In this document: positions 1-58,395 of the stretch, in pieces
Layout of the letters: each line of letters opens with the position of its first letter
Position numbering within the stretch: position 1 is the first letter of the stretch
From: a virus
Length of the DNA stretch: 58,395 bases
Virus record (IMG/VR): IMGVR_UViG_3300045988_082887
Direction: 5' to 3' (one strand)
Translations under genes and position numbers: made by a program
Notes under the pieces: generated by a model
Databases searched by the model: none
What the model saw: the letters and a program-made list of their open reading frames with translations, nothing else
Told to the model about the DNA's origin: nothing

Positions 1-55
1 AGGAACAACAAACTCTCCCTGCGGGGTACTTGTACCTTCTCCGTAGTGGTAGTTC
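1..55. repeat. 55-nt terminal overlap identical to 58341..58395; marks closure of a circular contig (unique length 58340 bp)
   Basis: AGGAACAACAAACTCTCCCTGCGGGGTACTTGTACCTTCTCCGTAGTGGTAGTTC is present at both window ends. A minus-strand ORF crosses the junction in frame. Confidence 0.95.
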
Positions 56-2403
56 TCCCAGAATCCATTGTACTTTCCCCAATAATAAAACCAACGATGC
101 TCCTCAGAAGCAGGGTCATACAGCCAATACTTTTGATTTGGATTGCTACCAACATTATTAAAGCGCATCTTGCGATAGCCATATCTGCGGACAAACAATG
201 TTCGGCCAGCGCCGTTATGGTCAGAAAGATAATTATGCTGCGCAAGAATGAAATCGACCGCTGCGCCATTCTCCACGATTTTAACAATCGTACCATCAGG
301 CAGATTGGAAAGTGCAGAAGATTGAGTGGAAACGTTCAGGCTTGCAGATTCTCCAAACGCACTTGCAGTAACCGTTGCGCTGCCTTTGGAATTCCACCAA
401 ATACGACAAGTGGAAACTCCGTTAATGTCACTGAGGACTTGAAGCCTGACTGTCCCATTGCTTGCTTTCCAAGTAACACTCGGCGCACTGGGCCCGGACG
501 GATGGAACGTTGCCGTAACGTCAGAATATTGACTCCACGAAAGGTTCACAGAATAAGAGCTGAGCGTAATATAAGGTGCTTCTCCCGTTACTTGGCAAGA
601 AGCAGAAGAATTGCCCGCGCTTGCCGTAACAGTAGCAGTTCCTTTATGGGAATACGAAACGCGGCAAGTAGAAACGCCGTCAATGTTGGTCAAGACGTCC
701 AAGTGCACAATGTTAGCAGGAGACGCACTCCAACCGATTGAGGGGGAATCCATAGATGCAGGAATTAGACGCGCGGTTAAAATACGAGACTCGGCATATT
801 GAAGAGAAAACAAGCTTTGGTCAAGAGATACCGAAGTTACGTCAGAAAGTATATAACCTTCCAGCGTTCCCTTAAAACAGCCATTGAAAGTGTACTTTGC
901 ATTCGTAACAAACAGTTCCGAAGCGTAACCGAAATTATGGTTCAGCTTCACATGGTCAAGGGCATCAACGTGAGGGCTGGCGCGGTATTCCAAACTCGCC
1001 TTTTTTCTAGTGGACAAGATGGAATAGGCTTCTGTCATGGCGTTTTTGCCAATTTCCAAAATGGAATCGTTCAGCAAAGCGTTGCTGACGGATTGCGTAA
1101 CTCCGTCAATGCTGGAACTGGAAGGGTAAAGGTGGGTCGTGTTGTTTACGCTGCAAGATACGTTTTTCAGGCGGGAAGAGAACGTGATTTCCGGCCACTG
1201 GTAATTGTTCATGGGGTCTATCTCGTAAACTTCTGAAGAAGAATCCGCGAAGAACACGGGGCGTTCAATTCGGATTTCTCCTCCTCGCGTCTGGTAAAGA
1301 GCCATCCCAGCAGCGTTTGCAGCCATCTGAAGAATATCAGAGTTCTTGTAGGAGGAGTTGCTTTCATTGCTGATATCAACGGGATAGTTTTTTAGCTCAC
1401 TGGGAATCGAATAAGAAACGGTGTTGTCCGGAAGCTGTGAGAGTGCATCTATGCACATATCATACAGATTCCCGCTTTTTCTGCCCGTATAAGTGGAGTT
1501 CATCAAGAACCCAAGTGCGTCACGAGCCACAAAAGACGCTTCAAGGCCGTTTGAAGGAACGTTCCATTCGGACATAAAGAACTGCCCGCCGTTGATCCAT
1601 TCCGTCTTTCCGTCAATATCCATGCCGTAGCTTACTGTGACAAGCTGGCGTTCATAAATATAGCGGTACATTCCTTGCGGGTTCAATGGATCCCAGACCT
1701 GTTGACTGTTATCGAGCGAAAAAGAGATGCTGTCTTTGGAAAGCTGGCCGGAAAGCGGGTCTCTGCTTGATTCGTGCGTGAAGGAAATCAGGTTTCCTTT
1801 TCTGTAAACAAGCCGGAACCCAACAATGAATTGTTCGACTCTCGCTCTTCGGTTCGGAAGGCACCAAGAAAGTACTTCAAGAGAAATCGAGTTGTACCCA
1901 GATATCTCCCAGTCTACCTCAGAACGAACATCTACGTTATCTGAAACGGTTATAGTGCTTACTTGGGTTCCATCGGAATACGCCGTGAGCTTGAAACTTT
2001 TGGCGTATTCGTTTAACGTGCTAGACCACAAAATTGTAACGCCGGGAATCCGTCTGGTGTGATGCTTTCCAAATGTGAAAACGATTTTGGGGTGGTAAGA
2101 GTCCGTTACAATGTTTTTACTTGCGTAACCGACATCCACTTGGGAACCAGAGCCCGGAAAGAGAGAAAACGTTCCATCAAGAAGATGCAAGTTCGTCTCT
2201 CCGGTTGCATACTTTTTCAGCTCGTGTTCGCTGTTGTCCTCTACGATTTCAGCAACATTACTGAACGAGGACTGGCTATCCGAGCTAGCAGAAACGTCCT
2301 TTTGGACTCCGGGTTCCGAGCTGTCGTATGAAATCTTGACAAAGGTTTCAGGAACAAGGGTCTCCTTGAACTTAGCAAGCCATTTTTGCGAAGGATGTTC
2401 CAT
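1..2403 (-). CDS. Tail-tip / receptor-binding protein, N-terminal 801 codons; the ORF continues over the circular junction into 58340..57864 (959 aa total)
   Basis: ATG at 2403 lies 4 nt after the stop of the upstream gene. I translated minus frame 2403..1 completely and found no stop; it is missing from the ORF track because it has no stop at this end. Two ~80-aa Ig-like (Big_2-type) repeats lie at about nt 330-810. It sits directly after the tape measure and Dit-like genes. Confidence 0.8.
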   Translation of the reverse strand, partial: MEHPSQKWLAKFKETLVPETFVKISYDSSEPGVQKDVSASSDSQSSFSNVAEIVEDNSEHELKKYATGETNLHLLDGTFSLFPGSGSQVDVGYASKNIVTDSYHPKIVFTFGKHHTRRIPGVTILWSSTLNEYAKSFKLTAYSDGTQVSTITVSDNVDVRSEVDWEISGYNSISLEVLSWCLPNRRARVEQFIVGFRLVYRKGNLISFTHESSRDPLSGQLSKDSISFSLDNSQQVWDPLNPQGMYRYIYERQLVTVSYGMDIDGKTEWINGGQFFMSEWNVPSNGLEASFVARDALGFLMNSTYTGRKSGNLYDMCIDALSQLPDNTVSYSIPSELKNYPVDISNESNSSYKNSDILQMAANAAGMALYQTRGGEIRIERPVFFADSSSEVYEIDPMNNYQWPEITFSSRLKNVSCSVNNTTHLYPSSSSIDGVTQSVSNALLNDSILEIGKNAMTEAYSILSTRKKASLEYRASPHVDALDHVKLNHNFGYASELFVTNAKYTFNGCFKGTLEGYILSDVTSVSLDQSLFSLQYAESRILTARLIPASMDSPSIGWSASPANIVHLDVLTNIDGVSTCRVSYSHKGTATVTASAGNSSASCQVTGEAPYITLSSYSVNLSWSQYSDVTATFHPSGPSAPSVTWKASNGTVRLQVLSDINGVSTCRIWWNSKGSATVTASAFGESASLNVSTQSSALSNLPDGTIVKIVENGAAVDFILAQHNYLSDHNGAGRTLFVRRYGYRKMRFNNVGSNPNQKYWLYDPASEEHRWFYYWGKYNGFWENYHYGEGTSTPQGEFVVP

Positions 2404-2406
2404 TTA

Positions 2407-2784
2407 TCAAACCTCCACAAGCGACAATTTGCATCCAGTCCAGCCCATTACCTTTCCGCTGTTTGGGTTTCGCCGCCACATTCCAGACGTACGGTCGGAT
2501 ACATACATCTGCCGAGTTTCATAAGTGTTTGTTGCTTGGTTTAAGAATCGAACCGAGCAATAAAAGTTTCTTGTGAACAAACTAAGGACGGTTGCCCACT
2601 GGGCTGCAGTCAGGTAGTTCCACGACATCGAAATCTTTGCAACATCGTGTCGCACGACGGCCCCGACCACTTTTCCTTGAGTATTTCGTCCAGAATCCAC
2701 AATAGTACTTGTGGTAGCTTCATAAGAAGACGGTTCAGGAAATGCCGTACCGTTCACTGTGACCAGTGCTGGAATATTTGCCAT
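2407..2784 (-). CDS. Small tail protein in the distal-tail (Dit) position
   Basis: 125-aa ORF between the tape measure and tail-tip genes, tightly packed. Function is assigned by synteny only. Confidence 0.5.
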   Translation of the reverse strand: MANIPALVTVNGTAFPEPSSYEATTSTIVDSGRNTQGKVVGAVVRHDVAKISMSWNYLTAAQWATVLSLFTRNFYCSVRFLNQATNTYETRQMYVSDRTSGMWRRNPNSGKVMGWTGCKLSLVEV

Positions 2785-2799
2785 AGAACTGTCGCCTCC

Positions 2800-5700
2800 T
2801 TAGTAGCTGTATGCTTCCGTTCCCATCAGGGACATTCCGCGATCGCTCTGACGTTTTTCGACCGCAGAAGTGATCTCCTTTCCGTCGAGATAAACCCGAA
2901 CGGTGAGGTTTCCATTATCGGTGCCCCCGAATCCAGATTCTTGCATAGCGGCGATAAAGCCTTCTTTTACAGAATCTCGAAGCTCAGACGGGGTAAGCTC
3001 TGCGGAGCGGCTGTAGCTAGAAGTGTAAGAGCCAGAACTATTTGCTCCCGAATACTGGCTCGTTCCCGGAACGTTGGAATAATCCACGTTTCCAGAAGCG
3101 ATAGAATCAACTGCCGGGCCGCTTTCCCGACTTGCCGCAATCTTATCTGCGTATTCAAACAGCGGGTTTTTCACGTATTCGATTTGTCCGCCCCAGAGCT
3201 GAGCAACAAGGTTGTATGCGCCAATCATAACGTTGACGCCGTTAACGAACCCCTGAATAAACAGGCCCAGCAAACGAACGATTCCTTCAAAAATATAGGA
3301 CATGAAATTCTTCAAGCCGCCCCATACGGAAGAAATGCCGCCTGCAACATCGCTATTCGTTCCGGCTAGATTGAACAAAGCACCAGCCAACATCCCAATC
3401 AGAGAGATAACGAACAGGATAGGGTTTGCATTCATTGCAACATTTAATCCGGTCTGCGCCGTTGTAGCCGCAACTGTCGAAGGAACCAACTGACCGATAA
3501 AGCTAGAAGCCATACCGGCAATGTTGTTCCAAACACTGCTCAAACCCTGCGTCAGCCACTGTAAGCTGTTATTGGCAATGGACTTGATTTGCTTTCGCTG
3601 CTCATCATCCATTGCATGATAGAAATAGGAAGCAGCCCATGTTCCGAGCTTTTCAAGGTCTCCGTTAGAAATCGCATCCCACAGAGTGCCAATGCTGCCA
3701 AAGAAATCAGATTGTAAACTCTGTTCAATCTGCTGCCACTGGGTATCCAGACCGTTCAAGAACCCGGTAACGTAGTTGGTTGCCTGAGCAGAGCCAGCAT
3801 CAATCAGCGCCTGTCCCTTCTCCTGCACAGCATTTACAACGCCCTGCATGGCAGCGGTGACGTAGGAGACAGCAGCAGTGATACCGTTTGCAAGGCCTTG
3901 GTCGATGTAACCGCCAATCTCTGCAAACACCGTAGAAGGAGAATGGATGCCGAGAGCTTCCTTGAAGCCATTGACAAAGCCATCAGTGAAACTCTTGATG
4001 CCGTCTGTAACGGTACTCCATGTGTCTTTTAGGCCGTTAATTAGGCCGTCCCAGATGAATTTGCCAAGTTTTTTCAATTCACCAGGAAGTTTTTTGAACT
4101 CCTCGACAATAGACGAAACGATTTTTGGAATTTCAACAACAACGAAAGCAACCATACGCTCCCGCCATTCAGAAATAACATCAAGAGTTTTGAGAATTGC
4201 AGTCCCAATATTTCCCGGCAGTTCTTCAAAAAACTTAACAACAGAAGAAACAATTTTTGGAACTTCGGTTGTTACAGTAACGACCATGTTTCCGACCCAC
4301 TCCCCGATTTTGCCGACGGCAAAGCCAAGGGCATAGCCGATTTTTTCAGGAAGAGAACTGAACCACTCGCCAATGCTACTTACGATGTTCCCAACCTTTT
4401 CAGGCAGAGAAGTCATAAAGTCAATGACAGCGTTCCACTTAGTGACAATGATTTGTTTGATGGCATCGATACGCTGCTCAAAAACATTTTCGACATAATG
4501 CATTTTAATGTCGGCTTCTGCGGCAGCATCTGTTTTTTCGCCGCTCTCTTTAGCGCCCCATTTGATACCAGCCCAGTGAAGAACAAGGCCAATACCGACA
4601 CCAGCAGCGGCAACGGCCCCAGCAACAGGAAGGCTTGCACCAACAAGTAATGCAACGCCAGCACCAGCAGCACCGCCAAAAATCCCCATCAGAGCAGTGA
4701 TGATGGTGTCAAAAACGGGAAATTCTTTCAGCTTTTCACCAAGCGAGAATGTAATTCCCGCAAAGGTAATAAGACCTGCAAGACCGATAGAAAGCGTTGC
4801 GGCTGTACCAGAGGCTGCTCCAAGATTGGTGAGCAGTGTGATACCAGTAATAGAACCGAATGCCGTTGTTAAAGCAGCCTGAATCCATGTGCTTGCATCG
4901 CCAAGATTGGCTTCGCCAGTACCAAGTGCATAAGTAAGACCTGCAAGGCTCGCCACAAAAGCGATGCCCATACCAAGCGTAATGCCATCTGCTCCTATCG
5001 TGCGCCAAAGAACAAAAGAGCCAAACGCGGCAGATACCACTTCACCTAAAAGTTCGAGAGGATTCCCGCTAGATGCGTAACCCTTCGCAAAGCTGAATAC
5101 TAACGATGCTTCGACAACGACTGTTGCAATCGAAAGAGCCAACTTTTGCAAATCCGTCATTTTAGAAATTGCTGTTGCAATGTTCGTCAGGAAATTGGTG
5201 ATTTTCCACAATGCGAGTGCAGCAGAAATAGCGCCAATAACCGGCAGCATATCTTTGATTTTCTGCTTTATAGCGTCAATCTGCTTTGCAAACTCTTCAT
5301 TGTACTGCTTGAACATATCGTAGCCGGACAGGTCTACATCGCCCAAAATGTTGCCAGCAGCTGCACCGCTGCCAGAACCGGAACTCCCCTGTGTGGGGTC
5401 AATTATGTTCAACTCATCAAAACCCATCGTGTAGTCCTTGAGGGCTTTGGCGGCTTTCTTGGTGGAGTCTGCCGTGTCATCCATTGCGTCACCGATGCCG
5501 CCAACGCTATCAGCGCTCTTGGTGAAATCAGTAAACACGACCTTCACACCCATCAGCTTTGCCACCCACTCGACAAACTCTCGAATAAGCTGAACAGCAG
5601 CAATCAGCGGGGGAAGAATGGATTTCAGGGCGGGGTAGAGCAGAGAGCCGACAGATTTTGCCAACATATCAAGCTGTGCTTTCAGAATCTTGATCTGGTT

Positions 5701-6945
5701 CGCAGGACTCTGGATGGTCTGTGCAAGGTTGCCCTGCACGTTGGCAGTCTGCTTCATAATGGCAATATAACGCAGAACTGCCTTATCTGCCTGAGACAGA
5801 CTAGAAACCTGTTTGTTAAAGCCTAAAGCTAGAAGCTCCTGCTGTAACCGTGCCTGAGACAGGTCGACGCCCAGACGGCGAATAGGCTCAATCTCGCCAG
5901 AGATTGCGGAGGACATTGCAGTAAAGGTCTGCGCAACGTCCTTGTTCCAATAGGAACCTTCGTCATAGGCAAGCTGAGTCAGGTTCTTGGACAGAACGTA
6001 TGCCTTGTCGCTGGCCAGACCAAACGAAGTACCCAAGCTCTGAATAGTAGCCATGTAGGTCATCGCTTTGGTTGGGTCAACGCCAAGTAATCCCTGCATC
6101 TTGCTAATGAGCGTATCGGCTTCACCGCTCAAATTGCCCATAGCATTATGAAACAGGTCTGTTGCTTCATAGAAGTCGTTAAACTTCGCAACAGCGTTGC
6201 CAAGATATTCAGCAATGGCTTTCAGCGAAACCAGCTTTGCCATGTTCCGCATAAAGCCGTTCATCTGATTGGACAGGCTGAGATAGCTCTTACGCTGTTT
6301 TTCGTTGGCAGCAGTCACACGGTTAGCCTGTGTGACCACCTTGCTCAACTGCGGAGGGAGCTTTGCAAACGCATTGCCCACCTTGTCAAGCTGAGATGCA
6401 AGAGGAGTAAGAGCAGTAGAAATCTTCTGACAAGAGCTTGCAAAAGAATCAAGGTCTGTCGCTTTCAGTTTGTCGGTCAGGTCAGGAACCTTTCCGATCG
6501 CATTGAAAGCACTGCCAAGAGCTTTAAAGCTCGATGCATCCACAATGGACAGCGGAGCCAAAGAGTTAGTGAGCTGAGTAATGCTTCCGGACATGGAATA
6601 AAAGTCCACACCGTTCAATCCAGACACAGCCGCAGGAATCTTTTTGATGGCATTCACGACCGTGTTGATGCTCTTTGCGCTTGCAGTCGTGTTGACGTTG
6701 GAAAGTCCATTCAGAAAGTTGGTAATTTTGTCCAGCCCAGACATTCCAGCGGATGCCTGTTTCAGCGCAGAAATGGAAGCGGACAGCCTGTCAAGGCTGT
6801 TCACAACCTTCGTCACGTTGCCCTTTGTCCGCAAATTAGAAATGGCGGTAGCGAGCTTGTCGATATTAAGCTCTGCGCCGCTGGATTCCGCAGAAATTTC
6901 TACGGATAAGCTTGTAATATCAACATCAGCCATCACTACCACCAT
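2800..6945 (-). CDS. Tape measure protein
   Basis: This is the longest ORF (1381 aa). It has an Ala/Ser/Leu-rich helical N-terminus and a central Gly/Ala-rich hydrophobic block, and follows the G/GT chaperone pair. The start may be the internal ATG at 6933. Confidence 0.85.
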   Translation of the reverse strand: MVVVMADVDITSLSVEISAESSGAELNIDKLATAISNLRTKGNVTKVVNSLDRLSASISALKQASAGMSGLDKITNFLNGLSNVNTTASAKSINTVVNAIKKIPAAVSGLNGVDFYSMSGSITQLTNSLAPLSIVDASSFKALGSAFNAIGKVPDLTDKLKATDLDSFASSCQKISTALTPLASQLDKVGNAFAKLPPQLSKVVTQANRVTAANEKQRKSYLSLSNQMNGFMRNMAKLVSLKAIAEYLGNAVAKFNDFYEATDLFHNAMGNLSGEADTLISKMQGLLGVDPTKAMTYMATIQSLGTSFGLASDKAYVLSKNLTQLAYDEGSYWNKDVAQTFTAMSSAISGEIEPIRRLGVDLSQARLQQELLALGFNKQVSSLSQADKAVLRYIAIMKQTANVQGNLAQTIQSPANQIKILKAQLDMLAKSVGSLLYPALKSILPPLIAAVQLIREFVEWVAKLMGVKVVFTDFTKSADSVGGIGDAMDDTADSTKKAAKALKDYTMGFDELNIIDPTQGSSGSGSGAAAGNILGDVDLSGYDMFKQYNEEFAKQIDAIKQKIKDMLPVIGAISAALALWKITNFLTNIATAISKMTDLQKLALSIATVVVEASLVFSFAKGYASSGNPLELLGEVVSAAFGSFVLWRTIGADGITLGMGIAFVASLAGLTYALGTGEANLGDASTWIQAALTTAFGSITGITLLTNLGAASGTAATLSIGLAGLITFAGITFSLGEKLKEFPVFDTIITALMGIFGGAAGAGVALLVGASLPVAGAVAAAGVGIGLVLHWAGIKWGAKESGEKTDAAAEADIKMHYVENVFEQRIDAIKQIIVTKWNAVIDFMTSLPEKVGNIVSSIGEWFSSLPEKIGYALGFAVGKIGEWVGNMVVTVTTEVPKIVSSVVKFFEELPGNIGTAILKTLDVISEWRERMVAFVVVEIPKIVSSIVEEFKKLPGELKKLGKFIWDGLINGLKDTWSTVTDGIKSFTDGFVNGFKEALGIHSPSTVFAEIGGYIDQGLANGITAAVSYVTAAMQGVVNAVQEKGQALIDAGSAQATNYVTGFLNGLDTQWQQIEQSLQSDFFGSIGTLWDAISNGDLEKLGTWAASYFYHAMDDEQRKQIKSIANNSLQWLTQGLSSVWNNIAGMASSFIGQLVPSTVAATTAQTGLNVAMNANPILFVISLIGMLAGALFNLAGTNSDVAGGISSVWGGLKNFMSYIFEGIVRLLGLFIQGFVNGVNVMIGAYNLVAQLWGGQIEYVKNPLFEYADKIAASRESGPAVDSIASGNVDYSNVPGTSQYSGANSSGSYTSSYSRSAELTPSELRDSVKEGFIAAMQESGFGGTDNGNLTVRVYLDGKEITSAVEKRQSDRGMSLMGTEAYSY

Positions 6946-7683
6946 CCTTTTGCTCCATCATGGAGAACATCATACGTTTGATTCGCTCCTGTGCTTCCGC
7001 AGCACGTTGGTATTCATACTCTTCTTTCTCCTTTTGAGTAAGGGGAATCGGTCTATCTATATACTTGATAGGTCTAGCCCCTTTCTTTCGGAACATATTG
7101 CCAACCGTAGAGGAAAGCGCAGATGCCATGTAAAAGCCGTTTCTCCACGCTTCTGCGTTGGCTCTGCGTTCCCGCAGCTCCTCTGCGTCACGGTAGACCT
7201 TCGCCAGCCAGACATCGCCGTACCAGAACTGGTCGTATGTCATGCCGATGGAGATGTAATAGGCTTCTACATCGTGGAACAGCTTGGAAAAGGAAAACGG
7301 CTCTCCCTCTCCGTCTGCTTCCTGAGATTGTGCGGTTACACAATCTCCCACGTTGCGTTTTTTGCAGTCTTGTCCTCAGTGTCAGTTGCCAGCAGAGACT
7401 TGGAAGCATCCATAAACATCTCAAGCAAAATGCCCATCAGGTCTTCCTTCTCCTCGATATGCTGGAACATCTCGTCAACGACCTTGCGCTTGATTCCCTT
7501 GTTCCGTGCGATGAAAGCGCCGTAGAACAGGGCACGGGAGTTGGACAGAAGGTTGGTCATCTGTGTGTACTGGCCAATCTGAAAGCCTGCACGTTCGGTG
7601 GCTTCCACACTGTCACGGGTGAAAGTCAGCTCATAAGTGTTCTTGCCATCAGGGGAATGAAAATTGATAACCTTTGTAGCCAT
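6926..7683 (-). CDS. Tail assembly chaperone G-T fusion made by a -1 programmed frameshift
   Basis: The zero frame reads GCA AAA AAC. A -1 slip at A_AAA_AAC gives KKRNVGDCVTAQSQ..., which is exactly the overlapping ORF 6926..7351. Confidence 0.7.
7336..7683 (-). CDS. Tail assembly chaperone (G-like)
   Basis: 115-aa ORF between the major tail and tape measure genes. It ends just after a slippery heptamer. Confidence 0.75.
   Translation of the reverse strand: MATKVINFHSPDGKNTYELTFTRDSVEATERAGFQIGQYTQMTNLLSNSRALFYGAFIARNKGIKRKVVDEMFQHIEEKEDLMGILLEMFMDASKSLLATDTEDKTAKNATWEIV
7357..7363 (-). promoter_or_regulatory. Slippery heptamer A_AAA_AAC for the -1 frameshift
   Basis: Plus strand GTTTTTT at 7357..7363, 7 codons before the G stop codon. 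Confidence 0.7.
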
Positions 7684-7767
7684 AATAAATGCTCTCCTTT
7701 ATAAATAGTGGCAGAACCAAATCCGATGTTCAGTTCTGCCCGGTTTGATTGATTCGATTTTTGCGGT

Positions 7768-8205
7768 TTAGCCGCCGTTGACAGTCAGGGTCTCGCTGAA
7801 CTCAGGCTTCTTAGTGAAGATGCAGTTGATGGTCATTTCCACAACCTCGTCCACGCCAAAGCCGGACAGGCCAACCTGATGCATACCCTGCCAAGTGAAG
7901 CCGGAGCCGTCCTGCATCTTCAGGGCGTAGTACTTCACGGTGTTGCTCTCGGAAGTCTCATCGTAGCCAGCTTCCTTGACCTTCTTGTAGTCAGTTTTGT
8001 TGTAGTTGGCGGTGAAAGACTTGGTGTCGCTCTGGATGATACCAAAGATGTTGACCTGCATGGGGTCAGACAGAGTGGTTGCATCCAGAAGGTTCGGCTC
8101 GGAGATCAGGTCAGGCACATCCTTGATGTCGCACAGCTTCGTCAAAGCGGTTGCGCTGTCGCCACAATACAGGGTGGTATTCAGACCGGAGATAGCAGTA
8201 CTCAT
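7768..8205 (-). CDS. Major tail protein (by position)
   Basis: 145-aa ORF immediately upstream of the chaperone pair. An 8-bp hairpin follows it at 7710..7740. Confidence 0.6.
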   Translation of the reverse strand: MSTAISGLNTTLYCGDSATALTKLCDIKDVPDLISEPNLLDATTLSDPMQVNIFGIIQSDTKSFTANYNKTDYKKVKEAGYDETSESNTVKYYALKMQDGSGFTWQGMHQVGLSGFGVDEVVEMTINCIFTKKPEFSETLTVNGG

Positions 8206-8220
8206 AGAATGTTTACCTCC

Positions 8221-8622
8221 TTAGTTTCGGTAAATCATTCCGTCCTCTCCGATTGTTGCCCCGTAGCTGCAATCAATCCGATAGACGGAATTGTTGTACA
8301 GCCCATTCAACGGGGCAAACGATTTGCGATAAAAATTGAGCGGTTCCAATACAGAATCCACGATGTCCACAATGGAGCGGGCTTCTGAAATGCGTCCGCT
8401 GGTTTTGTTGGAATAGACCCGCACGCGCAGGGAAATGGCAGCATACTTGCTTCGGCTGGCAGAATCACGATGAACCGGGAGATTGCTGTTTTCCTCTATC
8501 TGCACACATGGAAACTTTTTGACGTTGCTGTCATTGATTTCGCCAGTGACGAAGATACCAGGCACTTGCTTTCGCAGTTCCTTGGCAACAGCTGTAAAGA
8601 TAGAATTGAAATAATCAATCAA
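8221..8622 (-). CDS. Neck / tail-terminator-like protein (synteny)
   Basis: 133-aa ORF overlapping its neighbours within the head-tail joining block. Confidence 0.5.
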   Translation of the reverse strand: MIDYFNSIFTAVAKELRKQVPGIFVTGEINDSNVKKFPCVQIEENSNLPVHRDSASRSKYAAISLRVRVYSNKTSGRISEARSIVDIVDSVLEPLNFYRKSFAPLNGLYNNSVYRIDCSYGATIGEDGMIYRN

Positions 8623-9140
8623 CTATTCCAAACCTCCCTCCACGTTGCTTCTACCTGAGAAGCCATTTCTTCAACAGCTCCCCACATAGCCATAGCTGGT
8701 TCGTTACCGCTGGTGTAATTCAACTGTCCCTTGCCGGGAACGGTATCCACATAGGTTCCGGCATTACCGGGGTCACCGTAGTAGTACCAACGTCTGCCAG
8801 CACCCTTGCCTTGACCATAGGAGCCATGCGCACCAACACCGGGCGGCAGTTCGCCGCCATATCCGTTGTGATGTGCACCGGTACCAAACTCGATAAAGGC
8901 GACTGACTTGCCCTCTGCAATGATGGTGCAAATGTTTCCGTTCTGCTCAACACGACAAGAGACATCGTTGCTACCGGCATATTCTGCATTTGCAAAGCGA
9001 ACTTTCGCTACATCAAGCCCTTTGTCAGCCAACGACTTTGCAAACTCCTGCGCTTTTTTGTTCAGGGTGGCCTTGTACTCCTGTATCTGACGTTCCGCAT
9101 CACGAAGTCCGGCATCGATCAACCTCACTTTAATTTTCAC
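8619..9140 (-). CDS. HK97 gp10-like head-tail joining protein
   Basis: Contains the motif AFIEFGTG, typical of the gp10 family. Its position is syntenic. Confidence 0.55.
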   Translation of the reverse strand: MKIKVRLIDAGLRDAERQIQEYKATLNKKAQEFAKSLADKGLDVAKVRFANAEYAGSNDVSCRVEQNGNICTIIAEGKSVAFIEFGTGAHHNGYGGELPPGVGAHGSYGQGKGAGRRWYYYGDPGNAGTYVDTVPGKGQLNYTSGNEPAMAMWGAVEEMASQVEATWREVWNS

Positions 9141-9504
9141 TTGCAGCCACCTCTTTCAGCGCATACAACGTGTCCGTGATATGCTCTGCGACCTTGACCA
9201 CAATGTAGTTAAAGGGCTTTGAAACGTCCGTCTGAAACCAAACGCGCGTACCTTCATAAAGCGGTGTGTTGTGCTTTTTGCTGGACGAACTGACAACGTA
9301 GCTGTAATCCGTGAACGCGCCGAAAGGACTTGCTTCCGCAGAACCAGTAGGCGGGCTGACGTTCAGAATCAGCTTTGCAGGGGCGCTCCACGTCTGTGAT
9401 GTCTCGCCGGTTTCGTTTCCACATTCGTCCACAACAGGTTCTTTCTCGCCGATAGGATTTGAATACCACAGCGGACGCTTGTCCAGCGGGCTTCCATTGA
9501 ACAT
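9130..9504 (-). CDS. Head closure / adaptor protein (synteny)
   Basis: 124-aa ORF with overlapping start and stop codons within the connector block. Confidence 0.5.
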   Translation of the reverse strand: MFNGSPLDKRPLWYSNPIGEKEPVVDECGNETGETSQTWSAPAKLILNVSPPTGSAEASPFGAFTDYSYVVSSSSKKHNTPLYEGTRVWFQTDVSKPFNYIVVKVAEHITDTLYALKEVAASEN

Positions 9505-9848
9505 CAGCCGATAACACCTACTCTCGGAACCACTTCATTCAGCAGGGACTGCGCTACATCAGAGCTTTCCCACACACGAGTAATGCCATTATTGGTATAG
9601 CTCGTCTGTCCGTTTGCGCCGATGTGGTTGTACAGTTCCGCTGCAATGCGTATCTGCAACGACTGATACCGCACAGGCAGTTCGTCCGGGTAGTTCCCGA
9701 ACGGATAGCCCTGCGCAAATATCTTATCTTTGGCGAAATCAAGCAGCAGGTCGAAGAGTGGGTAGTCCTCGTCCGTGACTTCACGGTCAAGTGCAGGAGC
9801 AATGTACTGTCCCAGCTTGACTGCCGCTTCAGAATACTGGTCTCCCAT
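9504..9848 (-). CDS. gp6-like head-tail connector protein
   Basis: 114 aa, first gene after the capsid module, with a strong RBS (AAAGGAGGAAAG). Confidence 0.55.
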   Translation of the reverse strand: MGDQYSEAAVKLGQYIAPALDREVTDEDYPLFDLLLDFAKDKIFAQGYPFGNYPDELPVRYQSLQIRIAAELYNHIGANGQTSYTNNGITRVWESSDVAQSLLNEVVPRVGVIG

Positions 9849-9868
9849 GCTGCTTTCCTCCTTTCGCC

Positions 9869-10042
9869 TCAGGTTTTCTTTTCATCTGCCTGCTTTTCAA
9901 TGCACTCGCCATCTTTTCCAAGAAGACAATACTTGCAGAACTCGTTATTATCACCCTTGAGATTACATACTCGCTTGCGTTTACGAGCCTGATTCATGGC
10001 GTTTGCGGAAGCGGCAATAATGCCGCACATAGGTACAGGCAT
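9869..10042 (-). CDS. Small Cys-containing protein (57 aa), not in the ORF track
   Basis: ATG at 10042 is preceded by AAGGAGAAA, which overlaps the capsid stop. The hand translation MPVPMCGIIAAS...EKQADEKKT ends at a TGA at 9869. Confidence 0.5.
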   Translation of the reverse strand: MPVPMCGIIAASANAMNQARKRKRVCNLKGDNNEFCKYCLLGKDGECIEKQADEKKT

Positions 10043-10053
10043 GATGTTTCTCC

Positions 10054-11130
10054 TTAGTAAGCCTTGATACAGTACACAGCGTCCATGCGCTCAAAGGACG
10101 GCAGGACGATTTCGGAGACGTAGATGTTGGTGTTGACAGGATGCACAGTCTGCTCGGTAGTAACAGCAACGCCAGTATTCACAACGGAAACCTGTGCGTT
10201 GGAGATGCCAGCCATCAGATCGGCTTCTTCGGGAGTAGCAACATAGTACATATTGCCCAGAGGGCCAGAAGGAGCCAGTACGACATAGCCATCGTGCAGA
10301 TACTTCTCGGCGGCAGCGGTCTCTTCCGGCTTGAACATCTTGTCATACAGGTGGATACGAATACCGGATGCAGTTTCGACAACGGAACGTGCTTCGGAAT
10401 CAACCAGCACAGCGGTGGTGGTCTTCATAACCGTCAGGAACCGGTTCTTGATTTCATCCGCAGCAATCATCTTGTGGAAAGTGTTGGTGTTCATGTAGGC
10501 ATCGGTGATAATCTCACCAGTGTTTGCCAGCACGGTGTTTGCAGCAGTGGTCATCGTGGCGATGGGGGTTGCAGTGGTAGGAGCGTCCCACTTCTCCTTG
10601 GTAGCCAGAGCCTTGTAATTGGACTGCTGCCAAGTGCCGTCAGGGTCGTAATCGTAGACGTAACTCACGCCGTTGGATTCGATGGAGATGCCGGGCTTGC
10701 CAGTCTTAGGAGCCAGAAGCTGCCACACCATTCGCTCAGGCACAATACGAGCGCCGGTAATAAGCTGTGCGGTATCATCGTAGACACGATTGATAACGTC
10801 TGCCGCAAACTCCTGATTGGTAGCCAGAACAGAGATAATCTTGCGGCGGTCTTCCTCGTCAATGTGAGTGCCCTCACGGAAGAACGGCATACTGGTCTCG
10901 GTCATCTTGATGCCCTGACGAGTACGGAACGTAGCCTTAGTGTCGAACACGCTAGGCTTCAGCGAAACGCCAACGCCCTTGTGACCACGAAGCCACTTCA
11001 GTTCCATACTGACCTTCTTACGGGCAGGGAACAGAGCATCAGAAGCATAGGGCTGCGCATTGGTCGGGTCATTCGTCCAGTAGGCGGCAATCGCAGCAGG
11101 GGAGAAGATTTCATTCAGATTCAGTGCCAT
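10054..11130 (-). CDS. Major capsid protein, lambda gpE-like family
   Basis: 358 aa. The N-terminal LNEIFSP...LFPARK pattern and overall layout match Phage_cap_E. It follows the scaffold and decoration genes. Confidence 0.8.
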   Translation of the reverse strand: MALNLNEIFSPAAIAAYWTNDPTNAQPYASDALFPARKKVSMELKWLRGHKGVGVSLKPSVFDTKATFRTRQGIKMTETSMPFFREGTHIDEEDRRKIISVLATNQEFAADVINRVYDDTAQLITGARIVPERMVWQLLAPKTGKPGISIESNGVSYVYDYDPDGTWQQSNYKALATKEKWDAPTTATPIATMTTAANTVLANTGEIITDAYMNTNTFHKMIAADEIKNRFLTVMKTTTAVLVDSEARSVVETASGIRIHLYDKMFKPEETAAAEKYLHDGYVVLAPSGPLGNMYYVATPEEADLMAGISNAQVSVVNTGVAVTTEQTVHPVNTNIYVSEIVLPSFERMDAVYCIKAY

Positions 11131-11143
11131 AATTTAGTCCTCC

Positions 11144-11518
11144 TTACTCGCTCTTTGCGCCAACATCGGTACGGCAGAAAACGGCGGGAACAGCCTTTTT
11201 CAGAGCGGCAATATCGTTTGCAGAATAGGTAAAGCCGGACAGCTTTGCCTTGTCCACATCAATAACGCCCTGAATCAGCAGTGCGCCATTGGGGTTGACG
11301 GCAGGGTCAACGGTGTGCAGCAGAATGCCAATAGCATCGGTAGCCGCATCAGAAGCACTAGTGCCAGTAGTGGCAGCAGCTTTCAGGCCAGTCTTTGCCA
11401 TAGGATAACCAGCCGGGACGGCATTGGTTTCCTTGACGGTAAAGGGAATGGCAACGTAGGTATCAGCAGCCAGAATAGTGCTTTCAGGAGCCGATACCGG
11501 AGTATTGGTGTACTTCAT
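11144..11518 (-). CDS. Head decoration protein (gpD-like)
   Basis: 124 aa between scaffold and capsid genes; GILLHTVD...ALLIQGVIDV resembles gpD-type decoration proteins. Confidence 0.5.
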   Translation of the reverse strand: MKYTNTPVSAPESTILAADTYVAIPFTVKETNAVPAGYPMAKTGLKAAATTGTSASDAATDAIGILLHTVDPAVNPNGALLIQGVIDVDKAKLSGFTYSANDIAALKKAVPAVFCRTDVGAKSE

Positions 11519-11528
11519 ATTTTCCTCC

Positions 11529-12158
11529 TTAATGGAAAGCAGTCATTGCGTCACTCGATGCCTTGTTTGCGTCTGCACGCTCCTGTGCGAAGCGTTTAGC
11601 AAAGGCAACGCCTGCGCTATCTGCGCTGTTACCATTGCCATCCGCACCCGGGGGCGTGGGCATATCCTTCAGCAGGGAAGCCTTGTATGCGGTGTCGTGG
11701 GCGGTCATAAACTCCGACTGGAACTTAAACACCTTGTCCATGTCACCGTCAGCCAGCGCAGAGGCAGCCTTGTTGGCAAGTTCAGCGTCATAACCCTGCG
11801 CAACAAACTTCTCACGATAAGATGCGAGGGTCTTTTCCTTGACGAGATTCTCCTTGTCGGCAGTCAGGGCTTCAATCTGCTTCTGCATTTCTGCCAGCTT
11901 GTCAGCCTGTTCCTGTGCGGCGTTCTCGTCATCGGTACGCTTTGCTTTGAGCTGCTTCTTGTACTCGGCGGCTTCGCCGTTGGCTTTCGTCACGGCGTTG
12001 CGCAGCTTCTCGACCTCTGCGTTAGGGTCTGCAACCTTTTCCAGCGCAGAAATGATTTCATCGGCGGTCATGCCCTCTTTGTAAGCATCACCAAGCAACA
12101 CATTGAGTTTCATATCGTTAATTTCCTCCTGCGTTTTTTTACCGTTGCTTCCCTGCAA
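11529..12158 (-). CDS. Scaffolding protein (DUF4355-like)
   Basis: Charged coiled-coil protein between portal and capsid genes. The likely true start is the ATG at 12113. Confidence 0.7.
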   Translation of the reverse strand: MQGSNGKKTQEEINDMKLNVLLGDAYKEGMTADEIISALEKVADPNAEVEKLRNAVTKANGEAAEYKKQLKAKRTDDENAAQEQADKLAEMQKQIEALTADKENLVKEKTLASYREKFVAQGYDAELANKAASALADGDMDKVFKFQSEFMTAHDTAYKASLLKDMPTPPGADGNGNSADSAGVAFAKRFAQERADANKASSDAMTAFH

Positions 12159-12205
12159 CGCTGCGAAATTTGTATCCCGGCTTCCCTGCCGGAATATGCA
12201 AAGGG

Positions 12206-13714
12206 TTATTTGCCCTCTGTTTCTTTATTGGTGCTGTCAGCCTGTCCGTCCGATGTTTTGTTGGCATCAACAACTTGTTCAGGCTGTTTCTCCTGCGGTC
12301 TCGGAGCTTTGCCGTCCTCGCCCAGCTTGCCAGCGGCAATCAGGAAAGGCACACTTGCTTGATATGCAGCTTCCGGGTCTGTATAAAGGTGAGAAATTTC
12401 AAAAGCCAAATGCGGGTCTGCCGAAGAATCAAGCATTTGGATAAAGACTTGAACCTTACTTTGCAGATTGTCATATTGACGACGCGGCAGTCTTATTTCA
12501 ACGTCACTTGCCATCAGCTTAGAACCAGCCGTATCACGCAGGATTTTCAGCATCACAGACAGGCTTTGGCGTTCAGAGAACTTGAACATATTCTCGTACT
12601 GCTGCGCCCTTGCTTCTGTGTGATTCCAGCCGTTGCGGACAATGACTGCGCCCACGTTGTCAGACGTTGCGTTCTCACTGCCGGTAGCACTAGGCATAGC
12701 AGTCAGGCTGCGGTACACGTTCAACATGGAATCAAGCAAGGTCTGGCTCTGCTGCTGGTCAAGCTCATTGGCAATCTGCGAAACAGATGCGGGCATACCG
12801 GAAGTGGATTTCAGGCACATTGCGCCAAGCTCTTTTACTTGGTCGAGAGCATTCTTGTCCACAAGGCAGTTGGTAAACACCATGATGGACTGAATGAACT
12901 GCGCTACGCCGTCTAGACGATTGCTTTCTAGGTCGTTGATGGCATCCAGAACAGGGATGGCCGGTTCAAACAGACCCATGCGCTCCGGGTTGAGCTTGTA
13001 TTCGACCATCGGCAGCATTCCAAGAGAATGATTCTCCGATTTTGTGACCTTGCCGTTGTCGATTTCAAAGTACTGGTTTGGCGTATACACGCAAATCAGG
13101 TCGTTCAAGTCGTTCTGATAATTGCGCGGGATGTGCAGCACGTTGGCAATCGGCTTGTGTCCGATGCCGGAGTTGTAAATCACATACGCCATGTCGGGGT
13201 CTGGAACATCCACCAACAGGGGCGTTTCGTCCGGGTAATTGCCGCCATACCCCTTGTCAGGAAGAACGATGCGGTATCCCTGTCCGCACTCCAACATCCA
13301 CTGCCAGAGCCGCCGATCAAGCGCGTCCTTGCCCTCATACTGCAAAGCGTTAGACAGCCGGGCGATTTCCTCGCCGTCACCTGTTGCCGTTTCAGACCGC
13401 ACATAAGAGCACGGCGTGCCACTCATATAACCTGTGTAAAAGCCCACGCACTCATTGGCGTGGTTCTCAACAATGCGGTTAGTGATTTCAGCATGGTACT
13501 CCTTTGTGCGGTGGAGGACAGGCTGGCTGCCCAAGTAGTAGTTGTGCAGGAAACGAATCTCATTCTTGTTCAGCAGATGAATAGGCTCTGCCTTTCCCAT
13601 TACCACTTTCAGCACGTTCTCCCGATTGATTTCCGTCTCCGGCGTTTCAATCGGTCTGCGTCCGGTCAGCGGATTATTCAAAAATCCGCCAACGACTATC
13701 TGATACTCAGCCAT
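12206..13714 (-). CDS. Portal protein (SPP1 gp6-like)
   Basis: 502 aa with a typical size and position. RBS is GGAAAGGAGGAA. Confidence 0.85.
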   Translation of the reverse strand: MAEYQIVVGGFLNNPLTGRRPIETPETEINRENVLKVVMGKAEPIHLLNKNEIRFLHNYYLGSQPVLHRTKEYHAEITNRIVENHANECVGFYTGYMSGTPCSYVRSETATGDGEEIARLSNALQYEGKDALDRRLWQWMLECGQGYRIVLPDKGYGGNYPDETPLLVDVPDPDMAYVIYNSGIGHKPIANVLHIPRNYQNDLNDLICVYTPNQYFEIDNGKVTKSENHSLGMLPMVEYKLNPERMGLFEPAIPVLDAINDLESNRLDGVAQFIQSIMVFTNCLVDKNALDQVKELGAMCLKSTSGMPASVSQIANELDQQQSQTLLDSMLNVYRSLTAMPSATGSENATSDNVGAVIVRNGWNHTEARAQQYENMFKFSERQSLSVMLKILRDTAGSKLMASDVEIRLPRRQYDNLQSKVQVFIQMLDSSADPHLAFEISHLYTDPEAAYQASVPFLIAAGKLGEDGKAPRPQEKQPEQVVDANKTSDGQADSTNKETEGK

Positions 13715-13806
13715 GTGTTCCTCCTTTCCGGCAAAATAAAAAAGCGCAGCAAGAAAAACCTGTTAAGGTCTATCTCACTGCGCCAAAACTGCGCTTCAAA
13801 AGCTAT

Positions 13807-13989
13807 TTACTTTTCCGGTGGATGGATGATTTTCACCCATCCTTCCCTTGTGTCTCCTTCGATTACGCCCTTGCATCTGTCACACTTGAAATGGTATCGT
13901 CCGTCTACTTCGCCAAGATAGCGGTTGCAGCGGACGTTCTTATAGATTGGGTTTTGCCTGATACAAGGACAGCAGATTCTAACTAGCAT
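13807..13989 (-). CDS. Small CxxC zinc-ribbon protein
   Basis: 60 aa with CPC...C and CDRC pairs. RBS is GAAAGGAGCG. Confidence 0.55.
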   Translation of the reverse strand: MLVRICCPCIRQNPIYKNVRCNRYLGEVDGRYHFKCDRCKGVIEGDTREGWVKIIHPPEK

Positions 13990-14152
13990 GAGCGCTCCTT
14001 TCGTTGGATTTCTGGAAACAGGCTGTTGAGCACAGACCTGTCGGAAGCTACTGGGAAACTGTTCGCACTTCCAGCCGTGCTATTTTCCGCCCGGAAAACC
14101 TTCACAGTCTTTCTGTTTGCCGGACAGGCAATGGTTCAGACTGCGATTCGGA

Positions 14153-14221
14153 CGCGGAAGCTGGATTTGAACCAGCGGCCTCTTGGTAACCAAGCGAGCT
14201 ACCTGACTGCTCCACTCCGCG
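14153..14221 (-). ncRNA. tRNA-like element 1: canonical acceptor, D and T arms but a 3-nt anticodon loop
   Basis: Minus strand reads CGCGGAG-TG-GAGC-AGTCAGGTA-GCTC-G-CTTGG-TTA-CCAAG-AGGCC-GCTGG-TTCAAAT-CCAGC-TTCCGCG-T. Every arm pairs, but the anticodon stem closes on the triloop UUA. Confidence 0.55.
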
Positions 14222-14348
14222 ATAGACCCGGCTTACTTTACCGCTGCTCTTTGCAAAAGGAGAAATTGAAAAAGCCTTTTGCATCGAGAGCCGGGAATAG
14301 CGGCGAGGTGTCAAAAGAGAAATCCCATGCAAAGCAAGAGGATGGTTG

Positions 14349-14425
14349 CGCTGCGTAGCGGGTTTGAACCGCTTCGTGTCAGTTGGGGGAGTACAAACAA
14401 CGTTCCGTCCACTCGGAAACGCAAC
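14349..14425 (-). ncRNA. tRNA-like element 2: 7-bp acceptor stem, CCGAGTGG-type D arm and T arm, but an aberrant anticodon arm (4-bp stem, 12-nt loop)
   Basis: Acceptor GTTGCGT pairs with ACGCAGC. T arm is AGCGG-TTCAAAC-CCGCT. The central part, GTTG-TTTGTACTCCCC-CAAC, does not form a 5+7+5 arm. Confidence 0.5.
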
Positions 14426-14566
14426 ATATAACCCCCACGACAGAGAAAGGCGGCTGTCGTGGGTGAGTAAGAAAGGAGGGTATTACACAACAAATGACGA
14501 GTAAAAATGACTTAAAAAATCTCGCCAACGCAATACCTAGAGGAAGCTGCAAATCTTCCTGGTACT

Positions 14567-14595
14567 ATTGTAAGCCATGTCAATAGGCAAATCAA
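14567..14595 (-). promoter_or_regulatory. Candidate sigma70-type promoter for the tRNA-like/structured RNA locus
   Basis: Minus strand TTGATT-17 nt-TACAAT, located 39 nt downstream of the terL stop codon. Confidence 0.45.
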
Positions 14596-14633
14596 ATTTT
14601 AATGCCTACGCACCCGGCTATTTAGGGGAATTA

Positions 14634-17303
14634 TTAAAATGGCCTCTTGACAGGCTCGATTTTACTGATTCCGTTGTACAATTCATCGGCAAGCTGTGCC
14701 AGACTATCCGGTGCATCATCGTGCGGAACTTTGCCAAGCTGCGTGAACATCGTCACCTGTTCCATGAACGCTTTGTACTCTTTCGACTGGTGTTTCTCGT
14801 CAAGGAAGTAGAACCGCTTAATGTCCGGCGCATACTGGATGATTCTGGACAGCTTGCTTTGACCACTTGGCGCACGCTGGCTGCGAACAGAACAGTGATA
14901 GCCCTGTTGCCGGAGCTGACTATCCACCACATCACAGTATTCATCACCGCCGTTGTTGGCTTCGCCGCGTACCACGTTGATTTTGTGCTGGATGATTTTG
15001 CCAACGACTTCCGGTCTGGTCACGGTCTTATCGCCGTTATTGAACACAAGGTCTGGGATGAACACGGCATCGCCATACACATAGGCGATAGGACAGGCGG
15101 TGAAGTCACCGCCGCCCCATGCAATATCCATAACCATAAGCTTGCGATCAGGCTCTCCATCAGGCAGAACGCCGTTGAAATACCGCAGTTCATCGGCAGG
15201 GAACAGCAGACCTTCACGCACATAGGGCTTACCCATGTACTTTGCCCACCATGTTGCATCATCAATGCTGGCTTTCATGTCGGCATAGTAGGCGTCATCA
15301 AATCCTACGCCGTAGTCATAGTTGAAGTTGCTGTGTCCGTTCTCGTCCACCGCAGGAATTACCCGGAAGCGGTATTTCGGGTTGTCTGCATACTGGTTCT
15401 GGATGCGCCCCAGAGGGTCAAGAACGTTCCAGCGTGTACCGACCATCAGCTCTAATGCTCCCTGCTTTTTACGGTCTTTCAATTGGTTAAGGTAGGCATC
15501 GTACTTATTGTTTAGGCGCTCAACATTCAGGCTTTCCTCCAAGTCCTCAATCAAGTCATCGCTGTACAGAACGCCGCCCTCACCGATTTCAACAGCGCCA
15601 GTCAGAGTACCGCCAATAGAGCGACAAGTCAGGGTGGGGAATCGCTTCTTTCGATTCAGGTCAACGCTTTCGTCCTTTGCGCTCTTGTCCACAAGCTGAA
15701 CGTCAGGGAAGATTTTTCCCCAGTTGTAGGTAACAGGGTCGGTGATGATGGATAGCACCTCGCCGTAGAAGCCGTTGGTCAGCTTGTCAGAGTGCCCGCT
15801 CATAACCGATGCAACGTCCGGGCGGTTTCCCATAAGCCATGTGATGAAGAAAATGCACAGGGTACTGTTATGGGTAGGAATTAGCCGTTTGCCAGCGCAA
15901 TACACGCCGCCCTCAACCTGAATGCAGTTTCCTTGCTTCGGCTCGATGCGCTCAAACCCGCAAAACGCCACACGGCGAGGTTTGGAAAACTCCTTTAACT
16001 GCTTGCGAGGAACAACGCAAGGAATGGGGCAGGTAGGATTAAAAGAGATGGAATAGACTGTCAGATTGCCTTTAATGCCACTAGACGATACGCGAGGTGG
16101 ATATTCAACCACGCTGCATCTCCATCCAAAGGTAGAAACCAGCGTGACAAAATCATCTCTCATTTGCGGCTCTGTGGTAGAAAAAGCGTACCGATGCTCT
16201 TTTGCCCGTAACGTACCGTCTGTATCGAGCAGACCGGCAAGCAATTCCATACGCTGTGCAATGCTGGCTGTGAAGTATTCTTCTGGGATGTGCTTCACGC
16301 AGCGGCGGTGACTATGGCACATATCGCCTTTTTGAAGTGCTTGTCGCAAACCAGAGAATCCGTAGTATTCAACACCAGTGTCCTTGTGAACCGTATGCCA
16401 ACTAACCGGGTATCCATCGTTAATGACGCGCTCAACAATTACCCGATCACAAGGCGGCTCGCAAATATCCGGGTGTTGGTTGCGGCCATCGCCAAGCCAT
16501 GCGCCCAATGTGTACGGCTCAACAGGCAGTTTCTTATATTCTCCCTCAACAAAATTTTTGAACGGAACCTGATAACAGAATCTTATGCCATCTTTTGTAT
16601 CGGTAACATAATCCTCCATCATCCGCTTGGTTTCGACCACATCAAATCCGTTCTTATGGCGGTTAAAGACCGGCCACTCGTGGTTTTCGTGGCAGTCAAT
16701 GTATGTGCCGTCAGAGAAATGGCATCGCACATCAAGCTGACACTTAGGCGAAACTGCCAGCACCTTCACAAACTGGCCTTTCGGGCTGATAACTTCATCG
16801 CCAACTTGCAAATCGCCGTGATTCTTCCAGCCGTTTCGTGTAAGAATCGGCGTATCATCGCTCAAAGCCTTGCCCACGCGAGCCGGAAGGCTGACCCCCA
16901 AGAAATCTATCCGCTTATAAAACAAGTCCTCTAGGTCATCTGCCAGCACTTTCAGCACTCTGCGTCTGGGCTGATAGAACTTCTTCTCCGGCGCACGGTT
17001 CCATTCAAGGTAGATGCAATAACTGTCGAACACGTCTTTTGCTTCAAACAGGTACGTCCGGCTGATAATGTCATAGACCTTCGCCACGTCCTCGCCTGTT
17101 TTCATCTTGCCCATCATGGCCGCGCAGACAGAGCGCAGCTCACCAGAGTATTTGTAGGCATCGAACCGCTTGCCTTGCGGCAAAGCGTCTCTCAGGTTCA
17201 CGACCGCCTGAAACCAGTCCTCGTAGACCTGTGCTTCGGTCGGATTCTGCTTTGCATACGCTTTGATGCTGTCAATGATGGCGATACACTGCTTTGGCTG
17301 CAT
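14634..17303 (-). CDS. terL: Terminase large subunit precursor carrying an intein
   Basis: The Walker A motif is split: GVSLPARVGK, then the intein, then STLCIFFITW. A C-terminal nuclease-type region is present. The likely start is the ATG at 17303 (MQPKQC...) rather than the track start at 17357. Confidence 0.9.
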   Translation of the reverse strand: MQPKQCIAIIDSIKAYAKQNPTEAQVYEDWFQAVVNLRDALPQGKRFDAYKYSGELRSVCAAMMGKMKTGEDVAKVYDIISRTYLFEAKDVFDSYCIYLEWNRAPEKKFYQPRRRVLKVLADDLEDLFYKRIDFLGVSLPARVGKALSDDTPILTRNGWKNHGDLQVGDEVISPKGQFVKVLAVSPKCQLDVRCHFSDGTYIDCHENHEWPVFNRHKNGFDVVETKRMMEDYVTDTKDGIRFCYQVPFKNFVEGEYKKLPVEPYTLGAWLGDGRNQHPDICEPPCDRVIVERVINDGYPVSWHTVHKDTGVEYYGFSGLRQALQKGDMCHSHRRCVKHIPEEYFTASIAQRMELLAGLLDTDGTLRAKEHRYAFSTTEPQMRDDFVTLVSTFGWRCSVVEYPPRVSSSGIKGNLTVYSISFNPTCPIPCVVPRKQLKEFSKPRRVAFCGFERIEPKQGNCIQVEGGVYCAGKRLIPTHNSTLCIFFITWLMGNRPDVASVMSGHSDKLTNGFYGEVLSIITDPVTYNWGKIFPDVQLVDKSAKDESVDLNRKKRFPTLTCRSIGGTLTGAVEIGEGGVLYSDDLIEDLEESLNVERLNNKYDAYLNQLKDRKKQGALELMVGTRWNVLDPLGRIQNQYADNPKYRFRVIPAVDENGHSNFNYDYGVGFDDAYYADMKASIDDATWWAKYMGKPYVREGLLFPADELRYFNGVLPDGEPDRKLMVMDIAWGGGDFTACPIAYVYGDAVFIPDLVFNNGDKTVTRPEVVGKIIQHKINVVRGEANNGGDEYCDVVDSQLRQQGYHCSVRSQRAPSGQSKLSRIIQYAPDIKRFYFLDEKHQSKEYKAFMEQVTMFTQLGKVPHDDAPDSLAQLADELYNGISKIEPVKRPF
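15867..16868 (-). mobile_element. 334-aa intein (Ala1 ... THN/S) with a LAGLIDADG homing endonuclease, inserted in the terL P-loop
   Basis: Starts ALSDDTPILT and ends IPTHN followed by S. LAGLIDADG motifs are LGAWLGDGR and LLAGLLDTDG. Removing it restores GVSLPARVGKSTLC. Confidence 0.85.
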
Positions 17304-17346
17304 AAAAAAATAGGCACCCCCTACCTGAAAATGTAAAGAGTGCCTA
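17304..17346 (-). terminator. Hairpin plus U-run abutting the terL start (possible terminator or antitermination point)
   Basis: Minus strand TAGGCAC-22 nt-GTGCCTA-TTTTTTT, followed directly by the ATG. Confidence 0.3.
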
Positions 17347-17416
17347 CAACTGCACAAAAATCAAATATTCGGTTTTTATAATGCTGTTTTAGAAATTTTC
17401 TTTATTGACTTAGTTT

Positions 17417-17614
17417 TCAAACTCCTTCCGCTGCTTTGATGGCAGCACGAACTAATTTATATACGCAAAACTCTCTATTCTCCCATGTGGACTTTCGGCA
17501 TTCTTCTGCACACTGAATAATGTCCAAAAGGCTTCCTCCGTTCATCATTTGAGTCAAAACACGAATATCTTCTTCGCTCCACCACTCCGGAACTTTCACA
17601 GCTTTGTTGTCCAT
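17417..17614 (-). CDS. Hypothetical protein (65 aa)
   Basis: ORF with an RBS, inside the AT-rich island upstream of terL. Confidence 0.5.
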   Translation of the reverse strand: MDNKAVKVPEWWSEEDIRVLTQMMNGGSLLDIIQCAEECRKSTWENREFCVYKLVRAAIKAAEGV

Positions 17615-17626
17615 GAGCTACTCCTT

Positions 17627-17950
17627 TCACTGGTTATATAAAGTAGGCTTCGGTTCTTCATCCCCAAGCATCAACTTGTAACGAAGATACTTTTCGATAA
17701 TACCGTGTCTTTCTGCCAGTGTACCATAAATAAAGACGAGAGCATCTTTAGCAGCATCGTATTCATTCGGGAAAATGACAATTTCCTCGTTTGCAAAAGT
17801 CACGGTGCAGTTTTCCGAATGACAGGCTTCCAAAAACCTCTTAATTTCAAGGAATCCACAAAAGTCAAGCATAGACCGTAGCGTGATGCTTCCGTTCTTA
17901 ACAATCAGTTCTTCTCCCTGCATATTATCCAGCCTTTCTCTGTTCAGCAA
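17627..17950 (-). CDS. Hypothetical protein, paralog of 17972..18361
   Basis: ITLRSMLDFCGF...CHSENCTVTFANEEIVIF aligns with LTFRSVFDFVNC...CQSKKCNVLFYDENIFFDF in the neighbouring gene. Confidence 0.6.
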   Translation of the reverse strand: MLNRERLDNMQGEELIVKNGSITLRSMLDFCGFLEIKRFLEACHSENCTVTFANEEIVIFPNEYDAAKDALVFIYGTLAERHGIIEKYLRYKLMLGDEEPKPTLYNQ

Positions 17951-17971
17951 TCCGATACCATGTCTGGCGGG

Positions 17972-18361
17972 TCAAATAATGTTCGCTTGCTCATCAAGCC
18001 ACGTTTCGCGGTCAAGTCTTTCCTTCTTTTCGATTAAGGTAGGAGTAAACGTTTTATCGCTCTTCCATCCAGCGTATTTCTTAAAATACGCAAGATAATC
18101 TTCTGCTATTGCGGGAATACTTTCCAAAATAAATGTAAGAAGAGCAACTCTCATTTGCCGCTTAAACGTTTCGGAAGGGCTTTCTTTCTTGAAATCAAAA
18201 AATATGTTTTCATCATAAAACAAAACATTGCATTTCTTAGATTGGCATTCCAGCATAAAGGAAGTAAAATCTTTGCAGTTTACAAAATCGAAAACCGAAC
18301 GAAATGTCAAATCTGCATCTTTTTTGATAAAATCCCAATAAAACGGTTTTTGCTTTTCCAT
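17972..18361 (-). CDS. Hypothetical protein, paralog of 17627..17950
   Basis: Same shared motif as the neighbouring gene, in an AT-rich context. Confidence 0.6.
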   Translation of the reverse strand: MEKQKPFYWDFIKKDADLTFRSVFDFVNCKDFTSFMLECQSKKCNVLFYDENIFFDFKKESPSETFKRQMRVALLTFILESIPAIAEDYLAYFKKYAGWKSDKTFTPTLIEKKERLDRETWLDEQANII

Positions 18362-18453
18362 ATTGTTCTCCTTTTCTCTTGCCTGTTGGAGAAAAGAATG
18401 GTATACTGTGGTTGCACCATTCTTTTTCCTGTTTTGGTTGGTTTGGTGTACTC

Positions 18454-19110
18454 TTAGCGGTGGCTTGTGGTTGGGCTGCCGCTATTTTTATTTACGTATC
18501 TTTCGACACGCTCATACCAAGTAGATTTTCCAATACCAAGCTGCTTGCAACACTCTTTTACAGTGATTTCGCCTTTTTTCTGTTGTTTTAATAGGCTTTC
18601 AAACTGCTGCTCGTCAACTTGCTTTTCCTGTCTGCCGAAGCTACGGCCTGTTCTGGCTGACACTCGCTTGCCGTCAACAATGGGCATAGCAGCTATACCC
18701 TCTGCCTGACGCTGCTTGGTTTTCTTACGTTCCTGTTCAGCTACTGCGCCCAAAACCTCAATAAGGATGTTGTTTACCATTTCCAGCACCCACGTCTGGT
18801 CTTGGAAGTCAATAAGCGTGGTCGGAATGTCGAGAATGCGAACAATCACGCCTTTTTCTTTGAACCATTGAAGTTCTCGCTTCATTTCGTCTTTGTCACG
18901 CCCGAATCGGTCAAATTCCTTAACGATGACTTCATCCCCGGCCTTAACAGTCTCTTTTAACCGTTTATACTGCGGACGGTCAAAGCTACTACCTGTCATT
19001 TTATCACAAAATACATTCTCGTCCGGGATGTCGAACCGATCTCGTGCGATTTTAAGCTGTCTTGCAAGGCTTTGCTCCTTACTAGACACTCTAGCTAAGA
19101 AGTAACGCAT
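18454..19110 (-). CDS. Small serine recombinase (resolvase/invertase family) with a C-terminal HTH
   Basis: MRYFLARVSSKEQSLARQ carries the catalytic Ser motif; DRFGRD and the C-terminal VKECCKQLGIGKSTWY HTH are also present. The ATG at 19110 has the RBS GGGTGA. Confidence 0.85.
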   Translation of the reverse strand: MRYFLARVSSKEQSLARQLKIARDRFDIPDENVFCDKMTGSSFDRPQYKRLKETVKAGDEVIVKEFDRFGRDKDEMKRELQWFKEKGVIVRILDIPTTLIDFQDQTWVLEMVNNILIEVLGAVAEQERKKTKQRQAEGIAAMPIVDGKRVSARTGRSFGRQEKQVDEQQFESLLKQQKKGEITVKECCKQLGIGKSTWYERVERYVNKNSGSPTTSHR

Positions 19111-19122
19111 TTTTTTCACCCA

Positions 19123-19344
19123 TCACTTGATGTCAAACCCATTTTCGACTTTTGTCTCACGAGGGACTACCATAATCTTGTATCCCATAACCCTTAGTGT
19201 TTCATCCAGCTTGTTGACACTAATGTTTTTGTGCCTTAGACGTTCATTCAAGGTTTTAAGCGGAATGTTAAGCATATCACTTAACTTCGCTTGGTTCAAT
19301 TCCTTCAATTTCAAAATTTCCTTTATCGCTTCACTTGCCGTCAT
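19123..19344 (-). CDS. HTH DNA-binding protein, first gene of the recombinase operon
   Basis: 73 aa; LNQAKLSDMLNIPLKTLNERL is an HTH. Its stop lies 12 nt before the recombinase ATG. Confidence 0.65.
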   Translation of the reverse strand: MTASEAIKEILKLKELNQAKLSDMLNIPLKTLNERLRHKNISVNKLDETLRVMGYKIMVVPRETKVENGFDIK

Positions 19345-19371
19345 TTTTCTTCGCCATCCTTTCTTGATTCT

Positions 19372-19399
19372 ATTATATCAAGATATTTCTGGATGTCAA
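19372..19399 (-). promoter_or_regulatory. Promoter of the HTH-recombinase operon, with 16-bp direct-repeat operators
   Basis: Minus strand TTGACA-16 nt-TATAAT. The 16-bp repeat TCAAGATATTTCTGGA (19378..19393 and 19396..19411) forms the spacer and overlaps the -35. Confidence 0.6.
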
Positions 19400-19445
19400 G
19401 ATATTTCTGGACTTTCTTTGCTTGCGCTTATATTATATATAAATA

Positions 19446-19477
19446 TACTCTAGTATGTATTTATACATACTAGAGTA
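19446..19477. repeat. 32-bp palindrome: perfect 15-bp arms around a 2-nt TT core
   Basis: TACTCTAGTATGTAT-TT-ATACATACTAGAGTA, in the divergent intergenic region next to the recombinase operon. Confidence 0.9.
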
Positions 19478-19574
19478 GTATAAGGGTGTTTACTTAGTTA
19501 ATCACAATCAGGTAGAAAATTTTCTATAATAAGGAGTAATTCTGCCAAACTTCATTTCCGTAAAACTTTGGGTC

Positions 19575-19603
19575 TTGACAAGCATATTTTTACGCTTTAT
19601 ACT
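19575..19603 (+). promoter_or_regulatory. Promoter TTGACA-17-TATACT
   Basis: Read directly. It lies inside the 5' end of track ORF 19568..19810, so the true start must be downstream. Confidence 0.6.
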
Positions 19604-19630
19604 TGTTCCAGCGAAAGCGAGGTGATAGGC

Positions 19631-19810
19631 TTGGCAAGACGAGCAGAAACCTCGGAACGTGATAAGCTGCGCATGATAAGCACTCGGCTCACAGAGAGCC
19701 AGATCGCAAGCATGGAGAGCAGCGCAAAGGCATTGGGAATCTCAAAGGTCGATGTTATCCGCATGGGTATCGAGTGGGTGGCATCCTACGTTGAGAACAT
19801 CAAGGCATAA
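19631..19810 (+). CDS. Ribbon-helix-helix (CopG-like) regulator
   Basis: ISTRLTESQIASMESSAKALGISKVDVIRMGIE is an RHH pattern. A TTG start at 19631 follows GAGGTG; an ATG at 19673 is the alternative. Confidence 0.55.
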   Translation: MARRAETSERDKLRMISTRLTESQIASMESSAKALGISKVDVIRMGIEWVASYVENIKA

Positions 19811-19964
19811 AAAATAAGCTACCAGCGAGTACTTTGGACGGTCACGCTGATAGCTTATCCACATCACGAAACGAGAACCTGCAACCACCAAGGGGGCAGT
19901 CTCCCTTTTCGGAATCTATTATACCAAAAAGGGCTGCTCTCCGCAAGAGTTAGGAGAAAAAAAC

Positions 19965-20123
19965 ATGAACTTTCCCACGAAAACCGAAGAATTTCTGAAA
20001 ACCCTCGCCCACGGAAAAGAGCCGACCAGCGAAGACAGGGAGTACGCAGAAGCGCTGGGTAAGCTGTCAGAACTGAACTATCGGGCAGGGTACGAAGCGG
20101 GAGCAAACAAAAATAATGGCTGA
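19965..20123 (+). CDS. Small hypothetical protein (52 aa), not in the ORF track
   Basis: AGGAGA lies 7 nt upstream of the ATG. I prefer it to the junk-like antisense ORF 19864..20106. Confidence 0.45.
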   Translation: MNFPTKTEEFLKTLAHGKEPTSEDREYAEALGKLSELNYRAGYEAGANKNNG

Positions 20124-20191
20124 ATTTTGTGCAAATCTACAAACTTTTAGATTTTGTACAGATACCAGTACTACATTAAGCGTTTGCGTAA

Positions 20192-20220
20192 TTGACAAAC
20201 CACAACATATTGCGTATACT
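20192..20220 (+). promoter_or_regulatory. Promoter TTGACA-17-TATACT
   Basis: Read directly; it has the same architecture as the promoter at 19575. Confidence 0.6.
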
Positions 20221-20250
20221 GATTGCACCCACATGAAGGGAGGTGAGTTT

Positions 20251-20427
20251 ATGTATAGTCCTTATCTCGAACGCCACAATCACACGTTCACTGTTGCGCT
20301 GACCGAACGGCAGTTCCAGTGGCTGAAAGCCTATTGCACCGAACACAAGGTTGCACAGGCCGCAGCCATCCGTGACACGTTCTTTGAGGTGCATCCCATC
20401 CCAGAGACCGATGAAAACGAAAAATGA
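20251..20427 (+). CDS. Ribbon-helix-helix-like small regulator
   Basis: The ATG at 20251 follows GGGAGGTGAG; HTFTVALTERQFQWLKAY is an RHH-like N-terminus. Confidence 0.5.
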   Translation: MYSPYLERHNHTFTVALTERQFQWLKAYCTEHKVAQAAAIRDTFFEVHPIPETDENEK

Positions 20428-20544
20428 TACGTCCGCTAAAGTTTGCCGACCGCAGCGAACGTATCATCAAAACCACTGGAACAAGCTGTTCCAGCCTTAT
20501 TATAGCAGGAATTGGCTTGTTCCGCAAGAACCATAGGAGTTTTT

Positions 20545-21327
20545 ATGGAACAAAAGGTTAAATATGCTATCAATCTTATCAGTGAGAACGGACAGGTTGT
20601 CGTGTCCAGCCGTGAAGTAGCAGAAAATTTCGGAAAAGAACATCGGAACGTCATGCGAGATGTAGAAAACATCATGTCACAGGGTGTGCTCAAAAATGAG
20701 CAGACCCCCATGTTCTTCAAAACCGAGTACACCCACGAGCAGAACGGTCAGACCTACTCCATGTACCTGATGAACCGTGACGGTTTCACCCTGCTTGCTA
20801 TGGGTTTTACCGGCAAAGAAGCCCTTGAATGGAAACTCAAGTACATTGATGCTTTCAATCAGATGGAGCAGAAGCTCACCAACCCGGAGCCTGAATCGAC
20901 AGAGATGCTGTTGAGCCGCGCTCTGATCGCCGCTAACAGTGTTATCGACACGGAGCGTAAGAAGGTAAAGGTTCTGGAAGCGGAAAATGCCAAGATGAAG
21001 CCCGATTCCGACTACGCAAAGGCGGTTCTTCTCTCTGACGAAAGCCTGACAACCACGCAGATTGCCATGAACTACGGCCTGACCGCTCGAAAGCTGAACA
21101 AGATTCTTGAGGAAATGGGCATCCAGCACGTTGTAAATAAGCAGTGGATTCCTTACAAGAAATATCTTGGCAACGGATACGTTGTCGGGCATCCGATCGA
21201 GCTGCCGAACGGAAAGACGAAAGAGGTCACTCGCTGGACGAGAGCCGGTCAGAAGTTCATTTATAGCAAGCTCAAAGAAGCGGGCTATCTTCCTGTTGGC
21301 GAGCAGATTAGAATGGAGACGTGCTGA
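20545..21327 (+). CDS. Rha-family phage regulatory protein / antirepressor (paralog of 41395..42147)
   Basis: SSREVAENFGKEHRNV and YLMNRDGFTLLAMGFTGKEALEWKLKYIDAFN are Phage_pRha signatures, followed by a KilA-C/Ant-like C-terminus. Confidence 0.75.
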   Translation: MEQKVKYAINLISENGQVVVSSREVAENFGKEHRNVMRDVENIMSQGVLKNEQTPMFFKTEYTHEQNGQTYSMYLMNRDGFTLLAMGFTGKEALEWKLKYIDAFNQMEQKLTNPEPESTEMLLSRALIAANSVIDTERKKVKVLEAENAKMKPDSDYAKAVLLSDESLTTTQIAMNYGLTARKLNKILEEMGIQHVVNKQWIPYKKYLGNGYVVGHPIELPNGKTKEVTRWTRAGQKFIYSKLKEAGYLPVGEQIRMETC

Positions 21328-21602
21328 TGGACTACTCGGAAGAAATGTTTCGGCTACAAGCTGAGAATGAAGAGCACAAAGCCGTTTTAGAAAAAAGCCA
21401 TGAAATCCTTAATCAGGCATTAGAAATCATCATGCCAGAGGATAAGCGGTCAAGGGAAGTTGTAAGTGTAGCGCTAGCAACGTCCGTACAGCATTTTTGC
21501 GAGGACAGCTATTCAATGGGATACAATGATTGTTTGCTCGACATTCTCATGGAAAAGGAAGAAGTCAGCGCTCCTATCATGTTTCCAACACTTAAATCGT
21601 AA
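21327..21602 (+). CDS. Hypothetical protein
   Basis: Its ATG overlaps the upstream TGA (TGATG), indicating coupling. Confidence 0.5.
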   Translation: MDYSEEMFRLQAENEEHKAVLEKSHEILNQALEIIMPEDKRSREVVSVALATSVQHFCEDSYSMGYNDCLLDILMEKEEVSAPIMFPTLKS

Positions 21603-21616
21603 ATAGCCCATAAGAA

Positions 21617-21655
21617 AAGCCAGTGGTTAGAGAACATCTAGCCGCTGGCTTTTTG
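21617..21655. terminator. Bidirectional rho-independent terminator
   Basis: AAGCCAGTGG-15 nt-CCGCTGGCTT followed by TTTT, with an A-run on the other side, between convergent genes. Confidence 0.6.
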
Positions 21656-21657
21656 TA

Positions 21658-22389
21658 TTACATTTGAATTGCTACGATTTCCCACGAAGAATAATTGGAA
21701 AGCCCAGAATAGGGGTGGATTTCAAAGTTCTTCGTCTCTCCCGGTTGGATATCCAAGACATAATCAATATCTCCGCACACGGGAACTTCTTCTCCGCTCA
21801 CATCTTTCATCTTATACAGAACGATGACCTTTGCATTTGTCTTGTATGCGCTGTTGTTAGTCACTTTTCCGGTGAATCTTGTCTCATAGCCACTACCACG
21901 CTTTGAAGTATTGGTAACAGCCAATTCACCTGCTCTTAAAACTTCTTTTCCTGCACTCGGCTGATAGTTATAGTCCTGAGCCGAAACAGCCATTTCGATA
22001 CCGGCAGGGATAGTACCGTCATACTCGTATGTGAAGTATCCGGCATACCAGTAGGAATCATCTTCCGCAACCCAGTCCAGATATTCATCGTCTGTTTTAA
22101 TCACGGAGCCATCCTCTGCAACAACTGCGATTTCAATATGGGGAAACCAGACCGCAAGATTTTTGTTCGTATTCTCGATTTCAAGCGCATAAGAAATATA
22201 AATCGTGCTACCGTCACGCCACGCATAAGACCCATGATTCTTAATGCCTAACGGTTCATACTGTGTTGCATTAGTCTGCTCAAGTTCAATAAGGCCAGAC
22301 CATTCATCAGGCTTTTTTGCAGCAATTGCACTGATAGGCATGGTAAAAATCAAAGCGGCAACAAGAATTGCTGAAGCAAACTTCTTCAT
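21658..22389 (-). CDS. Secreted protein of unknown function
   Basis: N-terminal signal peptide MKKFASAILVAALIFTMPISAIAA. Confidence 0.6.
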   Translation of the reverse strand: MKKFASAILVAALIFTMPISAIAAKKPDEWSGLIELEQTNATQYEPLGIKNHGSYAWRDGSTIYISYALEIENTNKNLAVWFPHIEIAVVAEDGSVIKTDDEYLDWVAEDDSYWYAGYFTYEYDGTIPAGIEMAVSAQDYNYQPSAGKEVLRAGELAVTNTSKRGSGYETRFTGKVTNNSAYKTNAKVIVLYKMKDVSGEEVPVCGDIDYVLDIQPGETKNFEIHPYSGLSNYSSWEIVAIQM

Positions 22390-22404
22390 CTTTACGTCCA
22401 CTCC

Positions 22405-23307
22405 TTATTCGTCCACAAGGTCTGCGTACTTTACTTCAACGCGAGGAATTTCATCTTTTGTCATTGTCAATGCTCTTGTGATTTCAGCTGTCCCGGTAAA
22501 TTCTCCGTAGATTGTAACAATGTCGTCTTGAAGAATCTTTACAGAGCCGCTCTCCCTTTTATCAACAGCATAGTATTCGTTTCCAAGGTACATATCATAC
22601 CCATCTTCGTTATCCTGAACGCGCCATGCCTTGTCGCTGCTGAAAAGAGAAGCATCCATAATCTGCTGTACCTTTGCCTTGATTACAATTCTTGTTCCAG
22701 CGTACTTTTCCGGGTAGCGGCATAAATCCTTGTAGCCTACGGTTCTGCAAGATTCTTTGTATTCTTCTTCCGTTTCAACATGGATAGGTTCACTCTCGGG
22801 CTGAGGTTCGCTCTCAACTTCGGGCTCAGACTGGCTTTCAGATACGGATTCACTTTCAGCTTGCTGCTCTGCGGATGCAGATTTTGCTTCTTCCGCTGCT
22901 TTGATAGATGCAGCTAAGGTTTCAGATGCTGCTTTTTCTTCGGAAGCCGCCGCGCGTTCTGCTTCCAGCTCCTTGTCATACGGAAGATTCATGCCAACAA
23001 CAACTAGCACTAAGCACACAACTAAAGCAATCAAGTCTTTCTTCGCTGAATACTTTTCGTGCTTAACAATCGACTTCAGGAGATTCCAGATAATCTTTAC
23101 GCCGTATGCTACAAAGACCAGCGTACAGCCGATTCCAAAGTCTCTGCCATCTTTTTGATAGATTCCGTAGAATATACCAAAGCAAATATAACAAACGATA
23201 GACCCGTACCAGAACTTACTGTTCCCTTTTCCTCTAAGTGCATTGACGATACAACACACACTTAGAATAAATCCAGCAAGCAGCATGATTCCACTGAACG
23301 TTTGCAT
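22405..23307 (-). CDS. Multi-pass membrane protein with an acidic linker and an extracellular C-terminal domain
   Basis: About four N-terminal TM segments, an ESE/PE-rich linker and a globular C-terminus. The ATG at 23307 follows AAGGTGGA. Confidence 0.6.
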   Translation of the reverse strand: MQTFSGIMLLAGFILSVCCIVNALRGKGNSKFWYGSIVCYICFGIFYGIYQKDGRDFGIGCTLVFVAYGVKIIWNLLKSIVKHEKYSAKKDLIALVVCLVLVVVGMNLPYDKELEAERAAASEEKAASETLAASIKAAEEAKSASAEQQAESESVSESQSEPEVESEPQPESEPIHVETEEEYKESCRTVGYKDLCRYPEKYAGTRIVIKAKVQQIMDASLFSSDKAWRVQDNEDGYDMYLGNEYYAVDKRESGSVKILQDDIVTIYGEFTGTAEITRALTMTKDEIPRVEVKYADLVDE

Positions 23308-23439
23308 TTTTAATTCCACCTTTCCTTTGCCAGTATAACACATTCAATGGCTCCGTAAGGGGTCTTTTTGTTTTTTTCGGAATTTTTGGAGACTTGCACA
23401 ATCAGATAGGTTTCGTTTTGTGAGGGTGGGGTGGGTCTT

Positions 23440-23720
23440 TTTTATTTTTTCGGTGGTGGGACGGCTCACCGGGCGCAGCCCGGCTCGGCCACTATTCCCC
23501 GCCGGTGCACCCCTGCCCCATCCAGCGCACCGGGAAGGACTACACAGGGTAGGCCGTCCCAGATGCAAGGGCAGACCACGCAAGGCACGACGCACACGCC
23601 CGGACGCTGGACACGCTGCACCGGTCTGCACTCGATACCAGACCGCCCACGCCGGGCAGATCGTAACGGCGCGGGACGCTGGACTGTCTGCGCAACGTGT
23701 CCGGCAAAGTGTACAATTTC
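23440..23720. other. GC-rich, apparently non-coding island
   Basis: It is visibly much more GC-rich than its flanks. The only ORFs are Arg/Pro/Gly-rich with no RBS. Confidence 0.5.
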
Positions 23721-23734
23721 GGACGCTTTATTTT

Positions 23735-23823
23735 ATCCATATTTATATGGATATATTTTGCTGAAAGTATTGACAATCCATATATATATGGATATAATAT
23801 AATCAGTCCAGATAAATATGGAC
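23735..23823 (+). promoter_or_regulatory. Promoter TTGACA-17-TATAAT (23770..23798) with three palindromic operators
   Basis: ATCCATAT-TT-ATATGGAT at 23735..23752. The perfect palindrome ATCCATATATATATGGAT at 23776..23793 fills the spacer. GTCCAGATAAATATGGAC at 23806..23823. Confidence 0.7.
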
Positions 23824-23859
23824 TACAACCACAATACACCAAAACAGGAGGACAAAACC

Positions 23860-24297
23860 ATGATGAACAATAAAGAGATCGATTACACCGCCCGCCCTAT
23901 TCCGAGTGATTATGCAGGCCGCAGCCATCGCGCGTGTGTATGGTATAACAGAGCCCGCGCCGCGTTTGACCTTGCCACGCTTGACACACTGACAACCGCC
24001 GCAGATAAAGCCGCCGATCGTGTGCCCACTGAGGCATACGAAAAAGCAAGAAAGCTCCTTGACAGCGTGCAGCGTTGGGGGCTTGCAGATGCAAGAGCGT
24101 GGGAGCTTGACAACGACAGCCGCTATTATAATTCCGAGTGGCTCAAAACCCGGCAGACTCAGCTTGAAAAGCGGCGTGTAAAGCTTAATAAAGAGCTCAA
24201 AGAATACGGCTTGCAGATTGACAATTACGGCTTGTATCCTTGCATCCGAGAGATCATCAAGCCGGGTACTGATATGAATTTATTGTACTGGTTTTAA
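23860..24297 (+). CDS. Hypothetical protein, first gene of the small-gene cassette
   Basis: ATG follows AGGAGG. Confidence 0.55.
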   Translation: MMNNKEIDYTARPIPSDYAGRSHRACVWYNRARAAFDLATLDTLTTAADKAADRVPTEAYEKARKLLDSVQRWGLADARAWELDNDSRYYNSEWLKTRQTQLEKRRVKLNKELKEYGLQIDNYGLYPCIREIIKPGTDMNLLYWF

Positions 24298-24311
24298 TAG
24301 ATGGTATAAAT

Positions 24312-24533
24312 ATGAATAAGCTTGTATTTGAAGTAAACAATGGTAGAAAATTAGAACTTGTGCAGCGGGAGGATAACGGAACGACCCTTATTTGCTCCCT
24401 TGATGCGCCGGACAATGAAGCATATATAAACGCTGGCGACTTTGTGCAGCTGATTAACCTTTATCGCTACTGCAAGCGGTACGATATTAAGAACGATTGG
24501 ATTAACCCCAACGGCAAAAACACGGAGGTATAA
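24312..24533 (+). CDS. Hypothetical protein (73 aa)
   Basis: ORF in a tightly packed operon. Confidence 0.5.
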   Translation: MNKLVFEVNNGRKLELVQREDNGTTLICSLDAPDNEAYINAGDFVQLINLYRYCKRYDIKNDWINPNGKNTEV

Positions 24534-24536
24534 ACC

Positions 24537-24734
24537 ATGACAAGGACAGACGAAATAAACGCTGAAATCAGAAATCAGGCCGTGCGCCTGTACCCAAAAT
24601 GCGCCGGGCTCTTTGAGCTGCCATTGATGGTGTACACTCAGATTGTAGCTGATAACCTGACCCGCTCCAAGCCGTACCGCTTGAGCGTCGAGCGGTGCAA
24701 AAAAATTATTTTGGCTATGCCGGAATTTGACTGA
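24537..24734 (+). CDS. Hypothetical protein (65 aa)
   Basis: Starts 3 nt after the previous stop. Confidence 0.5.
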   Translation: MTRTDEINAEIRNQAVRLYPKCAGLFELPLMVYTQIVADNLTRSKPYRLSVERCKKIILAMPEFD

Positions 24735-24750
24735 TTGGAGGGTGTAAAAG

Positions 24751-24846
24751 ATGATTACTCTTGACTTTTCCCAGTGGGCCGCCCTCTGGTACGTTGGCGG
24801 CATGGTCAGCGGCGCGCTGGTTATGCTGGCATGGCTCAACAGCTAA
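24751..24846 (+). CDS. 31-aa hydrophobic peptide, not in the ORF track
   Basis: GGAGGG RBS; MITLDFSQWAALWYVGGMVSGALVMLAWLNS contains one TM segment. Confidence 0.4.
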   Translation: MITLDFSQWAALWYVGGMVSGALVMLAWLNS

Positions 24847-24856
24847 GGGGGACGCG

Positions 24857-25156
24857 ATGAAACTTGTTATAACTTATAACCAATACAAACTCCTTGATTT
24901 ACTTGCTTACCGCGCTTCTCTTTTGTCCGACACATTAAAATATGAGGCAGACAACAAAAAACAACTGTCTACCGATAAACGGCTGTTTGCGATCGCCAAA
25001 AAAAAGGTTGACAGCGCAAAAATCCCGGAACAAGTAAAAAATCTTGTGATTTCTATTGGCAATAACTGGGCAAAATATACATCTGACGCATTTGATTTTT
25101 TACTTCGTGACGCAGGTGTTTTGATTTACGGCGATACGTACTTTAAGGAGGGCTAA
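24857..25156 (+). CDS. Hypothetical protein (99 aa)
   Basis: The ATG at 24857 follows AAGGGGGA. The upstream part of the track ORF is low-quality sequence. Confidence 0.5.
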   Translation: MKLVITYNQYKLLDLLAYRASLLSDTLKYEADNKKQLSTDKRLFAIAKKKVDSAKIPEQVKNLVISIGNNWAKYTSDAFDFLLRDAGVLIYGDTYFKEG

Positions 25157-25159
25157 AAA

Positions 25160-25423
25160 ATGACGTTGTTCGAAGAAAAGGTGAACGAATACCGCGAAAA
25201 TAAGCGGCTTTTGGAAGAGCTGGAAGCAATGAACGAAAGCATTAAAGCAGATATTATCTGTATGATGCAGGGCGCGCCGGAAATGGCGCAAGGCACCGCA
25301 AAAGCCATTTATAAGGACGTGCAGAGCGTCCGACTGGATAGCAAGCTACTCAAGACGCTGCACCCGGATATTTACGCAGAGTGCAGCAGCAAAACCACCT
25401 ACAAGCGTTTTAGCGTGGTATAA
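25160..25423 (+). CDS. Hypothetical protein (87 aa)
   Basis: AAGGAGGG RBS. Confidence 0.5.
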   Translation: MTLFEEKVNEYRENKRLLEELEAMNESIKADIICMMQGAPEMAQGTAKAIYKDVQSVRLDSKLLKTLHPDIYAECSSKTTYKRFSVV

Positions 25424-25651
25424 GGGGGTGCAAGCTGTGATTTTATCCGCACTTCTGTTTTTCTTCTGGTTTTTTTCGGCGCTGTTTAAGGCAAGCAAGT
25501 AATGCCTATCGGACACTTTAGCGGGGCTGCACCGTAAAGCAACCCCGCCCCAGCCCAAAATGGCAAAAAACTTTCTGCAAGTCCTGTTTTTGGGGCTTGC
25601 AATATGCTATACTGTAAAAAAAGGGTAAAGCCCGGAAAGAAAGGTATCACC

Positions 25652-25867
25652 ATGAAAACTTACACTGAGCACGAAGTCAACGGTTTAAGCATTTATGTGG
25701 ACGACGAGACCGGAAAAGTACATCACGCTGTAAACTGGGATAGCGCAAATCAGACAACACTTTATCCATACGCCTATAACACCCGCTCCCGTGTGTGGGA
25801 TAATGTCAGTGGGGATTATACGTTAACAGGATTGAAACGCACAAAACGCTTGATTGAATGGCACTAA
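25652..25867 (+). CDS. Hypothetical protein (71 aa)
   Basis: ATG at 25652, followed by a strong terminator. Confidence 0.5.
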   Translation: MKTYTEHEVNGLSIYVDDETGKVHHAVNWDSANQTTLYPYAYNTRSRVWDNVSGDYTLTGLKRTKRLIEWH

Positions 25868-25878
25868 TAAAATTCTCA

Positions 25879-25910
25879 GCCCCGCCCCAAACCGGCGGGG
25901 CTTTTCTTTT
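25879..25910 (+). terminator. Rho-independent terminator
   Basis: GCCCCGCC-7 nt-GGCGGGGC followed by TTTTCTTTT. Confidence 0.8.
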
Positions 25911-26340
25911 GCCTTGCATCTGAAACGGTGCAGGGCTTTTGTTTTGCCCGGCGGCGTATCGGCCACACGCAAGCGTTTACAGCGGCTTTTATTTAGTCTA
26001 TGCAGTTATACCGCCAGCGACACAAAACAGCGTACAGGGCTTTACAGGCGCTTTTCCTGTGATTTGCCACATTATACCGCCGCAGATACCAGACCGACAC
26101 AAGCGGCTATAATACCGCCTGCGCCACGCTGGAGCACGCACACGCACCGAAACGCCCTGCGCCGATACCAAATACTACCGCTGCACTGGACGCTGTACAG
26201 GTCAACACAGCCGCCCCATTATAATAAGGTATATAAGGGTGCAGCAGATCGCAGACCATGCCAGCCCGGCGGGGCAGTCCAGTAGCAAGGGCACGGCGGG
26301 CGGAACTACTGGCGGCTTGTCGCCGCATCTCTTTTCGGCC
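25911..26340. other. GC-rich non-coding island with T(T/A)ATACCGCC repeats
   Basis: TTATACCGCC at 26006 and 26072, TAATACCGCC at 26110. No credible ORF is present. Confidence 0.5.
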
Positions 26341-27214
26341 TTTCGGTCGTAGCCAATAGAGGTCAGCAATAGTCGTAGCGTTCCGGCTGGAATAGTCGAA
26401 ACAGCTTCTGGAATAGTCGTAGCCAATAGTCGTAGTTTATCCGATAAAATAGTCGTAGAATAGTCGTAAAGTCATCAGACGACCAGCTTTTGAAAGTCCT
26501 ATATATAGTATAGTAACGAGCTGTCCGCTGATAGTCGCAGAGTAATAGTCGCAATGTTTTCTTGCGAATCATCGGCAAATAGTCGTGTATTTTTTGTGTG
26601 AAATAGTCGTTCGCCTTTTAGGAAAAAAGAGATGCGATAGTCGCTAAGTCATCCGACCACCAAAAAATCACTTCTCGTCACAATTTCGCATAATTTATTT
26701 TATATCCAGTTATATCTATTTCGTATAACAGTAGTACTTATTATAGTATACAGACATAGTTACTCCCGATAATCACGTATTATTTCGCATAATAACTAGT
26801 ACCATCCAAATCCGCTAGTTTCCGCTCAATTTAATTTTCAGTAATACACTATGACATTCCAACCAATCCATACTGCTTTGCTATGAATATTTATGCCTGA
26901 TAGTCGCAGTCAAGCTACGCAACATTTGTACATATCGAACCAACTGCAAAATGAAGTCAATTCTCCATGTGAAATAGTCGCAAATGGTGACAGGTCAGAT
27001 GTTGCTACCCTTTTCAGGATAGATGCTGTTGCCGTTGGAGGTCACCCGGTCGGCGCGGTGCGCCGGACGATAGAGGGTGACATAATGTAGAGGTCAGATG
27101 GACGGTATGCCTATATCCAGCCAATAGAACTTGACGGCAGATGTTGGTCACGGTCTGACCTGCTGGCTAACGGTATAGCTTTTGGAGATAGAGGGTTGTA
27201 GGGGGAAAGAACCT
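26340..27214. other. Putative origin of replication for the RepA_N/DnaB module
   Basis: Iterons, an AT-rich stretch at 26650..26880 containing ATTTCGCATAAT twice, and AGGTCAGATG repeats (26991, 27091, inverted at about 27150), all immediately downstream of the initiator gene. Confidence 0.65.
26368..26983 (+). repeat. Iteron array (A/G)ATAGTCG, 13 same-orientation copies
   Basis: Copies start at 26368, 26391, 26412, 26425, 26448, 26459, 26530, 26544, 26578, 26602, 26636, 26899 and 26973. Two more lie at 27851 and 27933, at the 5' end of the rep gene. Confidence 0.9.
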
Positions 27215-27919
27215 TTACAGGCGATTGAACTCTGGTTCACTGTACTGTTGCTTCTCTTGCTTTCTGTCAATCCACATATCAGCAAAGGCCTTCCAGTTTG
27301 TTATAGGCTTTCCGGTTTTGGTCATCCAACCTGTTCCCTCATAGTAGTTCATGAACCTGCTGGCAAGCCTATTCTCACATCCGGCATCCAAAAAATACTC
27401 GCTCACATCCTCGAAGTCCGGCGTGCTGGCGTTCCCATCGGGCGGGTCGCCCGCTTTCTTAATAACTTTTTTTCTTTTCTTTTCTTCTATATTAAGGAGG
27501 TGAACGATTGTTCCCCTCACAGGTGAAGCATCGTTCCCCTCAGAGGTGAATGATTGTTCACCTCCCTTTTCGCTCTTTGACGATTCTTTCGGCACTTTGA
27601 CGTATATCTTATCGGGCTTGTTCTTTCCTTCACGCTTGCGCTCGATCAACCCGGCTTCTTCCAGCTCTTTCAGAGACTTCTTGACCCATCGTTCTGTGAA
27701 TCCAGTATCGGCAGCAAGGTCTTTGATGGGATACACGATGTATACTCGCCCTAGTTGGTCAGCAAACTTTCCGCTTCTGCTTGCCCTCTGTGACGACCTT
27801 GCACGATTGAACAGGTAAATGTAAACAATTTTCTCTGTTGGGCTAACGCCAATAGTCGAGAGGAATCGAGGGTAGACCATGTACCCATTGACCTTTGTAT
27901 CGGCTGTCATGTATTCCAT
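27215..27919 (-). CDS. Replication initiator, RepA_N-like winged-helix N-terminus with a DnaD-like C-terminus
   Basis: YPRFL...SPTEKIVYIYLFNRA...GRVYIVYPIKDLAADTGFTERWVKKSLKELEEAGLIERK matches the RepA_N pattern. The ATG at 27919 follows AGGAGG. Confidence 0.7.
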   Translation of the reverse strand: MEYMTADTKVNGYMVYPRFLSTIGVSPTEKIVYIYLFNRARSSQRASRSGKFADQLGRVYIVYPIKDLAADTGFTERWVKKSLKELEEAGLIERKREGKNKPDKIYVKVPKESSKSEKGGEQSFTSEGNDASPVRGTIVHLLNIEEKKRKKVIKKAGDPPDGNASTPDFEDVSEYFLDAGCENRLASRFMNYYEGTGWMTKTGKPITNWKAFADMWIDRKQEKQQYSEPEFNRL

Positions 27920-28116
27920 TTTTTCCTCCTGCAATAGTCGTAGACCTCTACAATGCGCTCACAGCACCGTAAAGCCGTGCCAGCGCTGTTTTCTGTGTTC
28001 AGTCGATAGGTTTTGCCATCTGACGCTAAAAGCGTTTGTAGGGCTTCTGTGTGCGTATATGTAAAAGGCTGCCATTGCTGACAGCCCATACGCTCATATT
28101 CTGTATTTGCTTTCAA
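27907..28116 (-). CDS. Hypothetical protein (69 aa)
   Basis: ATGA overlap with the upstream lipoprotein gene. Confidence 0.45.
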   Translation of the reverse strand: MKANTEYERMGCQQWQPFTYTHTEALQTLLASDGKTYRLNTENSAGTALRCCERIVEVYDYCRRKKWNT

Positions 28117-28355
28117 TGCCGCAAGACCACGTTGGACGAATGAATCAAATAGGTCACGCCGTCAATCTTTACTTGCAGCTGGTCGCCCTCGTAATCGTCC
28201 CAACTATTCAGCTTGCCCTCAACAATCGTTCCATCAGGCATTTTCAGCTGTGCCCATGAGTAGCTATACGTCAGGTCTACCACCTGTTTGTTGCATCCAG
28301 TCATCAGCATAATGAGCGTAAGAGCGGACACACATACGGTCAAAATCTTTTTCAT
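28113..28355 (-). CDS. Small lipoprotein
   Basis: Lipobox LMTGC after a signal peptide. Confidence 0.7.
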   Translation of the reverse strand: MKKILTVCVSALTLIMLMTGCNKQVVDLTYSYSWAQLKMPDGTIVEGKLNSWDDYEGDQLQVKIDGVTYLIHSSNVVLRH

Positions 28356-28389
28356 AATCGTTTTCCTCCGTTTGTTGATTTTTATATTA

Positions 28390-29595
28390 TCAATCCATCC
28401 AAGTATACTCTTGGAACCGTTGAATCTGCTTGTTAAACGTGATGGGAAGGTCGCCTATCCCACCTTCCTTGTTCTTGCTCAGCCGAAACAGGTACTTGTC
28501 GGGGTTGTCGCCGGACAGAAGGATGATTGCATCTGCGTCCTGTTCAATCTGTCCGCTCTCTCGCAAGTCGGAGTTGGTAGGCGTTGCTCCGGGCTTGGAT
28601 GGGTTTCGATTGAGCTGTGCCAGTGCCACCACAACAATGCCTGTGGTCTGTGCCAGTTCGTGCAGGGCAATGGATATGGCTGTAATGGCGGCATATCTGT
28701 CCTTTGCGCCTGTTTCGTGGATGAGTTGAAGATAGTCTACGAAGATGACCTGAGCCTTTTTACGGAGAGCCTGCGCCTTCATCCACGCCACGTTCTTTCC
28801 GGCAGCGGAGCGGATATATAAGGGCATCTTCATGTTCTTTGCCTGTCCGTCAATCTCATTCAAGCTGACCGCCTTATTTTTCACCGTGTCCAGAGGGCAG
28901 TATATTTGATTAGCCATCAGACGTGCGCCCAGCTTGCGTTTGCTGGTTTCCAAGCTGAAATAGTACACAGTGTAGTCCTGCTTTGCCATGCTTGCTGCTA
29001 TTTGCAAGGACAGAGCTGTTTTGCCCGCAGACGGTCTGCCACCGATGATAATAAAATCACCCGGTGAGATGTGCAGCGCTTCATCCAGACGCTCTAGGCC
29101 TGTCTTTATATACACAGGCTTCTCGTCCATGTGAAGCAAATAGTCGTTCAGCACATCCTCGTATGTCCACGCATCTTCTTCCTCAGCTTTCAGGCTCATT
29201 GCTTCGCCCATCTGCTGGTAAATGTCTGATAGATCAGAATAGTCGGTAAGTTCGCTGGTCATCTGAAATGCCAGACCTTGCACACGAGTGAGTGCAGCTT
29301 GTTCTCTGATAAGCTGTGCCCAACGCTGCATCTGCTCCCTGTCAATTCGCACACACTCTGATTCACAGGTTTGTACACACGCCAAGAGCGTCTGCGCTAC
29401 GTCTTGATGCTGCGTGTTTATCTCGACTATATCTATCTTACCCCTAGCCGTCCAATAGCCCTGAACAGCCGCAAAAGCGTCTCTCAGCTCAGGCCTGAAT
29501 AAGTCAAGTTCAAGGTCTGGTATGATTTCATCCACAACGCCCGGCTTGCAGAGCATCAGCGCACCGATAAATACCGTTTGAACGTCCATTGTCAT
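28390..29595 (-). CDS. dnaB: Replicative DNA helicase, DnaB family
   Basis: Walker A motif GGRPSAGKTALSLQIA, the IFVDYLQLI motif and an N-terminal DnaB domain. Confidence 0.9.
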   Translation of the reverse strand: MTMDVQTVFIGALMLCKPGVVDEIIPDLELDLFRPELRDAFAAVQGYWTARGKIDIVEINTQHQDVAQTLLACVQTCESECVRIDREQMQRWAQLIREQAALTRVQGLAFQMTSELTDYSDLSDIYQQMGEAMSLKAEEEDAWTYEDVLNDYLLHMDEKPVYIKTGLERLDEALHISPGDFIIIGGRPSAGKTALSLQIAASMAKQDYTVYYFSLETSKRKLGARLMANQIYCPLDTVKNKAVSLNEIDGQAKNMKMPLYIRSAAGKNVAWMKAQALRKKAQVIFVDYLQLIHETGAKDRYAAITAISIALHELAQTTGIVVVALAQLNRNPSKPGATPTNSDLRESGQIEQDADAIILLSGDNPDKYLFRLSKNKEGGIGDLPITFNKQIQRFQEYTWMD

Positions 29596-30230
29596 AGTCT
29601 AGGAAACTCCATCTCCGTACTTTGCTCGTACTGGTCATCCTGTTTCAGTGCGTAAATGTCCTGCCATCCGGCATAGATGCTCTGGTCGAGAATGGCTTTC
29701 CAGTCATGCCGGTCAAACTTTTCCAGCTTGTTGCAGAGCATCTGTTTTGCCCGGTCTGTCATAGGCTTTTTGATTCTTGTACGCATCTGTGCGAACTCTC
29801 GCAGGGATTCCAGCAAGGCTTTATCGCCATGAGCAAAGTCGGAGAAGATGTCAGGTTTCTTTTTGACCGCACTTTCCGGCAGGGTATTGACGTTCATCTG
29901 ACTGTCAGTTGATACAATGGGCTCATTGTCATCTGACTTTGAACTCATAGATGAGCTGACTTTCATCTCATTTATGACATGAGGATGAGATGACTTTCGT
30001 GTAGACAACCCTTTTGACGCAATATCGCTTCTTTTTGATTCTTCATCGAGCAGATGCTTAATCAAAATGAAACAAGATTCTGCTTTTTTTGAGTTCAAAG
30101 TTGCGTCTTTTTCTTCAAAAACGTATGCACAGATTGCGTCGTAGAGTTCCAACTTCTCTTTACTTTTGAGTGTGGAGATGGCTTCAAAGTAGTATCGTTG
30201 GAATGTAAAGCTGTCTCGTTTTTTGTCCAT
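29592..30230 (-). CDS. Replisome organizer / DnaD-like helicase-loading protein
   Basis: N-terminal FTFQRYYFEAI...LYDAICAYVF and C-terminal KKPMTDRAKQML...GWQDIY. ATGA coupling to dnaB. Confidence 0.6.
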   Translation of the reverse strand: MDKKRDSFTFQRYYFEAISTLKSKEKLELYDAICAYVFEEKDATLNSKKAESCFILIKHLLDEESKRSDIASKGLSTRKSSHPHVINEMKVSSSMSSKSDDNEPIVSTDSQMNVNTLPESAVKKKPDIFSDFAHGDKALLESLREFAQMRTRIKKPMTDRAKQMLCNKLEKFDRHDWKAILDQSIYAGWQDIYALKQDDQYEQSTEMEFPRL

Positions 30231-30232
30231 GC

Positions 30233-30463
30233 TCAATCCTCTTTGTAGCGTTTGTTCCATGCTTCGATAAGGTCTTTCCTAATCTTTTCTTTATCAACTT
30301 TGGAACAATCAGAGTTGTATAGCTTGCTTTCCATGAATACCCGGCACTTGCATCCATTCTTGCCGACTCCTCTTGTTATAGACATCCAGCTTGTCAAATA
30401 GTCGCCTGCTTCGGCAATGGCAACTTTTCCACCGCAGAATGGGCATCTTTTAAGTTCTTCCAT
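30233..30463 (-). CDS. Lar-family restriction alleviation protein
   Basis: LKRCPFCGG at the N-terminus and IEAWNKR at the C-terminus match the Lar family pattern. Confidence 0.6.
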   Translation of the reverse strand: MEELKRCPFCGGKVAIAEAGDYLTSWMSITRGVGKNGCKCRVFMESKLYNSDCSKVDKEKIRKDLIEAWNKRYKED

Positions 30464-30475
30464 CTTTAATTCTCC

Positions 30476-30757
30476 TTAAAACAGGCACTCAGCGTCAGAT
30501 TCACGTAGCCAGCCTTCGCCCGGAATGTTGACTATCTCATAATACTGCCGTGCAACGTAGATTGTTTTCTGCCCATCCTCAGCGATCAGACCGACAATCA
30601 GATAGTTGCCAGCAGCCATAAAGAACCAAGGGTTGCTCTTGTAGGTCTCACCCTTCATCCAGTTCTTCATCCTGTTTACGGCTTTTTCAATGTCATTGTC
30701 GGGACAGTCCGGGTTGTCGTATGCAAAGAAATCCTCAGGAAATTTAAGTTTTTTCAT
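30476..30757 (-). CDS. Hypothetical protein (93 aa)
   Basis: ORF within the operon. Confidence 0.5.
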   Translation of the reverse strand: MKKLKFPEDFFAYDNPDCPDNDIEKAVNRMKNWMKGETYKSNPWFFMAAGNYLIVGLIAEDGQKTIYVARQYYEIVNIPGEGWLRESDAECLF

Positions 30758-30767
30758 GTTCTTAACC

Positions 30768-31001
30768 TCACACCATCGGAAACGACATCCAATGCGTTAC
30801 AATCACATCTTTCGGCAGTCTCTCGCCTATCTCATCCCAGAACTGACCGTCTGCGTAACAGCCAAGAAAATACGCTGTCGGCGAGATTCCTTGCAACATT
30901 TTTCCATCTTCATCACGCCACGTTGTCTTAGTCGCAAGCAACAAAGGCTGCGTCCGCTCTCGTGGCTGTTCGCTTGCCGGATGCCAGAGGGTGTTAGCCA
31001 T
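30768..31001 (-). CDS. DUF551-like protein
   Basis: C-terminal VTHWMSFP. The ATG at 31001 follows AGGAGA. Confidence 0.55.
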   Translation of the reverse strand: MANTLWHPASEQPRERTQPLLLATKTTWRDEDGKMLQGISPTAYFLGCYADGQFWDEIGERLPKDVIVTHWMSFPMV

Positions 31002-31476
31002 CGCTCTTTCTCCTTTCAATCTCATTGCAAACCGCCTTGTAGAACGTATCCCACATCTCATAGTCGCATCCCATGCCAAAGTCAAAATCAATCTTCTTGC
31101 GTCCTGCAATGTCACGTTCAAAGCAATCAAGGGTCTTGTCGGTCAGCTCTGGCAGAAGCGGTGTGATGTATCCGCATACAAAGCTTGGCATATATGAACG
31201 TCTGCCCAAGCAATAGCGCACAGCGCAGTTGCAAACCGCTCCAAAGTTATCATTAGTGGGGTCTACCATGCCTTTAGGTGCGTCTGACTTCAAATCGTTC
31301 ACGCTGCATTGAAGGGCTTCTGCGAATTTTTCCAGCCGCGTTTCTTTCTTCACGCTACGCTTCTGCTTTTCAACGGCACTTACATACGCATTGGTTGTTC
31401 CAATTATCCTTGCAACATCTTTCTGCGTGATGCCAAGTTCAAGCCTACGCTTCCTGATTTTCTCTCCCGTTGTCAT
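30994..31476 (-). CDS. XRE-family HTH protein with a C-terminal domain of unknown function
   Basis: GEKIRKRRLELGITQKDVARIIGTTNAYVSAVE. Confidence 0.65.
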   Translation of the reverse strand: MTTGEKIRKRRLELGITQKDVARIIGTTNAYVSAVEKQKRSVKKETRLEKFAEALQCSVNDLKSDAPKGMVDPTNDNFGAVCNCAVRYCLGRRSYMPSFVCGYITPLLPELTDKTLDCFERDIAGRKKIDFDFGMGCDYEMWDTFYKAVCNEIERRKSDG

Positions 31477-31669
31477 ACTCTTCCGTTTCCTTTCTGATTT
31501 GCTGGCGTTCAATTTGCTTCAATCTCGCCTTTGCCAGTTTGCGGTTGTCAGCCTTACGAATAGCCCAGTTATTGCGGTGGTTTGCCCACGCTGCAAAATA
31601 ATGGCTAAACTCGCTTTGGTCGTACCATCCCTTGCCAATAAGCCCTTTATAGGTCTGCTGACGTTTCAT
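31445..31669 (-). CDS. Hypothetical basic protein
   Basis: The ATG at 31669 follows GGAGAAG. Confidence 0.45.
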   Translation of the reverse strand: MKRQQTYKGLIGKGWYDQSEFSHYFAAWANHRNNWAIRKADNRKLAKARLKQIERQQIRKETEEYDNGRENQEA

Positions 31670-31898
31670 CTTTCTTCTCCCATTCCTTGCAGCCACGTTC
31701 ATCCCACACGAAGTCTGCAACGTGTTCTGACTGGTCGTTCACGCACACGCCCTTCGGCTCTGCGTACCATTTGCAAGAGCCACAGGACGGCTCGGATTTG
31801 TTCTTGCAGGATTCTGCCGTGCATCGGATAGCCTTACCAGCGGAGAACTGTTTGATGCCAATGCAAGAGCAGTGTTCGGTGGTGCAGTAGAAGTTCAT
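31647..31898 (-). CDS. Cys-rich hypothetical protein
   Basis: ATGA overlap at 31895..31898; multiple CxxC motifs. Confidence 0.5.
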   Translation of the reverse strand: MNFYCTTEHCSCIGIKQFSAGKAIRCTAESCKNKSEPSCGSCKWYAEPKGVCVNDQSEHVADFVWDERGCKEWEKKDETSADL

Positions 31899-32128
31899 TC
31901 TTCTGTCTCCTTCCATCCGATAAACTCGCATAAACCAACAGTGTTGTTGGCGCAACGATGAATGAGGACTTTATCGCTTATTTTGAATTTTGCGATAAAG
32001 CCAATTTTGCTTTCTTCCATTTCGTTTTCAAACATCCAATCAACAATGTCTTTGTCGATTCTGACATCGCTTTCGTCCGCCATGGTCGCAAAGCACTGTT
32101 TGCAGCTGTAAAGAGCGCACTTTTTCAT
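31895..32128 (-). CDS. Hypothetical protein (77 aa)
   Basis: ORF within the operon. Confidence 0.5.
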   Translation of the reverse strand: MKKCALYSCKQCFATMADESDVRIDKDIVDWMFENEMEESKIGFIAKFKISDKVLIHRCANNTVGLCEFIGWKETEE

Positions 32129-32337
32129 TATATCTGCCCTCTATTTCTCCTTCTGTTGGCATTGAACCGCCCAATCACTCGCTTATACTCCTCATAGCAC
32201 TCCGGGCACAGGTCGCCTGTGTCCCTGCGCCACGCCCAGTCCTTGAAGTATTCGTCAGGGTTCATCATTCTGCCGCCCAGAACTGTTCCGCAGCGGTCGC
32301 ACACTCGCTTGTGGTAGATTCCTCTGTCAGTTTGCAT
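32128..32337 (-). CDS. Zinc-finger-like hypothetical protein
   Basis: CDRCG ... CPEC. The likely start is the ATG at 32337. Confidence 0.45.
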   Translation of the reverse strand: MQTDRGIYHKRVCDRCGTVLGGRMMNPDEYFKDWAWRRDTGDLCPECYEEYKRVIGRFNANRRRNRGQI

Positions 32338-32527
32338 TAGATTCGCCTGCTTTCTTTTTAGATGCGCGTTTTTTATTTGGGCTTTCAATCTGTTGTGGGA
32401 TAGAATCAATCAGATTCTTGAACTTCTGCATAGTTTGATATTCAATCAAACTAAGCATAAACTGCGCTAGTTCTAATGGCGTTCCAACCTGTTCCGAACG
32501 ACCGTCAGGATATGTAATGATTTTCAT
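32327..32527 (-). CDS. Hypothetical protein (66 aa)
   Basis: ORF with an RBS. Confidence 0.45.
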   Translation of the reverse strand: MKIITYPDGRSEQVGTPLELAQFMLSLIEYQTMQKFKNLIDSIPQQIESPNKKRASKKKAGESNAN

Positions 32528-32608
32528 TGTTCGTTCTCCCTAACATCCTTAAACAGAATTTCTTTGTCAGCTTTCCAGTCTTTGATTTTGCACGGAATAT
32601 GTTACCCA

Positions 32609-33472
32609 TCAATCAGCTTTTGTTACGACTGTATCTGCGCCATTGACAGTAACCCATCCATGCTTCAGTCTGGCTTCAGCTTCTTTCATCTGAATAAGTT
32701 CGGGAGTGATGGATTCAGACACGATACGATTCGATTCTGCTTCTGCCTGTGCTTCGATCACTTTCACATCGGCTTCCGTCTGAGCCTTCACCTTGTCGGT
32801 CTCAGCCTGTGCAAGAGCGGTCTGCTTGTTCAGTTCAGCGATTTCAGCATCCTGCTTTGCTTGTTCTTTCGCTCTAATCTTTTCGGTCAAAGTGTCATCC
32901 AGTTCTACGTCAATCACGAGGGCACTTGAAACGTTGATTCCGTATTCATTGGTAAGCTTTTCGTTCAAATAATTTGTGATTGCGTTGTTTACTTCCGTTT
33001 TCTTTTCAGAATAAATATCCATTACAGAAAACTGGGGTGTTACCTCCTTGACGTAGGCGATAATGCTGTTCTGGATGCGGCTTTCCACAAGCGTTTCGCC
33101 ATCCATTCCGTTAAAGCGGCTGTAAAGTTCAACAACACGGTCTGGAATGAAGTTATAATTTACGGTAAGGTTTACTCCAACCATTCCACCGCTTGCAGGA
33201 GCATCAATATGCCAATCTGCGTGTTCCTTTGCGTTATAATCTGCTGGGTCGTCTGAAAAAATAAGCTGCTGCTGGCTGATAGGAAACTTGCTAACGTGTT
33301 TCATCGGCGAGAGGAAGTGCCAGCCCTGCGACAAGGTGTTCTGCTCAACGCCCCGTGCCGAATAAACAACTCCAACATAACCAACAGGCACTCTCTCCAA
33401 ACACAGCAAAAGAACCACTGCAACAAAAAATGCTGCTACCACAGAAGAAATAATAGTTGCTACCTTTTTCAT
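32609..33472 (-). CDS. SPFH/Band-7 (prohibitin/HflC-like) membrane protein
   Basis: N-terminal TM segment, GYVGVVYS...QGWHF SPFH core and a coiled-coil C-terminus. Confidence 0.7.
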   Translation of the reverse strand: MKKVATIISSVVAAFFVAVVLLLCLERVPVGYVGVVYSARGVEQNTLSQGWHFLSPMKHVSKFPISQQQLIFSDDPADYNAKEHADWHIDAPASGGMVGVNLTVNYNFIPDRVVELYSRFNGMDGETLVESRIQNSIIAYVKEVTPQFSVMDIYSEKKTEVNNAITNYLNEKLTNEYGINVSSALVIDVELDDTLTEKIRAKEQAKQDAEIAELNKQTALAQAETDKVKAQTEADVKVIEAQAEAESNRIVSESITPELIQMKEAEARLKHGWVTVNGADTVVTKAD

Positions 33473-33552
33473 GTTTTACTCCTTATCGTTAAAATTGTTG
33501 ATAATCAAAAAAGCTACCGCCCAAGATAATAAGAAGAAAGTTATGAGTTCTT

Positions 33553-34305
33553 TCATTCTTCCGCTACCTCTCTGTACTCCACATCAATCCCCTTCGGCAA
33601 AGCCGTCTGGTACTTCTGGGCGAGCTGTTCTGCGCTCTGGGCATCGCCCAACGGCTGTTCAGGCGGCGCAACGGTGACTTCCACGTTGTCACGCATACCG
33701 AAGTAGTTCTTGGCTCGGAAAATCCACTCTGCCGGGTTCTCTTGACCATACATACCGTTGTATGCCCACATGGACTGCATTTGCAGAATTAGCTTCAAGA
33801 TGTACTTCTGCTGCAAGCTGTCGTCACGGCGTTTGCCTGTCATAATCTGTCTCAGGCTAGGCCATTCGATGCCCAGCACCAATGCAATCCATTCCACCAC
33901 AGGGGAGATTCTGGCTTCGATGCAAGCGTCAAAAAAGAAATCAAGGCGTTGCTGCACTTCAATCGGGTTGTTCATGTCCACGCTCGGAAGGTCTCCAAAA
34001 TACTTGGCTGCGATCATGCCGATGACCTTCTTGTCCTCTTCATCACCAATTCTCGACTGCAAATCACCTGTATTCAGCATCTTAGACCTCGTGATTGCTA
34101 ACTCCTGCTGTTCTTTCACCTTTTTACTCACCTGCGAGCGGATAGATTTCCGCTTGTTAAGCATCTGTTGTTTCTTCTTCTCTCGCTCTTTCTCACGCTT
34201 CGCAGCGGCTTCTTCTTTCGCCTTTTGCGCTCGCTTCTCACGCTTTTTCTTTTCAGCTTCGGTCAGCGGCGGTCTGCCACGACCACGCTTTGGGGGTGTT
34301 GCCAT
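33553..34305 (-). CDS. terS: Terminase small subunit (gp3-packaging-like)
   Basis: Basic N-terminus RGRGRPP; central YFGD...FFFDACIEARISPVVEWIALVLGI; C-terminal AEWIFRAKNYFGMRD, as in TerS families. Confidence 0.6.
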   Translation of the reverse strand: MATPPKRGRGRPPLTEAEKKKREKRAQKAKEEAAAKREKEREKKKQQMLNKRKSIRSQVSKKVKEQQELAITRSKMLNTGDLQSRIGDEEDKKVIGMIAAKYFGDLPSVDMNNPIEVQQRLDFFFDACIEARISPVVEWIALVLGIEWPSLRQIMTGKRRDDSLQQKYILKLILQMQSMWAYNGMYGQENPAEWIFRAKNYFGMRDNVEVTVAPPEQPLGDAQSAEQLAQKYQTALPKGIDVEYREVAEE

Positions 34306-34308
34306 GTG

Positions 34309-34518
34309 TCAGACCTCCTTCGGTGGCTTTGGGAGTGGCATCCAATGTGTAACATCTTTGAATGGGATGCACTCTCTTGCTTCACACCAACCACCGTTTG
34401 CATCATAATAGGCTACCCAGTCACCAGCTTTTTTGTCGTGAACCAAAACATAATCGCTGGCAAAATCGTTTTTCGGAATATCAGGAAGTCTATCTTTAAC
34501 ACTAATCCATTCGTTCAC
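34309..34518 (-). CDS. DUF551 protein
   Basis: EWISVKDRLP ... VTHWMPLPKPP. Confidence 0.7.
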   Translation of the reverse strand: MNEWISVKDRLPDIPKNDFASDYVLVHDKKAGDWVAYYDANGGWCEARECIPFKDVTHWMPLPKPPKEV

Positions 34519-34664
34519 GTTCTCACCGCTTCATCTTCGTTTCGATTTTATCTAGCTCGGTTGCAATCCACCAGATGGAGCAGCAGCCTGTGCCAGTTCG
34601 GACGCTTCTTCTGCCAACTGCGCCAAAATTTCCGTCTTGGGCAGAATGTCTGAAACTTTCTTAC

Positions 34665-34889
34665 TCACTTCTGTTCTCCTTTCAGCCAGTCGTTGAGCGC
34701 AGCCATGCAAGAGGGGCAAAGGACAACGGTTTCATCTCTTATCGAGTAAATCCCTTTATCATCTCCAGCAAGGCACTTTACAATAGAATTGCTTTCAAAT
34801 TGGTCAAGTTCGTCATCAAACGGTGTCATGTATTTCACATCGTTGGAAAGCGGAAACGCTTCACCGCACCTATCGCATACCATTGTCAT
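34665..34889 (-). CDS. Zinc-ribbon hypothetical protein
   Basis: CDRCG ... CPSC. Confidence 0.5.
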   Translation of the reverse strand: MTMVCDRCGEAFPLSNDVKYMTPFDDELDQFESNSIVKCLAGDDKGIYSIRDETVVLCPSCMAALNDWLKGEQK

Positions 34890-34891
34890 TT

Positions 34892-35128
34892 TCACCACAA
34901 CTCCCAACTAGCCTTGAGCTCTTTTCCGATTTCAACAGAAAGTTTCTTGATGATGATTCTTGCGTGTTCATACTGAGCTTTTACGCCGTATGAATAATCT
35001 GTGACAACCTTCTTCGGGCTTTCATTGCTTCTCATTTTCTTTCTAAGGTTTTCTTCGTTCTCCATAAGGAGTTCACTTTGGTACAGCCCCAGAAGCCTTA
35101 CCAATTCTTGTTTTTCAGACAGTTGCAT
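34892..35128 (-). CDS. Hypothetical protein (78 aa)
   Basis: ORF within the operon. Confidence 0.5.
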   Translation of the reverse strand: MQLSEKQELVRLLGLYQSELLMENEENLRKKMRSNESPKKVVTDYSYGVKAQYEHARIIIKKLSVEIGKELKASWELW

Positions 35129-35645
35129 TTTCTTTCTCCAATCTCTTTAACAGCCCATCCACGTCATACCGCCAATGGACACGCAGCCTTTTTGCTTTGA
35201 CCTCTATCCCCTCTTGCTCTGCCCACTTCCATGGGATGCTCTTGCGGCTTTCGTTGTATCGGAACGCCAGAACCTTGCTGGCAGGGATTGCAAAGGTGCG
35301 GTTGACCGACCGGTAATTGACTATCACATGAGCGGTCTGACCGCTGTACCCCATTGCATCCACCATGTCCGTGATGTGCTTTTCCTTGCGGTATTTGCAC
35401 TTTGCCTTGTCGTACTTGCCGAACACCTTTTCCAGAGGGATAGAGGGCGTTTCAATGGTTTTTAGCTCGAACAGGTGGTTCATCGGGTAACGGTACACAA
35501 GGAAGTCGCAGATGTTGTCGATGGAGAAGGACAAGTTCTCGTTTCCGCCGTAGTAGGTGGCAGCACTGTCCTTCAGACGGTAGCACCACACATCCTTTGG
35601 TACGGATGCTTTGAAATCTGCTTCAAACTGCTTGCCGGTGTTCAT
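35115..35645 (-). CDS. recU: RecU-like Holliday junction resolvase
   Basis: GKQFEADF N-terminus and the DFLVYRY...LFELKT catalytic-type motif. Confidence 0.6.
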   Translation of the reverse strand: MNTGKQFEADFKASVPKDVWCYRLKDSAATYYGGNENLSFSIDNICDFLVYRYPMNHLFELKTIETPSIPLEKVFGKYDKAKCKYRKEKHITDMVDAMGYSGQTAHVIVNYRSVNRTFAIPASKVLAFRYNESRKSIPWKWAEQEGIEVKAKRLRVHWRYDVDGLLKRLEKENATV

Positions 35646-35830
35646 GCGTTGTCCTCGATTTTTTTTGCTTCTCTGATACGTAGCCGAGCAAGTTCGCTAT
35701 TTGCATATTGCAGTTGCCAGCTACCAAACCAGCCTTTGTGAACAAGTTTTCCGGCGCAGTAAACAAACTCCTGCTTCATCAAGTCATCAAGCGAAATGAT
35801 GTAACCGCCCGGCTTATACTTTCTTTTCAC
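35642..35830 (-). CDS. Hypothetical protein (62 aa)
   Basis: Overlapping stop and start codons. Confidence 0.45.
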   Translation of the reverse strand: MKRKYKPGGYIISLDDLMKQEFVYCAGKLVHKGWFGSWQLQYANSELARLRIREAKKIEDNA

Positions 35831-35848
35831 CCTTGTTCACCTCTAAAT

Positions 35849-36124
35849 TCATGGAATATGAGTTGCCCTGTCAGCAGGCTTTTCCATTTCCTTCATAATC
35901 CGCTTGTGTTCTTCAGTAGTCATGTTGTTCGGAAAGAAACACCTGTCAACCATTTCAAACGGCTTAATATAATGGTCAAGAACATCTCGTGCTTCTTTTC
36001 GTGCCTTTTCAGCACACATCTCGATATATTCTTCTTCGGTCATGTTGTAATCGGTGACACAATCGACCACCGAAGAAAACCGACACAGCAAACCGTTAGG
36101 CTGTCTTGCAATAAAAGCTCCCAT
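35849..36124 (-). CDS. Hypothetical protein (91 aa)
   Basis: ORF within the operon. Confidence 0.5.
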   Translation of the reverse strand: MGAFIARQPNGLLCRFSSVVDCVTDYNMTEEEYIEMCAEKARKEARDVLDHYIKPFEMVDRCFFPNNMTTEEHKRIMKEMEKPADRATHIP

Positions 36125-36340
36125 TTATCGTTCACCTCTAAATTCACTTCCGAGAAACCGCTTCTTGCCACGTTCCCGATGCTTGTCCTCGTAGTTGCGG
36201 TGGTACACGCTCTGGCTGTGGTTAAGCTCATGCACGAACGCCTTGCGCTCCTCAAAGTCTTTCTTCTCTGCCTTGTACTTTTCGCAAGTGTCGTGGCAAG
36301 CTGTGCAGCGTGATATGCAGTTGAGACAACAGGTAATCAT
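36125..36340 (-). CDS. Cys-rich small protein (71 aa)
   Basis: The ATG at 36340 forms an ATGA overlap with the methyltransferase stop. Sequence begins MITCCLNCISRCTACHDTC. Confidence 0.55.
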   Translation of the reverse strand: MITCCLNCISRCTACHDTCEKYKAEKKDFEERKAFVHELNHSQSVYHRNYEDKHRERGKKRFLGSEFRGER

Positions 36341-37613
36341 TCTTCGCCGAATCTCCTTTTTGTAACGGCAATGGGGAACTCTTCGATTTCGGAAGCCCAT
36401 CGTGCCGTACCGTTTCCATAGGTCTTTTGCCAGACAAGTGGGAAGCCACCTATACCATCGAACAGACTGCCCAACGTGGCGCTTGTACTCAAATAGGGTT
36501 TCATCTTCTGCGCAATCCAGACCCACTGTGATAAGGCAATTGAGTTGCCAAGAGCTTTGTACCGTGGGCTGTCAGCGTACTTGTGCTTCTTTCCTTTGGT
36601 ATCTGTCCACTCGCCGATGTCCGTCCAGCCATCGGGAAACCCCTGCAGGCGCTCACACTCTGTCGGCATCAGGCGTCGGACGATCCAACGAACCGCTTTT
36701 TCTGCTACCAGAGACTCCCCGCCATATCCTACCGCGCCGCCGCTGCCCTTTAGCGTTCCGCCGCTTTCACTTTGTTTGAAGCTATCGTAAGATTGCTCGC
36801 TGAAAGCTCTTTGTTCTGCCACCTGCGGCCCGGAATGAGACCCGATACTCCTGCATGTAATGGGTGCAGCCTTATCGCCAGTCACGGCCCCGTTGTACAG
36901 GTCAACCGCAATGGCCGTGTAGTCCGTCACCCGGGACTCGTGATCTCCAGTGATAGTCGGGACTATAATACTGTCGCCATTTCCCCTGGCATCAAAGACG
37001 ACCGGCTGAAAGAGCGTCTGATTCTCCCACCACTCGATCATTTCCATCAGAGCCGTTTTGAGCAGGTCCGGCAGCGCTTTGCCACGCCGGGATGCTCTGG
37101 TCAGGATTCCCCGGCAGGCCCGTGCGCTCAAAAAGTATTTCTGTGGCACGTTGTCCTCTAAAATCCACGACAAGAGCGATTCTCTTTCGGCGTTGGGGCA
37201 CTCCCCAATATTGAGCGTCGAGCTGTCGCCATGCCAAAGACCATCCGCTTCCGGCGATTGCTCCGGCTTTGCTCCATCTACCCCCCCCTACCCGAAGGTC
37301 GAGGAATTGAAACGTCTGGCTGTTCAATGCGGGCAAGTTCTTCCAGCACGGCTCTGAAATCTTCTCCTCCGTTGGAACTGAATGCTCCGGGCACGTTTTC
37401 CCAAACAGCGAAAGTTGGATACATTCCATTGGTGGCTGTCCTCATTTCATTAATGATTCTTGCGGCATCCAAAAACAACACGGAACGGTCGTCGTCAAAT
37501 CCAAGCCTTTTCCCAGCCATAGACAAGCCCTGACAAGGGCTGCCAAACGTGATACAATCCACAGGCTCTATCTGGTCGCCGTGAATCTTTGTAATGTCGC
37601 CCAAGTGTTTCAT
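36337..37613 (-). pseudogene. DNA cytosine-5 methyltransferase, circularly permuted motif order, split over three reading frames
   Basis: Frame A (37613..37278) has GDITKI, GSPCQGLS and ENVPG. Frame B has DAQYWGVPQRRKR. Frame C (to 36337) has ILEDNVPQKYFLS, RRLMPTECERLQGFPDGWT and KALGNSIA, then SLFDGIGGF and EIEEFPIAV (motifs I-II) at the C-terminus. Confidence 0.75.
37281..37288 (-). repeat. G8 homopolymer (C8 on the plus strand) at the frame A/B/C junction of the methyltransferase
   Basis: Reads ...GGT AGG GGG GGG TAG. G7 would fuse frame A to frame B; G9 would fuse frame A to frame C. Confidence 0.9.
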
Positions 37614-37680
37614 CTTCTCAAACGCCCGTCCAGCCAGATAGCGCAGCTCTTATATAAGGTAGGTGGTCAGGGTTTATGTC

Positions 37681-38097
37681 CTAAAAGGGCAAATCCGATG
37701 AATCGTCAATCACAGAGAAGTCATCTGCGTTTCCCTGCGAATAGTTCTGTGGTGCATTCTGCGGCCGATCGGCGGGTTTGCTGTCAGACTTGCCACCGCA
37801 AAAGTCAACCTTGTTCGCCATAATTTCCGTTGCAGTGCGGTTGCTTCCCTGCTTGTCGGTATACTTCCGGGTCTGGATGCTACCAGTCACCAGAATCAGG
37901 CTGCCCTTCTGAAACCACTTGGAAACGAACAGTGCCGTATTACCAAATGCGGTGCAGTTAAAGAAGTCGGTTTCCTTCTGGCCGCCACTCTGACGGTCGC
38001 AGGCAATGCTGAACGTGCAAACATCCTTGCCAGACTTCGTGACCTTAGCTTCAGGCGTGTGAACCAGACGCCCCTGAATTGCGATAGAATTAAGCAT
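37681..38097 (-). CDS. ssb: Single-stranded DNA-binding protein
   Basis: OB-fold N-terminus IQGRLVHTPE and an acidic tail DDSSDLPF. Confidence 0.85.
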   Translation of the reverse strand: MLNSIAIQGRLVHTPEAKVTKSGKDVCTFSIACDRQSGGQKETDFFNCTAFGNTALFVSKWFQKGSLILVTGSIQTRKYTDKQGSNRTATEIMANKVDFCGGKSDSKPADRPQNAPQNYSQGNADDFSVIDDSSDLPF

Positions 38098-38100
38098 TGT

Positions 38101-38703
38101 TTAGCCCTCCTTCGGCTGTTTCTGGGCACAGTCCCAACACAGGACACGCCCAAAGCGTTTCTTCGTGCTTCTTGCAGTTTCCAGCGGAGTGACTGTGCGG
38201 TTGTTGTACTGAATAGGCTGCAACTGCTTTCCGCAGCAAGCGCATGGGGGAATGGTTTCCGCTTCCGTTTGCTTCTGCGCAGGCTTGTTTGACTTGCTTG
38301 TGGTCTGCTTCTGGTACTCGTCCGTGTCAGCGTCTTTCGTATCGTCAATGCAGAACAAACCGTTCAAGGCGTACTTTCTGGCGTAGCTGCTTGCAGTGCC
38401 GGTAAGTTGGGAATCTGACATACCAGATTGCTGCTTTGGCTCTCTGGCGTATGCCGTGTTAGATATTTTGTCTCCGGTCTCCGAATCGTAGATTGTTGCA
38501 GTCGCTTTGATATAGTGGTACTCGCCACTCTGTACGGGCTCGTCTTCAAGAACAAGACAGGCTCCGTATTTCGCAAGGAGGGGTTTTACTGCTTCCAGAA
38601 TGTCCTCGCAACTGCGGTAATTGTACTTACCAAAAGAATTGCGCTGGCTTTTTGGGGCTTTCAGCTCGCCTTGAATTTTGGAAAGCTTCACAAGTGTTTC
38701 CAT
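38101..38703 (-). CDS. ERF-family single-strand annealing recombinase
   Basis: LSKIQGELKAPKSQRNSFGKYNYRSCEDILEAVKPLL and SYARKYALNGLF. The ATG at 38703 follows GGAAGGAGAAAT. Confidence 0.7.
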   Translation of the reverse strand: METLVKLSKIQGELKAPKSQRNSFGKYNYRSCEDILEAVKPLLAKYGACLVLEDEPVQSGEYHYIKATATIYDSETGDKISNTAYAREPKQQSGMSDSQLTGTASSYARKYALNGLFCIDDTKDADTDEYQKQTTSKSNKPAQKQTEAETIPPCACCGKQLQPIQYNNRTVTPLETARSTKKRFGRVLCWDCAQKQPKEG

Positions 38704-39151
38704 ATTTCTCCTTCCATAAAGCATCTTTTGCTTTCTTAGCTTCTTCTATGGTTTTGAATCGGTATGTTTTGCCGCTAAAGTGGAACGAATATCTGCGTTT
38801 CAAACCTTTCGTTGAACGGTCTTCGTAGATTCCGTACTCGCCAGTTAAAGTGTTTCTGGCCTGAACAGTATTTGCAACATTATCAGCTTGGGTTACGCAG
38901 CGAAGATTCTCAATCCTGTTGTCTGTCCTGATTCCATTGATATGATCGATTACTCCAATAGGCATTAGCCCATAATGAAGTGCGTACACAAGGCGGTGTG
39001 CTTTGTATTGTTTTCCTTTGATTTTTACAATCAAATAACCGTCTTTATCGTAGCTTCCTGCGCTGTTTTTCCTATCTTTTCTGTGTAACGTACCGTCAGA
39101 ATCAACGTAAAACCATTTGCAAAGATACTCGACAAGTTCCTTATCGTTCAT
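38627..39151 (-). CDS. HNH homing-type endonuclease (NUMOD4 + HNH_3 + AP2-like)
   Basis: AHRLVYALHYG...IDHINGIRTDNRIENLRCVTQADN. Its 3' end overlaps the ERF start by 77 nt. Confidence 0.85.
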   Translation of the reverse strand: MNDKELVEYLCKWFYVDSDGTLHRKDRKNSAGSYDKDGYLIVKIKGKQYKAHRLVYALHYGLMPIGVIDHINGIRTDNRIENLRCVTQADNVANTVQARNTLTGEYGIYEDRSTKGLKRRYSFHFSGKTYRFKTIEEAKKAKDALWKEKYGNTCEAFQNSRRAESPKKPAQFFW

Positions 39152-39224
39152 AAAATCGCCCTCCTTTCTTCGGCTTCATTAGGCTTCATTGTTATTACTT
39201 TGGCTTAATACGGCTGTATAGAAA

Positions 39225-39425
39225 TCAACCAGCCATCAGTTCTGCCAACTGCGCACGGAGGTCTTTCAACTCTGCTTCCCTGTCCTCAATCTCGGACTGC
39301 AAGTCCTCGATCGCTGCCAGCCGGTCAGCTTCTTTCGCTTCTGCCATCTGTTCGTTGGTCATGAAATACACGCCGCCCTCCGGCTCTGTCACGCCACCGA
39401 ATCTATCTAGGTTCACGCTCATCAT
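39225..39425 (-). CDS. Hypothetical coiled-coil protein
   Basis: ORF; the start is uncertain. Confidence 0.4.
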   Translation of the reverse strand: MMSVNLDRFGGVTEPEGGVYFMTNEQMAEAKEADRLAAIEDLQSEIEDREAELKDLRAQLAELMAG

Positions 39426-39624
39426 TCTTTCTGGGCCGTCCTCTCTGTTTTCTGTGCTCTTGGATTTGAAGAGCTGAGTACCACTGGCTTGTGTCGATTT
39501 CAATGGTAGACCACCGGTAATCGCATTCTTTATTCAAGCAATGCTTTCTGCGAATAATGCAATCGTCCTCGTTTCTAGTGTCGACGGTCGTAACACTTTC
39601 CTGTCCGCACATCGGGCATTTCAC
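39403..39624 (-). CDS. Zinc-ribbon protein (NrdR-N-terminal-like)
   Basis: The GTG at 39624 follows GGAGGG and forms a GTGA overlap. Sequence KCPMCGQ...RRKHCLNKECDYRW. Confidence 0.45.
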   Translation of the reverse strand: MKCPMCGQESVTTVDTRNEDDCIIRRKHCLNKECDYRWSTIEIDTSQWYSALQIQEHRKQRGRPRKNDEREPR

Positions 39625-39881
39625 TGAGCATCCCTCCACTCGTTGGTGTGGTGGGCCACTCGCTTGATCTTACGGTTTTCGCGTTCAATACGCTCATTCT
39701 CCGCGCTAACGCCGATAATAGCGAGAATCAAAGCAGTAAAAAGCATTGAGACGGACAGCAGCGCATATCCAAGCATCCCCCAGCTATTAGAAGCACCGTT
39801 GATGGCGTTTCCACATCCAAGTGCTGCAACGGCGATGGATATGCTTATAAAGCACAATACAGTGCCTTTAACAGTTTTCAT
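39621..39881 (-). CDS. Small membrane protein
   Basis: Two TM segments. Confidence 0.5.
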   Translation of the reverse strand: MKTVKGTVLCFISISIAVAALGCGNAINGASNSWGMLGYALLSVSMLFTALILAIIGVSAENERIERENRKIKRVAHHTNEWRDAQ

Positions 39882-40113
39882 TTCTCTTCACCTCTTTTAA
39901 GACAATATCAAATCCGCTTGGCTTGTTTTCACTAATGGCAATCTTTGCATTCAAGGCCTTTGCGATTTTTAGAAGCGTATCGACCCGAACGGAACTTTTC
40001 TGCTTCTTTCGCTTGCCCAAGATGCTGTAAATCGTCGGCCTTGATACTCCCGATCTGCGGCTAAGGTCGTTGATGTTGAAGTACCTGGCTTTCATTGCAT
40101 CTTCCAGCGTCAT
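39868..40113 (-). CDS. XRE-type HTH protein
   Basis: INDLSRRSGVSRPTIYSIL. Confidence 0.6.
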   Translation of the reverse strand: MTLEDAMKARYFNINDLSRRSGVSRPTIYSILGKRKKQKSSVRVDTLLKIAKALNAKIAISENKPSGFDIVLKEVKRNENC

Positions 40114-40301
40114 GCTTTCTTACCTGTGCTGAAAACCCAGCATGTGGCCATCAGAGCGCTGATCCCGATAATGTACCAGGTCATTTTAGCTCCGACCAGA
40201 AGCTCGATATGATGCACCAGCCAGAAGTTTAGCAGGAACGCTGCTAGAACCAATGCCAGGACAATGCCCCAAATCAGGGCAATTTCTACGAATGCTTTCA
40301 T
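40110..40301 (-). CDS. Small membrane protein
   Basis: Two TM segments; ATGA overlap. Confidence 0.5.
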   Translation of the reverse strand: MKAFVEIALIWGIVLALVLAAFLLNFWLVHHIELLVGAKMTWYIIGISALMATCWVFSTGKKA

Positions 40302-40381
40302 TCTTGTCCTTTCTTTTATGAATGTGTTCCAGCCGGTCTTTCTCCCGGCTGTGCCAGCGGATTTCCCGCTTGCCGTAGTAT

Positions 40382-40852
40382 TTACCGTTCATCAGGAGCC
40401 TTCACCTTTCCCTGTGCAAGTAAAGTACTGTAATGGCCGTAGCTCATGCCGTATCGTTTTGCGGCATCGTTCATCTGTCGCACGGTATACTTTGGAGGCT
40501 CGTGCTTTTGAGGTCTCGCACGTTCTGGCTCCTGCACATCCCAAGTAATTTTGAACTCACCAGATGCTTTTAGCTCATTCATCTCTTTTTGCTTTTTGGC
40601 TTTGTACTTTTTGGTCAAAGCCTTGTTTGCATCTGCTGCGCATTCAGGGTGATACTTCTGAGACCAGACCTTCCGAACCATTGGCTTCTTGCACCAAGCG
40701 CATAAAGCCGGTTCCGGCTTAGCCTTGATTCCTTTCTTTATAAGGTCCTGCCGTTCTCTGCGAACAATGATTTTACATTCTTCACAGTATTTCTTGCACG
40801 GATTTACAAGGCCAAGAAATACACCGCAGCGCTCACAGTACTTTTCTTCCAC
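40382..40852 (-). CDS. Zinc-finger / HTH-like hypothetical protein
   Basis: CERCG...CEEC, CAWC...HPEC, and a C-terminal YGMSYGHYSTL. Confidence 0.45.
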   Translation of the reverse strand: MEEKYCERCGVFLGLVNPCKKYCEECKIIVRRERQDLIKKGIKAKPEPALCAWCKKPMVRKVWSQKYHPECAADANKALTKKYKAKKQKEMNELKASGEFKITWDVQEPERARPQKHEPPKYTVRQMNDAAKRYGMSYGHYSTLLAQGKVKAPDER

Positions 40853-41024
40853 GCTGCATCTCCTCTTTTAGCCTGGCTTCCCGATTGTGGCGTTCAAAGC
40901 ACTGATTGATGGTTTTCTCCATCCAAAGCACCTTGTTGGCATCGTTTCTGGACACGCCAGCTGCCATCGCCAGTTTTAATTTGCGCTTGTGGCTTTGCGC
41001 CTTGCGAAAATTCGTCACCAGCAC
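40833..41024 (-). CDS. Hypothetical protein (63 aa)
   Basis: ORF within the operon. Confidence 0.4.
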   Translation of the reverse strand: MLVTNFRKAQSHKRKLKLAMAAGVSRNDANKVLWMEKTINQCFERHNREARLKEEMQRGRKVL

Positions 41025-41392
41025 TCACCAGCCTTGTCTGTGATAAACTTCGGGACTTCCCGACCTGTGGCAATGCACAGTGCAACCAGCCTTTCGACCC
41101 AGATGTCACGCAGCCCTTTTTCGGTCATATAACACTGACCAACTTTAGGCTCTCTGAAATCGTTCCAGATCGTCAGCCCAACAGCGCCATCAGTGATTGT
41201 CCAGATCATGCTGTAACCATCGTCGCACAGATCGAACAAAATTTTTTGCGCCCTGATTTTGGTTTCGTTGAGCTCGCAAGCTTCCCAGTGCTTTTTGCTG
41301 CTTTCTTCGTAGGCTTTCACAGCCTCGTCAATGGCAAACTTCGCATCGTCCGGGTGCTCTAGGTCTACCTTCAATGTCAAAATCTGTTCCAT
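41015..41392 (-). CDS. Hypothetical protein (125 aa)
   Basis: ORF within the operon. Confidence 0.5.
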   Translation of the reverse strand: MEQILTLKVDLEHPDDAKFAIDEAVKAYEESSKKHWEACELNETKIRAQKILFDLCDDGYSMIWTITDGAVGLTIWNDFREPKVGQCYMTEKGLRDIWVERLVALCIATGREVPKFITDKAGECW

Positions 41393-41394
41393 GT

Positions 41395-42147
41395 TCAGCC
41401 CTCCGCTTTCTTGCTCTTCTCCGTCTTTAAGAAGAAATTAACGAAATAGACTTGACCGATACCCGTCACCTTCGGGGTCTTATTGATAGAAGTGTGCCCA
41501 TCGGAATGTGCAATGGACGTTTCCTTGATTTCAAACAAGCGAAGTTCCATAGACTTCTGCGTTGGCATATTGTAGTCCGTCCGCTTCTTGTCTTTAATCA
41601 AGTATCCGTTCTCACGCATCCACTGGAACAGGCGGTTCTGCCCCATCTGGATGCCGTTCTGCGACAGCAGCTTTGCCATCTCACCAACAAGAATGCTTTG
41701 GCTGCTTGCGCTCACAGCGTCAGCGAAAAGCGCTTTCGGCTTCATGGTTTCAATCTGCTTGTCCTTTTCTTCCAGTTCCTCGTGTGCTGCGATCAATGCA
41801 GTTGCAAGGAGCTGCGAGCGGGTAAGCTGCGGCTGTTCGGTCAGCTTCTTCTCCATCTCGTTGAATGCTGCGATATACTTGAGCTTCCACTCAAGAGCAG
41901 CCTTTCCGGTAAAGCCCATAGCCAGCAGTGTAAAGCCGTCACGGTTCATCAGGTACATGGGGTACTGCTTGCCCCTGTTCTCAAACGTGGTTTCGTAAAA
42001 CATGGATTTGGTGGCGGAATTTTCCGCCGCCAAAATCTGCCGTATACTCTCCAAAGTGTCCTTGTGTTCCTTTCCGAAGTTCTCGGCAACCTGACGGCTA
42101 GACGCTACCGGTTCGCCACTTTTCGTGGATAGTACGATTTCGTTCAT
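41395..42147 (-). CDS. Rha-family regulator / antirepressor (paralog of 20545..21327)
   Basis: SSRQVAENFGKEHKDT and YLMNRDGFTLLAMGFTGKAALEWKLKYIAAFN. The ATG at 42147 follows GAGAGGAAAA. Confidence 0.75.
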   Translation of the reverse strand: MNEIVLSTKSGEPVASSRQVAENFGKEHKDTLESIRQILAAENSATKSMFYETTFENRGKQYPMYLMNRDGFTLLAMGFTGKAALEWKLKYIAAFNEMEKKLTEQPQLTRSQLLATALIAAHEELEEKDKQIETMKPKALFADAVSASSQSILVGEMAKLLSQNGIQMGQNRLFQWMRENGYLIKDKKRTDYNMPTQKSMELRLFEIKETSIAHSDGHTSINKTPKVTGIGQVYFVNFFLKTEKSKKAEG

Positions 42148-42207
42148 TTTTCCTCTCTTTCTTTTTTGTGTTTTCATGCTCAAATATTTTCGCTGTCACA
42201 GTTCAGG

Positions 42208-42429
42208 TTAATTTTCGGGTTTCTGCTCGATTTCCAGAATCTTACAGATGCTCTGGATAATCTTCTCCGGCTTTCGCTCGCCACGAAGAATCTTGTAGAG
42301 GTACGAATCATCAAGGAACAATCCAGTATCGCTTTGAACCTCCTGAATCAGCTCCGTTTGCTTCATACCTCGCTGCAACAGCTTCATCTTCACTTCCAGC
42401 TCAAAGCCAGAACGGAAGTTTTCTTTCAA
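42208..42429 (-). CDS. Cro-like small HTH regulator
   Basis: 73 aa, first gene of the leftward early operon, divergent from the cI-like gene. Confidence 0.55.
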   Translation of the reverse strand: MKENFRSGFELEVKMKLLQRGMKQTELIQEVQSDTGLFLDDSYLYKILRGERKPEKIIQSICKILEIEQKPEN

Positions 42430-42456
42430 AATTCCACCTCCATTTGCTAAAATCTA

Positions 42457-42485
42457 TTGACAAGTACGGAAAACTGTACTAATAT
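42457..42485 (+). promoter_or_regulatory. Distal rightward promoter TTGACA-17-TAATAT, with operator 1 in its spacer
   Basis: Read directly. It faces the leftward promoter. Confidence 0.5.
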
Positions 42486-42588
42486 AATGGTGTAGAGAGT
42501 TCATATCGTACAGTGTTCTGTACTGCCCATGTCTGTATTATAGTACAGGCTTCTGTACAAGTCAACTCTTTTGTACAAAATTCTGTGC
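42464..42588. promoter_or_regulatory. Four operators, consensus GTACAG-N4-CTGTAC
   Basis: GTACGGAAAACTGTAC at 42464; GTACAGTGTTCTGTAC at 42508; GTACAGGCTTCTGTAC at 42543; GTACAAAATTCTGTGC at 42573. Confidence 0.8.
42537..42565 (-). promoter_or_regulatory. Leftward early promoter TTGACT-17-TATAAT, with operator 3 as its spacer
   Basis: Reverse complement of AGTCAA (42560..42565) and ATTATA (42537..42542). Confidence 0.65.
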
Positions 42589-42599
42589 ATTTGTATACT
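42571..42599 (+). promoter_or_regulatory. Proximal rightward promoter TTGTAC-17-TATACT, with operator 4 in its spacer
   Basis: Read directly. It is back-to-back with the leftward promoter. Confidence 0.5.
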
Positions 42600-42622
42600 T
42601 GCACAAATATGGGAGTGTTCTT

Positions 42623-42952
42623 ATGTCGGACTTGTACAACAACATCCATGCACTCTGCGAAAAAGAGGGAATTAAAGACGGAACTCTTTGTGCCAACATC
42701 GGGATTCGCCGTAGTTTTCTTTCCGAGTTAAAATCCGGGAGAACCAAGAGCCTGTCCGCAGAGGTTCTTTCTAAAATTGCAGCCTACTTCAACGTATCGG
42801 TAGACTACCTTCTCAATGGCGAACAAAAAGAAAACCCGCCCCAGCAGCCGCAAAGTGAAGTCGATGCAGCATTGGAGCGGATTAGAAAAAAGCTTGAATC
42901 TATGCCAAAGGAACAGCGTGAAGCGCTGATGAACCTGATCGAGAAGATGTGA
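42623..42952 (+). CDS. cI-like XRE-family repressor without a peptidase domain
   Basis: The ATG at 42623 follows GGGAG. HTH is LCANIGIRRSFLSELKSGR; 109 aa, with no S24 domain. Confidence 0.7.
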   Translation: MSDLYNNIHALCEKEGIKDGTLCANIGIRRSFLSELKSGRTKSLSAEVLSKIAAYFNVSVDYLLNGEQKENPPQQPQSEVDAALERIRKKLESMPKEQREALMNLIEKM

Positions 42953-42961
42953 GGTAAGATT

Positions 42962-43093
42962 TTGTATTACCTATTGTGTGGATGTGCCTTTTGCTTCTGG
43001 TTCATGCAGGCCTTGTTAAAAGGCAATGACCGTGCGCTATATGGCAACGGCAGAAAATATCGTTACCGCAAAAGAAAGAACCACTGGTTTTAA
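42962..43093 (+). CDS. 43-aa Cys/aromatic-rich peptide, not in the ORF track
   Basis: TTG start after GAGGTAAG; YYLLCGCAFCFWF followed by a basic tail. Confidence 0.3.
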   Translation: MYYLLCGCAFCFWFMQALLKGNDRALYGNGRKYRYRKRKNHWF

Positions 43094-43102
43094 GTGAGGT
43101 GG

Positions 43103-43579
43103 ATGATGAAAAAGCACAGCAAAGAAGAGCTTCTTAACGATAAAAGCAGTCACATGGGTGCAAGGTTTATGTACTCGTTCGGAATGGTTTTCATTGTGTT
43201 TTCCTTTCTTCTCCTGATGTATTCAACCACTGCCTTTATCATTTGTATGGCGGTTGGTCTGTTTTTGTTCTTTAAGGGCAAAAAGGAATACAATCTTTTT
43301 ATGGAGAAAAATAAGCTAAAGCAGAAAATGTACAAAACGCCTATAAAAGCAAAGATTGTCGCTTCTGGGGTTAGTAAGAAAGCAGGAAGCGCTGCTGTTC
43401 GCACAGCGGTCGGCGGTGCTGTTGGTGGGCTTCCTGGTGCTATTTATGGCTCTGCTACTGCAAAATCCAAAGCCGATGTGACGTTCTATGTCACCTACGA
43501 GGACGGGCACAAGGCATCCGAAACCGTAAGCGCAAATTCTTCTAGGTTCAATGAGCTGATGAAAGTCTGTGAAGATTAA
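43103..43579 (+). CDS. Membrane protein of unknown function
   Basis: Two TM segments followed by a Gly/Ala-rich segment. Confidence 0.55.
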   Translation: MMKKHSKEELLNDKSSHMGARFMYSFGMVFIVFSFLLLMYSTTAFIICMAVGLFLFFKGKKEYNLFMEKNKLKQKMYKTPIKAKIVASGVSKKAGSAAVRTAVGGAVGGLPGAIYGSATAKSKADVTFYVTYEDGHKASETVSANSSRFNELMKVCED

Positions 43580-43590
43580 CCCGGTAAAAT

Positions 43591-43640
43591 AAAAACCCCT
43601 TGTGCCGGGCTGGTGTAGCTCTGCGCAAGGGGTTTTCTGT
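43591..43640. terminator. Bidirectional rho-independent terminator
   Basis: AAAAACCCCTTG ... CAAGGGGTTTT. Confidence 0.7.
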
Positions 43641-43741
43641 TACTCTAGGTCTAGTGCTTGTTCCGCTGCCGGAATCTTTTCAGGGTGTTCCAGCAGCCAT
43701 GCGATAAACCTGTCAATCTTAGCTCTTTCTTGTTCGCTCAT
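43640..43741 (-). CDS. 33-aa hypothetical protein, not in the ORF track
   Basis: GGGAGGAT RBS; MSEQERAKIDRFIAWLLEHPEKIPAAEQALDLE. Confidence 0.4.
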   Translation of the reverse strand: MSEQERAKIDRFIAWLLEHPEKIPAAEQALDLE

Positions 43742-43927
43742 TGCAGCATATCCTCCCGATCAGTAAATACGATTGTTCATTTGATACGATTATACATCTT
43801 CCAGTTGTATAGCCAATACAATTTGAACAACTTCGCAAAAATCGAACGTTTTCTTTGCATCCGTTACTTTGCATCGGGGAAGCCAAAAATTGCAATGACA
43901 ATGATTAAGAGCCACATTAAGTTTAAG

Positions 43928-44173
43928 TTACCCTTTGCTCTGTAACATTCCGTTGAGCATGGAACGAAAAGGGTTATCCGGTAAATCGTCCAGCACATCT
44001 GCTTTGACGAGAGCGTTTGTGCTGATGCTGTGCGAAACATTGTTTAGCTGCACAATGGCATCGTCTAAGTCTTTTACGGTTGCTCCACGCCGTTCCATTG
44101 ACTGGAGGAAAGTTTTCACTTCTTCAAGAACGACAGGGTTCTCGGCTTTATAGAATCCATTCGTAAAGTCCAT
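43928..44173 (-). CDS. Hypothetical protein (81 aa)
   Basis: ORF with the RBS GAAAGGAGAAG. Confidence 0.5.
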   Translation of the reverse strand: MDFTNGFYKAENPVVLEEVKTFLQSMERRGATVKDLDDAIVQLNNVSHSISTNALVKADVLDDLPDNPFRSMLNGMLQSKG

Positions 44174-44185
44174 CTTCTTCTCCTT

Positions 44186-44392
44186 TCACAGTTCCACAAG
44201 CTGTCCGTCAATGCGTTCGATGTTATTTGCCGGGTCGCGCCCATCGTCTAAGGCGGCTACGGCACGTTCTAGGATGCCTTTTGCTTCGAGGTAAGCATCT
44301 TTATCAGCTTCGTACCCAGAAAGGCTCAGGACAAGCTCCAGCGTCCGTCTGCGGGCGTATGGGATAATCAGAGCATCTACAGTTCGGTTCAT
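44186..44392 (-). CDS. Hypothetical protein (68 aa)
   Basis: The ATG at 44392 follows GGGAGGAAGG, with a TAATG overlap to the upstream ORF. Confidence 0.5.
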   Translation of the reverse strand: MNRTVDALIIPYARRRTLELVLSLSGYEADKDAYLEAKGILERAVAALDDGRDPANNIERIDGQLVEL

Positions 44393-44502
44393 TAGCCTTC
44401 CTCCCATGGTTCAGGTGTGTGTGGCTGCCCATCGGTAACGCTGGCAGGCATTCCGTCGATGATTGGCATACGTTCATGGTTCCAGATTGCAGTTTCTTTC
44501 AT
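44392..44502 (-). CDS. 36-aa hypothetical protein, not in the ORF track
   Basis: GAGGAAGGG RBS; coupled to the next gene. Confidence 0.4.
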   Translation of the reverse strand: MKETAIWNHERMPIIDGMPASVTDGQPHTPEPWEEG

Positions 44503-44643
44503 TTTTGTTCCCTTCCTCTTTGGAATTTTTTGACAATACAGTTATAACATAGGCTGCTGTTGGTTCTCCATAGCAGCTTTTTCCATTTTTTGGCTTGTCG
44601 AATCCGGCAGTTTTGTAGAATTTTGTTGAAAGGGCGTGAATTT

Positions 44644-45237
44644 ATGGATGAATATTTGTTAAGAACTGCAAAGGCATTGGAAATGGCACGAATGCGTTCC
44701 GGTCTGAGTCAGCAGAAATTGGCGGCACAGATGGGCGTTAATCGTGGCACGATTGCCAACTGGGAGCAAGGTCTTGCAGCCATCTCCCTGCCAATGGCTA
44801 TGCGCTGGTTCACCTGCTGCGGTGTATCGGTGGCTCGATACATGGACGCTTGCATTCATCCCGGATTGCTTGAGCATCTGGAGGACGACCTTTTCGGCAT
44901 GGAAAAGCGTCAGATTCTCATAGATGCCATGATGGAGTGTTCTTCCTACGAGATAGATGCCTTGTTGTATATGCGGTACGGAGATCACGGTTCAGACCAC
45001 ATTGGCGTACTGACGGAAATCCTGGCAAACCTCCACACACCGTTGAAGGACAGAGTCTCTGTTTGCCGGATGGTATCGGGCAGCTATGAAATAGCGCAGG
45101 CTACCGGGACAGACCCAGACCCGAACGGAACCGCCCCAAAGATGGAGATTCTCTATCAGGCGCAAGATGCCGGAACGGAAGCTGCTATGAAGTCCAACGA
45201 TTCTTATACCGTGAATCCGAATAATATAAGCGGCTGA
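44644..45237 (+). CDS. XRE-family HTH regulator with a C-terminal domain
   Basis: SGLSQQKLAAQMGVNRGTIANWEQG. Confidence 0.65.
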   Translation: MDEYLLRTAKALEMARMRSGLSQQKLAAQMGVNRGTIANWEQGLAAISLPMAMRWFTCCGVSVARYMDACIHPGLLEHLEDDLFGMEKRQILIDAMMECSSYEIDALLYMRYGDHGSDHIGVLTEILANLHTPLKDRVSVCRMVSGSYEIAQATGTDPDPNGTAPKMEILYQAQDAGTEAAMKSNDSYTVNPNNISG

Positions 45238-45548
45238 TTGTCGAATTATCGTTGTTTATGATGAACATCTTGTACACCTTTCAACGAATTGATTTCTACT
45301 TGTGATGCAAACACTTCTCTTGTTGTGCAAATAAATAACGTTAATACGTTATGTTATCGCTCACTATAGCAAAATTATATTTTGATTGTCAAAACAAAAA
45401 CCTATGCACATTGAGTACACCGTTGCGTAAAATTGACTTTCATTTTGATAAAATAAGAAAAAATTAGAGATTATGGAACTTCTTCTTTTGTTTAGTAGAA
45501 GATTATTTAACTCTTGTTTATAATCTTGTTTATATATAATGTAAGAAT

Positions 45549-45643
45549 GGGTACGAAATGTGCATGATGGGGTACGAGATGTGCATAAGCGTGTACGAGA
45601 TGTGCGTCAAATAAGGGGGTCTAGGTGTACAAGATGTGCATGA
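45549..45643 (+). repeat. Four iterons, core GTAC(G/A)A(A/G)ATGTGC(A/G)T
   Basis: GTAC starts at 45551, 45572, 45593 and 45627 (spacing 21, 21 and 34 nt), preceded by an AT-rich region at 45240..45548. Confidence 0.85.
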
Positions 45644-45685
45644 GCCAATATAAGTGAATAAAACTATTGACGTGTACACCATTAT

Positions 45686-46798
45686 GTGATAAAATTAGTG
45701 TACAGAGAAAGGAGATGTACACTATTGGCAGACCTTTATGAAAATAACTTGATCGAAAAAAGCAAGGCGCTTGTTTGGGCAGAGTTTAATGATTACACTG
45801 TTGGAGAGCTGCGGCTTTTGGAAGTGTATCTTAGCCGTATCAACCCTAGAGATGAAAAATCTAGTGAAGTCAAGTTTACCCTTTCGGAATATTGCGATTT
45901 GCTTGGACTGCGTGTTAATAGCAGGAACATCGAGAAGCAAATCGAACATTTTCTTGGCAACGTTGTGACGCTTCCTCTTAATGACGATGGAAGCGAGTAC
46001 AATATGTATACGCTTTTTACGAAAGCAAGCGTTACGATTGATAAGAACTTAGGAATGTACGTTGTTACTCTCTGTTGCAACCCTGAATTGAGAAGTGTAT
46101 TCTTTGATATTGCCAAGAGCGGTTATATCAAGTATAGACTTCGCTACACGGTAAAAATGAAATCGCAGTATAGCATTTTACTTTATTCGATGCTGCGAGA
46201 TATGATGAATCGCGGCGGAGACCATTTTGATATTAGCATCAATCGGCTTCGTTCACATCTCGGCGCAAATGCAGGATGCTATGAAAGTTTCAAGAACTTT
46301 AGACGGAGAGTTTTGGATGCAGCGGTTGAAGAAATCAATGATGTGTCCGACATTTATGTTACTTACGAAAAAATCTCGTTTGGAAACAAGGCGGTTGCGA
46401 TTTCTTTTGCCGCTAAGAAAAAAGATGAAAAGCCTGTCGCCGAATTAAAGGCGAAAGAATATAAAGAAGAACTTCCATTCGATGATGACATTCCTGTCGG
46501 CAAACCGAATAAAAAGGCTTACAGTGATGTAGATTGGGAGAATATAGCGCCAGACCTTGAGAAATCAGAGTGCATCGGCATTGCAAGAATGGTTGGGAAA
46601 AGAATGGCCGAGAGCTTCCCTACTATTAAGGCTCATAAGAAGAAAGCTGCCGTTGTAAACATTGTGAGTAATGCGTACAATAAAATTTTAAGAGACAAGA
46701 AGGAATGGCCTGATAACCCTGCTGGCTATCTTTACAGAGTTATCGAAAACTCTGACTTAGACGAGTTTTCGACTTTTGACGATAGCTTCTTGAAGTAG
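45686..46798 (+). CDS. Rep_3-family (RepB-like) plasmid replication initiator
   Basis: NNLIEKSKAL...TVGELRLLEVYLSRINP and two winged-helix-like halves, with iterons immediately upstream. The start is either the GTG at 45686 or the TTG at 45725. Confidence 0.75.
   Translation: MIKLVYRERRCTLLADLYENNLIEKSKALVWAEFNDYTVGELRLLEVYLSRINPRDEKSSEVKFTLSEYCDLLGLRVNSRNIEKQIEHFLGNVVTLPLNDDGSEYNMYTLFTKASVTIDKNLGMYVVTLCCNPELRSVFFDIAKSGYIKYRLRYTVKMKSQYSILLYSMLRDMMNRGGDHFDISINRLRSHLGANAGCYESFKNFRRRVLDAAVEEINDVSDIYVTYEKISFGNKAVAISFAAKKKDEKPVAELKAKEYKEELPFDDDIPVGKPNKKAYSDVDWENIAPDLEKSECIGIARMVGKRMAESFPTIKAHKKKAAVVNIVSNAYNKILRDKKEWPDNPAGYLYRVIENSDLDEFSTFDDSFLK
45698..45722. promoter_or_regulatory. Inverted repeat GTGTAC-N13-GTACAC spanning the rep RBS (candidate autoregulatory operator)
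   Basis: Read directly. It shares the GTAC core with the iterons. Confidence 0.45.
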
Positions 46799-46830
46799 TC
46801 ATACACAGTAAATAAAGAAAGAGTGATAAA

Positions 46831-47604
46831 ATGGCAAAAATCATAGCTATCGCCAACCAGAAGGGCGGCACAGGAAAGACTACCACAAGCACCTGTCTGG
46901 CTGGTGCATTGCAGTTGCTTGGCAAGAAGGTGTTGCTGGTGGACTGCGATGCACAGTGCAACGCAACGGACACCTACGGCGCACAGACAGAGGACGTGTG
47001 TACCCTGTTCGATGTAATGACCCAGCAGGGTACGGTAGAGGAAGGAATACAGCACTGCGAAGCCGGTGACATTCTGCCGTCAGACAATGCATTGAAGGAC
47101 ATTGACGAGCAGCTTGTTCGGGACATTGGTAAGAACTTCCGGCTGCGAGAAGCACTGGAATCCGTGTCTGCACAGTACGATTACATTGTTTTGGACACTC
47201 CCCCGCAGCTCGGTCTTGCGCTTGTAAACGCTCTGATCGCTGCCAACAGCATCATCGTACCCATCACAGCAGACCGCTATGCGCTTGCCGGACTGAGCCA
47301 GCTTTCGCAGACCATTGGTGACGTTCGTAGATACTTCAACCCAACTTTGAAAATTGAAGGTCTACTTCTGAACCAGTACAAGAGCCGTGAGAACCTGTCC
47401 AAAGAGGTCGTAGAGCAGCTCCCTGTGATTGCACAAAGCATGGGAACAAGGCTGCTTGACGTGAAGATTAGACCGTCTATGGGCGTTCGTAAAGCGCAGG
47501 CAGAGCGGCACAGCCTGTTTAGCGGTGACACGGCAAAGAGTACCAGCGCAGAGGATTTCAAGGCGTTGGCGCAAAAAATTGTAGAGGGGGATAAAAATGA
47601 ATGA
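46831..47604 (+). CDS. parA: ParA/Soj-type partition ATPase
   Basis: Deviant Walker A motif IAIANQKGGTGKTTT and the LVDCDAQ motif. Confidence 0.9.
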   Translation: MAKIIAIANQKGGTGKTTTSTCLAGALQLLGKKVLLVDCDAQCNATDTYGAQTEDVCTLFDVMTQQGTVEEGIQHCEAGDILPSDNALKDIDEQLVRDIGKNFRLREALESVSAQYDYIVLDTPPQLGLALVNALIAANSIIVPITADRYALAGLSQLSQTIGDVRRYFNPTLKIEGLLLNQYKSRENLSKEVVEQLPVIAQSMGTRLLDVKIRPSMGVRKAQAERHSLFSGDTAKSTSAEDFKALAQKIVEGDKNE

Positions 47605-47995
47605 TATATACCCGCACCTTGTAGAAATGACGTGCATCGAAGATATAAGACGGGTTTATTTCTTAGATCTTGGTGTTTCATTTAATGAATTGTCGGATGA
47701 AGAAAAAGAGCTTGCATATAATTCTCAGCAATACCTCGCTAAAAAATACTGTGAAAAACTGAAAGAAAAGCTTTCCGAGAATCAGTGGGCGCAGTCGAAG
47801 CGCAAACTTCCAAATGAATCAAACAAATACGTTATTGGATTTAGTGAAGACGAATACGATGTAGAAATCGTAAGATACGAAAGAGGTCTTAAAAAGTGGA
47901 TAGGCAAAGATGGGAAATTGCACAACATTACACATTGGAAGTCTTTACCGGCTGTACCAGACCTCGAAGATGAAGATTGGGAGGAAGAGGAATGA
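47597..47995 (+). CDS. Hypothetical protein with a DUF551-like C-terminus and an acidic tail
   Basis: ITHWKSLPAVP. Overlaps the parA stop by 8 nt. Confidence 0.5.
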   Translation: MNDIYPHLVEMTCIEDIRRVYFLDLGVSFNELSDEEKELAYNSQQYLAKKYCEKLKEKLSENQWAQSKRKLPNESNKYVIGFSEDEYDVEIVRYERGLKKWIGKDGKLHNITHWKSLPAVPDLEDEDWEEEE

Positions 47996-48564
47996 AATCA
48001 ACCAGCAAAAAATCCACAGGCTTGCTTGGCGGGTTTGATTTCCAGCCTATTTTTTCGGAACAGACATTAAGCCGAAGTGAGCCAAAGGAAGAAGAAGTAA
48101 GCCAAGCAAAGCCGAACGAAGCCGAACAAGCACAGATTAAGCCAAGTGAAGCTACAGACAGCCGTACACAGCCTAATGAAGCACAGTTAAGCAGTATTAA
48201 GCCGAAGCAAGCCAAAGACAGCGAAACGCAGCCGAACAATGCCGTAGTAAGCGAAAGCAAGCCGAAGAAGCTGAAACAGGCGAAAGAAGTTCAACGTCTT
48301 ATCGAACAAGGCGATGTTCCCGGCGCACTAGCCGAAGCTGGCCTGACAAAGAAAAAAATCCCGATGCCGGAATCGCATCAGGGCGTTGCAAGCGGTGACG
48401 GTAAACGTTCTAAGCGCATTACCATCCTTATGAGTGAGGAAGAACGCAAGTACATCAACCGTGAAGCCAGACGGCACGGAATGACTATTGGACAGTTCGT
48501 GTACGCTCTGGCAGTTGCGGCGGCAGAGGGTAAGATTGAACTGGAGGATTTCTTAGATGAATGA
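47992..48564 (+). CDS. RHH DNA-binding protein with a repetitive N-terminal region (candidate centromere-binding ParG-like partner)
   Basis: C-terminal RITILMSEEERKYINREARRHGMTIGQFV is an RHH. The N-terminus carries KP(N/S)EA-type repeats. ATGA overlap with the upstream gene. Confidence 0.55.
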   Translation: MKSTSKKSTGLLGGFDFQPIFSEQTLSRSEPKEEEVSQAKPNEAEQAQIKPSEATDSRTQPNEAQLSSIKPKQAKDSETQPNNAVVSESKPKKLKQAKEVQRLIEQGDVPGALAEAGLTKKKIPMPESHQGVASGDGKRSKRITILMSEEERKYINREARRHGMTIGQFVYALAVAAAEGKIELEDFLDE

Positions 48565-49438
48565 TAGTGAACGACACCTTATTCGATTTGTTTGCGATGG
48601 TGATATGCGAAACGCGCAAAAAGCTGTTAAAATCATTTTGAATTCCATATCATCCAAAAAAGATGAGCAGTTCAAAGAAAATATGTTTCGCAAGTTGGAA
48701 AGCAAAAGAGAATTTATTGAATTGCCATATAACTTACAGCATCTTTTGATTGCAGAGAATACAGAAGAATTTCCGGAAGCAAGATTCCTTCTTAGGAACG
48801 AAGAAAAAAGTATAACGCAGAAAACTGTTGCCATTTATCGAGCATCTGAAAAATTAAATGAAATGGGCATTCCTTACTTGCCAGCATTGATGCTTTATGG
48901 GAAAAGCGGATGCGGAAAAACCATGCTGGCTAGGTATATTGCGCATAAAGCAAAACTTCCGTTTTTGAGGATTCAATTTTCAAGTCTAGTTGATTCGCAC
49001 TTAGGGCAAACTCAATCTAACCTTGCGAGAATTTTTGATTATGTGAAAACCGCTCCTTGCGTTCTTTGTTTTGATGAAATAGATGCGGTCGGAATGGCTC
49101 GTGGGCAAAAAGATGACGTTGGGGAAATGAACCGTGTGGTTATTGCGATTATGCAAGAAATGGATAGATTGCCGAACAATGTCATCATTATCGGAACGAC
49201 AAACCGATTTGATAGGATTGACCCTGCGCTTACAAGAAGATTTCCGTTGCAATACGAATTAAAGCCGTTGTGCCGTGCGGATGCAGAAATACTTTCCAAA
49301 AGGTTCTTTGAATATGCAGGAGCACAATATGAAAACATAGCTTATGAAGATCACGTCCCCGCATCTACGGTTATCAAAGAATGTACAGAACGAATTGTAA
49401 ATCAAGTTCTGAATCAAGAGGACTTCTTGGAGGATTGA
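48557..49438 (+). CDS. AAA+ ATPase (classic clade)
   Basis: Walker A LYGKSGCGKT, Walker B LCFDEID, and IIGTTNRFDRIDPALTRRF (second region of homology). Confidence 0.8.
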   Translation: MNDSERHLIRFVCDGDMRNAQKAVKIILNSISSKKDEQFKENMFRKLESKREFIELPYNLQHLLIAENTEEFPEARFLLRNEEKSITQKTVAIYRASEKLNEMGIPYLPALMLYGKSGCGKTMLARYIAHKAKLPFLRIQFSSLVDSHLGQTQSNLARIFDYVKTAPCVLCFDEIDAVGMARGQKDDVGEMNRVVIAIMQEMDRLPNNVIIIGTTNRFDRIDPALTRRFPLQYELKPLCRADAEILSKRFFEYAGAQYENIAYEDHVPASTVIKECTERIVNQVLNQEDFLED

Positions 49439-49466
49439 CGATAAAAGTTAAGATTTAGGAGAAAAT

Positions 49467-49688
49467 ATGTGGGTCAGTATTATTGACGAACCAATTCCAG
49501 AATACTTCAAAAACGGGAGATCGTATCTTTTGAGTTTATATTTTCATAAACGTTATGGGTATGAGATTAAGAAAGAAACGGATGTTGTTATTGTATTTTG
49601 GGATAATTCATGCGGTTGTTTTCGTGAGACCACAACAAAGCTGGAAATTGATTCGAGAGATATTTCAGAATGGTGGGAAGACATTTGA
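49467..49688 (+). CDS. Hypothetical protein (73 aa)
   Basis: AGGAGAAAAT RBS. Confidence 0.5.
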   Translation: MWVSIIDEPIPEYFKNGRSYLLSLYFHKRYGYEIKKETDVVIVFWDNSCGCFRETTTKLEIDSRDISEWWEDI

Positions 49689-49716
49689 TAAAAGCTGAGA
49701 TTTAAGGAGAATGCCT

Positions 49717-50061
49717 ATGAGAATAAAAGTTGGAGATAGAGTTTACGATAAAGTATCTCAACGATACGGTATCGTGAAAAAATTTGTTGGCAAAGATTTT
49801 GTTGGAATGTTCTACGTAAAAGTCGACTGTTCCGAGGAAAGCGAATGGCGATTTCCAGAAGATATTGAATTGGCAGATTCTTCAGAAAAAGATAGCCATG
49901 ATTCTAATTCTATGAAAATAATCTATTGCAAGGATTGTGAACTTTGGAATACATGGGACAAGCAAGGAGAATTGTGCAGCTGCGCTCATTTTACTCTTGA
50001 TAATTCTAATGCTGTATATACCAAGCCAGAGGATTTTTGTAGTTATGCAGAACAACGATAA
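49717..50061 (+). CDS. Hypothetical protein
   Basis: The ATG at 49717 lies 6 nt after AAGGAGA. Confidence 0.5.
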   Translation: MRIKVGDRVYDKVSQRYGIVKKFVGKDFVGMFYVKVDCSEESEWRFPEDIELADSSEKDSHDSNSMKIIYCKDCELWNTWDKQGELCSCAHFTLDNSNAVYTKPEDFCSYAEQR

Positions 50062-50091
50062 AAACTAAGTTCTAAAGTTAAAATAGCAGAA

Positions 50092-50131
50092 CCCCTGTGC
50101 GGTCATTGTGACTACACAGGGGCTCTTTTTT
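50092..50131. terminator. Bidirectional rho-independent terminator
   Basis: CCCCTGTG-15 nt-CACAGGGG followed by CTCTTTTTT, between convergent operons. Confidence 0.8.
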
Positions 50132-50768
50132 ACTTATCAGCAATGCAATCCCAGTAGAGATACGCCTTGCCGTCCACAGCGTCCGTGTCATCAAAGAACG
50201 CCTTCGCCATGTCAGCGTAGAAGCCCGGAGTGTCAACGGACTGGCGCTTTGCGACTTGACAATAATCCGAGTACATCATGTTCATGACAGCCCAGAAATC
50301 GTTCGGGTCACAGGTGATATTGCGCTGTTTGGCAACGTCCTGTGTCTGTTCCAGCGTCCAGTGACAGCCCTTCGTGCCGTCAGCATTTACCATGCTGTCG
50401 CACCATTCCTCTGCTTCATCGTGGGTGAGGTGCTTGCGTGGCATCTTGATGGAGCGGCTGTCCGCACCGCCATGCTCATACTGCCCAGACCGCTTGTCCC
50501 AGTCTCCGTTCTGCGAGAAGCCAATCTGCGGCATCTTGCGCCCATATTCAACGTCAGGGTAGCGGGGGATAGGGTAGGGGTCGATGTAACGGTTCTCCTC
50601 CTGCGGATAGTAAGGATAGCGGTCATTGCCATCTTCCAGCTTGCGCAGACGGCGTTCCAGCTCACGTTCCCTGCGGTCACGTTCTTCCTCAAGGCGGTCA
50701 CGTTCCGGCTCACGGTCTTTATCGTGGTCGCGGAGCATCATCATGCGGCGAAAATTAGTCTTGCCCAT
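50130..50768 (-). CDS. Hypothetical protein with a charged RE-rich N-terminus
   Basis: 212-aa ORF, last gene of the late transcript. Confidence 0.55.
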   Translation of the reverse strand: MGKTNFRRMMMLRDHDKDREPERDRLEEERDRRERELERRLRKLEDGNDRYPYYPQEENRYIDPYPIPRYPDVEYGRKMPQIGFSQNGDWDKRSGQYEHGGADSRSIKMPRKHLTHDEAEEWCDSMVNADGTKGCHWTLEQTQDVAKQRNITCDPNDFWAVMNMMYSDYCQVAKRQSVDTPGFYADMAKAFFDDTDAVDGKAYLYWDCIADK

Positions 50769-50782
50769 AATCTAATACCTCC

Positions 50783-51154
50783 TCAAGAAATGGACGCAGG
50801 CGCACCGGCGTGGGAACGGCAGAAGCAGCCAAGATATTTGAACGTGCCTGTGCCGGTAGCGGACGTTGCCACACGAGTAGCATAGCGGGTGCGGGTGTGG
50901 ATGCTCTCGGCGGTCGCCTGAGCGCAGTTGCAGTCGGTCAGAGGGTATGCGGTCGTGCCTGCACCTATGGTAATGACCACAGGGGCGTTGATGGTAGTCG
51001 TGTCCGGCAAGCTCTGAGCAACCACGATACAATACTTCTCTCCGTTCTGGTATGCGCCAGCAGGGATATTGATGGTCAGCGTGTCGTTGGCAAACGTGAC
51101 CGCCTGACTGATGACCAAGTGCGGGCAGAGTTTGCAGCTTGTTTTGCAAGCCAT
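50783..51154 (-). CDS. Cys-rich hypothetical protein
   Basis: MACKTSCKLCP..., DCNCAQ, LGCFC. Confidence 0.55.
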   Translation of the reverse strand: MACKTSCKLCPHLVISQAVTFANDTLTINIPAGAYQNGEKYCIVVAQSLPDTTTINAPVVITIGAGTTAYPLTDCNCAQATAESIHTRTRYATRVATSATGTGTFKYLGCFCRSHAGAPASIS

Positions 51155-51239
51155 AGTATTTTCCTCCTAAAAAATCAGGGACAGAGGTGTCTTACCCCTG
51201 CCCCGATGGTTCACCCGGTGTTATCGGGGAGTGTGTAGG

Positions 51240-52112
51240 TTAGCAGCAGCCGCAGCAGTTCACGCCCACGTTGGGGTTTGCCACCTGATAAGCGGGAATC
51301 GGACGAGGATTGACCCGATTCAGGATGGTGTCGGTCTGGGCGCTCATCGCGGTGGTCAGAAGTGCATTCTGCCGATCCTGAGAAGCGGCGAACTTCAGGC
51401 TCTGGTTCTCAGCGGTCAGAGTGGCAATCTTATCCTGCGTGAAGTAGTCCATCATGCTGCGGAAGTTGGCGTTGCAGTTGTCCACGATGGCGCGGGCATT
51501 GTCTGCGATAGCCTGACGGGTAGCGCAGTCCTGCTGCGCAATGGTGTACTTCAGGTCGCCGATGAGCTGCTTGTTCTCGCAGCAGCAAGATGCCAGCTGC
51601 GTGGAAAGTGCGGTCTGACCCGCCTGCCGTGCGTTGCCCTCCTGCATGATGGCGAGGCTGATGGCGTTGTCGCCGTTGGACACGCTGCGTTCCAGACCGT
51701 TCACGAGCTGCGCGTTCTGGTAGCCGAGCTGACAGATGGCGCTGTTCACGCCCGCAAAGCCGTTTGCGATGTTGGCGTTGACGCCGTTCATCTGCACCAG
51801 CTGGTCATAGCCCAGAGAGCAGATGCCGCTCTGGATGCCAGCCAGAGAACGGGAAGTGTCCTGCTGGTAGAAGCCCTCCGACAGCGCCGCGCGAGTATCT
51901 GCGCCGCCCTGACCAGTTGCGCCAGTGCCGACCAGATAGGGGATGTAGCTGTTCATGCCGTTGTCACCACCGTTTCGACCGTAGCCGTTTGTACCCCAGC
52001 CGAAGATGATGGCGAGGATGATAACCGCCCACAGACCTTCGTTGCCGAAAAATCCGCCGTTGTTATTGCCGCCGTCCTGCCCAGCCAGATAGCCAGTTGC
52101 AAAATCGTCCAT
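51240..52112 (-). CDS. Membrane-anchored Cys-rich protein ending in CCGCC
   Basis: Gly/Asn-rich N-terminus, one TM segment, the repeated motif C(S/Q)LGY, then CCCENK and a C-terminal GVNCCGCC. Confidence 0.55.
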   Translation of the reverse strand: MDDFATGYLAGQDGGNNNGGFFGNEGLWAVIILAIIFGWGTNGYGRNGGDNGMNSYIPYLVGTGATGQGGADTRAALSEGFYQQDTSRSLAGIQSGICSLGYDQLVQMNGVNANIANGFAGVNSAICQLGYQNAQLVNGLERSVSNGDNAISLAIMQEGNARQAGQTALSTQLASCCCENKQLIGDLKYTIAQQDCATRQAIADNARAIVDNCNANFRSMMDYFTQDKIATLTAENQSLKFAASQDRQNALLTTAMSAQTDTILNRVNPRPIPAYQVANPNVGVNCCGCC

Positions 52113-52234
52113 AACAAAACTCCTTTCAGTTTTGCGTTATGCCATCCCACCGCCGTGTGCGGTGGGCGAAGCCAAATAAAAGCGGTTTTTATCAAGTCCG
52201 CAAAACTGAGAAGCGTTTCGCTTAGAGGGATGCT

Positions 52235-52486
52235 TTACCGGGGCAGCGTCAGGTTCAGAGCACTTGCCAGTTGGTTCAGGTCGATGCCGCGCTCTTTGGC
52301 GAGGTTCTGTGCCATTGTCCTGAGCTGCGTTTCGTTTTTGCCCTGAATCAGGTTCAAGCCCTGCATGATGGGGGCATTCTGCCCGCTCAACTGCTGGATA
52401 AGCCCCATAGGGTTCTGCCCGGCACGAGCCAGATTTGCAAGCTGCATGATAGGGCTGTGAGTAATCATATCAAACGGAGATGGCAT
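52235..52486 (-). CDS. Hypothetical protein (83 aa)
   Basis: ORF within the operon. Confidence 0.5.
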   Translation of the reverse strand: MPSPFDMITHSPIMQLANLARAGQNPMGLIQQLSGQNAPIMQGLNLIQGKNETQLRTMAQNLAKERGIDLNQLASALNLTLPR

Positions 52487-52489
52487 TGC

Positions 52490-53008
52490 TTATTCTCCTT
52501 TCTTTGCTGCGGCAGCGGGTTTAGAAAAGCTCTTCTGCCACTTTTCCAGTTCATCCAGCCTGTGGACGAGAGTGTTATACTCTTCAACAGGCACATACTG
52601 CTGTGTCGGTGCAGCGGTCTGCTGTGCCTGTTGCGCTTGCATCTGCCGCCACGCTTCCGGGCTGTAGAACTCCTGCACATAGGATTCGCAGGTGTCAGGG
52701 TTCAGCCGCTTGCAGTAGATCACGCCACTGCGCAGGTCGGGGCAGTAGGTCGGTCTGCCATACAGGTCAGACGGTATCGCCAAAAACTCTTCCCTGCTGG
52801 AAACAGGCCTGCCCAGCAGCCAACCGCCGTCCTGCACCGACTGCTGAACAGGCTGCTGCCCATTCATCGGCTGCGGACGCTGCTGCTGTGCCTGCTGCAT
52901 CTGTGTGTTCGGCAGGGGAGCGGCAAGCCCTACCGTACCCATGCCGCCGTAAAGATTGACAGGCTGCTGTGGAACGTAGGGCGTTCCGGGTGTCTGGTAA
53001 TAGCTCAT
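52490..53008 (-). CDS. Gln/Pro-rich hypothetical protein
   Basis: 172-aa ORF with the RBS AGGAGGGATG. Confidence 0.55.
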   Translation of the reverse strand: MSYYQTPGTPYVPQQPVNLYGGMGTVGLAAPLPNTQMQQAQQQRPQPMNGQQPVQQSVQDGGWLLGRPVSSREEFLAIPSDLYGRPTYCPDLRSGVIYCKRLNPDTCESYVQEFYSPEAWRQMQAQQAQQTAAPTQQYVPVEEYNTLVHRLDELEKWQKSFSKPAAAAKKGE

Positions 53009-53134
53009 AATACATCCCTCCTATTGCGCTCAGTGTACCGCACTGGCAAAAAACGAGAGACAACGAACGCACAACGAAGGGCAAAAAAGAAAAGCGCCCA
53101 CACGGAAAAATCCGCATGAGCGCTTAAAGAGTGC

Positions 53135-53290
53135 TTATCGAAGTATCAAATACCCTAAGAACAAAAGAATGCCAGCATTACGAATGCAAGCCTTTTGTGC
53201 GTGTTCAACTTTCGGAGAGAGAACAAATCCAATATTGATAGCTTGCAGAATAATTCCGAACAGTCCAAATGCCATTGCAACAAGTCGCAT
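53135..53290 (-). CDS. 51-aa two-TM membrane peptide
   Basis: The ATG at 53290 follows GAAAGGAA. Sequence MRLVAMAFGLFGIILQAINIGFVL...ILLFLGYLILR. Confidence 0.5.
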   Translation of the reverse strand: MRLVAMAFGLFGIILQAINIGFVLSPKVEHAQKACIRNAGILLFLGYLILR

Positions 53291-53631
53291 TATTTCGTTC
53301 CTTTCTGAAAAATCCCCCACTTTGCCTACAACGTACCCCGCATGGAACGCAGAGCTTCGACAAAGCAAGGGAGTTTTTTTGTAAAATCAAGAGCGGAAAT
53401 GCCCACAGGCAATGCCGCTCTCTACAAATGCCATAGCCTTTCAAGTCTAAAGGCGTCTCCCGCATGGTACGCACTGTAAGTAGGCGGGCGGGAGACTGTT
53501 CAGCGCCGAATCTGTCGACTGCTTTTTTCATTCCAAGATAAAGCACTGGGCTAGCTGGCAAATATCCACCCTAATGCGCTTCTTCGAGAGGCCGGGTAAA
53601 TTTGTTGATGTTATTATACCACAAATCGTGC

Positions 53632-53665
53632 AAAAAGAAAAGCGGCAGACCCGAAAGCCTGCCGC
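53632..53665 (-). terminator. Rho-independent terminator
   Basis: Minus strand GCGGCAG-10 nt-CTGCCGC followed by TTTTCTTTTT. Confidence 0.75.
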
Positions 53666-53711
53666 TTCAATGCGTTTTCGTGAAAAAACGCACCCGATTG
53701 AGATTACAATA

Positions 53712-54005
53712 TCACACATCAAGCATTTTGTCAATGCTTTTGAGCCGGTAGCCTATCGCCGTCCGGCTGTAATGCATCTGCGCTGCAATGTCCGGCAGTG
53801 GAAGCCGCTCAACGTACCGCAGTAAGGCTATCTTACGGTCTACCCTCCCAAGCGGTGCGCTTTTGATGGCGGCGGTCATCTGCTGTCGGTCAAGCCCTTG
53901 CAGCGCAGCGGGCAGCACTACACGAGCCGCCGCCACAGGTAGCACCGAGCCAGAAAGGCTGTGGCAGATCTCCGGCGTTGCGCACCATATTGCCAATGCT
54001 GGCAA
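53712..54005 (-). CDS. Sigma-70 region-4-like HTH regulator (C-terminal part)
   Basis: RKIALLRYVERLPLPDIAAQMHYSRTAIGYRLKSIDKML. There is no good start or RBS in this frame. Confidence 0.55.
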   Translation of the reverse strand: MPALAIWCATPEICHSLSGSVLPVAAARVVLPAALQGLDRQQMTAAIKSAPLGRVDRKIALLRYVERLPLPDIAAQMHYSRTAIGYRLKSIDKMLDV

Positions 54006-54105
54006 AATGGTTGGGTCTCACGATTTTGTTAATGTCAACAAAATCGTGACATTTTGTCACCGTTTCGCCATAACCGGAAAAATGGTCGTATGTAGTGCTT
54101 GCCAT
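53890..54105 (-). CDS. ORF with a strong RBS that overlaps the regulator in another frame (possible N-terminal part of the same gene)
   Basis: AAGGAGGATATC precedes the ATG at 54105. The frame stops at 53890, inside the HTH ORF. Confidence 0.4.
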   Translation of the reverse strand: MASTTYDHFSGYGETVTKCHDFVDINKIVRPNHFASIGNMVRNAGDLPQPFWLGATCGGGSCSAARCAARA

Positions 54106-54115
54106 GATATCCTCC

Positions 54116-54454
54116 TTACTGCTTTTGCAGCGCCGCTTTCATGCGGTCAAAGAAAAACTGAATGACCGTGCCGATGGTCTCATCGGTGATGGCCCACGAG
54201 ATAAATCTGCCCCACTTGCTTGCGCTGAGGGCCGTGCGGAGCATCTGCGCCACCCACGCCTTGCGCTCTGCGCCGCGCTTTGTGCCCTGAATCTCGTGCT
54301 CTGCCTGCTCGATCAGGTCAAGCACAGTGCCCTTGACGGCCGCGCCATAGCCCAGCCGGATGCAGCCAAGTGCGTAGAAGATGAACCCGCCCAGCATAAG
54401 CACAAGGGCCACAGGGGCGGGAAGTGCGGTCAAAAGGTTATTGATTGTTGCCAT
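54116..54454 (-). CDS. Holin (LL-H-like)
   Basis: N-terminal TM segment and a charged C-terminus, adjacent to the endolysin. Confidence 0.55.
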   Translation of the reverse strand: MATINNLLTALPAPVALVLMLGGFIFYALGCIRLGYGAAVKGTVLDLIEQAEHEIQGTKRGAERKAWVAQMLRTALSASKWGRFISWAITDETIGTVIQFFFDRMKAALQKQ

Positions 54455-54457
54455 GTA

Positions 54458-54715
54458 TTACTCTCCTCTCTCTTTTTCAAGGTCTGCAATGCGGTGGTTT
54501 GCCACTTTCATCTGCTCTTCAAGCACCGGGATGCGCTGGGCGAAATTGTTGTGTGTCCGGACTTCCCGGGTCAGCTCTTCCAGCTTGGTTTCGGTCACAG
54601 CCTGCTGCTTGTCCAGTTTGGCATCCATGCTCTGGGCGGTGTGGTTGTTAGAGACGACCACGCCGATCAGGCTCAGACCGCCGGTGATAATGGCTACGAT
54701 GATTGCTTCACTCAT
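54458..54715 (-). CDS. Small TM + coiled-coil lysis-associated protein (XhlA-like)
   Basis: N-terminal TM segment; HNNFAQRIPVLEEQMKVANHRIADLE. Confidence 0.45.
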   Translation of the reverse strand: MSEAIIVAIITGGLSLIGVVVSNNHTAQSMDAKLDKQQAVTETKLEELTREVRTHNNFAQRIPVLEEQMKVANHRIADLEKERGE

Positions 54716-55497
54716 GCGCCCTCCCGAAGACGGGTCAGACCCTTCTTGCGGATGATACGGGGGTAGTTGACGGTGGTCACGTTGAGGTCAACGTTGCGGG
54801 AGATGCCCGGCACACGGCCCTCGCTGGTGTGCTGGTGAGCGTTGTAGTGATATCCAACGGCGGGAGTCTTGCCCGTGTAGTCGGCCAGCCAGATGTCCCA
54901 ACGGTTTGCCAGGCGGCCCATGTCTAGTTCCATGTTGGAGTAGTGGGTGTAGGTGTACAGCTGGGCGTAAAAGCCCATCTTTTCCACCTGTTCCAGCGCA
55001 TAGGCGGTGAGGTTGGTGAGGTCGAGGGTGCTCATTGGCTTGAGCTTGTTTTCCTCCACGTCCACCGCGATGGGCATGGTCAGCTCCTTGCCGTAGACCG
55101 CCTGCCGCACAAGGGCAAGCTCTGCATCGGCCATGGCCTCGCTGGTAGCGTAGGTGTAGTAGTACACGCCCACGTCCAGCCCGGCAGCCCGGGCGTTGCT
55201 GTAGTTGGTCTCAAAGGTCGGGTCGATGTACAGCCCGTCTGCCCGCTTGGAAAGCTTGCGGTTGGTGGAGACCGTCTTGAGCATCGCACCCTTGTAGCCT
55301 GCGGCCTTGACCTTTGCCCAGTCGATCGAGCCCTGATAGCGGCTCACGTCCACATAGCGGTAAGGCGGGTCGCCGTCCCAGCCGGTCACGGTGTCCACTG
55401 TGGACACGTCCGGTGCAGGGGCAGGCTTTTCTTTGTCGGCGTTGTCACCGGCAGCGTGGGAGAGCGCAGAAAAGATATCCCGCAGGAAATCAAGCAT
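54712..55497 (-). CDS. Endolysin, GH25 muramidase
   Basis: VDVSRYQGSIDWAKVKAAGYKG, GVYYYTYA, PIAVDVEE. The start is the ATG at 55497 (or 55512). Confidence 0.85.
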   Translation of the reverse strand: MLDFLRDIFSALSHAAGDNADKEKPAPAPDVSTVDTVTGWDGDPPYRYVDVSRYQGSIDWAKVKAAGYKGAMLKTVSTNRKLSKRADGLYIDPTFETNYSNARAAGLDVGVYYYTYATSEAMADAELALVRQAVYGKELTMPIAVDVEENKLKPMSTLDLTNLTAYALEQVEKMGFYAQLYTYTHYSNMELDMGRLANRWDIWLADYTGKTPAVGYHYNAHQHTSEGRVPGISRNVDLNVTTVNYPRIIRKKGLTRLREGA

Positions 55498-55633
55498 TAC
55501 TTTCCACCTCATAAAAACCCTCCTCCGTCAGCTTTTTCATTACGGCATCCTTGTACCGGTCAGGCACGTTGTCGATGGTAAAAGCGCCGTCAAAGCGGTG
55601 CAGCTTAATTTGGGTCACATAGAACAAAACCAT
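55490..55633 (-). CDS. 47-aa hypothetical protein, not in the ORF track
   Basis: AAGGAGG RBS 6 nt upstream. MVLFYVTQIKLHRFDGAFTIDNVPDRYKDAVMKKLTEEGF...; its stop overlaps the endolysin start. Confidence 0.5.
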   Translation of the reverse strand: MVLFYVTQIKLHRFDGAFTIDNVPDRYKDAVMKKLTEEGFYEVESNA

Positions 55634-55644
55634 AAGCATCCTCC

Positions 55645-56055
55645 TTACTGTGCGGCCAGCAGGTCAATCATAGCCGCTTCCAGAGCGGCAAGGCGCTCTT
55701 CTGCGGTGGGCAGCTGTGCCTTTTCCTCTGCTTCCTTGCGGGCCTTTTCCTGTGCAGCCAGCTCTTCGGCGGTGTACAGGATGTACCGCTGCACCGGCAC
55801 TTCCTCATCCCAGGCGGGCTGAGGGTCAACACCGGGCACGTCCACCACCTTGCGGACATCACGGCCTTTTTCGCGACCATCTGCGTCATAGTATATTGCA
55901 GGGGTTCCGTCCGGCAAGGTTTCGGTCTCGTAGTGGCTGACCTCCTCCACGCCCGCCACAGCATCGTGGTGGATGGTCTGGGTCTCGGGTTTGAGATAGC
56001 CTTTCGTCAGGTCGGGGGCTTCGATGGGATTGCCGTTGCTGTCGATGATTTTCAT
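55645..56055 (-). CDS. Hypothetical tail-associated protein
   Basis: 136-aa ORF between the fibre and lysis genes. Confidence 0.5.
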   Translation of the reverse strand: MKIIDSNGNPIEAPDLTKGYLKPETQTIHHDAVAGVEEVSHYETETLPDGTPAIYYDADGREKGRDVRKVVDVPGVDPQPAWDEEVPVQRYILYTAEELAAQEKARKEAEEKAQLPTAEERLAALEAAMIDLLAAQ

Positions 56056-56070
56056 AAGGTCTCCTTTCGG

Positions 56071-56976
56071 TTATTCCGCTCTGCGCCAAATATACGTTGC
56101 GGTGTAGGGCGGCATATTGTTGTGAGGTTGGCCAGTGCCACTAGAATTTGTTGCTAGATAACCCGCAGATTCATCTGCGGTACCGACTATCGATATATCA
56201 TTAATGAGGGTATGATATTGTGTTTGGAATTTAATTCCAACTGGATTTGAGGTTTTATAATACCATTTGTCGTTTCCAAGAGCGACAACTTCATGTGAGT
56301 GTGGGCCATTCTCTAGCTTTGTCAATGAATGCTTTGCTTCACCGCCCGTACTCCCTGCCGCATAGGTATCACCCGCAGCCAGGATAAAACAGTCTTTGAT
56401 CTGCTCCCACGTCCCGCCGATAAAGCTTGCCGGGGATGTGGGGTCGTCGCTGGCCCAGTACTTGATTCTGGCAAGGTCTTCTTCTCGCTGGGCGGCGAGA
56501 ATTTCTTTGATTTTGGCTTCCACCTCAGCCTTGCTGTAAAAAATCGCATTGCCGCTTTCATCCTGCACGGTGGATTTATCAGCTTTGCCTGCCAGCGCAT
56601 CACCGGTAGCCTTTGCGTCGGCAGGGGCGTTTTCAATGCTCAGGGTCTTATCGGTATTTGCTTTGGCCCCGGCCTCTTCCGAGTATTTCTTTGCATTGGC
56701 TTCACTGATTGCAGCGGCAGATGCACTGGATGCAGAAGCATCAGCGGATGCGGCAGATTCGCCAGCTTTTGTGGTTGCAATTCCGGCCTGTTCAGTGGCA
56801 GTAGCGGCAGAAGTAGAAGCCCCGTCTGCTTCTCGTTTTGCATTGGCTGCGCTTGTCTCTGCACTCTTTCGAGCCGCTTCGACTGCTTTAATCCAGTCCT
56901 CTTCTGTGCCAACATAGCCATACTTTACAGCAATGGCATAGGCGCTATAAGGGCCAATTTCGATTGTTTTGCTCAT
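56071..56976 (-). CDS. Tail fibre protein with a tail-collar domain
   Basis: GGEAKHSLTKLENGPHSH ... GTGQPHNNMPPYTATYIW. Confidence 0.7.
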   Translation of the reverse strand: MSKTIEIGPYSAYAIAVKYGYVGTEEDWIKAVEAARKSAETSAANAKREADGASTSAATATEQAGIATTKAGESAASADASASSASAAAISEANAKKYSEEAGAKANTDKTLSIENAPADAKATGDALAGKADKSTVQDESGNAIFYSKAEVEAKIKEILAAQREEDLARIKYWASDDPTSPASFIGGTWEQIKDCFILAAGDTYAAGSTGGEAKHSLTKLENGPHSHEVVALGNDKWYYKTSNPVGIKFQTQYHTLINDISIVGTADESAGYLATNSSGTGQPHNNMPPYTATYIWRRAE

Positions 56977-57401
56977 TCAAACGTCACCTCCAAAATTCCA
57001 GAGCCATTGTCTTGCATATTTATTTCGGTTAAGCTATCACTCTTGACCATATAAAGGATGCCGTTCTTCTGCTCGAAATCCATCCAGCCGCCTTTATTTG
57101 CACTCTGTTCTGCAAGACGGGCGCTTTCAGCAGACTTTTCGGCTTGCTTCTGAGATTCTTGCGCGGATGTTTCAGCATTTATTTCAGACCGTTTTGCGTT
57201 CAGTTCTGCTTTTTCGGCAGCAATTCTTGCAATGTCCGCACCTGCAACATCTGAAAGAGTGTTCAACGTTTCGGCATTCATAGGAGTGCCTTCAACGATT
57301 GGTTCGTCATTGCGGACAAGGGTGACGACTTCGGACGAGCCGTCCGGTTTAGTCATTGTCCATCGGTTTGGGTACTTCGCTTCTCGGTCAACAAAGTGCA
57401 T
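56973..57401 (-). CDS. Tail fibre-associated protein
   Basis: MHFVDREAKYPNRW N-terminus and a coiled coil. GGAGGTGA RBS. Confidence 0.5.
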   Translation of the reverse strand: MHFVDREAKYPNRWTMTKPDGSSEVVTLVRNDEPIVEGTPMNAETLNTLSDVAGADIARIAAEKAELNAKRSEINAETSAQESQKQAEKSAESARLAEQSANKGGWMDFEQKNGILYMVKSDSLTEINMQDNGSGILEVTFE

Positions 57402-57852
57402 AGTAAGGTTCACCTCCACAGACCGGCTCTGAGCAGTAGATTAGATGGTTGTTGGCTATCGTTTCGATATCAAGCAGAATTTCTTCGACCTGGTTGATAA
57501 TCGTATAGTGCAGATAATTGAGGGAAGCGGGAGTTTCGGGAGTATCGTTTTTGCCACTGCACAAAGAACGAATAGCTTTGATATTGGAAAGCCACCTGGA
57601 AGCATCTGCGACAGTCAGGTATCCGTTTACATCCCAGTCGGTTTTGACCGAAACAGGCGCATTCAGAATGGCCGCAATCTCTTGAATGCCGCTTTCAATG
57701 CGGTTGTAGTCCATGTAGCTTAGAGCGCCTTTCATGCCAGCGGCCCATTCTGCTTGCTCGTCTGATGACCATGTGCCTGAACGTCCCTTTTCTGAAATTT
57801 CAGAAACTCGGGATACATCTTTATAGGTTCTATCAGTAATCCATGTTGCCAC
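57388..57852 (-). CDS. Tail-associated hypothetical protein
   Basis: GTG start after GAGGTG; WITDRTYKD N-terminus. Confidence 0.5.
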   Translation of the reverse strand: MATWITDRTYKDVSRVSEISEKGRSGTWSSDEQAEWAAGMKGALSYMDYNRIESGIQEIAAILNAPVSVKTDWDVNGYLTVADASRWLSNIKAIRSLCSGKNDTPETPASLNYLHYTIINQVEEILLDIETIANNHLIYCSEPVCGGEPYYALC

Positions 57853-57863
57853 TATTATTCACC

Positions 57864-58340
57864 TCAAATCATCAGATTTCCATTTGTGTCAATCTCAAGA
57901 TTGTCAGGGAGAGTAAACGCAGGCCTAGCAAAAACGGATTCATTATTTGCCCATATGCTTCTGCTTGTCCCGCTGTAAGAGCAACAAACAACTCCGTGCT
58001 CTGCACGTTTCGCATCTTCTCCGCTCAAGCCATCAGAAGAAGCGTCTGTCAACGGACTTCTTGTCCAGCAAAGTTCTGTTTCACTATCCAAGATTTGCTG
58101 GGCCACAGGAAGTTTTCCACCGTTGTTCGGGTCTGCGTTATATGCATTGCCACCAATGCCGAGTTCTTTAGAAGTCAGGAGGAAAACGCTTTCAGCAACA
58201 CGAGCAGTAAAATCAAATATGCCACTTATTTTCTTTTGAAGAACAGTTTCACCTATCAAGTTCTTCATGGCATCGCTAAACAGATTTTTGTAATCATTGT
58301 TAAGCCAATTTCGAATTTCAGATGCTCCATCATCGTATCT
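57864..58340 (-). CDS. C-terminal 158 codons plus stop of the wrap-around tail-tip/receptor-binding protein (see 1..2403)
   Basis: In frame with 2403..1 through the junction (...EFVVP|RYDDGASEIRNWLN...). The C-terminal domain contains VFLLTSKELG and CWTRSP. Confidence 0.8.
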   Translation of the reverse strand, partial: RYDDGASEIRNWLNNDYKNLFSDAMKNLIGETVLQKKISGIFDFTARVAESVFLLTSKELGIGGNAYNADPNNGGKLPVAQQILDSETELCWTRSPLTDASSDGLSGEDAKRAEHGVVCCSYSGTSRSIWANNESVFARPAFTLPDNLEIDTNGNLMI

Positions 58341-58395
58341 AGGAACAACAAACTCTCCCTGCGGGGTACTTGTACCTTCTCCGTAGTGGTAGTTC
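58341..58395. repeat. Second copy of the 55-nt terminal overlap
   Basis: Identical to 1..55. Confidence 0.95.

What the first reader, a model, noticed from the sequence alone, without database searches (positions are those of the whole stretch)
13990..14633. Two tRNA-like cloverleafs with non-decoding anticodon arms in a ~640-nt structured non-coding locus between terL and portal
The terL-portal interval has no convincing ORF apart from a 60-aa zinc-ribbon gene. It does have its own TTGATT-17-TACAAT promoter and many long helices, for example CCCACGACAG/CTGTCGTGGG, CCCGGCT/AGCCGGG, TGCAAAAGG/CCTTTTGCA and GTCTG.../CAGAC-type pairs. Embedded in it are two elements with perfect 7-bp acceptor stems, D arms and GNTTCAAAYC T arms. 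Their anticodon arms cannot decode. Element 1 has a perfect 5-bp stem closed by a 3-nt loop (UUA). Element 2 has a 4-bp stem with a 12-nt loop. They flank a ~125-nt highly paired RNA. Possible roles (all inference): RNase P/Z processing handles that release the intervening RNA; decoys for tRNA-targeting host defences; or parts of a large ornate phage RNA of the kind often found next to tRNAs.
Basis: partly seen in the sequence, partly recalled or inferred. Interest (0 to 1): 0.8.

Follow-up and report, generated by a model that had tools for sequence, protein, structure and literature searches.

The report
Anticodon-less tRNA relics flanking phage pseudoknot
A gut phage keeps two former methionine-tRNA genes that can no longer read codons but are still conserved in tRNA shape, probably as cutting signals for host tRNA-processing enzymes around a previously undescribed pseudoknot RNA that also sits in front of tRNAs in other gut phages.

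Summary
On the minus strand, between the large terminase and a 60-aa zinc-ribbon ORF, lie two cloverleafs without a usable anticodon loop.

- **Element 1 (14221-14152).** It scores 51 bits on Rfam tRNA but has a 3-nt loop. In 134 of 158 distinct related loci the same slot holds a normal tRNA-Met(CAU). The window's clade (16 distinct sequences) shares a 4-nt deletion. A second lineage independently carries a GAAA-capped stem.
- **Element 2 (14425-14349).** It is tRNA-like in every family member. A more distant Lachnospiraceae-MAG relative has a true tRNA-Met in this slot.
- **Selection.** Both relics evolve more slowly than their flanks, so they are not decaying pseudogenes.
- **Spacer.** The RNA between them is a covariation-supported pseudoknot. 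The same motif, absent from Rfam, ends 5-12 nt upstream of tRNA-Met, Gly, Ser or Leu genes in other gut phage families.
- **Cassette.** The unit has its own conserved promoter and a terminator after the zinc-ribbon ORF.

Best explanation (inferred, about 0.5): the relics are RNase P/Z processing handles for a tRNA-punctuated transcript. A decoy or trans-acting role is not excluded. A single large ornate RNA is disfavoured.

The parts
14567..14595 (-). Sigma-70-type promoter TTGATT-17-TACAAT of the cassette
   Evidence: Consensus scan. Both hexamers are near-invariant in 82 related loci. An equivalent promoter is present in the outgroup L205. Transcription itself is not shown.
14542..14559 (-). 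5'-proximal hairpin GGAAG/CUUCC at the predicted transcript start
   Evidence: RNAalifold on 70 distinct sequences: 4 pairs at 99-100% paired, one of them with AU/GC exchange.
14434..14463 (-). Hairpin CCCACGACAG/CUGUCGUGGG that ends 8 nt before element 2
   Evidence: Read from the sequence. Relatives have non-homologous hairpins at the same place, each followed by a UUAUAU-like leader.
14349..14425 (-). Element 2: tRNA-Met-derived tRNA-like RNA. It has a 7-bp acceptor, a D stem-loop, a canonical T arm, discriminator G, and a fourth arm GUUG/CAAC with a 12-nt C-rich loop (CUCCCCC). No CCA is encoded.
   Evidence: Present in all 158 distinct related sequences and never with a 7-nt anticodon loop. 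Cloverleaf covariation is supported. The outgroup L205 has a true tRNA-Met(CAU) with CCA in this slot. No Rfam tRNA hit and no ARAGORN call.
14222..14348 (-). Inter-element spacer RNA: a CU-rich 5' tail with the conserved ACCUC motif (14309-14305), then the pseudoknot
   Evidence: Alignments. ACCUC-like motifs lie 4-9 nt before helix Pa in several phage families.
14227..14303 (-). H-type pseudoknot. Pa is 14303-14299 with 14245-14241. Pb is 14295-14289 with 14233-14227. The inserted hairpin Pc is 14288-14247. The pseudoknot ends 5 nt before element 1.
   Evidence: Within the family: 97% paired and 12 covarying pairs. Across phage families: 100% paired against 20-56% in slid controls. Across 108 distinct instances there are at least 9 Pa pair combinations and 2 compensatory Pb variants. 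No Rfam family matches.
14152..14221 (-). Element 1: initiator-type tRNA-Met relic with anticodon stem CUUGG/CCAAG closed by a UUA triloop. Discriminator is U, followed by CCG (no CCA).
   Evidence: Rfam tRNA 51.4 bits with the loop shortened by 4 nt. blastn similarity to phage tRNA-Met genes. Homologous slot analysis. Diversity within the clade is 0.012 per site against 0.03-0.08 in flanks. Tertiary-contact positions U8, A14, G15-C48, G18G19, U54U55C56 and A58 are intact, as read from the sequence.
14091..14151 (-). Two hairpins after element 1: CAGUCU..AGACUG and UUUUCC-GGGC-GGAAAA
   Evidence: Stems differ in sequence but remain complementary in relatives (read by eye). Not tested formally.
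13990..14090 (-). Nearly invariant 5' leader of the zinc-ribbon ORF. The predicted fold pairs GCUUC with the Shine-Dalgarno region GGAGC.
   Evidence: Conservation profile. RNAalifold shows a few covarying pairs, for example CUGG/CCAG to CCGG/CCGG. The leader differs in the outgroup L205. Its function is not tested.
13807..13989 (-). 60-aa zinc-ribbon ORF (CxxC...CxxC), co-transcribed with the RNAs
   Evidence: Translation. No Pfam or PHROG family. Homologues occur only in this phage family.
13733..13784 (-). Intrinsic terminator (long GC-rich hairpin plus U-run) that closes the cassette before the portal gene
   Evidence: Fold energy -29.8 kcal/mol, z-score -4.55. An equivalent terminator follows the ORF in L205.

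Best explanation
The locus is a small phage transcription unit:

promoter, tRNA-like element 2, pseudoknot spacer, tRNA-like element 1, leader, zinc-ribbon ORF, terminator.

It descends from a two-gene tRNA-Met operon. The two cloverleafs have lost decoding but are kept in tRNA shape because that shape is what host RNase P (5' side) and RNase Z or 3' trimming enzymes (3' side) recognise.

Cutting at the two relics would have two effects. It would release the roughly 125-nt spacer RNA, which consists of an ACCUC-containing tail plus the pseudoknot. It would also create the mature 5' end of the zinc-ribbon mRNA.

The anticodon arm is not needed for this. It has therefore been capped by a tri- or tetraloop in element 1, and rebuilt into a longer hairpin that displays a C-rich loop in element 2.

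**Shown here:** the tRNA-Met ancestry, the clade-wide loss of the anticodon loop, purifying selection on the relics, the pseudoknot and its recurrent position just upstream of tRNAs, and the promoter and terminator signals.

**Inferred:** every cleavage event, the accumulation of the spacer RNA, and any activity of it or of the C-rich loop.
For: 1. **Ancestry.** The same slot as element 1 holds tRNA-Met(CAU) in 134 of 158 distinct related loci. The slot of element 2 holds a true tRNA-Met with encoded CCA in the outgroup L205.
2. **Independent losses with shape retained.**
   - Class D (16 distinct sequences) has CUUGG-UUA-CCAAG.
   - Class E (6 sequences) has ACGUC-GAAA-GACGU. Relative to class B it carries compensatory changes in the acceptor (G-C to U-A) and the D stem (G-C to C-G).
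   - In an unrelated 150-kb phage contig (L410), a third relic (CCUG-UUUA-CAGG) sits upstream of the same pseudoknot.
3. **Selection.** Within class D, diversity per site is 0.012 for element 1 and 0.009 for element 2. Flanks are 0.03-0.08 and the terL 3' end is 0.045. All 4 variable sites of element 1 keep pairing or lie in loops.
4. **Conservation pattern of element 2.** The acceptor, T arm and discriminator are essentially invariant, the D and T stems covary, and the fourth arm varies in length and sequence. By established knowledge, RNase P and RNase Z read the acceptor/T-arm stack.
5. **Modularity.** The element 1 slot is exchanged among at least 5 sequence classes while its neighbours stay the same. 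The pseudoknot ends 12 nt or less upstream of an ARAGORN-called tRNA in 133 of 177 distinct contexts: Met 107, Gly-UCC 19, Ser 4, Ile 2, one unassigned. It also follows a promoter and precedes tRNA-Leu. In L410 it is followed by a terminator instead of a tRNA.
6. **No decoding need.** The window encodes no functional tRNA at all, so decoding is dispensable to this phage while the shapes persist.
Against: - No transcript or cleavage data exist. Everything about processing is inferred.
- If only RNase P/Z recognition mattered, the anticodon stem of element 1 could erode. It remains a perfect 5-bp helix, although little time has passed in this clade.
- The C-run in the loop of element 2 is conserved across types. 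Its acceptor sequence, not just its pairing, is invariant. Both hint at an additional, possibly trans-acting, role.
- Element 1 is followed by U-CCG and element 2 by A/G-CAA. C74/C75 are known anti-determinants for RNase Z, so the 3' route is uncertain.
- Low diversity could partly reflect recent recombinational spread of one module.
- The biochemical function of the pseudoknot is unknown, so the product these handles would release has no demonstrated role.
Confidence: 0.5

Rival explanations
1. The processed relics are trans-acting tRNA mimics or scaffolds. Once released they would be stable tRNA-shaped RNAs that act on host or phage factors.

- Element 2 would be a natural 'tRNA scaffold' that displays a C-rich (anti-Shine-Dalgarno-like) loop to pair with G-rich ribosome-binding sites.
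- Element 1 would titrate a protein that reads the tRNA body, such as an acceptor-end toxin, a modification enzyme or the CCA-adding enzyme.
For: - The CUCCCCC-type C-run is conserved in the loop of element 2 across otherwise different arm types, and the supporting stem covaries.
- The acceptor sequence of element 2 is invariant.
- The anticodon stems of element 1 are capped by tight loops rather than eroded.
- All tertiary-contact nucleotides of element 1 are retained (read from the sequence).
- An ACCUC motif in the spacer is also C-rich and conserved.
Against: - Sites complementary to the loop are not enriched in the phage genome: 37 found against 29.4 expected. Host targets could not be searched.
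- No covarying partner for the loop was found within the transcript.
- Decoys for anticodon nucleases need the loop that was removed.
- Most relatives keep a normal tRNA-Met in the element 1 slot, so a mimic function cannot be the general role of that slot.
Confidence: 0.2
2. The whole roughly 570-nt region works as one large structured RNA, or as a long regulatory 5' UTR of the zinc-ribbon and late genes. The tRNA-like domains would be structural parts. For example, the pseudoknot could act as a processive-antitermination or RNA-polymerase-binding element, with the leader gating translation.
For: - Every segment is a covarying or conserved structure.
- The leader is nearly invariant and can sequester the Shine-Dalgarno sequence.
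- A strong terminator lies between the cassette and the portal and head genes, so read-through control would make biological sense.
- GOLLD and ROOL RNAs are known to sit among phage tRNAs (PMC12286853).
Against: - No match to ROOL, GOLLD, OLE, tmRNA or any other Rfam family.
- Modules are exchanged independently, and the pseudoknot occurs with unrelated tRNAs, sometimes twice within 250 nt of one array. This argues against long-range architecture and against a once-per-operon antitermination site.
- The leader is not conserved in the outgroup L205.
Confidence: 0.15
3. The elements are simply recently inactivated tRNA-Met pseudogenes. They would have no function of their own and be carried along by linkage.
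For: - Element 1 differs from a working tRNA by a single 4-nt deletion.
- Its clade is shallow, at 93-99.7% identity over the locus.
- tRNA genes in this slot turn over rapidly.
Against: - Element 2 is fixed in all 158 distinct sequences of a diverse family and has compensatory changes in three stems.
- Anticodon-less forms arose at least three times, and each keeps a clean cloverleaf.
- Both relics are the least variable segments of the locus within the clade.
Confidence: 0.1

Closest known systems
Phage-encoded tRNA-Met genes and phage tRNA arrays
   Same: Element 1 scores as a tRNA (51.4 bits) and resembles phage tRNA-Met genes. Homologous slots hold working tRNA-Met(CAU). The context resembles a small tRNA operon.
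   Different: Neither copy in this window has a 7-nt anticodon loop, and ARAGORN calls no tRNA. Element 2 also lacks the two-nucleotide acceptor-D linker and an encoded CCA.
Non-decoding tRNA-like processing modules: MALAT1 mascRNA and MEN-beta, murine gammaherpesvirus 68 vtRNA-miRNA units (TMERs), and plant mitochondrial t-elements (from general knowledge, not tested here)
   Same: These are tRNA-shaped elements without decoding function, embedded in a longer transcript. RNase P or RNase Z recognition of them defines the ends of neighbouring RNAs. MHV68 is also a DNA virus that uses tRNA relics in this way.
   Different: All of those are eukaryotic or organellar. Here the host would be a Firmicute, and the relics are visibly caught in transition from working tRNA-Met genes. 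Cleavage has not been demonstrated.
Functional tRNA-operon spacers in bacteria: E. coli 3'ETS-leuZ and the metZ-metW-metV internal spacers acting as sRNA sponges (from general knowledge)
   Same: A spacer between or after tRNAs, freed by tRNA processing, is itself the functional RNA.
   Different: Those spacers are short, weakly structured and act by base pairing. This spacer carries a sequence-conserved pseudoknot that is shared across phage families.
Engineered tRNA scaffolds for RNA expression, with the insert replacing the anticodon loop (mentioned in PMC3753655)
   Same: Element 2 has the same design: an intact acceptor, D and T body with a foreign stem-loop in place of the anticodon arm.
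   Different: This one is natural rather than engineered, and the displayed loop has no known target.
GOLLD and ROOL large ornate RNAs near or containing phage tRNAs (PMC12286853)
   Same: A phage-borne structured RNA associated with tRNAs.
   Different: There is no sequence or structure match. This locus is modular and much smaller per module.
Pseudoknotted acceptor arm of plant-virus tRNA-like structures such as TYMV (from general knowledge)
   Same: The spacer pseudoknot stacks a 7-bp and a 5-bp helix, the same lengths as a tRNA acceptor plus T stem, and has a single-stranded 3' tail.
   Different: This is purely a geometric resemblance. No aminoacylation or RNase P data exist, an extra hairpin sits at the junction, and it lies upstream of a tRNA rather than at a genome 3' end.

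Membership tests
tRNA (Rfam RF00005 / canonical decoding tRNA) | Covariance-model score at or above the gathering threshold | tested here: met
   This row is for element 1 only: 51.4 bits against a threshold of 29, over the full model.
tRNA (Rfam RF00005 / canonical decoding tRNA) | Covariance-model score for element 2 | tested here: not met
   No tRNA-clan match at 14346-14425 even at E<=10 in a 1.2-kb search.
tRNA (Rfam RF00005 / canonical decoding tRNA) | Seven-nucleotide anticodon loop with U33 and an anticodon | tested here: not met
   Element 1 has a 3-nt loop UUA. Element 2 has a 12-nt loop. ARAGORN finds 0 tRNAs in the window.
tRNA (Rfam RF00005 / canonical decoding tRNA) | Cloverleaf stems maintained by compensatory change | tested here: met
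   Element 2: 90% paired and 12 pairs with changes on both sides. Element 1 slot: acceptor, D and T stems covary across classes.
tRNA (Rfam RF00005 / canonical decoding tRNA) | Aminoacylation and use on the ribosome | not testable with these tools
   By established knowledge, MetRS needs the CAU anticodon, which is absent. This is an inference only.
tmRNA | tRNA-like domain plus tag-peptide reading frame and pseudoknots, detectable by ARAGORN or Rfam | tested here: not met
   ARAGORN finds no tmRNA. Rfam finds none.
ROOL / GOLLD / other curated large or phage RNAs | Match to the Rfam covariance model | tested here: not met
   No match in 13700-14900 at E<=10. The window-wide gathering scan gives only tRNA, RAGATH-5 and DUF3800-VIII, the last two elsewhere.
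Non-decoding tRNA-like processing elements (mascRNA, TMER vtRNA, t-element type) | tRNA-like fold without a functional anticodon, embedded in a longer transcript | tested here: met
   for the fold. Promoter upstream and terminator downstream.
Non-decoding tRNA-like processing elements (mascRNA, TMER vtRNA, t-element type) | Cleavage by RNase P and/or RNase Z at the element's ends | not testable with these tools
   Needs end mapping or in vitro cleavage.
Non-decoding tRNA-like processing elements (mascRNA, TMER vtRNA, t-element type) | Selection acts on the tRNA body, not on decoding | tested here: met
   Diversity is low in both relics. The acceptor and T arm are invariant while the anticodon arm varies.
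H-type RNA pseudoknot (spacer element) | Two crossing helices, each supported by covariation | tested here: met
   Pa and Pb cross. Family alignment: 97% paired. Cross-family alignment: 100% paired with compensatory changes in both helices.
Known self-cleaving ribozymes or riboswitches with pseudoknots (HDV-like, pistol, hatchet, twister-sister, preQ1, SAM-II and others) | Match to the Rfam model | tested here: not met
   No hits on the pseudoknot in the window or in L417 and L410 at permissive thresholds. Catalysis itself is not testable here.

The most novel reading that the evidence does not exclude
The cassette is a phage 'tRNA-punctuated small-RNA factory'. Former tRNA genes would have been converted into non-decoding scaffolds and cleavage handles. 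The conserved unit of ACCUC motif plus pseudoknot, which precedes tRNAs of several identities in multiple gut phage families and has no Rfam family, would be a new class of functional RNA with a specific biochemical role. Candidate roles are a trans-acting regulator of host translation through C-rich seeds, a cofactor or guide for pre-tRNA 5' processing, or a self-processing element.
Probability: 0.25. Interest if true: 0.8.

Novelty: new variant of a known kind. Interest (0 to 1): 0.62.

Why it matters
- **Annotation.** Phage tRNA genes are usually explained by codon usage or by evasion of tRNA-targeting defences. Here tRNA genes repeatedly lose the anticodon yet stay under selection. If this is general, some 'tRNA pseudogenes' and unannotated gaps in phage genomes are working RNA-processing signals or scaffolds. 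It would be a bacterial-virus counterpart of mascRNA and herpesvirus TMERs.
- **A new RNA motif.** The follow-up also exposes a sequence-conserved, covariation-supported pseudoknot that sits just upstream of tRNAs in several abundant human-gut phage families and matches no Rfam family (release 15). That makes it a concrete and easily testable candidate for a new RNA class linked to tRNA maturation.
- **Tooling.** ARAGORN misses these elements. The Rfam tRNA model detects element 1 but not element 2 or the GAAA-capped relic.

Tried and rejected
- **Assembly or indel error in element 1.** Rejected: 16 distinct contig sequences share the triloop.
- **Hidden coding region.** Rejected: none of 8 mechanical ORFs on either strand is intact in more than 20 of 77 distinct relatives.
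- **Known RNA family (tmRNA, ROOL, GOLLD, T-box, ribozymes).** No Rfam or ARAGORN support.
- **Target search for the C-rich loop of element 2 in the phage genome.** 37 sites found against 29.4 expected, so not enriched. No covarying partner was seen within the transcript.
- **Metagenome-wide scan for outgroup-like loci (CAGCACCA..TTCCCGGCTC).** It returned 120 chance matches. None had the full pseudoknot or any blastn similarity.
- **Closer relatives of the outgroup L205 in IMG/VR.** None found; all hits belong to the main family.
- **Cultured phages carrying the locus or the pseudoknot.** None. Only unannotated human-faecal contigs match. The distant relatives Clostridium phage Maintenon and MT835537 lack this RNA cassette: in MT835537 terL abuts portal, and in Maintenon only a 46-aa ORF intervenes.
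- **Zinc-ribbon protein.** No Pfam or PHROG family, and no similarity to the small ORF at the same position in Maintenon. Homologues occur only in this family.
- **Supplementary data of the 10,006-candidate phage RNA survey (PMC10690425).** Not held, so overlap with that catalogue could not be checked.
Full report
**Layout.**
All genes around the finding are on the minus strand. Reading 5' to 3' on that strand:
- a 907-aa large terminase (14634-17357; PHROG terL hits, plus a weak LAGLIDADG hit that suggests an intein)
- the 644-nt interval of the finding
- a 60-aa CxxC...CxxC ORF (13989-13807)
- a strong intrinsic terminator (13784-13733; -29.8 kcal/mol, z = -4.55)
- an SPP1-type portal gene (13714-12206)

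A sigma-70-like promoter, TTGATT-17-TACAAT, lies at 14595-14567. Both hexamers are almost invariant in relatives. The interval is therefore the front part of a self-contained cassette, not simply a terL-portal spacer.

**Checking the observation.**
- ARAGORN finds no tRNA or tmRNA in the whole window.
- Rfam places a full-length tRNA match of 51.4 bits at 14221-14152. Its anticodon stem CUUGG/CCAAG is closed by only UUA. This is element 1.
- Read against tRNA numbering, element 1 keeps U8, A14, G15-C48, G18G19, U54U55C56 and A58. Its body closely resembles bacterial initiator tRNA-Met. blastn also picks up phage tRNA-Met genes.
- Element 2 (14425-14349) has acceptor GUUGCGU/ACGCAGC, a D stem-loop with GG, the canonical T arm AGCGG-UUCAAAC-CCGCU, and a fourth arm GUUG/CAAC with a 12-nt loop. 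It does not reach even E = 10 against Rfam tRNA.
- Each acceptor contains one wobble pair, so 'perfect' is slightly generous.
- None of the eight mechanical ORFs in the interval is intact in more than 20 of 77 distinct relatives. The interval is non-coding.

**Relatives.**
The portal protein retrieved 80 IMG/VR contigs of about 55-60 kb with 90-96% portal identity. A DNA pattern retrieved 120 more. Together they give 158 distinct versions of the locus. The RNA region is much more diverse than the portal, at 69-99.7% identity, and it is clearly mosaic.

A Lachnospiraceae MAG contig (L205, portal 78% identical) is the only outgroup found and gives a host hint. The more distant relatives MT835537 and Clostridium phage Maintenon lack this RNA cassette: terL abuts portal in MT835537, and only a 46-aa ORF intervenes in Maintenon. 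The cassette is therefore an insertion specific to this lineage.

**What element 1 is.**
In 134 of the 158 distinct loci, ARAGORN calls a normal tRNA-Met(CAU) in exactly this slot. Two loci have tRNA-Ile(UAU). The tRNAs fall into several unrelated sequence classes (elongator-like A; initiator-like B and C), so the slot is frequently exchanged. Two classes lack an anticodon loop.
- **Class D.** This is the window's class, with 16 distinct sequences. It has CUUGG-UUA-CCAAG, and one member has UUG.
- **Class E.** It has 6 sequences with a different body, and the arm is ACGUC-GAAA-GACGU. Compared with class B it shows compensatory changes in the acceptor (G7-C66 to U-A) and the D stem (G10-C25 to C-G).

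It shows that element 1 is a derived tRNA-Met gene. The loss is nevertheless real, clade-wide and recurrent.

Within class D, nucleotide diversity per site was:

| Segment | Diversity per site |
|---|---|
| Element 1 | 0.012 |
| Element 2 | 0.009 |
| Other RNA segments | 0.026-0.078 |
| terL 3' end | 0.045 |

The four variable sites of element 1 are one loop base, one variable-region base, a G-C to G-U change in the D stem, and a G-U to A-U change in the T stem. That is not how a decaying pseudogene behaves.

**What element 2 is.**
It is present in all 158 sequences (70 distinct versions) and never has a 7-nt loop.
- The acceptor, the T-loop and the 3' tail A-CAAC are essentially invariant.
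- The D stem begins directly after the acceptor, and it covaries, as does the T stem.
- The fourth arm ranges from 4 to 8 bp with loops of 12 nt or more. In most types these loops contain a C-run (CUCCCCC).
- On a 36-sequence alignment the cloverleaf is 90% paired, against 37-44% when partners are slid. Twelve pairs change on both sides.

In the outgroup L205, the same slot holds a canonical tRNA-Met(CAU) that ends in CCA and has the closely related acceptor GUUGUGU/ACACAGC. The slot there has the same upstream hairpin, the same AAUAU leader and the same downstream spacer. The second slot of L205 holds an initiator-like tRNA-Met. The simplest history is a two-gene tRNA-Met operon. The first gene lost decoding before the family radiated. 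The second is losing it now in some lineages.

**The spacer.**
The 127 nt between the relics consist of a CU-rich tail with a conserved ACCUC motif, followed by a pseudoknot.
- Pa is CCGCU/AGCGG.
- A 3-nt AUU follows.
- Pb is CCCGGCU/AGCCGGG.
- The hairpin Pc is inserted at the junction.

Pa and Pb cross each other. In the family alignment 97% of cells pair and 12 pairs covary.

Two pattern scans that excluded the main family found the same motif in 68 further IMG/VR stretches, a few of them chance or main-family matches; most come from 73-150 kb contigs of different phages. Findings from these:
- Pa takes at least nine different complementary forms, always directly after a conserved GC.
- Pb shows two compensatory variants (CCUGGCU/AGCCAGG and CUCGGCU/AGCCGAG).
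- A compact version has a GAAA-capped Pc.
- A 17-sequence cross-family alignment is 100% paired, against 20-56% in slid controls.

Of 177 distinct contexts, 133 have an ARAGORN-called tRNA starting 12 nt or less after the pseudoknot: Met 107, Gly-UCC 19, Ser 4, Ile 2, one unassigned. Other arrangements also occur:
- Some units are promoter, leader, pseudoknot, tRNA-Leu(UAA).
- In one 150-kb contig (L410) the arrangement is anticodon-less tRNA-like element (CCUG-UUUA-CAGG, clean MFE cloverleaf, z = -4.5), linker, pseudoknot, intrinsic terminator.

No Rfam family matches the motif. No cultured phage in the INPHARED set carries it.

**Interpretation.**
The data show three things:
- tRNA-derived elements are kept in tRNA shape without decoding.
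- Conservation concentrates on the parts that RNase P and RNase Z read (acceptor, T arm, elbow), while the anticodon arm is free.
- The neighbours are independent modules.

The best-supported mechanism is therefore tRNA punctuation. Host RNase P and a 3' activity would cut at the relics. This would release the spacer RNA and define the 5' end of the zinc-ribbon mRNA. The nearly invariant leader of that mRNA can pair GCUUC with its own Shine-Dalgarno sequence.

I put it at about 0.5, because no cleavage is shown and some features point to extra, possibly trans-acting, roles. Those features are the conserved C-run of element 2, its invariant acceptor sequence, and the tidy capping of element 1's stem. 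I put a trans-acting role at 0.2.

A single large ornate RNA or a long regulatory leader (0.15) is disfavoured by the modularity and by the absence of any ROOL or GOLLD match. A plain pseudogene (0.1) is disfavoured by the selection data and by the repeated, structure-preserving losses.

**Comparison with known systems.**
Functionally the closest are mascRNA/MALAT1, the herpesvirus MHV68 vtRNA-miRNA units and plant mitochondrial t-elements. All are non-decoding tRNA shapes used as RNase P/Z signals (general knowledge, not tested here). Functional tRNA-operon spacers such as E. coli 3'ETS-leuZ are also comparable. Element 2 has the same architecture as engineered tRNA scaffolds (PMC3753655).

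Neither element qualifies as a tRNA, because the anticodon loop is missing in both and the covariance model fails for element 2. The locus is not tmRNA, ROOL or GOLLD.

**Verdict.**
- The finding is a new variant of a known kind: tRNA-derived, non-decoding processing or scaffold modules, here in a phage of a Firmicute and caught in transition.
- The accompanying pre-tRNA leader pseudoknot appears to be an undescribed RNA motif. It is the most novel item to come out of the follow-up.

Noticed in passing
window 14227-14303 (-); also L404-L471, e.g. L417 1828-1896 (-), L411 358-424 (+), L456 5546-5595 (-): The spacer pseudoknot (ACCUC, Pa, AUU, CCCGGCUC, hairpin, GC, Pa', linker, AAGCCGGG) recurs in tRNA arrays of other gut phage families on 73-150 kb contigs. 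It ends 5-12 nt before tRNA-Gly, Ser, Leu or Met. No Rfam family matches it.
   Followed up: partly
L410 about 6190-6440 (+) (IMGVR_UViG_3300045988_119952): A third, independent anticodon-less tRNA-like element (GUUGUUA..CCUG-UUUA-CAGG..UAACAGC-ACCA, with an atypical 5-nt T loop). It is followed by a linker, the pseudoknot and an intrinsic terminator instead of a tRNA. A sub-threshold RAGATH-36 match (44.7 bits, E = 2e-7) lies just upstream at 5885-6016.
   Followed up: partly
L407, L408, L414 and about 25 other loci; e.g. the L407 extract, positions 505-645: A compact pseudoknot variant (Pb CUCGGCU/AGCCGAG, GAAA-capped hairpin) is followed 8 nt later by a 72-nt tRNA-like element, GCGAUUG..CAAUCGC-ACCA. 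Its anticodon stem is only 3 bp, position 33 is G, and ARAGORN does not call it.
   Followed up: partly
window 14634-17357 (-): The large terminase is 907 aa, against about 510-550 aa in L205 and distant relatives. It has a weak LAGLIDADG_3 hit at residues 369-412 and primase/helicase-loader PHROG hits at 123-385. This suggests an intein or homing-endonuclease insertion in the ATPase domain.
   Followed up: no
window 25509-25559 (+) and 53311-53374 (-): Two curated phage-associated RNA motifs pass Rfam gathering thresholds elsewhere in the window: RAGATH-5 (60.3 bits) and DUF3800-VIII (65.6 bits).
   Followed up: no
window 13990-14090 (-): The 5' leader of the zinc-ribbon ORF is the most conserved stretch of the locus, more so than the adjacent coding sequence. 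It can pair GCUUC with the Shine-Dalgarno region. It is not conserved in the outgroup L205.
   Followed up: partly
L133 and L195, element 1 slot: Two relatives carry an initiator-like tRNA body with anticodon UAU (Ile) instead of CAU. This is an anticodon switch within the same slot.
   Followed up: no
window 14426-14433 and 14222-14226 (-); equivalents in all related loci: Every tRNA or tRNA-like element in these phages is preceded by a stable helix ending in GGG plus a 5-8 nt U/A-rich leader (UUAUAU, UCUAU, UUUAUAU). This may be a shared pre-tRNA leader design.
   Followed up: no
window 13975-13989 (-) and homologous positions in L003-L082: The zinc-ribbon ORF has alternative N-terminal sequences across the family (ML VRI..., MVAKV... 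and MKAKV...). They segregate independently of the RNA module types.
   Followed up: no
L205 2464-3384 (+): The outgroup has an extra 306-aa ORF between the zinc-ribbon terminator and the portal gene. It contains a short tandem repeat (GGCTGCAAAGTCTGGAAAGGCTGGAAAG...).
   Followed up: no

Follow-up and report, generated by a model that had tools for sequence, protein, structure and literature searches.

The DNA analysed here, a stretch of 58,395 nucleotides from a virus (IMG/VR record IMGVR_UViG_3300045988_082887, hereafter the window), carries a dense array of short direct repeats beside the gene of a plasmid-type replication initiator, and the question raised by this locus is whether the repeats are the iterons of that initiator or the target of another phage protein. 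A sequence-only reading had assigned the array, an adjoining AT-rich region, a RepA_N-type initiator, a DnaD-like organizer and DnaB to a second replicon of the phage.

The window contains 23 copies of the heptamer ATAGTCG, 20 of them on the + strand, against 3.83 expected matches (sd 2.1, maximum 10 in 100 shuffles), and both the thirteen same-orientation copies and the two at the 5' end of the initiator gene that had been reported were recovered. The thirteen copies span 26369-26980 with the consensus RATAGTCGYAR, which reads CGACTAT on the - strand, where the early genes are encoded. The main array (26369..26643, + strand) packs eleven of the copies into 275 bp, at 26369, 26392, 26413, 26426, 26449, 26460, 26531, 26545, 26579, 26603 and 26637, with neighbour spacings of 23, 21, 13, 23, 11, 71, 14, 34, 24 and 34 bp; the two distal copies at 26900 and 26974 (26900..26980, + strand) lie beyond an AT-rich stretch, and the block around them (26913-26982) is kept even in relatives devoid of rep. 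The longer form AATAGTCGTA(G/A), previously counted six times in the array, is found there five times, the sixth being the copy at 27933. The two further + strand copies (27852..27940) are located one inside the 5' end of rep (27852-27858) and the other (27934-27940) just upstream of its GGAGG ribosome-binding site, where the 12-mer CAATAGTCGTAG is identical to array copies; both are conserved in the related loci L003-L005. Altogether, six extra same-strand copies are distributed over 27852-31066, where 0.26 would be expected (P = 4e-7). The presence of the repeats in related phages, on which their functional significance had been made to depend, proved to be general: all 81 related loci examined have kept the array, with 7-14 same-orientation copies each, in a non-coding stretch of 70-88% identity with indels versus 92-97% for the adjacent gene. 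The ATAGTCG array is real and strongly conserved. The spacings of independent arrays from other phages peak at 7, 9, 11-12 and 19 bp, so that no single helical phase is apparent.

The AT-rich spacer (26650..26899) that separates the main array from the distal copies has an A+T content of 67% over 26650-26900, in comparison to 52% for the window, with a peak of 74% per 100 nt. As described before, it contains ATTTCGCATAAT twice (26683 and 26782), and a looser third copy occurs at 26718, the three sites conforming to ATTTCG(C/T)ATAA. The spacer is only partly conserved among relatives. It is followed by a variable insert (26985..27117) bearing AGGTCAGATG and GGTGAC repeats, which only some 20% of relatives possess; of this second repeat family, the two direct copies (26992 and 27091) were confirmed, while the inverted one, at 27154, is partial. 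A highly conserved block of about 85 bp (27134..27219), located just 3' of the rep stop codon, is retained in rep-less relatives. Rfam gave nothing above threshold in 25.9-27.2 kb, a structured RNA in 25936-26345 received no co-variation support (covariation term -0.08), and the region had no match in the plasmid database. Contig ends in the region numbered 4 among Rep-anchored contigs, versus about 2.3 expected, which is uninformative as an enrichment test, and the GC skew of the window tracks gene orientation and says nothing on origins.

The gene at 27215..27919 (- strand, 234 aa from the ATG at 27919) does encode a RepA_N-type initiator. In a phmmer search against the PDB its product matched 4pta (E = 1.8e-6), 4pt7, 5kbj and 4pql, and the top eight Foldseek matches were RepA N-terminal domains (probability 1.0, E down to 8e-6, rmsd 1.6-1.9 Å over about 87 residues). 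The Pfam model PF06970, which the sequence-only reading had named as a check, scores below its curated cut-off (22.3 vs 30 bits), and HTH_36 (PF13730) passes (26.7 vs 25); precomputed annotations place PF06970 on nearly all homologs. The AlphaFold2 model displays the three-part architecture of RepA_N proteins, in which a folded winged-helix domain at the N terminus (residues 1-112) is joined by a disordered linker (113-163, pLDDT below 50) to a C-terminal domain of three helices (164-226). By BLASTP, Rep and the DUF6291 protein encoded nearby shared no similarity.

Inside rep, three tandem 23-bp semi-palindromic repeats (27498..27564, GGTGAAC-n4-GTTCMCC, TRF score 92), which the earlier description of the locus does not contain, are situated in the DNA encoding the disordered linker, with a period that is not a multiple of 3. 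They are adjoined by an A/T-rich tract (27440..27497), A-rich on the coding strand, whose third codon positions are invariant over 64 distinct sequences. In rep gene positions 346-470, 5/41 third positions are variable versus 114/194 elsewhere, and the constraint at the DNA level over all sites of this interval is significant (Fisher P = 6e-6). When L003, L006, L008, L010 and L011 were compared, three or four repeats with a 23-bp period were found at the same position of the gene, with different sequences, in 4/4 distant RepA_N homologs and in L003. Origins of RepA_N replicons are known as semi-palindromic direct repeats placed centrally inside the rep gene (PMC5703833, PMC7145576), and central repeats of this type are present here. 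Together with the A-tract, the 23-bp repeats form a candidate origin for the RepA_N initiator, of which they would be the cognate iterons. The gene belongs to a separate, optional and swappable cassette at about 27220-28352, whose own origin would lie inside the coding sequence, as in pSK41-type RepA_N plasmids. The RepA_N replicons of pSK41, pTZ2162 and pAD1 (PMC5703833) and the RepA of PLE (PMC7145576) share with it the N-terminal winged-helix fold, a dispensable-looking disordered linker encoded by tandem semi-palindromic repeats and an A-tract, and a C-terminal domain that is short and helical; it differs from the RepA_N plasmids in being an optional phage cassette beside DnaB and a DnaD-like organizer, and from the family norm in its Pfam profile, RepA_N being below the cut-off and HTH_36 above it. 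Distant Rep homologs (32-45% identity) belong to conjugative or mobilisable elements, where RepA_N is paired with IstB/DnaC and no array lies downstream.

Since the RepA_N gene carries its own candidate iterons inside, the array does not appear to be its origin, and the distribution of the two elements leads to the same conclusion. Among 56 close relatives chosen by the array alone, Rep is encoded in only 10, an unrelated 100-aa ORF takes its place in 30 and neither is present in 16, and the median copy number of the array is 9-11 in all three groups; likewise, none of the 57+26 independent arrays described below is accompanied by Rep. Relatives with another organizer and a DnaB only 50% identical still hold the array, and unrelated phages with a CHC2 primase and a DUF927 helicase bear it as well. 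The motif is constant over unrelated replication modules and does not co-vary with the initiator as the repeats of theta origins do, a linkage that is found for the 23-bp repeats in rep and for 21-22-bp repeats upstream of the Rep_3 gene. The proposal that the 13+2 copies are iterons of the RepA_N-type protein, acting as origin and autoregulatory sites, could draw on the contiguity of array and rep gene, on the two bona fide copies at the rep 5' end conserved in L003-L005 and on the precedent of RepA_N initiators using origins outside their own gene, such as that of PLE (PMC7145576). Against it stand the 46/56 array-bearing relatives without Rep, the asymmetry and small size (7-11 bp) of the repeat, and the internal repeats at 27498-27564, which have counterparts in every distant homolog checked; the comparative data contradict it and we consider it very improbable. 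The array occurs independently of the RepA_N gene and, judging from sequence comparison, is not part of the RepA_N replicon. The lesson for annotation is that direct repeats packed densely next to a rep gene need not be its iterons.

A different partner emerged from 126 viral loci outside the family of the window that were found by the DNA pattern alone. A homolog of a 250-aa protein encoded at 33553..34305 (- strand) of the window is present in 57 of them, and in 57/57 the TAGTCG cluster has one orientation relative to this gene and, measured from the 3' end of the protein match, begins between -76 and +174 nt (median 27); 44 of the other 69 loci are regular minisatellites. The reciprocal test was performed on GTDB genomes, as a protein-anchored scan of viral contigs was dominated by the window's own family, and started from 48 homologs that were identified by protein sequence only (26-40% identity): in 26 of them, 4 to 18 CGACT copies occur in the interval from -100 to +400 nt relative to the stop codon, versus 0.5 expected, and the locus L409 gives the same result. 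The remaining 22/48 have no CGACT array, many of them bearing other repeats. Cultured isolates also harbour such prophages, for example Flavonifractor sp. An92 (L425), which has both the terS-like gene and the array, and Lachnotalea glycerini DSM 28816 (L423), whose homolog lacks CGACT repeats. The variants CGACTAT, CGACTTT and CGACTC group by protein clade, and other clades bear other arrays, for example GTAACTTT in 17 copies and GCAGAA; overall, motif class is not significantly associated with protein similarity (P = 0.12). Co-inheritance of an array with a small-terminase-like gene across divergent phages, as observed here, is a feature of pac sites.

The relation of the 250-aa protein to small terminases is indicated mainly by its relatives. 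GP3_package (PF16677) is matched by 13/21 aligned family members (best E = 1.4e-13), and the homolog of L101 (32% identity, E = 4e-11) matches PHROG 606, terminase small subunit (8e-7). The protein of the window itself reached no Pfam or PHROG terminase model, and a PDB profile search with the family alignment gave no significant sequence match. The top four PDB matches of its structural model (pLDDT 77) are all 3P9A, P22 gp3, with probability 0.69-0.87, a weak similarity given an E of about 0.9 and a target-normalised TM-score of 0.40-0.57. The gene order is conserved as terS-like gene, array, small recombinase, large terminase (TerL) and portal, with 2.5-4 kb between the terS-like gene and TerL in relatives and 16 kb in the window, the two being never directly adjacent. 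In the window, TerL is encoded at 14634..17357 (- strand, 907 aa) with an intein-like insert. In this phage family some 6.6 kb separate the array from the terminase-like gene, and some 9 kb separate it from TerL; gene and array are thus not contiguous as they are elsewhere.

Because in many gut phages the array follows the small-terminase-like gene and not RepA_N, its most likely role is that of a start signal for packaging, and we hold it, with modest confidence, to be a pac-type site and not a replication origin. As for its use, we infer that the small-terminase-like protein (33553-34305), as an oligomer, would bind the same-orientation heptamers via helix-turn-helix motifs and would position the large terminase (14634-17357) for an initial cut close by, which may fall in the AT-rich stretch that separates the clusters of 11 and 2 copies; headful packaging would then proceed toward the late genes. 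Several observations were counted against this packaging role: the array comes directly after the replication module and abuts an AT-rich stretch, an origin-like anatomy; two good ATAGTCG copies overlie the rep 5' end; the 250-aa protein has no terminase-model match of its own and resembles 3P9A weakly; and the homologs without a CGACT array are numerous, with the array lying far from the terS-like gene in this phage.

Known packaging sites offer partial parallels. The pac site of P1 consists of hexanucleotide clusters flanking the cut region. That of SPP1 comprises three direct-repeat sets, pacL-pacC-pacR (PMC4737164, PMC9611059). Like these, the locus has several short repeats on both sides of a central region, and the repeats are associated with a small-terminase-like gene, at or near which they lie, the array overlapping or abutting the 3' end of the gene in most relatives. 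Unlike P1 and SPP1, it presents 5-18 copies of one asymmetric heptamer in a single orientation, at the 3' and not the 5' end of the terS-like gene, with a displacement of 6.6 kb in this phage family. In P22 the pac site is one asymmetric 22-bp sequence that lies within gene 3 (PMC9611059), in contrast to the multi-copy array proposed here; the linkage of the site to the terS gene is common to both, and the GP3_package matches of the homologs and the top structural match (PDB 3P9A) point to the P22 protein.

The anatomy of the locus could also be that of a lytic origin, in which a phage protein other than Rep, the DnaD-like organizer or another factor, binds the repeats and the AT-rich stretch acts as unwinding element. 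The array is immediately 3' of the organizer-DnaB(-Rep) module, extends on both sides of 250 bp with 67% A+T, and in L101-type phages is again found downstream of primase and helicase genes; such a placement resembles that of origins 3' of rep genes, of which the ori of SaPI is an example. We nevertheless regard this as unlikely, since origins normally co-vary with their initiator and the CGACT motif is kept with DUF6291 and DnaB, with an alternative organizer and a second DnaB, with CHC2 and DUF927 and with AAA_25, the sole constant neighbour being the terminase-like gene; moreover, independent arrays do not generally have a strong AT-rich neighbour (100-nt maximum 0.65 versus a locus mean of 0.56) and the AT-rich stretch is replaced in some close relatives.

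Alternatively, the proteins of the homolog family could be regulators that bind DNA, or could act in partition, with the array as their operator or centromere, in which case the repeats could mark the boundary of early and late operons, work as a late-switch element or serve ParA as centromere. The omega protein of pSM19035 and other Inc18 plasmids, a ribbon-helix-helix dimer, binds contiguous 7-bp operator/centromere arrays, and the 7-bp direct repeats here often abut (spacing peaks 7, 9 and 11 bp) as the omega heptads do, offering runs of one heptad to what we propose to be many copies of one small DNA-binding protein. The terminase-like gene is, in addition, the last of the early operon, 2.5-16 kb from TerL, its product in the window lacks a direct terminase-model match, and the window encodes a ParA to which no centromere is assigned. 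The repeats are, however, irregularly spaced, unlike those of omega, and linked to a helix-turn-helix terminase-like protein, whose family has GP3_package in 13/21 members, a PHROG small-subunit match and P22 gp3 as top structural match; no terminase small-subunit match was found among the scanned ORFs beside TerL, TerL and portal genes are found in the same loci as the array, and array and parA are 20 kb apart in the window. A regulatory or partition role consequently seems improbable.

If the packaging role of the array is extended to the homologs, a large and so far undescribed gp3-like terminase family may exist in gut Clostridia phages, with a pac site of 5-18 same-orientation CGACTWT repeats, one repeat for each helix-turn-helix of the ring, and clade variants that set packaging specificity, a proposal that we advance only tentatively. 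In that case, the additional same-strand copies dispersed across about 4 kb upstream of the array could be oriented guide or loading sites. Small-terminase DNA recognition is described as unresolved in reviews (PMC9611059), and most of the small terminases studied have a weak affinity for pac DNA and show no clear sequence specificity (PMC9611059, PMC4737164). A gp3-like family of this kind would be a sequence-specific, multivalent model of such recognition, and a widespread terminase family with an obvious multi-copy array 3' of its gene, varying from clade to clade, would be an unusually tractable system for the selection of viral DNA by small terminases. Under the packaging reading, the sequences of abundant human-gut phages would allow their pac sites to be predicted and, through these, packaging specificity and transduction potential.

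The remaining parts of the proposed replication module were found where they had been placed, a DnaB-type replicative helicase (DnaB_C, 28390..29595, - strand, 401 aa) and a DUF6291/DnaD-like replisome organizer (29592..30260, - strand, 222 aa) lying beside the initiator. The other plasmid-type replicon, at 45548..47604 (+ strand), is a canonical Rep_3 system comprising four iterons of 21-22 bp (45548-45645, spacings 21, 21 and 34 bp), the Rep_3 initiator (45686-46798, Rep3_N 77.5 bits and Rep3_C 55.5 bits) and ParA (46831-47604); both the domains and the iterons (at least four, of about 22 bp) expected of such a replicon are therefore present at 45.5-47.6 kb. No integrase was detected among the ORFs scanned in this phage genome. 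P1-type phage-plasmids possess separate plasmid and lytic replicons, and this phage resembles them in joining a complete tailed-phage genome to a Rep_3 iteron replicon, ParA and phage replication genes, with the differences that the protein families are not the same and that the RepA_N cassette occurs in a minority of relatives only. The earlier conclusion that two plasmid-type initiators, RepA_N and Rep_3, co-reside in the genome is correct; a second replicon does accompany Rep_3 with its four iterons and ParA, namely RepA_N with its candidate iterons inside the gene.

The 58.4-kb window contains 23 copies of the ATAGTCG heptamer, compared with 3.8 expected from shuffles, and 20 of the 23 are on the plus strand. 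The main cluster consists of 11 copies at 26369-26643 (+) and is separated by a 250-bp stretch of 67% A+T from two distal copies at 26900 and 26974 (+); the minus-strand gene 27215-27919 has two more at its 5' end, and the extended array consensus is RATAGTCGYAR. These counts and positions bear out the array described in the sequence-only reading, whose other repeats were also located (ATTTCGCATAAT twice, AGGTCAGATG twice with a partial inverted copy); its long form is present too, but in five copies within the array instead of six. Six copies in the array orientation lie beyond these 13 (27852 and 27934, the two at the 5' end of the gene, then 29140, 29239, 30398, and 31060, +), all within about 4 kb on the side of the array that faces the terS-like gene; in particular, the six same-strand extra copies in 27.8-31.1 kb compare with 0.26 expected (P = 4e-7). 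Scattered same-strand copies are also found in relatives without rep or with an alternative DnaB.

The window looks like a complete human-gut tailed-phage genome, encoding a large terminase, an SPP1-type portal, a major capsid protein, and a GH25 lysin, together with an ERF recombinase, a RecU-like protein, two Rha/ANT antirepressors, and a small serine recombinase, with no integrase among the ORFs scanned; its close relatives in IMG/VR are hundreds of viral contigs of 55-60 kb. The minus-strand early genes follow the order cro-like HTH, Lar, DUF6291/DnaD-like organizer, DnaB helicase, 80-aa ORF, and RepA_N-like gene (rep), and converge on plus-strand genes ending in two terminators at 25878-25936; therefore, 25870-27214 represents a 1.35-kb gene-free zone between convergent units. 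Loss of the array from related phages would have spoken against the sequence-only reading, and it is retained, with 7-14 copies in a single orientation, in 81/81 related loci first examined. Since it is conserved in non-coding DNA that diverges far faster than the adjacent gene (70-88% identity with indels vs 92-97% among relatives), the array is regarded as functional. The block of the AGGTCAGATG family is an insert present in only about one-fifth of the relatives. Other elements of the zone are a conserved box, TATTATAATAAGGTATATAAG, at about 26216-26240 (+), a hairpin with a T-run at 26310-26335 (+), the segment between them, which carries 40-90-nt inserts in relatives, and three copies of ATACCGCC at 26008-26119; 25936-26345 (+) may be transcribed into a short RNA that stops right before the array, with no co-variation support for a structured RNA there. 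A block of about 85 bp just 3' of the rep stop codon (27134-27219), containing GGTCACGGTCTGACC, is near-invariant in all relatives, including those lacking rep.

The product of 27215-27919 (-) was correctly assigned to the RepA_N type: its N-terminal domain matches the pSK41- and pTZ2162-type RepA crystal structures by sequence, and the same structures are the top structural matches of its AlphaFold2 model, in which the N-terminal domain is folded, residues 113-163 form a disordered linker, and the C-terminal domain is small and helical. Three tandem 23-bp semi-palindromic repeats (27498-27564, GGTGAAC-n4-GTTCMCC), and after them an A-tract, lie in the linker-coding DNA; a period of 23 bp is incompatible with a peptide repeat as their source. 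In 64 distinct sequences, variable third codon positions are 5/41 in the 125-nt repeat interval vs 114/194 in the remainder of rep, and all sites of the interval point to constraint (Fisher P = 6e-6). L003, the phage relative that diverges most, has four copies, and all four distant homologs compared, with 32-45% identity and belonging to conjugative or mobilisable elements, have 3-4 repeats of different sequence with the same period and gene position. Gene-internal repeats of this kind are a published hallmark of RepA_N replicons (PMC5703833, PMC7145576), and the gene probably has its own candidate origin inside its coding sequence. In two assemblies (L004 6001-6555, L005 5119-5673) the protein is truncated to 184 aa by a 1-nt A-tract deletion just after the repeats, which are intact. 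Rep and the DUF6291 organizer share an E-x-E-F-x-R-L C-terminus (EPEFNRL, 27215-27235; EMEFPRL, 29592-29612) and no other detectable similarity; they may use it as a shared tail for docking, perhaps onto the helicase whose gene lies between theirs.

That ATAGTCG represents the iterons of this initiator, as first proposed, is contradicted by the relatives recovered by a DNA-pattern scan of IMG/VR and is now very improbable. Of the 56 whose flanks were long enough for a judgment, all array-bearing, only 10 have rep, 30 carry an unrelated 100-aa ORF instead (MALTNIERETIINFNAAEDTAEIYTADPVYIRKLDKL..., as in L104 5528-5830 and L113 7113-7415), and 16 have neither, with equal array copy number in the three groups. 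In alignments, window 27220-28352 behaves like a swappable cassette, whereas the array and two short flanking blocks are retained. Some relatives with other versions of the organizer and DnaB keep the array too.

The array is instead linked to a terminase-like gene. In the unrelated contig L101, which has no nucleotide similarity to the window and different replication genes (CHC2 primase and DUF927 helicase), 11-13 copies of GATAGTCGCT directly follow a gene for a 296-aa protein matching PHROG 606, terminase small subunit; its homolog in the window is the 250-aa product of 33553-34305 (-), with 32% identity over 133 residues (E = 4e-11). A second DNA-pattern scan gave 126 loci outside the window's family: 57 encode a terS-like homolog, and in 57/57 the TAGTCG cluster is oriented the same way with respect to this gene, and the distance of its start from the protein match's 3' end is -76 to +174 nt (median 27); regular minisatellites account for 44 of the other 69. 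Reciprocally, among 48 homologs found in GTDB genomes (Oscillospiraceae, Ruminococcus, Lachnospiraceae, and others) by protein similarity alone, without motif selection, there are 26 in which the surroundings of the stop codon hold 4-18 CGACT copies vs 0.5 expected, and locus L409 agrees with them. The CGACTAT, CGACTTT, and CGACTC variants cluster by protein clade, and other clades have different arrays. After some homologs (L452 about 187-600; L414, L438, L458), arrays of other motifs replace CGACT (GTAACTTT x17; GCAGAA x4-5), consistent with specificity switches. The family is terminase-like: Pfam GP3_package is matched by 13/21 members (best E = 1.4e-13), the alignment contains the usual HTH and FRAKNYFGM core, and the P22 gp3 nonamer provides the top four, although weak, structural matches of the window protein's model. 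No terminase small-subunit match was found among the scanned ORFs adjoining TerL, and a recurrent order across phages is terS-like gene, array, opposite-strand small genes, small serine recombinase, TerL, and portal.

The simplest account takes the array as a pac-type packaging signal, recognized by the gp3-like small terminase: the 250-aa protein would bind the repeats, the terminase would cut nearby, and packaging would proceed toward the late genes. In P1, the pac site is made of hexamer clusters on either side of the cut. A pac site built from short repeats around the cut is also known from SPP1 (PMC4737164), and the 11 + 2 arrangement around the AT-rich stretch fits this pattern. This reading is favored only slightly over its negation because the window's own protein has no direct match to a terminase model, its structural resemblance to gp3 is weak, 6.6 kb separate the array from the terS-like gene in this phage family, and the site, after the replication module and beside AT-rich DNA, is origin-like. 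The latter position would suit a lytic origin recognized by a different conserved factor, which is nevertheless unlikely, mainly due to the constancy of the motif across unrelated initiator and helicase sets and also because strong AT-richness is not general beside independent arrays; that the array acts like an operator or centromere for a non-terminase paralog is equally unlikely.

As regards the proposed second replicon, replication systems do exist beside Rep_3/ParA, while the assignment of ATAGTCG to RepA_N did not hold. The Rep_3 replicon at 45.5-47.6 kb is a textbook example, in which four 21-22-bp iterons immediately precede the gene and ParA comes after it; the second and arguably third systems are the organizer-DnaB module and the optional RepA_N cassette with internal candidate iterons. 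It is therefore reasonable to liken the phage to P1 in that it carries a plasmid replicon. Pac sites, RepA_N replicons, and phage-plasmids have each been described before. The apparent novelty lies in how the signal is built and how widely it occurs: many heptamers in one orientation form an array that goes with a gp3-like terminase family widespread in phages of gut Clostridia, and a narrow literature search found no description of it.

Three Rfam matches exceed the gathering score: RAGATH-5 RNA (25509-25559, +, 60.3 bits), DUF3800-VIII RNA (53311-53374, -, 65.6 bits), and a tRNA model (14152-14221, -, 51.4 bits), where ARAGORN called no tRNA. The adjacent ORFs 17627-17950 and 17972-18361 (-), upstream of the large terminase, share C-x-S-x-x-C-x-V-x-F and appear paralogous; the latter, the one scanned, has no Pfam or PHROG match. 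The small serine recombinase, of resolvase type and 190-250 aa (window 18454-19119, -; L408 7490-8059; L409 6774-7364), separates TerL from the terS-like gene and array in many phages that are otherwise unrelated; it may serve in multimer resolution, in inversion, or in packaging, among other possibilities. The large terminase (14634-17357, -) has 907 aa vs about 410-567 aa matched in relatives, and the extra segment, absent from some close relatives, begins directly after the Walker-A lysine (PARVGK/ALSDDTPILT), ends at ...IPTHN/STLC, and looks like an intein.

Follow-up and report, generated by a model that had tools for sequence, protein, structure and literature searches.

The DNA analysed here, a window of 58,395 nt, raises the question of how a temperate phage would persist in its host when it carries a plasmid-type initiator gene and a ParA gene and no integrase is recognised among its scanned ORFs. 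In phage-plasmids a replicase and a partition system are needed whilst an integrase is not, and dimer-resolving recombinases are possible components (PMC7969092). We assign a probability of roughly 0.8 to the reading that the lysogenic form of this temperate siphovirus-type phage is a low-copy circular plasmid, which would make it a phage-plasmid. An earlier note on the same DNA had argued for lysogeny as an autonomous, partitioned plasmid, and this proposal is supported by the profile matches of the Rep_3 and ParA proteins, by the lack of an integrase among the scanned ORFs and by comparative data, which together fall short of proof.

Genome organisation

The window holds a circularly closed genome of 58,340 bp: bases 1-55 are identical to bases 58341-58395, representing the assembly overlap, and a 959-aa tail gene reads through the circular junction. 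Siphovirus-type structural, packaging and lysis genes are present, with TerL, portal, major capsid protein, tape measure protein, tail proteins and a GH25 lysin all identified, as are genes for lysogeny control in the form of HTH repressor-like proteins and two Rha/ANT antirepressors. Both the closed genome and the siphovirus structural and lysis gene set described in the earlier note could thus be confirmed. The features relevant to replication, partition and recombination are collected in Table 1, together with neighbouring genes. The length of the cI-like protein is that given by gene callers in relatives. A DnaD/O-like initiator and a DnaB helicase, both lytic-type replication genes, sit in the minus-strand early operon (replication genes at 27215..29595), separate from the Rep module. 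Downstream of this module, the IetA-like ATPase gene is present in some relatives and absent in others; it is cargo of the variable region and lies outside the maintenance machinery. Two plus-strand ORFs were rejected as genes, with 46..741 being antisense to the 959-aa tail gene and 51231..52346 antisense to conserved minus-strand genes.

Table 1. Coordinates of the features discussed in the text (positions as in the 58,395-nt window).
Feature	Position	Strand	Details
Small serine recombinase, candidate multimer resolvase	18454..19110	-	218 aa
HTH-like ORF, first gene of recombinase operon	19123..19344	-	73 aa; weak HTH_37 and Xre-like matches
Two 18-nt tandem repeats	19375..19410	-	Overlap consensus recombinase-operon promoter TTGACA-17-TATAAT
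32-bp palindrome, candidate crossover site	19446..19477		15-nt arms, central AA
DnaD/O-like initiator	27215..27934	-	Lytic-type replication gene
DnaB helicase	28390..29595	-	Lytic-type replication gene
cI-like HTH_3 protein	44644..45237	+	197 aa; Pfam HTH_3 1.3e-9
Distal inverted iteron copy 1	45261..45279	-	95% complementary to fourth iteron
Distal inverted iteron copy 2	45404..45421	-	
AT-rich stretch, candidate DNA-unwinding element	45440..45545		19.8% GC; adjoins iterons
Four direct iterons	45548..45645	+	Spacing 21, 21, 34 bp
rep promoter	45667..45695	+	TTGACG, 17 nt, TAAAAT; TG extension
Half-iteron operator sites	45672..45722		GTGTACAC palindrome in promoter spacer; GTGTAC-N13-GTACAC over RBS
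Rep_3 initiator	45725..46798	+	357 aa; WH1, WH2 and C-terminal extension of ~110 aa
ParA	46831..47604	+	257 aa; deviant Walker A, no N-terminal HTH
DUF551 ORF	47597..47995	+	132 aa; between parA and RHH gene
RHH protein, candidate centromere-binding	47992..48564	+	190 aa
10-bp-phased array, candidate centromere	48070..48269		20 units, consensus AGCCRAAnnA; 200 bp
IetA-like AAA ATPase	48557..49438	+	Pfam AAA 3e-32; PADLOC IetA 5.6e-55

The Rep_3 initiator and its origin

The Rep protein, for which gene callers also report 357 aa in relatives, scores well above the gathering thresholds of both Pfam domains, with Rep3_N (PF01051, WH1) matched at 1.6e-21 and 77.6 bits (gathering score 22.4) and Rep3_C (PF21205, WH2) at 6.4e-15 and 55.6 bits (gathering score 21.1). 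It also matches the solved structure of RepE (1REP, E 2.5e-6) in an alignment over residues 30-229, and the earlier assignment as a Rep_3-type initiator is therefore upheld. Outside the phage family, the nearest relatives of Rep are encoded by small plasmids (2-6 kb) of gut Clostridia that carry Rep_3 and Mob_Pre, the identity to Rep proteins of small gut plasmids being 40-45%, and the Rep of a 6.9-kb Mediterraneibacter gnavus plasmid is close as well. Homologs were found in 989 PLSDB plasmids as against only 5 phage records. By these sequence affinities, Rep is a plasmid-type initiator.

In the 490-nt gap ahead of rep, the 15-mer iteron core GTAC[GA]A[GA]ATGTGC[AG]T occurs six times when up to three mismatches are allowed, compared to only three occurrences in the other 58 kb. 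The four direct iterons reported in the earlier note were confirmed; two inverted distal iterons had been missed there. The second of these inverted copies and the direct iterons bracket the AT-rich stretch, and a counterpart of the first is found in other Rep types. As had been noted, the region is AT-rich, and indeed it is the lowest-GC 100-nt window of the genome (genome mean 48% GC); it holds TCTTGTTTATA two times, and the motif CTTGTTTATATATA beside the iterons is conserved in other Rep types. The rep promoter matches the consensus at 10 of 12 positions and recurs at the same position in other Rep types. The TTG start of rep follows 10 nt after AGGAG (45710-45714), which is enclosed by the GTGTAC-N13-GTACAC inverted repeat at 45698-45722, exactly the arrangement of the ribosome-binding site that had been described before. 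A search for DnaA boxes in the origin gave matches with 1-2 mismatches only, the best one lying within an iteron.

Taken as a mechanism, Rep would be made from its own sigma-A-type promoter, bind the four phased iterons and open the adjacent 20%-GC stretch, leading to theta replication, and Rep bound to the inverted half-iterons over promoter and RBS would repress its own gene. A contribution to looping or copy-number control is probable for the two distal inverted iterons.

Could the Rep_3/iteron unit instead be the lytic or early origin of the phage, with ParA in some other role and no plasmid maintenance at all? Partition-like genes do occur in SPO1-like Bacillus phages, for which a plasmid state is unproven (PMC7969092), yet we give this explanation little credence here. 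Lytic growth would use a different module, the DnaD/O-like initiator with DnaB, and the presence of this separate pair in the minus-strand early operon implies that Rep_3 is not needed for lytic growth. The rep gene shares the orientation of the cI-like gene, which is divergent from the minus-strand early genes, and has a predicted autoregulated promoter. Furthermore, the closest relatives of Rep reside on small plasmids, and the repressor-like HTH genes along with the two Rha/ANT antirepressor genes indicate a temperate phage without an integrase.

Exchange of the ori-rep cassette among relatives

Among relatives that are otherwise near-identical, the ori-rep cassette is replaced as a whole by one of at least four Rep types at around 50% identity (48-66%), whereas ParA and the RHH protein are retained at 96-97% identity. 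Homology to the other Rep types breaks sharply at ~45280 and 46828, with the cI-like stop codon as the left boundary of the swappable cassette. Every one of these Rep types comes with iterons of its own, and in the three types with a readable upstream region the layout is the same, comprising 3-5 direct repeats at 21-22 bp and two or more inverted distal iteron copies. All four Rep types possess their own pair of inverted half-iterons at the -35 of rep, the sequence of which co-varies with the iteron; in the three types other than that of the present genome, the pair brackets the -35. Type-specific iterons and half-sites that co-vary with Rep are in line with maintenance as a plasmid.

Sharp homology breaks on both sides of the module could also be the mark of an assembly chimera of a plasmid fragment and a phage. 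This explanation is effectively refuted by the recurrence of the arrangement: the synteny of cI, ori-rep, ParA, RHH, lysis and tail genes is maintained in every related contig read across it, a sample of ~30 loci from IMG/VR, ENA, Logan, JGI and NCBI that were generated by different assemblers, whilst more than 100 further contigs carry other genes of the family and the genome closes on itself via the tail gene.

Partition proteins and a candidate centromere

ParA matches AAA_31 (2e-54, residues 2-175), CbiA and phrog_164 ("ParA-like partition protein", 1.4e-58), and its Walker A motif NQKGGTGKTT (KGGTGKT at residues 11-17) agrees with the deviant-Walker ParA of the earlier note. Its sequence is closest to Soj-type proteins. 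The slot occupied by the DUF551 ORF is variable, with relatives having a different gene or none. As for the downstream RHH protein that had been proposed, the ORF is present and its RHH fold is reached only near threshold: an N-terminal peptide is invariant (KK..GLLGGFDFQP), and a disordered linker separates it from a candidate C-terminal RHH domain, for which the Pfam NikA-like match, at 25.6 bits, falls short of the gathering score of 27. The AF2 model has a strand-like segment followed by two helices (residues 142-178, pLDDT 70-84), and the top Foldseek matches are the RHH proteins CopG, AtaR, Arc, NikA and AmrZ with E ~1; a search of the PDB by sequence gave no match. Of the profile searches suggested in the earlier note, those for Rep_3 and ParA were positive and the one for RHH came out near threshold, and we regard the RHH assignment as the weakest point of the module.

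The 10-bp-phased array lies inside the linker-coding part of the RHH gene; no other repeat array occurs in the conserved ParA-RHH block, and none lies upstream of parA. Its diversity tracks the 10-nt phase and not the codon phase (phase-dependent conservation p ~0.0006), and we consider the array to be under DNA-level constraint. We propose it as a new candidate centromere. ParA and the RHH protein would segregate the plasmid copies, with RHH dimers most likely binding the array inside their own gene and the invariant peptide at their N-terminus, which contains lysine, stimulating the ParA ATPase. When arrays were sought near distant ParA genes (80 loci), the sole match was a heptad repeat beside a chromosomal ParB, which was judged irrelevant. 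A centromere of ~20 AGCCRAAnnA units within the coding sequence of its own binding protein, combined with an ori-rep cassette exchanged as a unit, is a tentative picture that we rate at somewhat below even odds.

The serine recombinase and the question of integration

The only recombinase is, as had been stated, a serine resolvase-type enzyme of 218 aa; this is the length recorded by gene callers, whilst no record was found for 221-aa versions starting with V or M. The Pfam match is Resolvase (PF00239, 1.8e-21), this catalytic domain being the only one present, and its best PHROG match is "DNA invertase" (2.9e-40) as against 1e-15 for integrase. The enzyme is 96-100% conserved in 188 viral contigs, the 73-aa HTH-like ORF ahead of it also occurs in relatives, the 18-nt tandem repeats over the operon promoter are identical in 55 of 80 relatives, and the 32-bp palindrome upstream of the operon is likewise conserved. 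Recombinase and palindrome together form a new candidate dimer-resolution system, in which the enzyme would act at the palindrome to resolve plasmid dimers and perhaps circularise incoming DNA.

In agreement with the earlier note, no tyrosine or large serine integrase was detected by Pfam in ~55 ORFs or by PHROGs in ten of them. The Pfam scan covered ORFs of at least 134 aa from a greedy non-overlapping gene set, selected smaller ones and few of the antisense ORFs inside identified genes, and very divergent enzymes might escape it; neither a tyrosine recombinase domain nor the C-terminal recombinase and zinc-ribbon domains of large serine enzymes occurred in the scanned ORFs.

Several hundred independent assemblies contain related contigs that cluster at 55-61 kb and have circularly permuted gene positions, with none exceeding 200 kb. 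The exact ParA sequence is present in 62 sample blocks, the longest contig being 50-200 kb in 23 of them and never above, and the exact recombinase in 318 sample blocks (94 at 50-200 kb, none >200 kb); among 106 contigs in IMG/VR, only 3 exceed 63.1 kb. Virion DNA or lytic replication would equally give contigs of unit length. Six contigs, at 66-150 kb, are longer than one genome unit and are readable over ~21 kb at most. In one of these, of 85 kb, a contig-specific 40-mer and a family-conserved recombinase 20-mer each occur once, so that its extra DNA is not a plain second lap; in a further pattern scan this contig was absent among the matches listed (~80 of at least 120). No host flank was present in any stretch read of the related contigs. 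A Rep scan of 185,579 species genomes returned no relative, a ParA scan of the GTDB species set gave at most 49% identity, mostly to chromosomal Soj-type loci, and PLSDB held no DNA match to the genome. The closest cultured-phage portal is 32% identical.

These data bear on the possibility that the phage integrates, or alternates between integrated and free states, with the recombinase and palindrome acting as integrase and attP and Rep/Par needed only transiently. The conservation of both enzyme and palindromic site would fit this scenario, as would the six overlong contigs and the extra DNA in the 85-kb one, and some phage-plasmids do oscillate between both states (PMC7969092). Nevertheless, we consider integration to be quite improbable: an enzyme of 218 aa with the resolvase catalytic domain alone has the size of a resolvase/invertase, its PHROG profile ranks invertase far ahead of integrase, contigs >200 kb are found in 0 of the 318 blocks with the exact recombinase, and the species genomes and the stretches read yielded neither a relative nor a host flank, respectively. 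Maintenance as a plasmid thus remains our preferred reading.

Comparison with known systems

Phage P1 uses RepA and iterons at oriR, ParAB-parS, Cre-loxP and a separate lytic origin. Like P1, the present phage would be a temperate tailed phage without a chromosomal integrase that replicates as a prophage from an iteron-controlled initiator, partitions by means of ParA, has a site-specific recombinase suitable for resolving dimers and possesses a second replication system for lytic growth. However, its sequence is unrelated to that of P1 and it would infect a gut bacterium of Gram-positive type; it has an initiator of the Rep_3 (RepE-like) type, a small putative RHH protein instead of an HTH ParB as the partner of ParA, a small serine recombinase instead of a tyrosine enzyme, and a candidate centromere inside a gene.

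With Rep_3 theta replicons (F RepE, pPS10 RepA, R6K pi and the Rep_3 plus Mob_Pre plasmids of gut Clostridia) the module shares the WH1 and WH2 domains, tandem 21-22 bp iterons beside an AT-rich stretch and inverted half-iterons over the rep promoter. It differs from them in being embedded in a 58-kb phage, in the extra ~110-aa C-terminal domain of Rep, in the two distal inverted iterons and in the lack of a clear DnaA box in the origin.

In type Ib partition systems, short phased repeats arranged in an array are the expected form of the centromere. As in TP228 ParF-ParG and pSM19035 delta-omega, the ParA here is a small deviant-Walker protein without an N-terminal HTH, and its partner is small, with a flexible N-terminus and a (near-threshold) C-terminal RHH domain. 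In contrast to these systems, ParA is nearest to the Soj type in sequence, a variable unrelated ORF often lies between parA and the RHH gene, and no array lies upstream of parA, the only one being the candidate site inside the RHH gene.

Those cluster A mycobacteriophages that carry a parABS cassette in place of an integrase are maintained extrachromosomally (PMC7969092). The present phage resembles them in having a partition cassette where an integration cassette would be, whereas the mycobacteriophages have no dedicated plasmid initiator with iterons, possess an HTH ParB and infect actinobacteria.

Implications

The phage-plasmid lifestyle is already known, and phage-plasmids may represent a considerable fraction of temperate phages in the gut (6.2% of viral OTUs in 10.1101/2025.02.07.636470). 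The present widespread family is previously undescribed, the literature found consisting of general phage-plasmid papers and none describing it. Occurring in several hundred human-gut assemblies, it would provide a common concrete example of phage-plasmids, and lifestyle predictors that rely on integrases would miscall the phage as virulent. Gut Clostridia are difficult to manipulate genetically, and the segment 45240-48564 is a candidate replicon and stability cassette for them. The near-identical genomes that differ only in the Rep/iteron cassette offer a natural series for the evolution of incompatibility. If the centromere reading is true, the ~20 units encode a disordered linker through all three reading frames whilst being conserved as DNA. 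If exchange of the cassette (45281-46827) is likewise true, near-identical phages change their plasmid incompatibility and retain the same partition system.

Genome closure and phage gene content

Comparison of the window with itself revealed that bases 1-55 recur as an exact copy at 58341-58395; this end repeat is an assembler overlap, and the genome is hence a closed circle with a unit of 58,340 bp. As a minus-strand gene encoding a 959-aa tail protein reads across the circle junction, no sequence is missing at this point. Gene identities were assigned from Pfam and PHROGs matches and comprise, together with the structural, lysis and replication genes listed in the table of features, baseplate and tail proteins, ERF, SSB and HNH proteins, two Rha/ANT antirepressors and several Cro/CI-type HTH proteins. 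The interval from the capsid gene to the tape-measure gene contains no gene of sheath size, in keeping with a siphovirus.

Positions of features in the window
Feature	Position	Remarks
Tape measure protein	2800..6945	1381 aa
Major capsid protein	10054..11130
SPP1-type portal	12206..13714
Large terminase (TerL)	14634..17357	in-frame insertion at about 15870-16888
Rfam matches	14152-14221 (-); 25509-25559 (+); 53311-53374 (-)	above gathering score
Palindrome, 32 bp	19446-19477	15-nt arms, central AA
Inverted repeat, 126 nt	20755-20880; 41839-41964	83% complementary
DnaD/O-like initiator	27215..27934
DnaB helicase	28390..29595
SPFH/Band 7 family protein	32609-33472	287 aa
Inverted iterons, two	45261; 45404
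Direct iterons, four	45548-45645
rep promoter	45667-45695	TTGACG-17-TAAAAT
rep start codon	45725	TTG, 10 nt downstream of AGGAG
RHH protein	47992-48564	190 aa
Array (candidate centromere)	48070 to 48269	20 consecutive 10-nt units
IetA-like AAA ATPase	48557-49438	PADLOC 5.6e-55
High-GC block	50000-56000	54-59% GC
GH25 lysin	54712..55512

Several further features of the genome were recorded. The TerL of the window (889-907 aa) contains an in-frame insertion of ~1.02 kb with a LAGLIDADG_3 match that is absent from the 554-aa TerL of three related contigs (L204, L221 and L313), and this looks like a presence/absence polymorphism of an intein or homing endonuclease. The two copies of the 126-nt inverted repeat lie inside the Rha/ANT antirepressor paralogs, which are on opposite strands and separated by 21 kb, so that the early region would be inverted if the copies recombined. 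The three Rfam matches are to DUF3800-VIII RNA (53311-53374), RAGATH-5 RNA (25509-25559) and a tRNA-like element (14152-14221), the last of these without an ARAGORN call. The high-GC block, to be compared with a genome mean of 48%, consists of conserved minus-strand genes from the DUF7841 gene to the lysin and gives rise to long spurious plus-strand ORFs, and the early operon includes an SPFH/Band 7 family protein, which is uncommon phage cargo.

The Rep_3 initiator and its origin

In the HMM check proposed in the earlier note for the putative Rep_3 initiator, both Rep_3 domains scored well above the Pfam cut-offs; the protein has 357 aa, a length identical to that given by the gene callers in relatives, and comparison with solved structures gave a match to RepE of plasmid F. 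The origin elements described in that note were likewise recovered: four direct iterons upstream of rep, an AT-rich region that contains the lowest-GC 100 nt of the genome (19.8% GC), and a GTGTAC-N13-GTACAC inverted repeat spanning the rep RBS. Two further iteron copies were found in inverted orientation, with the AT-rich region lying between these and the direct iterons, so that all six copies are concentrated in a single 490-nt gap. The spacer of the rep promoter contains a GTGTACAC palindrome.

Apparent exchange of the ori-rep unit among relatives

Related phages encode at least four Rep types that are mutually 48-66% identical. In the three types with a readable upstream region, each Rep has its own iteron sequence within a shared layout; for the fourth type, L118, the available upstream sequence comprises 69 nt only.

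Iterons of three Rep types (L numbers denote related loci)
Rep type	Iteron core	Direct copies	Inverted distal copies
Window	GTACGAGATGTGCAT	4	2
L018	GTACAAAAAGTGGAG	5	2
L022 and L115	GGGGGACGAAATGAC	3-4	2-3

An inverted half-iteron pair is present at the rep promoter -35 in all four types (bracketing the -35 in the three types other than that of the window), and its sequence varies together with that of the iteron. These type-specific iterons and half-iterons constitute sequence evidence for a functional origin. ParA and the RHH protein are 96-97% identical among genomes with differing Rep types, and DNA homology between the types ends at ~45280 and restarts at 46828: taken with the type-specific sites, this break and the near-constant ParA/RHH pair indicate that the ori-rep unit acts as an exchangeable cassette.

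ParA, the RHH protein and a candidate centromere

The ParA assignment stands, the 257-aa protein exhibiting a KGGTGKT motif and no N-terminal DNA-binding domain. The downstream protein, previously described as RHH, was supported in part: its NikA-like (RHH) match is near threshold only, and the structural model displays a strand-like segment and two helices (residues 142-178) preceded by ~90 disordered residues, with RHH proteins as top structural neighbours at non-significant scores. Homologs of this protein are numerous (834 hits, forming hundreds of clusters at 90% identity) and vary almost wholly in the linker, the N-terminal peptide and RHH domain being invariant.

Comparison of relatives revealed no conserved non-coding DNA flanking parA or the RHH gene, and the gene content of the slots adjoining them differs from relative to relative. 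The slot downstream of the RHH gene is a variable cargo slot, occupied in the window by an AAA ATPase matching IetA of the IetAS defence system, with no IetS protease following it, and in relatives by Bro-N, RHH_1 or other genes.

The sole repeat structure in the conserved ParA-RHH block is an array inside the RHH gene, whose units start with AGCC or a close variant. No other short-period phased motif of the genome comes close to its 11 in-phase copies per 200 nt, the count elsewhere being at most 5. It encodes the disordered linker with a 10-aa periodicity: since the unit length of 10 is not divisible by three, successive copies of one DNA word are translated in all three frames. Across 16-17 distinct gene copies, diversity tracks the repeat phase, ranging from 0.02-0.07 at unit positions 1-3, 5 and 9 to 0.21-0.26 at positions 4 and 6, and third codon positions show less than their usual surplus of change (third/second position ratio of ~2 in the array versus ~10 in the C-terminal domain). 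The true phase outscores all nine shifted phases, and a permutation test stratified by codon position gave p about 0.0006 on sequences that are mutually related. In one relative the array is shorter by exactly 60 nt, with both reading frame and phase kept. On the basis of this phase-dependent diversity, the phase-preserving length difference and the array's status as the only repeat in the block, we propose with moderate confidence that the array is the centromere.

The serine recombinase

The earlier note had reported a 218-aa resolvase-type enzyme as the only recombinase and no integrase; both statements hold, with no integrase among the about 55 ORFs scanned. The recombinase gene and a 73-aa HTH-like ORF share an operon, whose consensus promoter (TTGACA-17-TATAAT) is overlapped by two 18-nt repeats. 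Some 50 nt further upstream lies the 32-bp palindrome, which occurs once in the genome and is unchanged in 59 of 80 relatives. Its two arms around a central pair resemble the arrangement of serine-recombinase crossover sites, in which two half-sites flank a 2-bp core. In 3 of the 80 relatives (loci L124-L203) only the central pair differs, AA being replaced by TT; this would reverse the sole asymmetric element of the palindrome. A scan of the whole genome for repeats detected no inverted repeat above 25 nt within or near the tail-fibre genes, and dimer resolution is therefore a better fit for this enzyme than inversion of host-range genes.

Relatives and the contig population

Ten IMG/VR contigs of 52-63 kb carry homologs of Rep that are 96-100% identical, and many more contigs, 55-62 kb long and with shared gene order, carry homologs of ~50% identity. 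At 40-45% identity, homologs are found on 2-6 kb plasmids with a Mob_Pre relaxase, one of which falls in the bin of a [Clostridium] leptum genome, as well as on a Mediterraneibacter gnavus plasmid of 6.9 kb; in total, 989 plasmid records compare with 5 phage records. The recombinase is 96-100% identical across 188 viral contigs. Among metagenome sample entries containing the exact protein, the longest contig measured 50-200 kb in 94 of 318 for the recombinase and in 23 of 62 for ParA, and was above 200 kb in none; only 3 of 106 IMG/VR contigs with a conserved recombinase 20-mer exceed 63.1 kb. Carrier metagenomes include ERZ27235326, ERZ15610556 and SRR31986007. Gene positions are circularly permuted among related contigs. 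Together, these lengths and the permutation are the pattern given by a free replicon of 58 kb or by its DNA in virions, and are unlike that of an integrated prophage in bulk metagenomes. Six related contigs are longer than one 58-kb unit (L115, L121, L310, L204, L221 and L273, at 150, 105, 89, 85, 76 and 66 kb); the at most 21 kb read per contig was all phage sequence. Three of the six come from ENA (k141_21608, k141_1058677 and NODE_179_length_89489) and three from IMG/VR (3300045988_059198, _043058 and _040293). The 85-kb contig contains each of two diagnostic words a single time and therefore does not consist simply of two laps.

In some relatives the portal gene is adjoined by anti-defence-like genes (Acb2/Tad1 hairpin, Tad2-like; L313, 15922-16182; L314, 16626-16850), and in one a reverse-transcriptase ORF beside the tail-fibre region (L117, 11736-12932) may represent a diversity-generating retroelement; the window lacks all of these genes.

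Relation to known phage-plasmids

Phage-plasmids are a well-established class (PMC7969092) and have been reported to be common among gut Firmicutes phages (10.1101/2025.02.07.636470); our literature search found no paper on the family of this phage. Functionally the window resembles P1, with a Rep_3 iteron replicon, ParA and an RHH partner, a serine recombinase and a separate lytic replication module, although these parts are unrelated to those of P1. What is unusual in this family is the candidate centromere inside a gene and the apparent exchange of ori-rep cassettes, the latter of which we infer to be a diversification of incompatibility.
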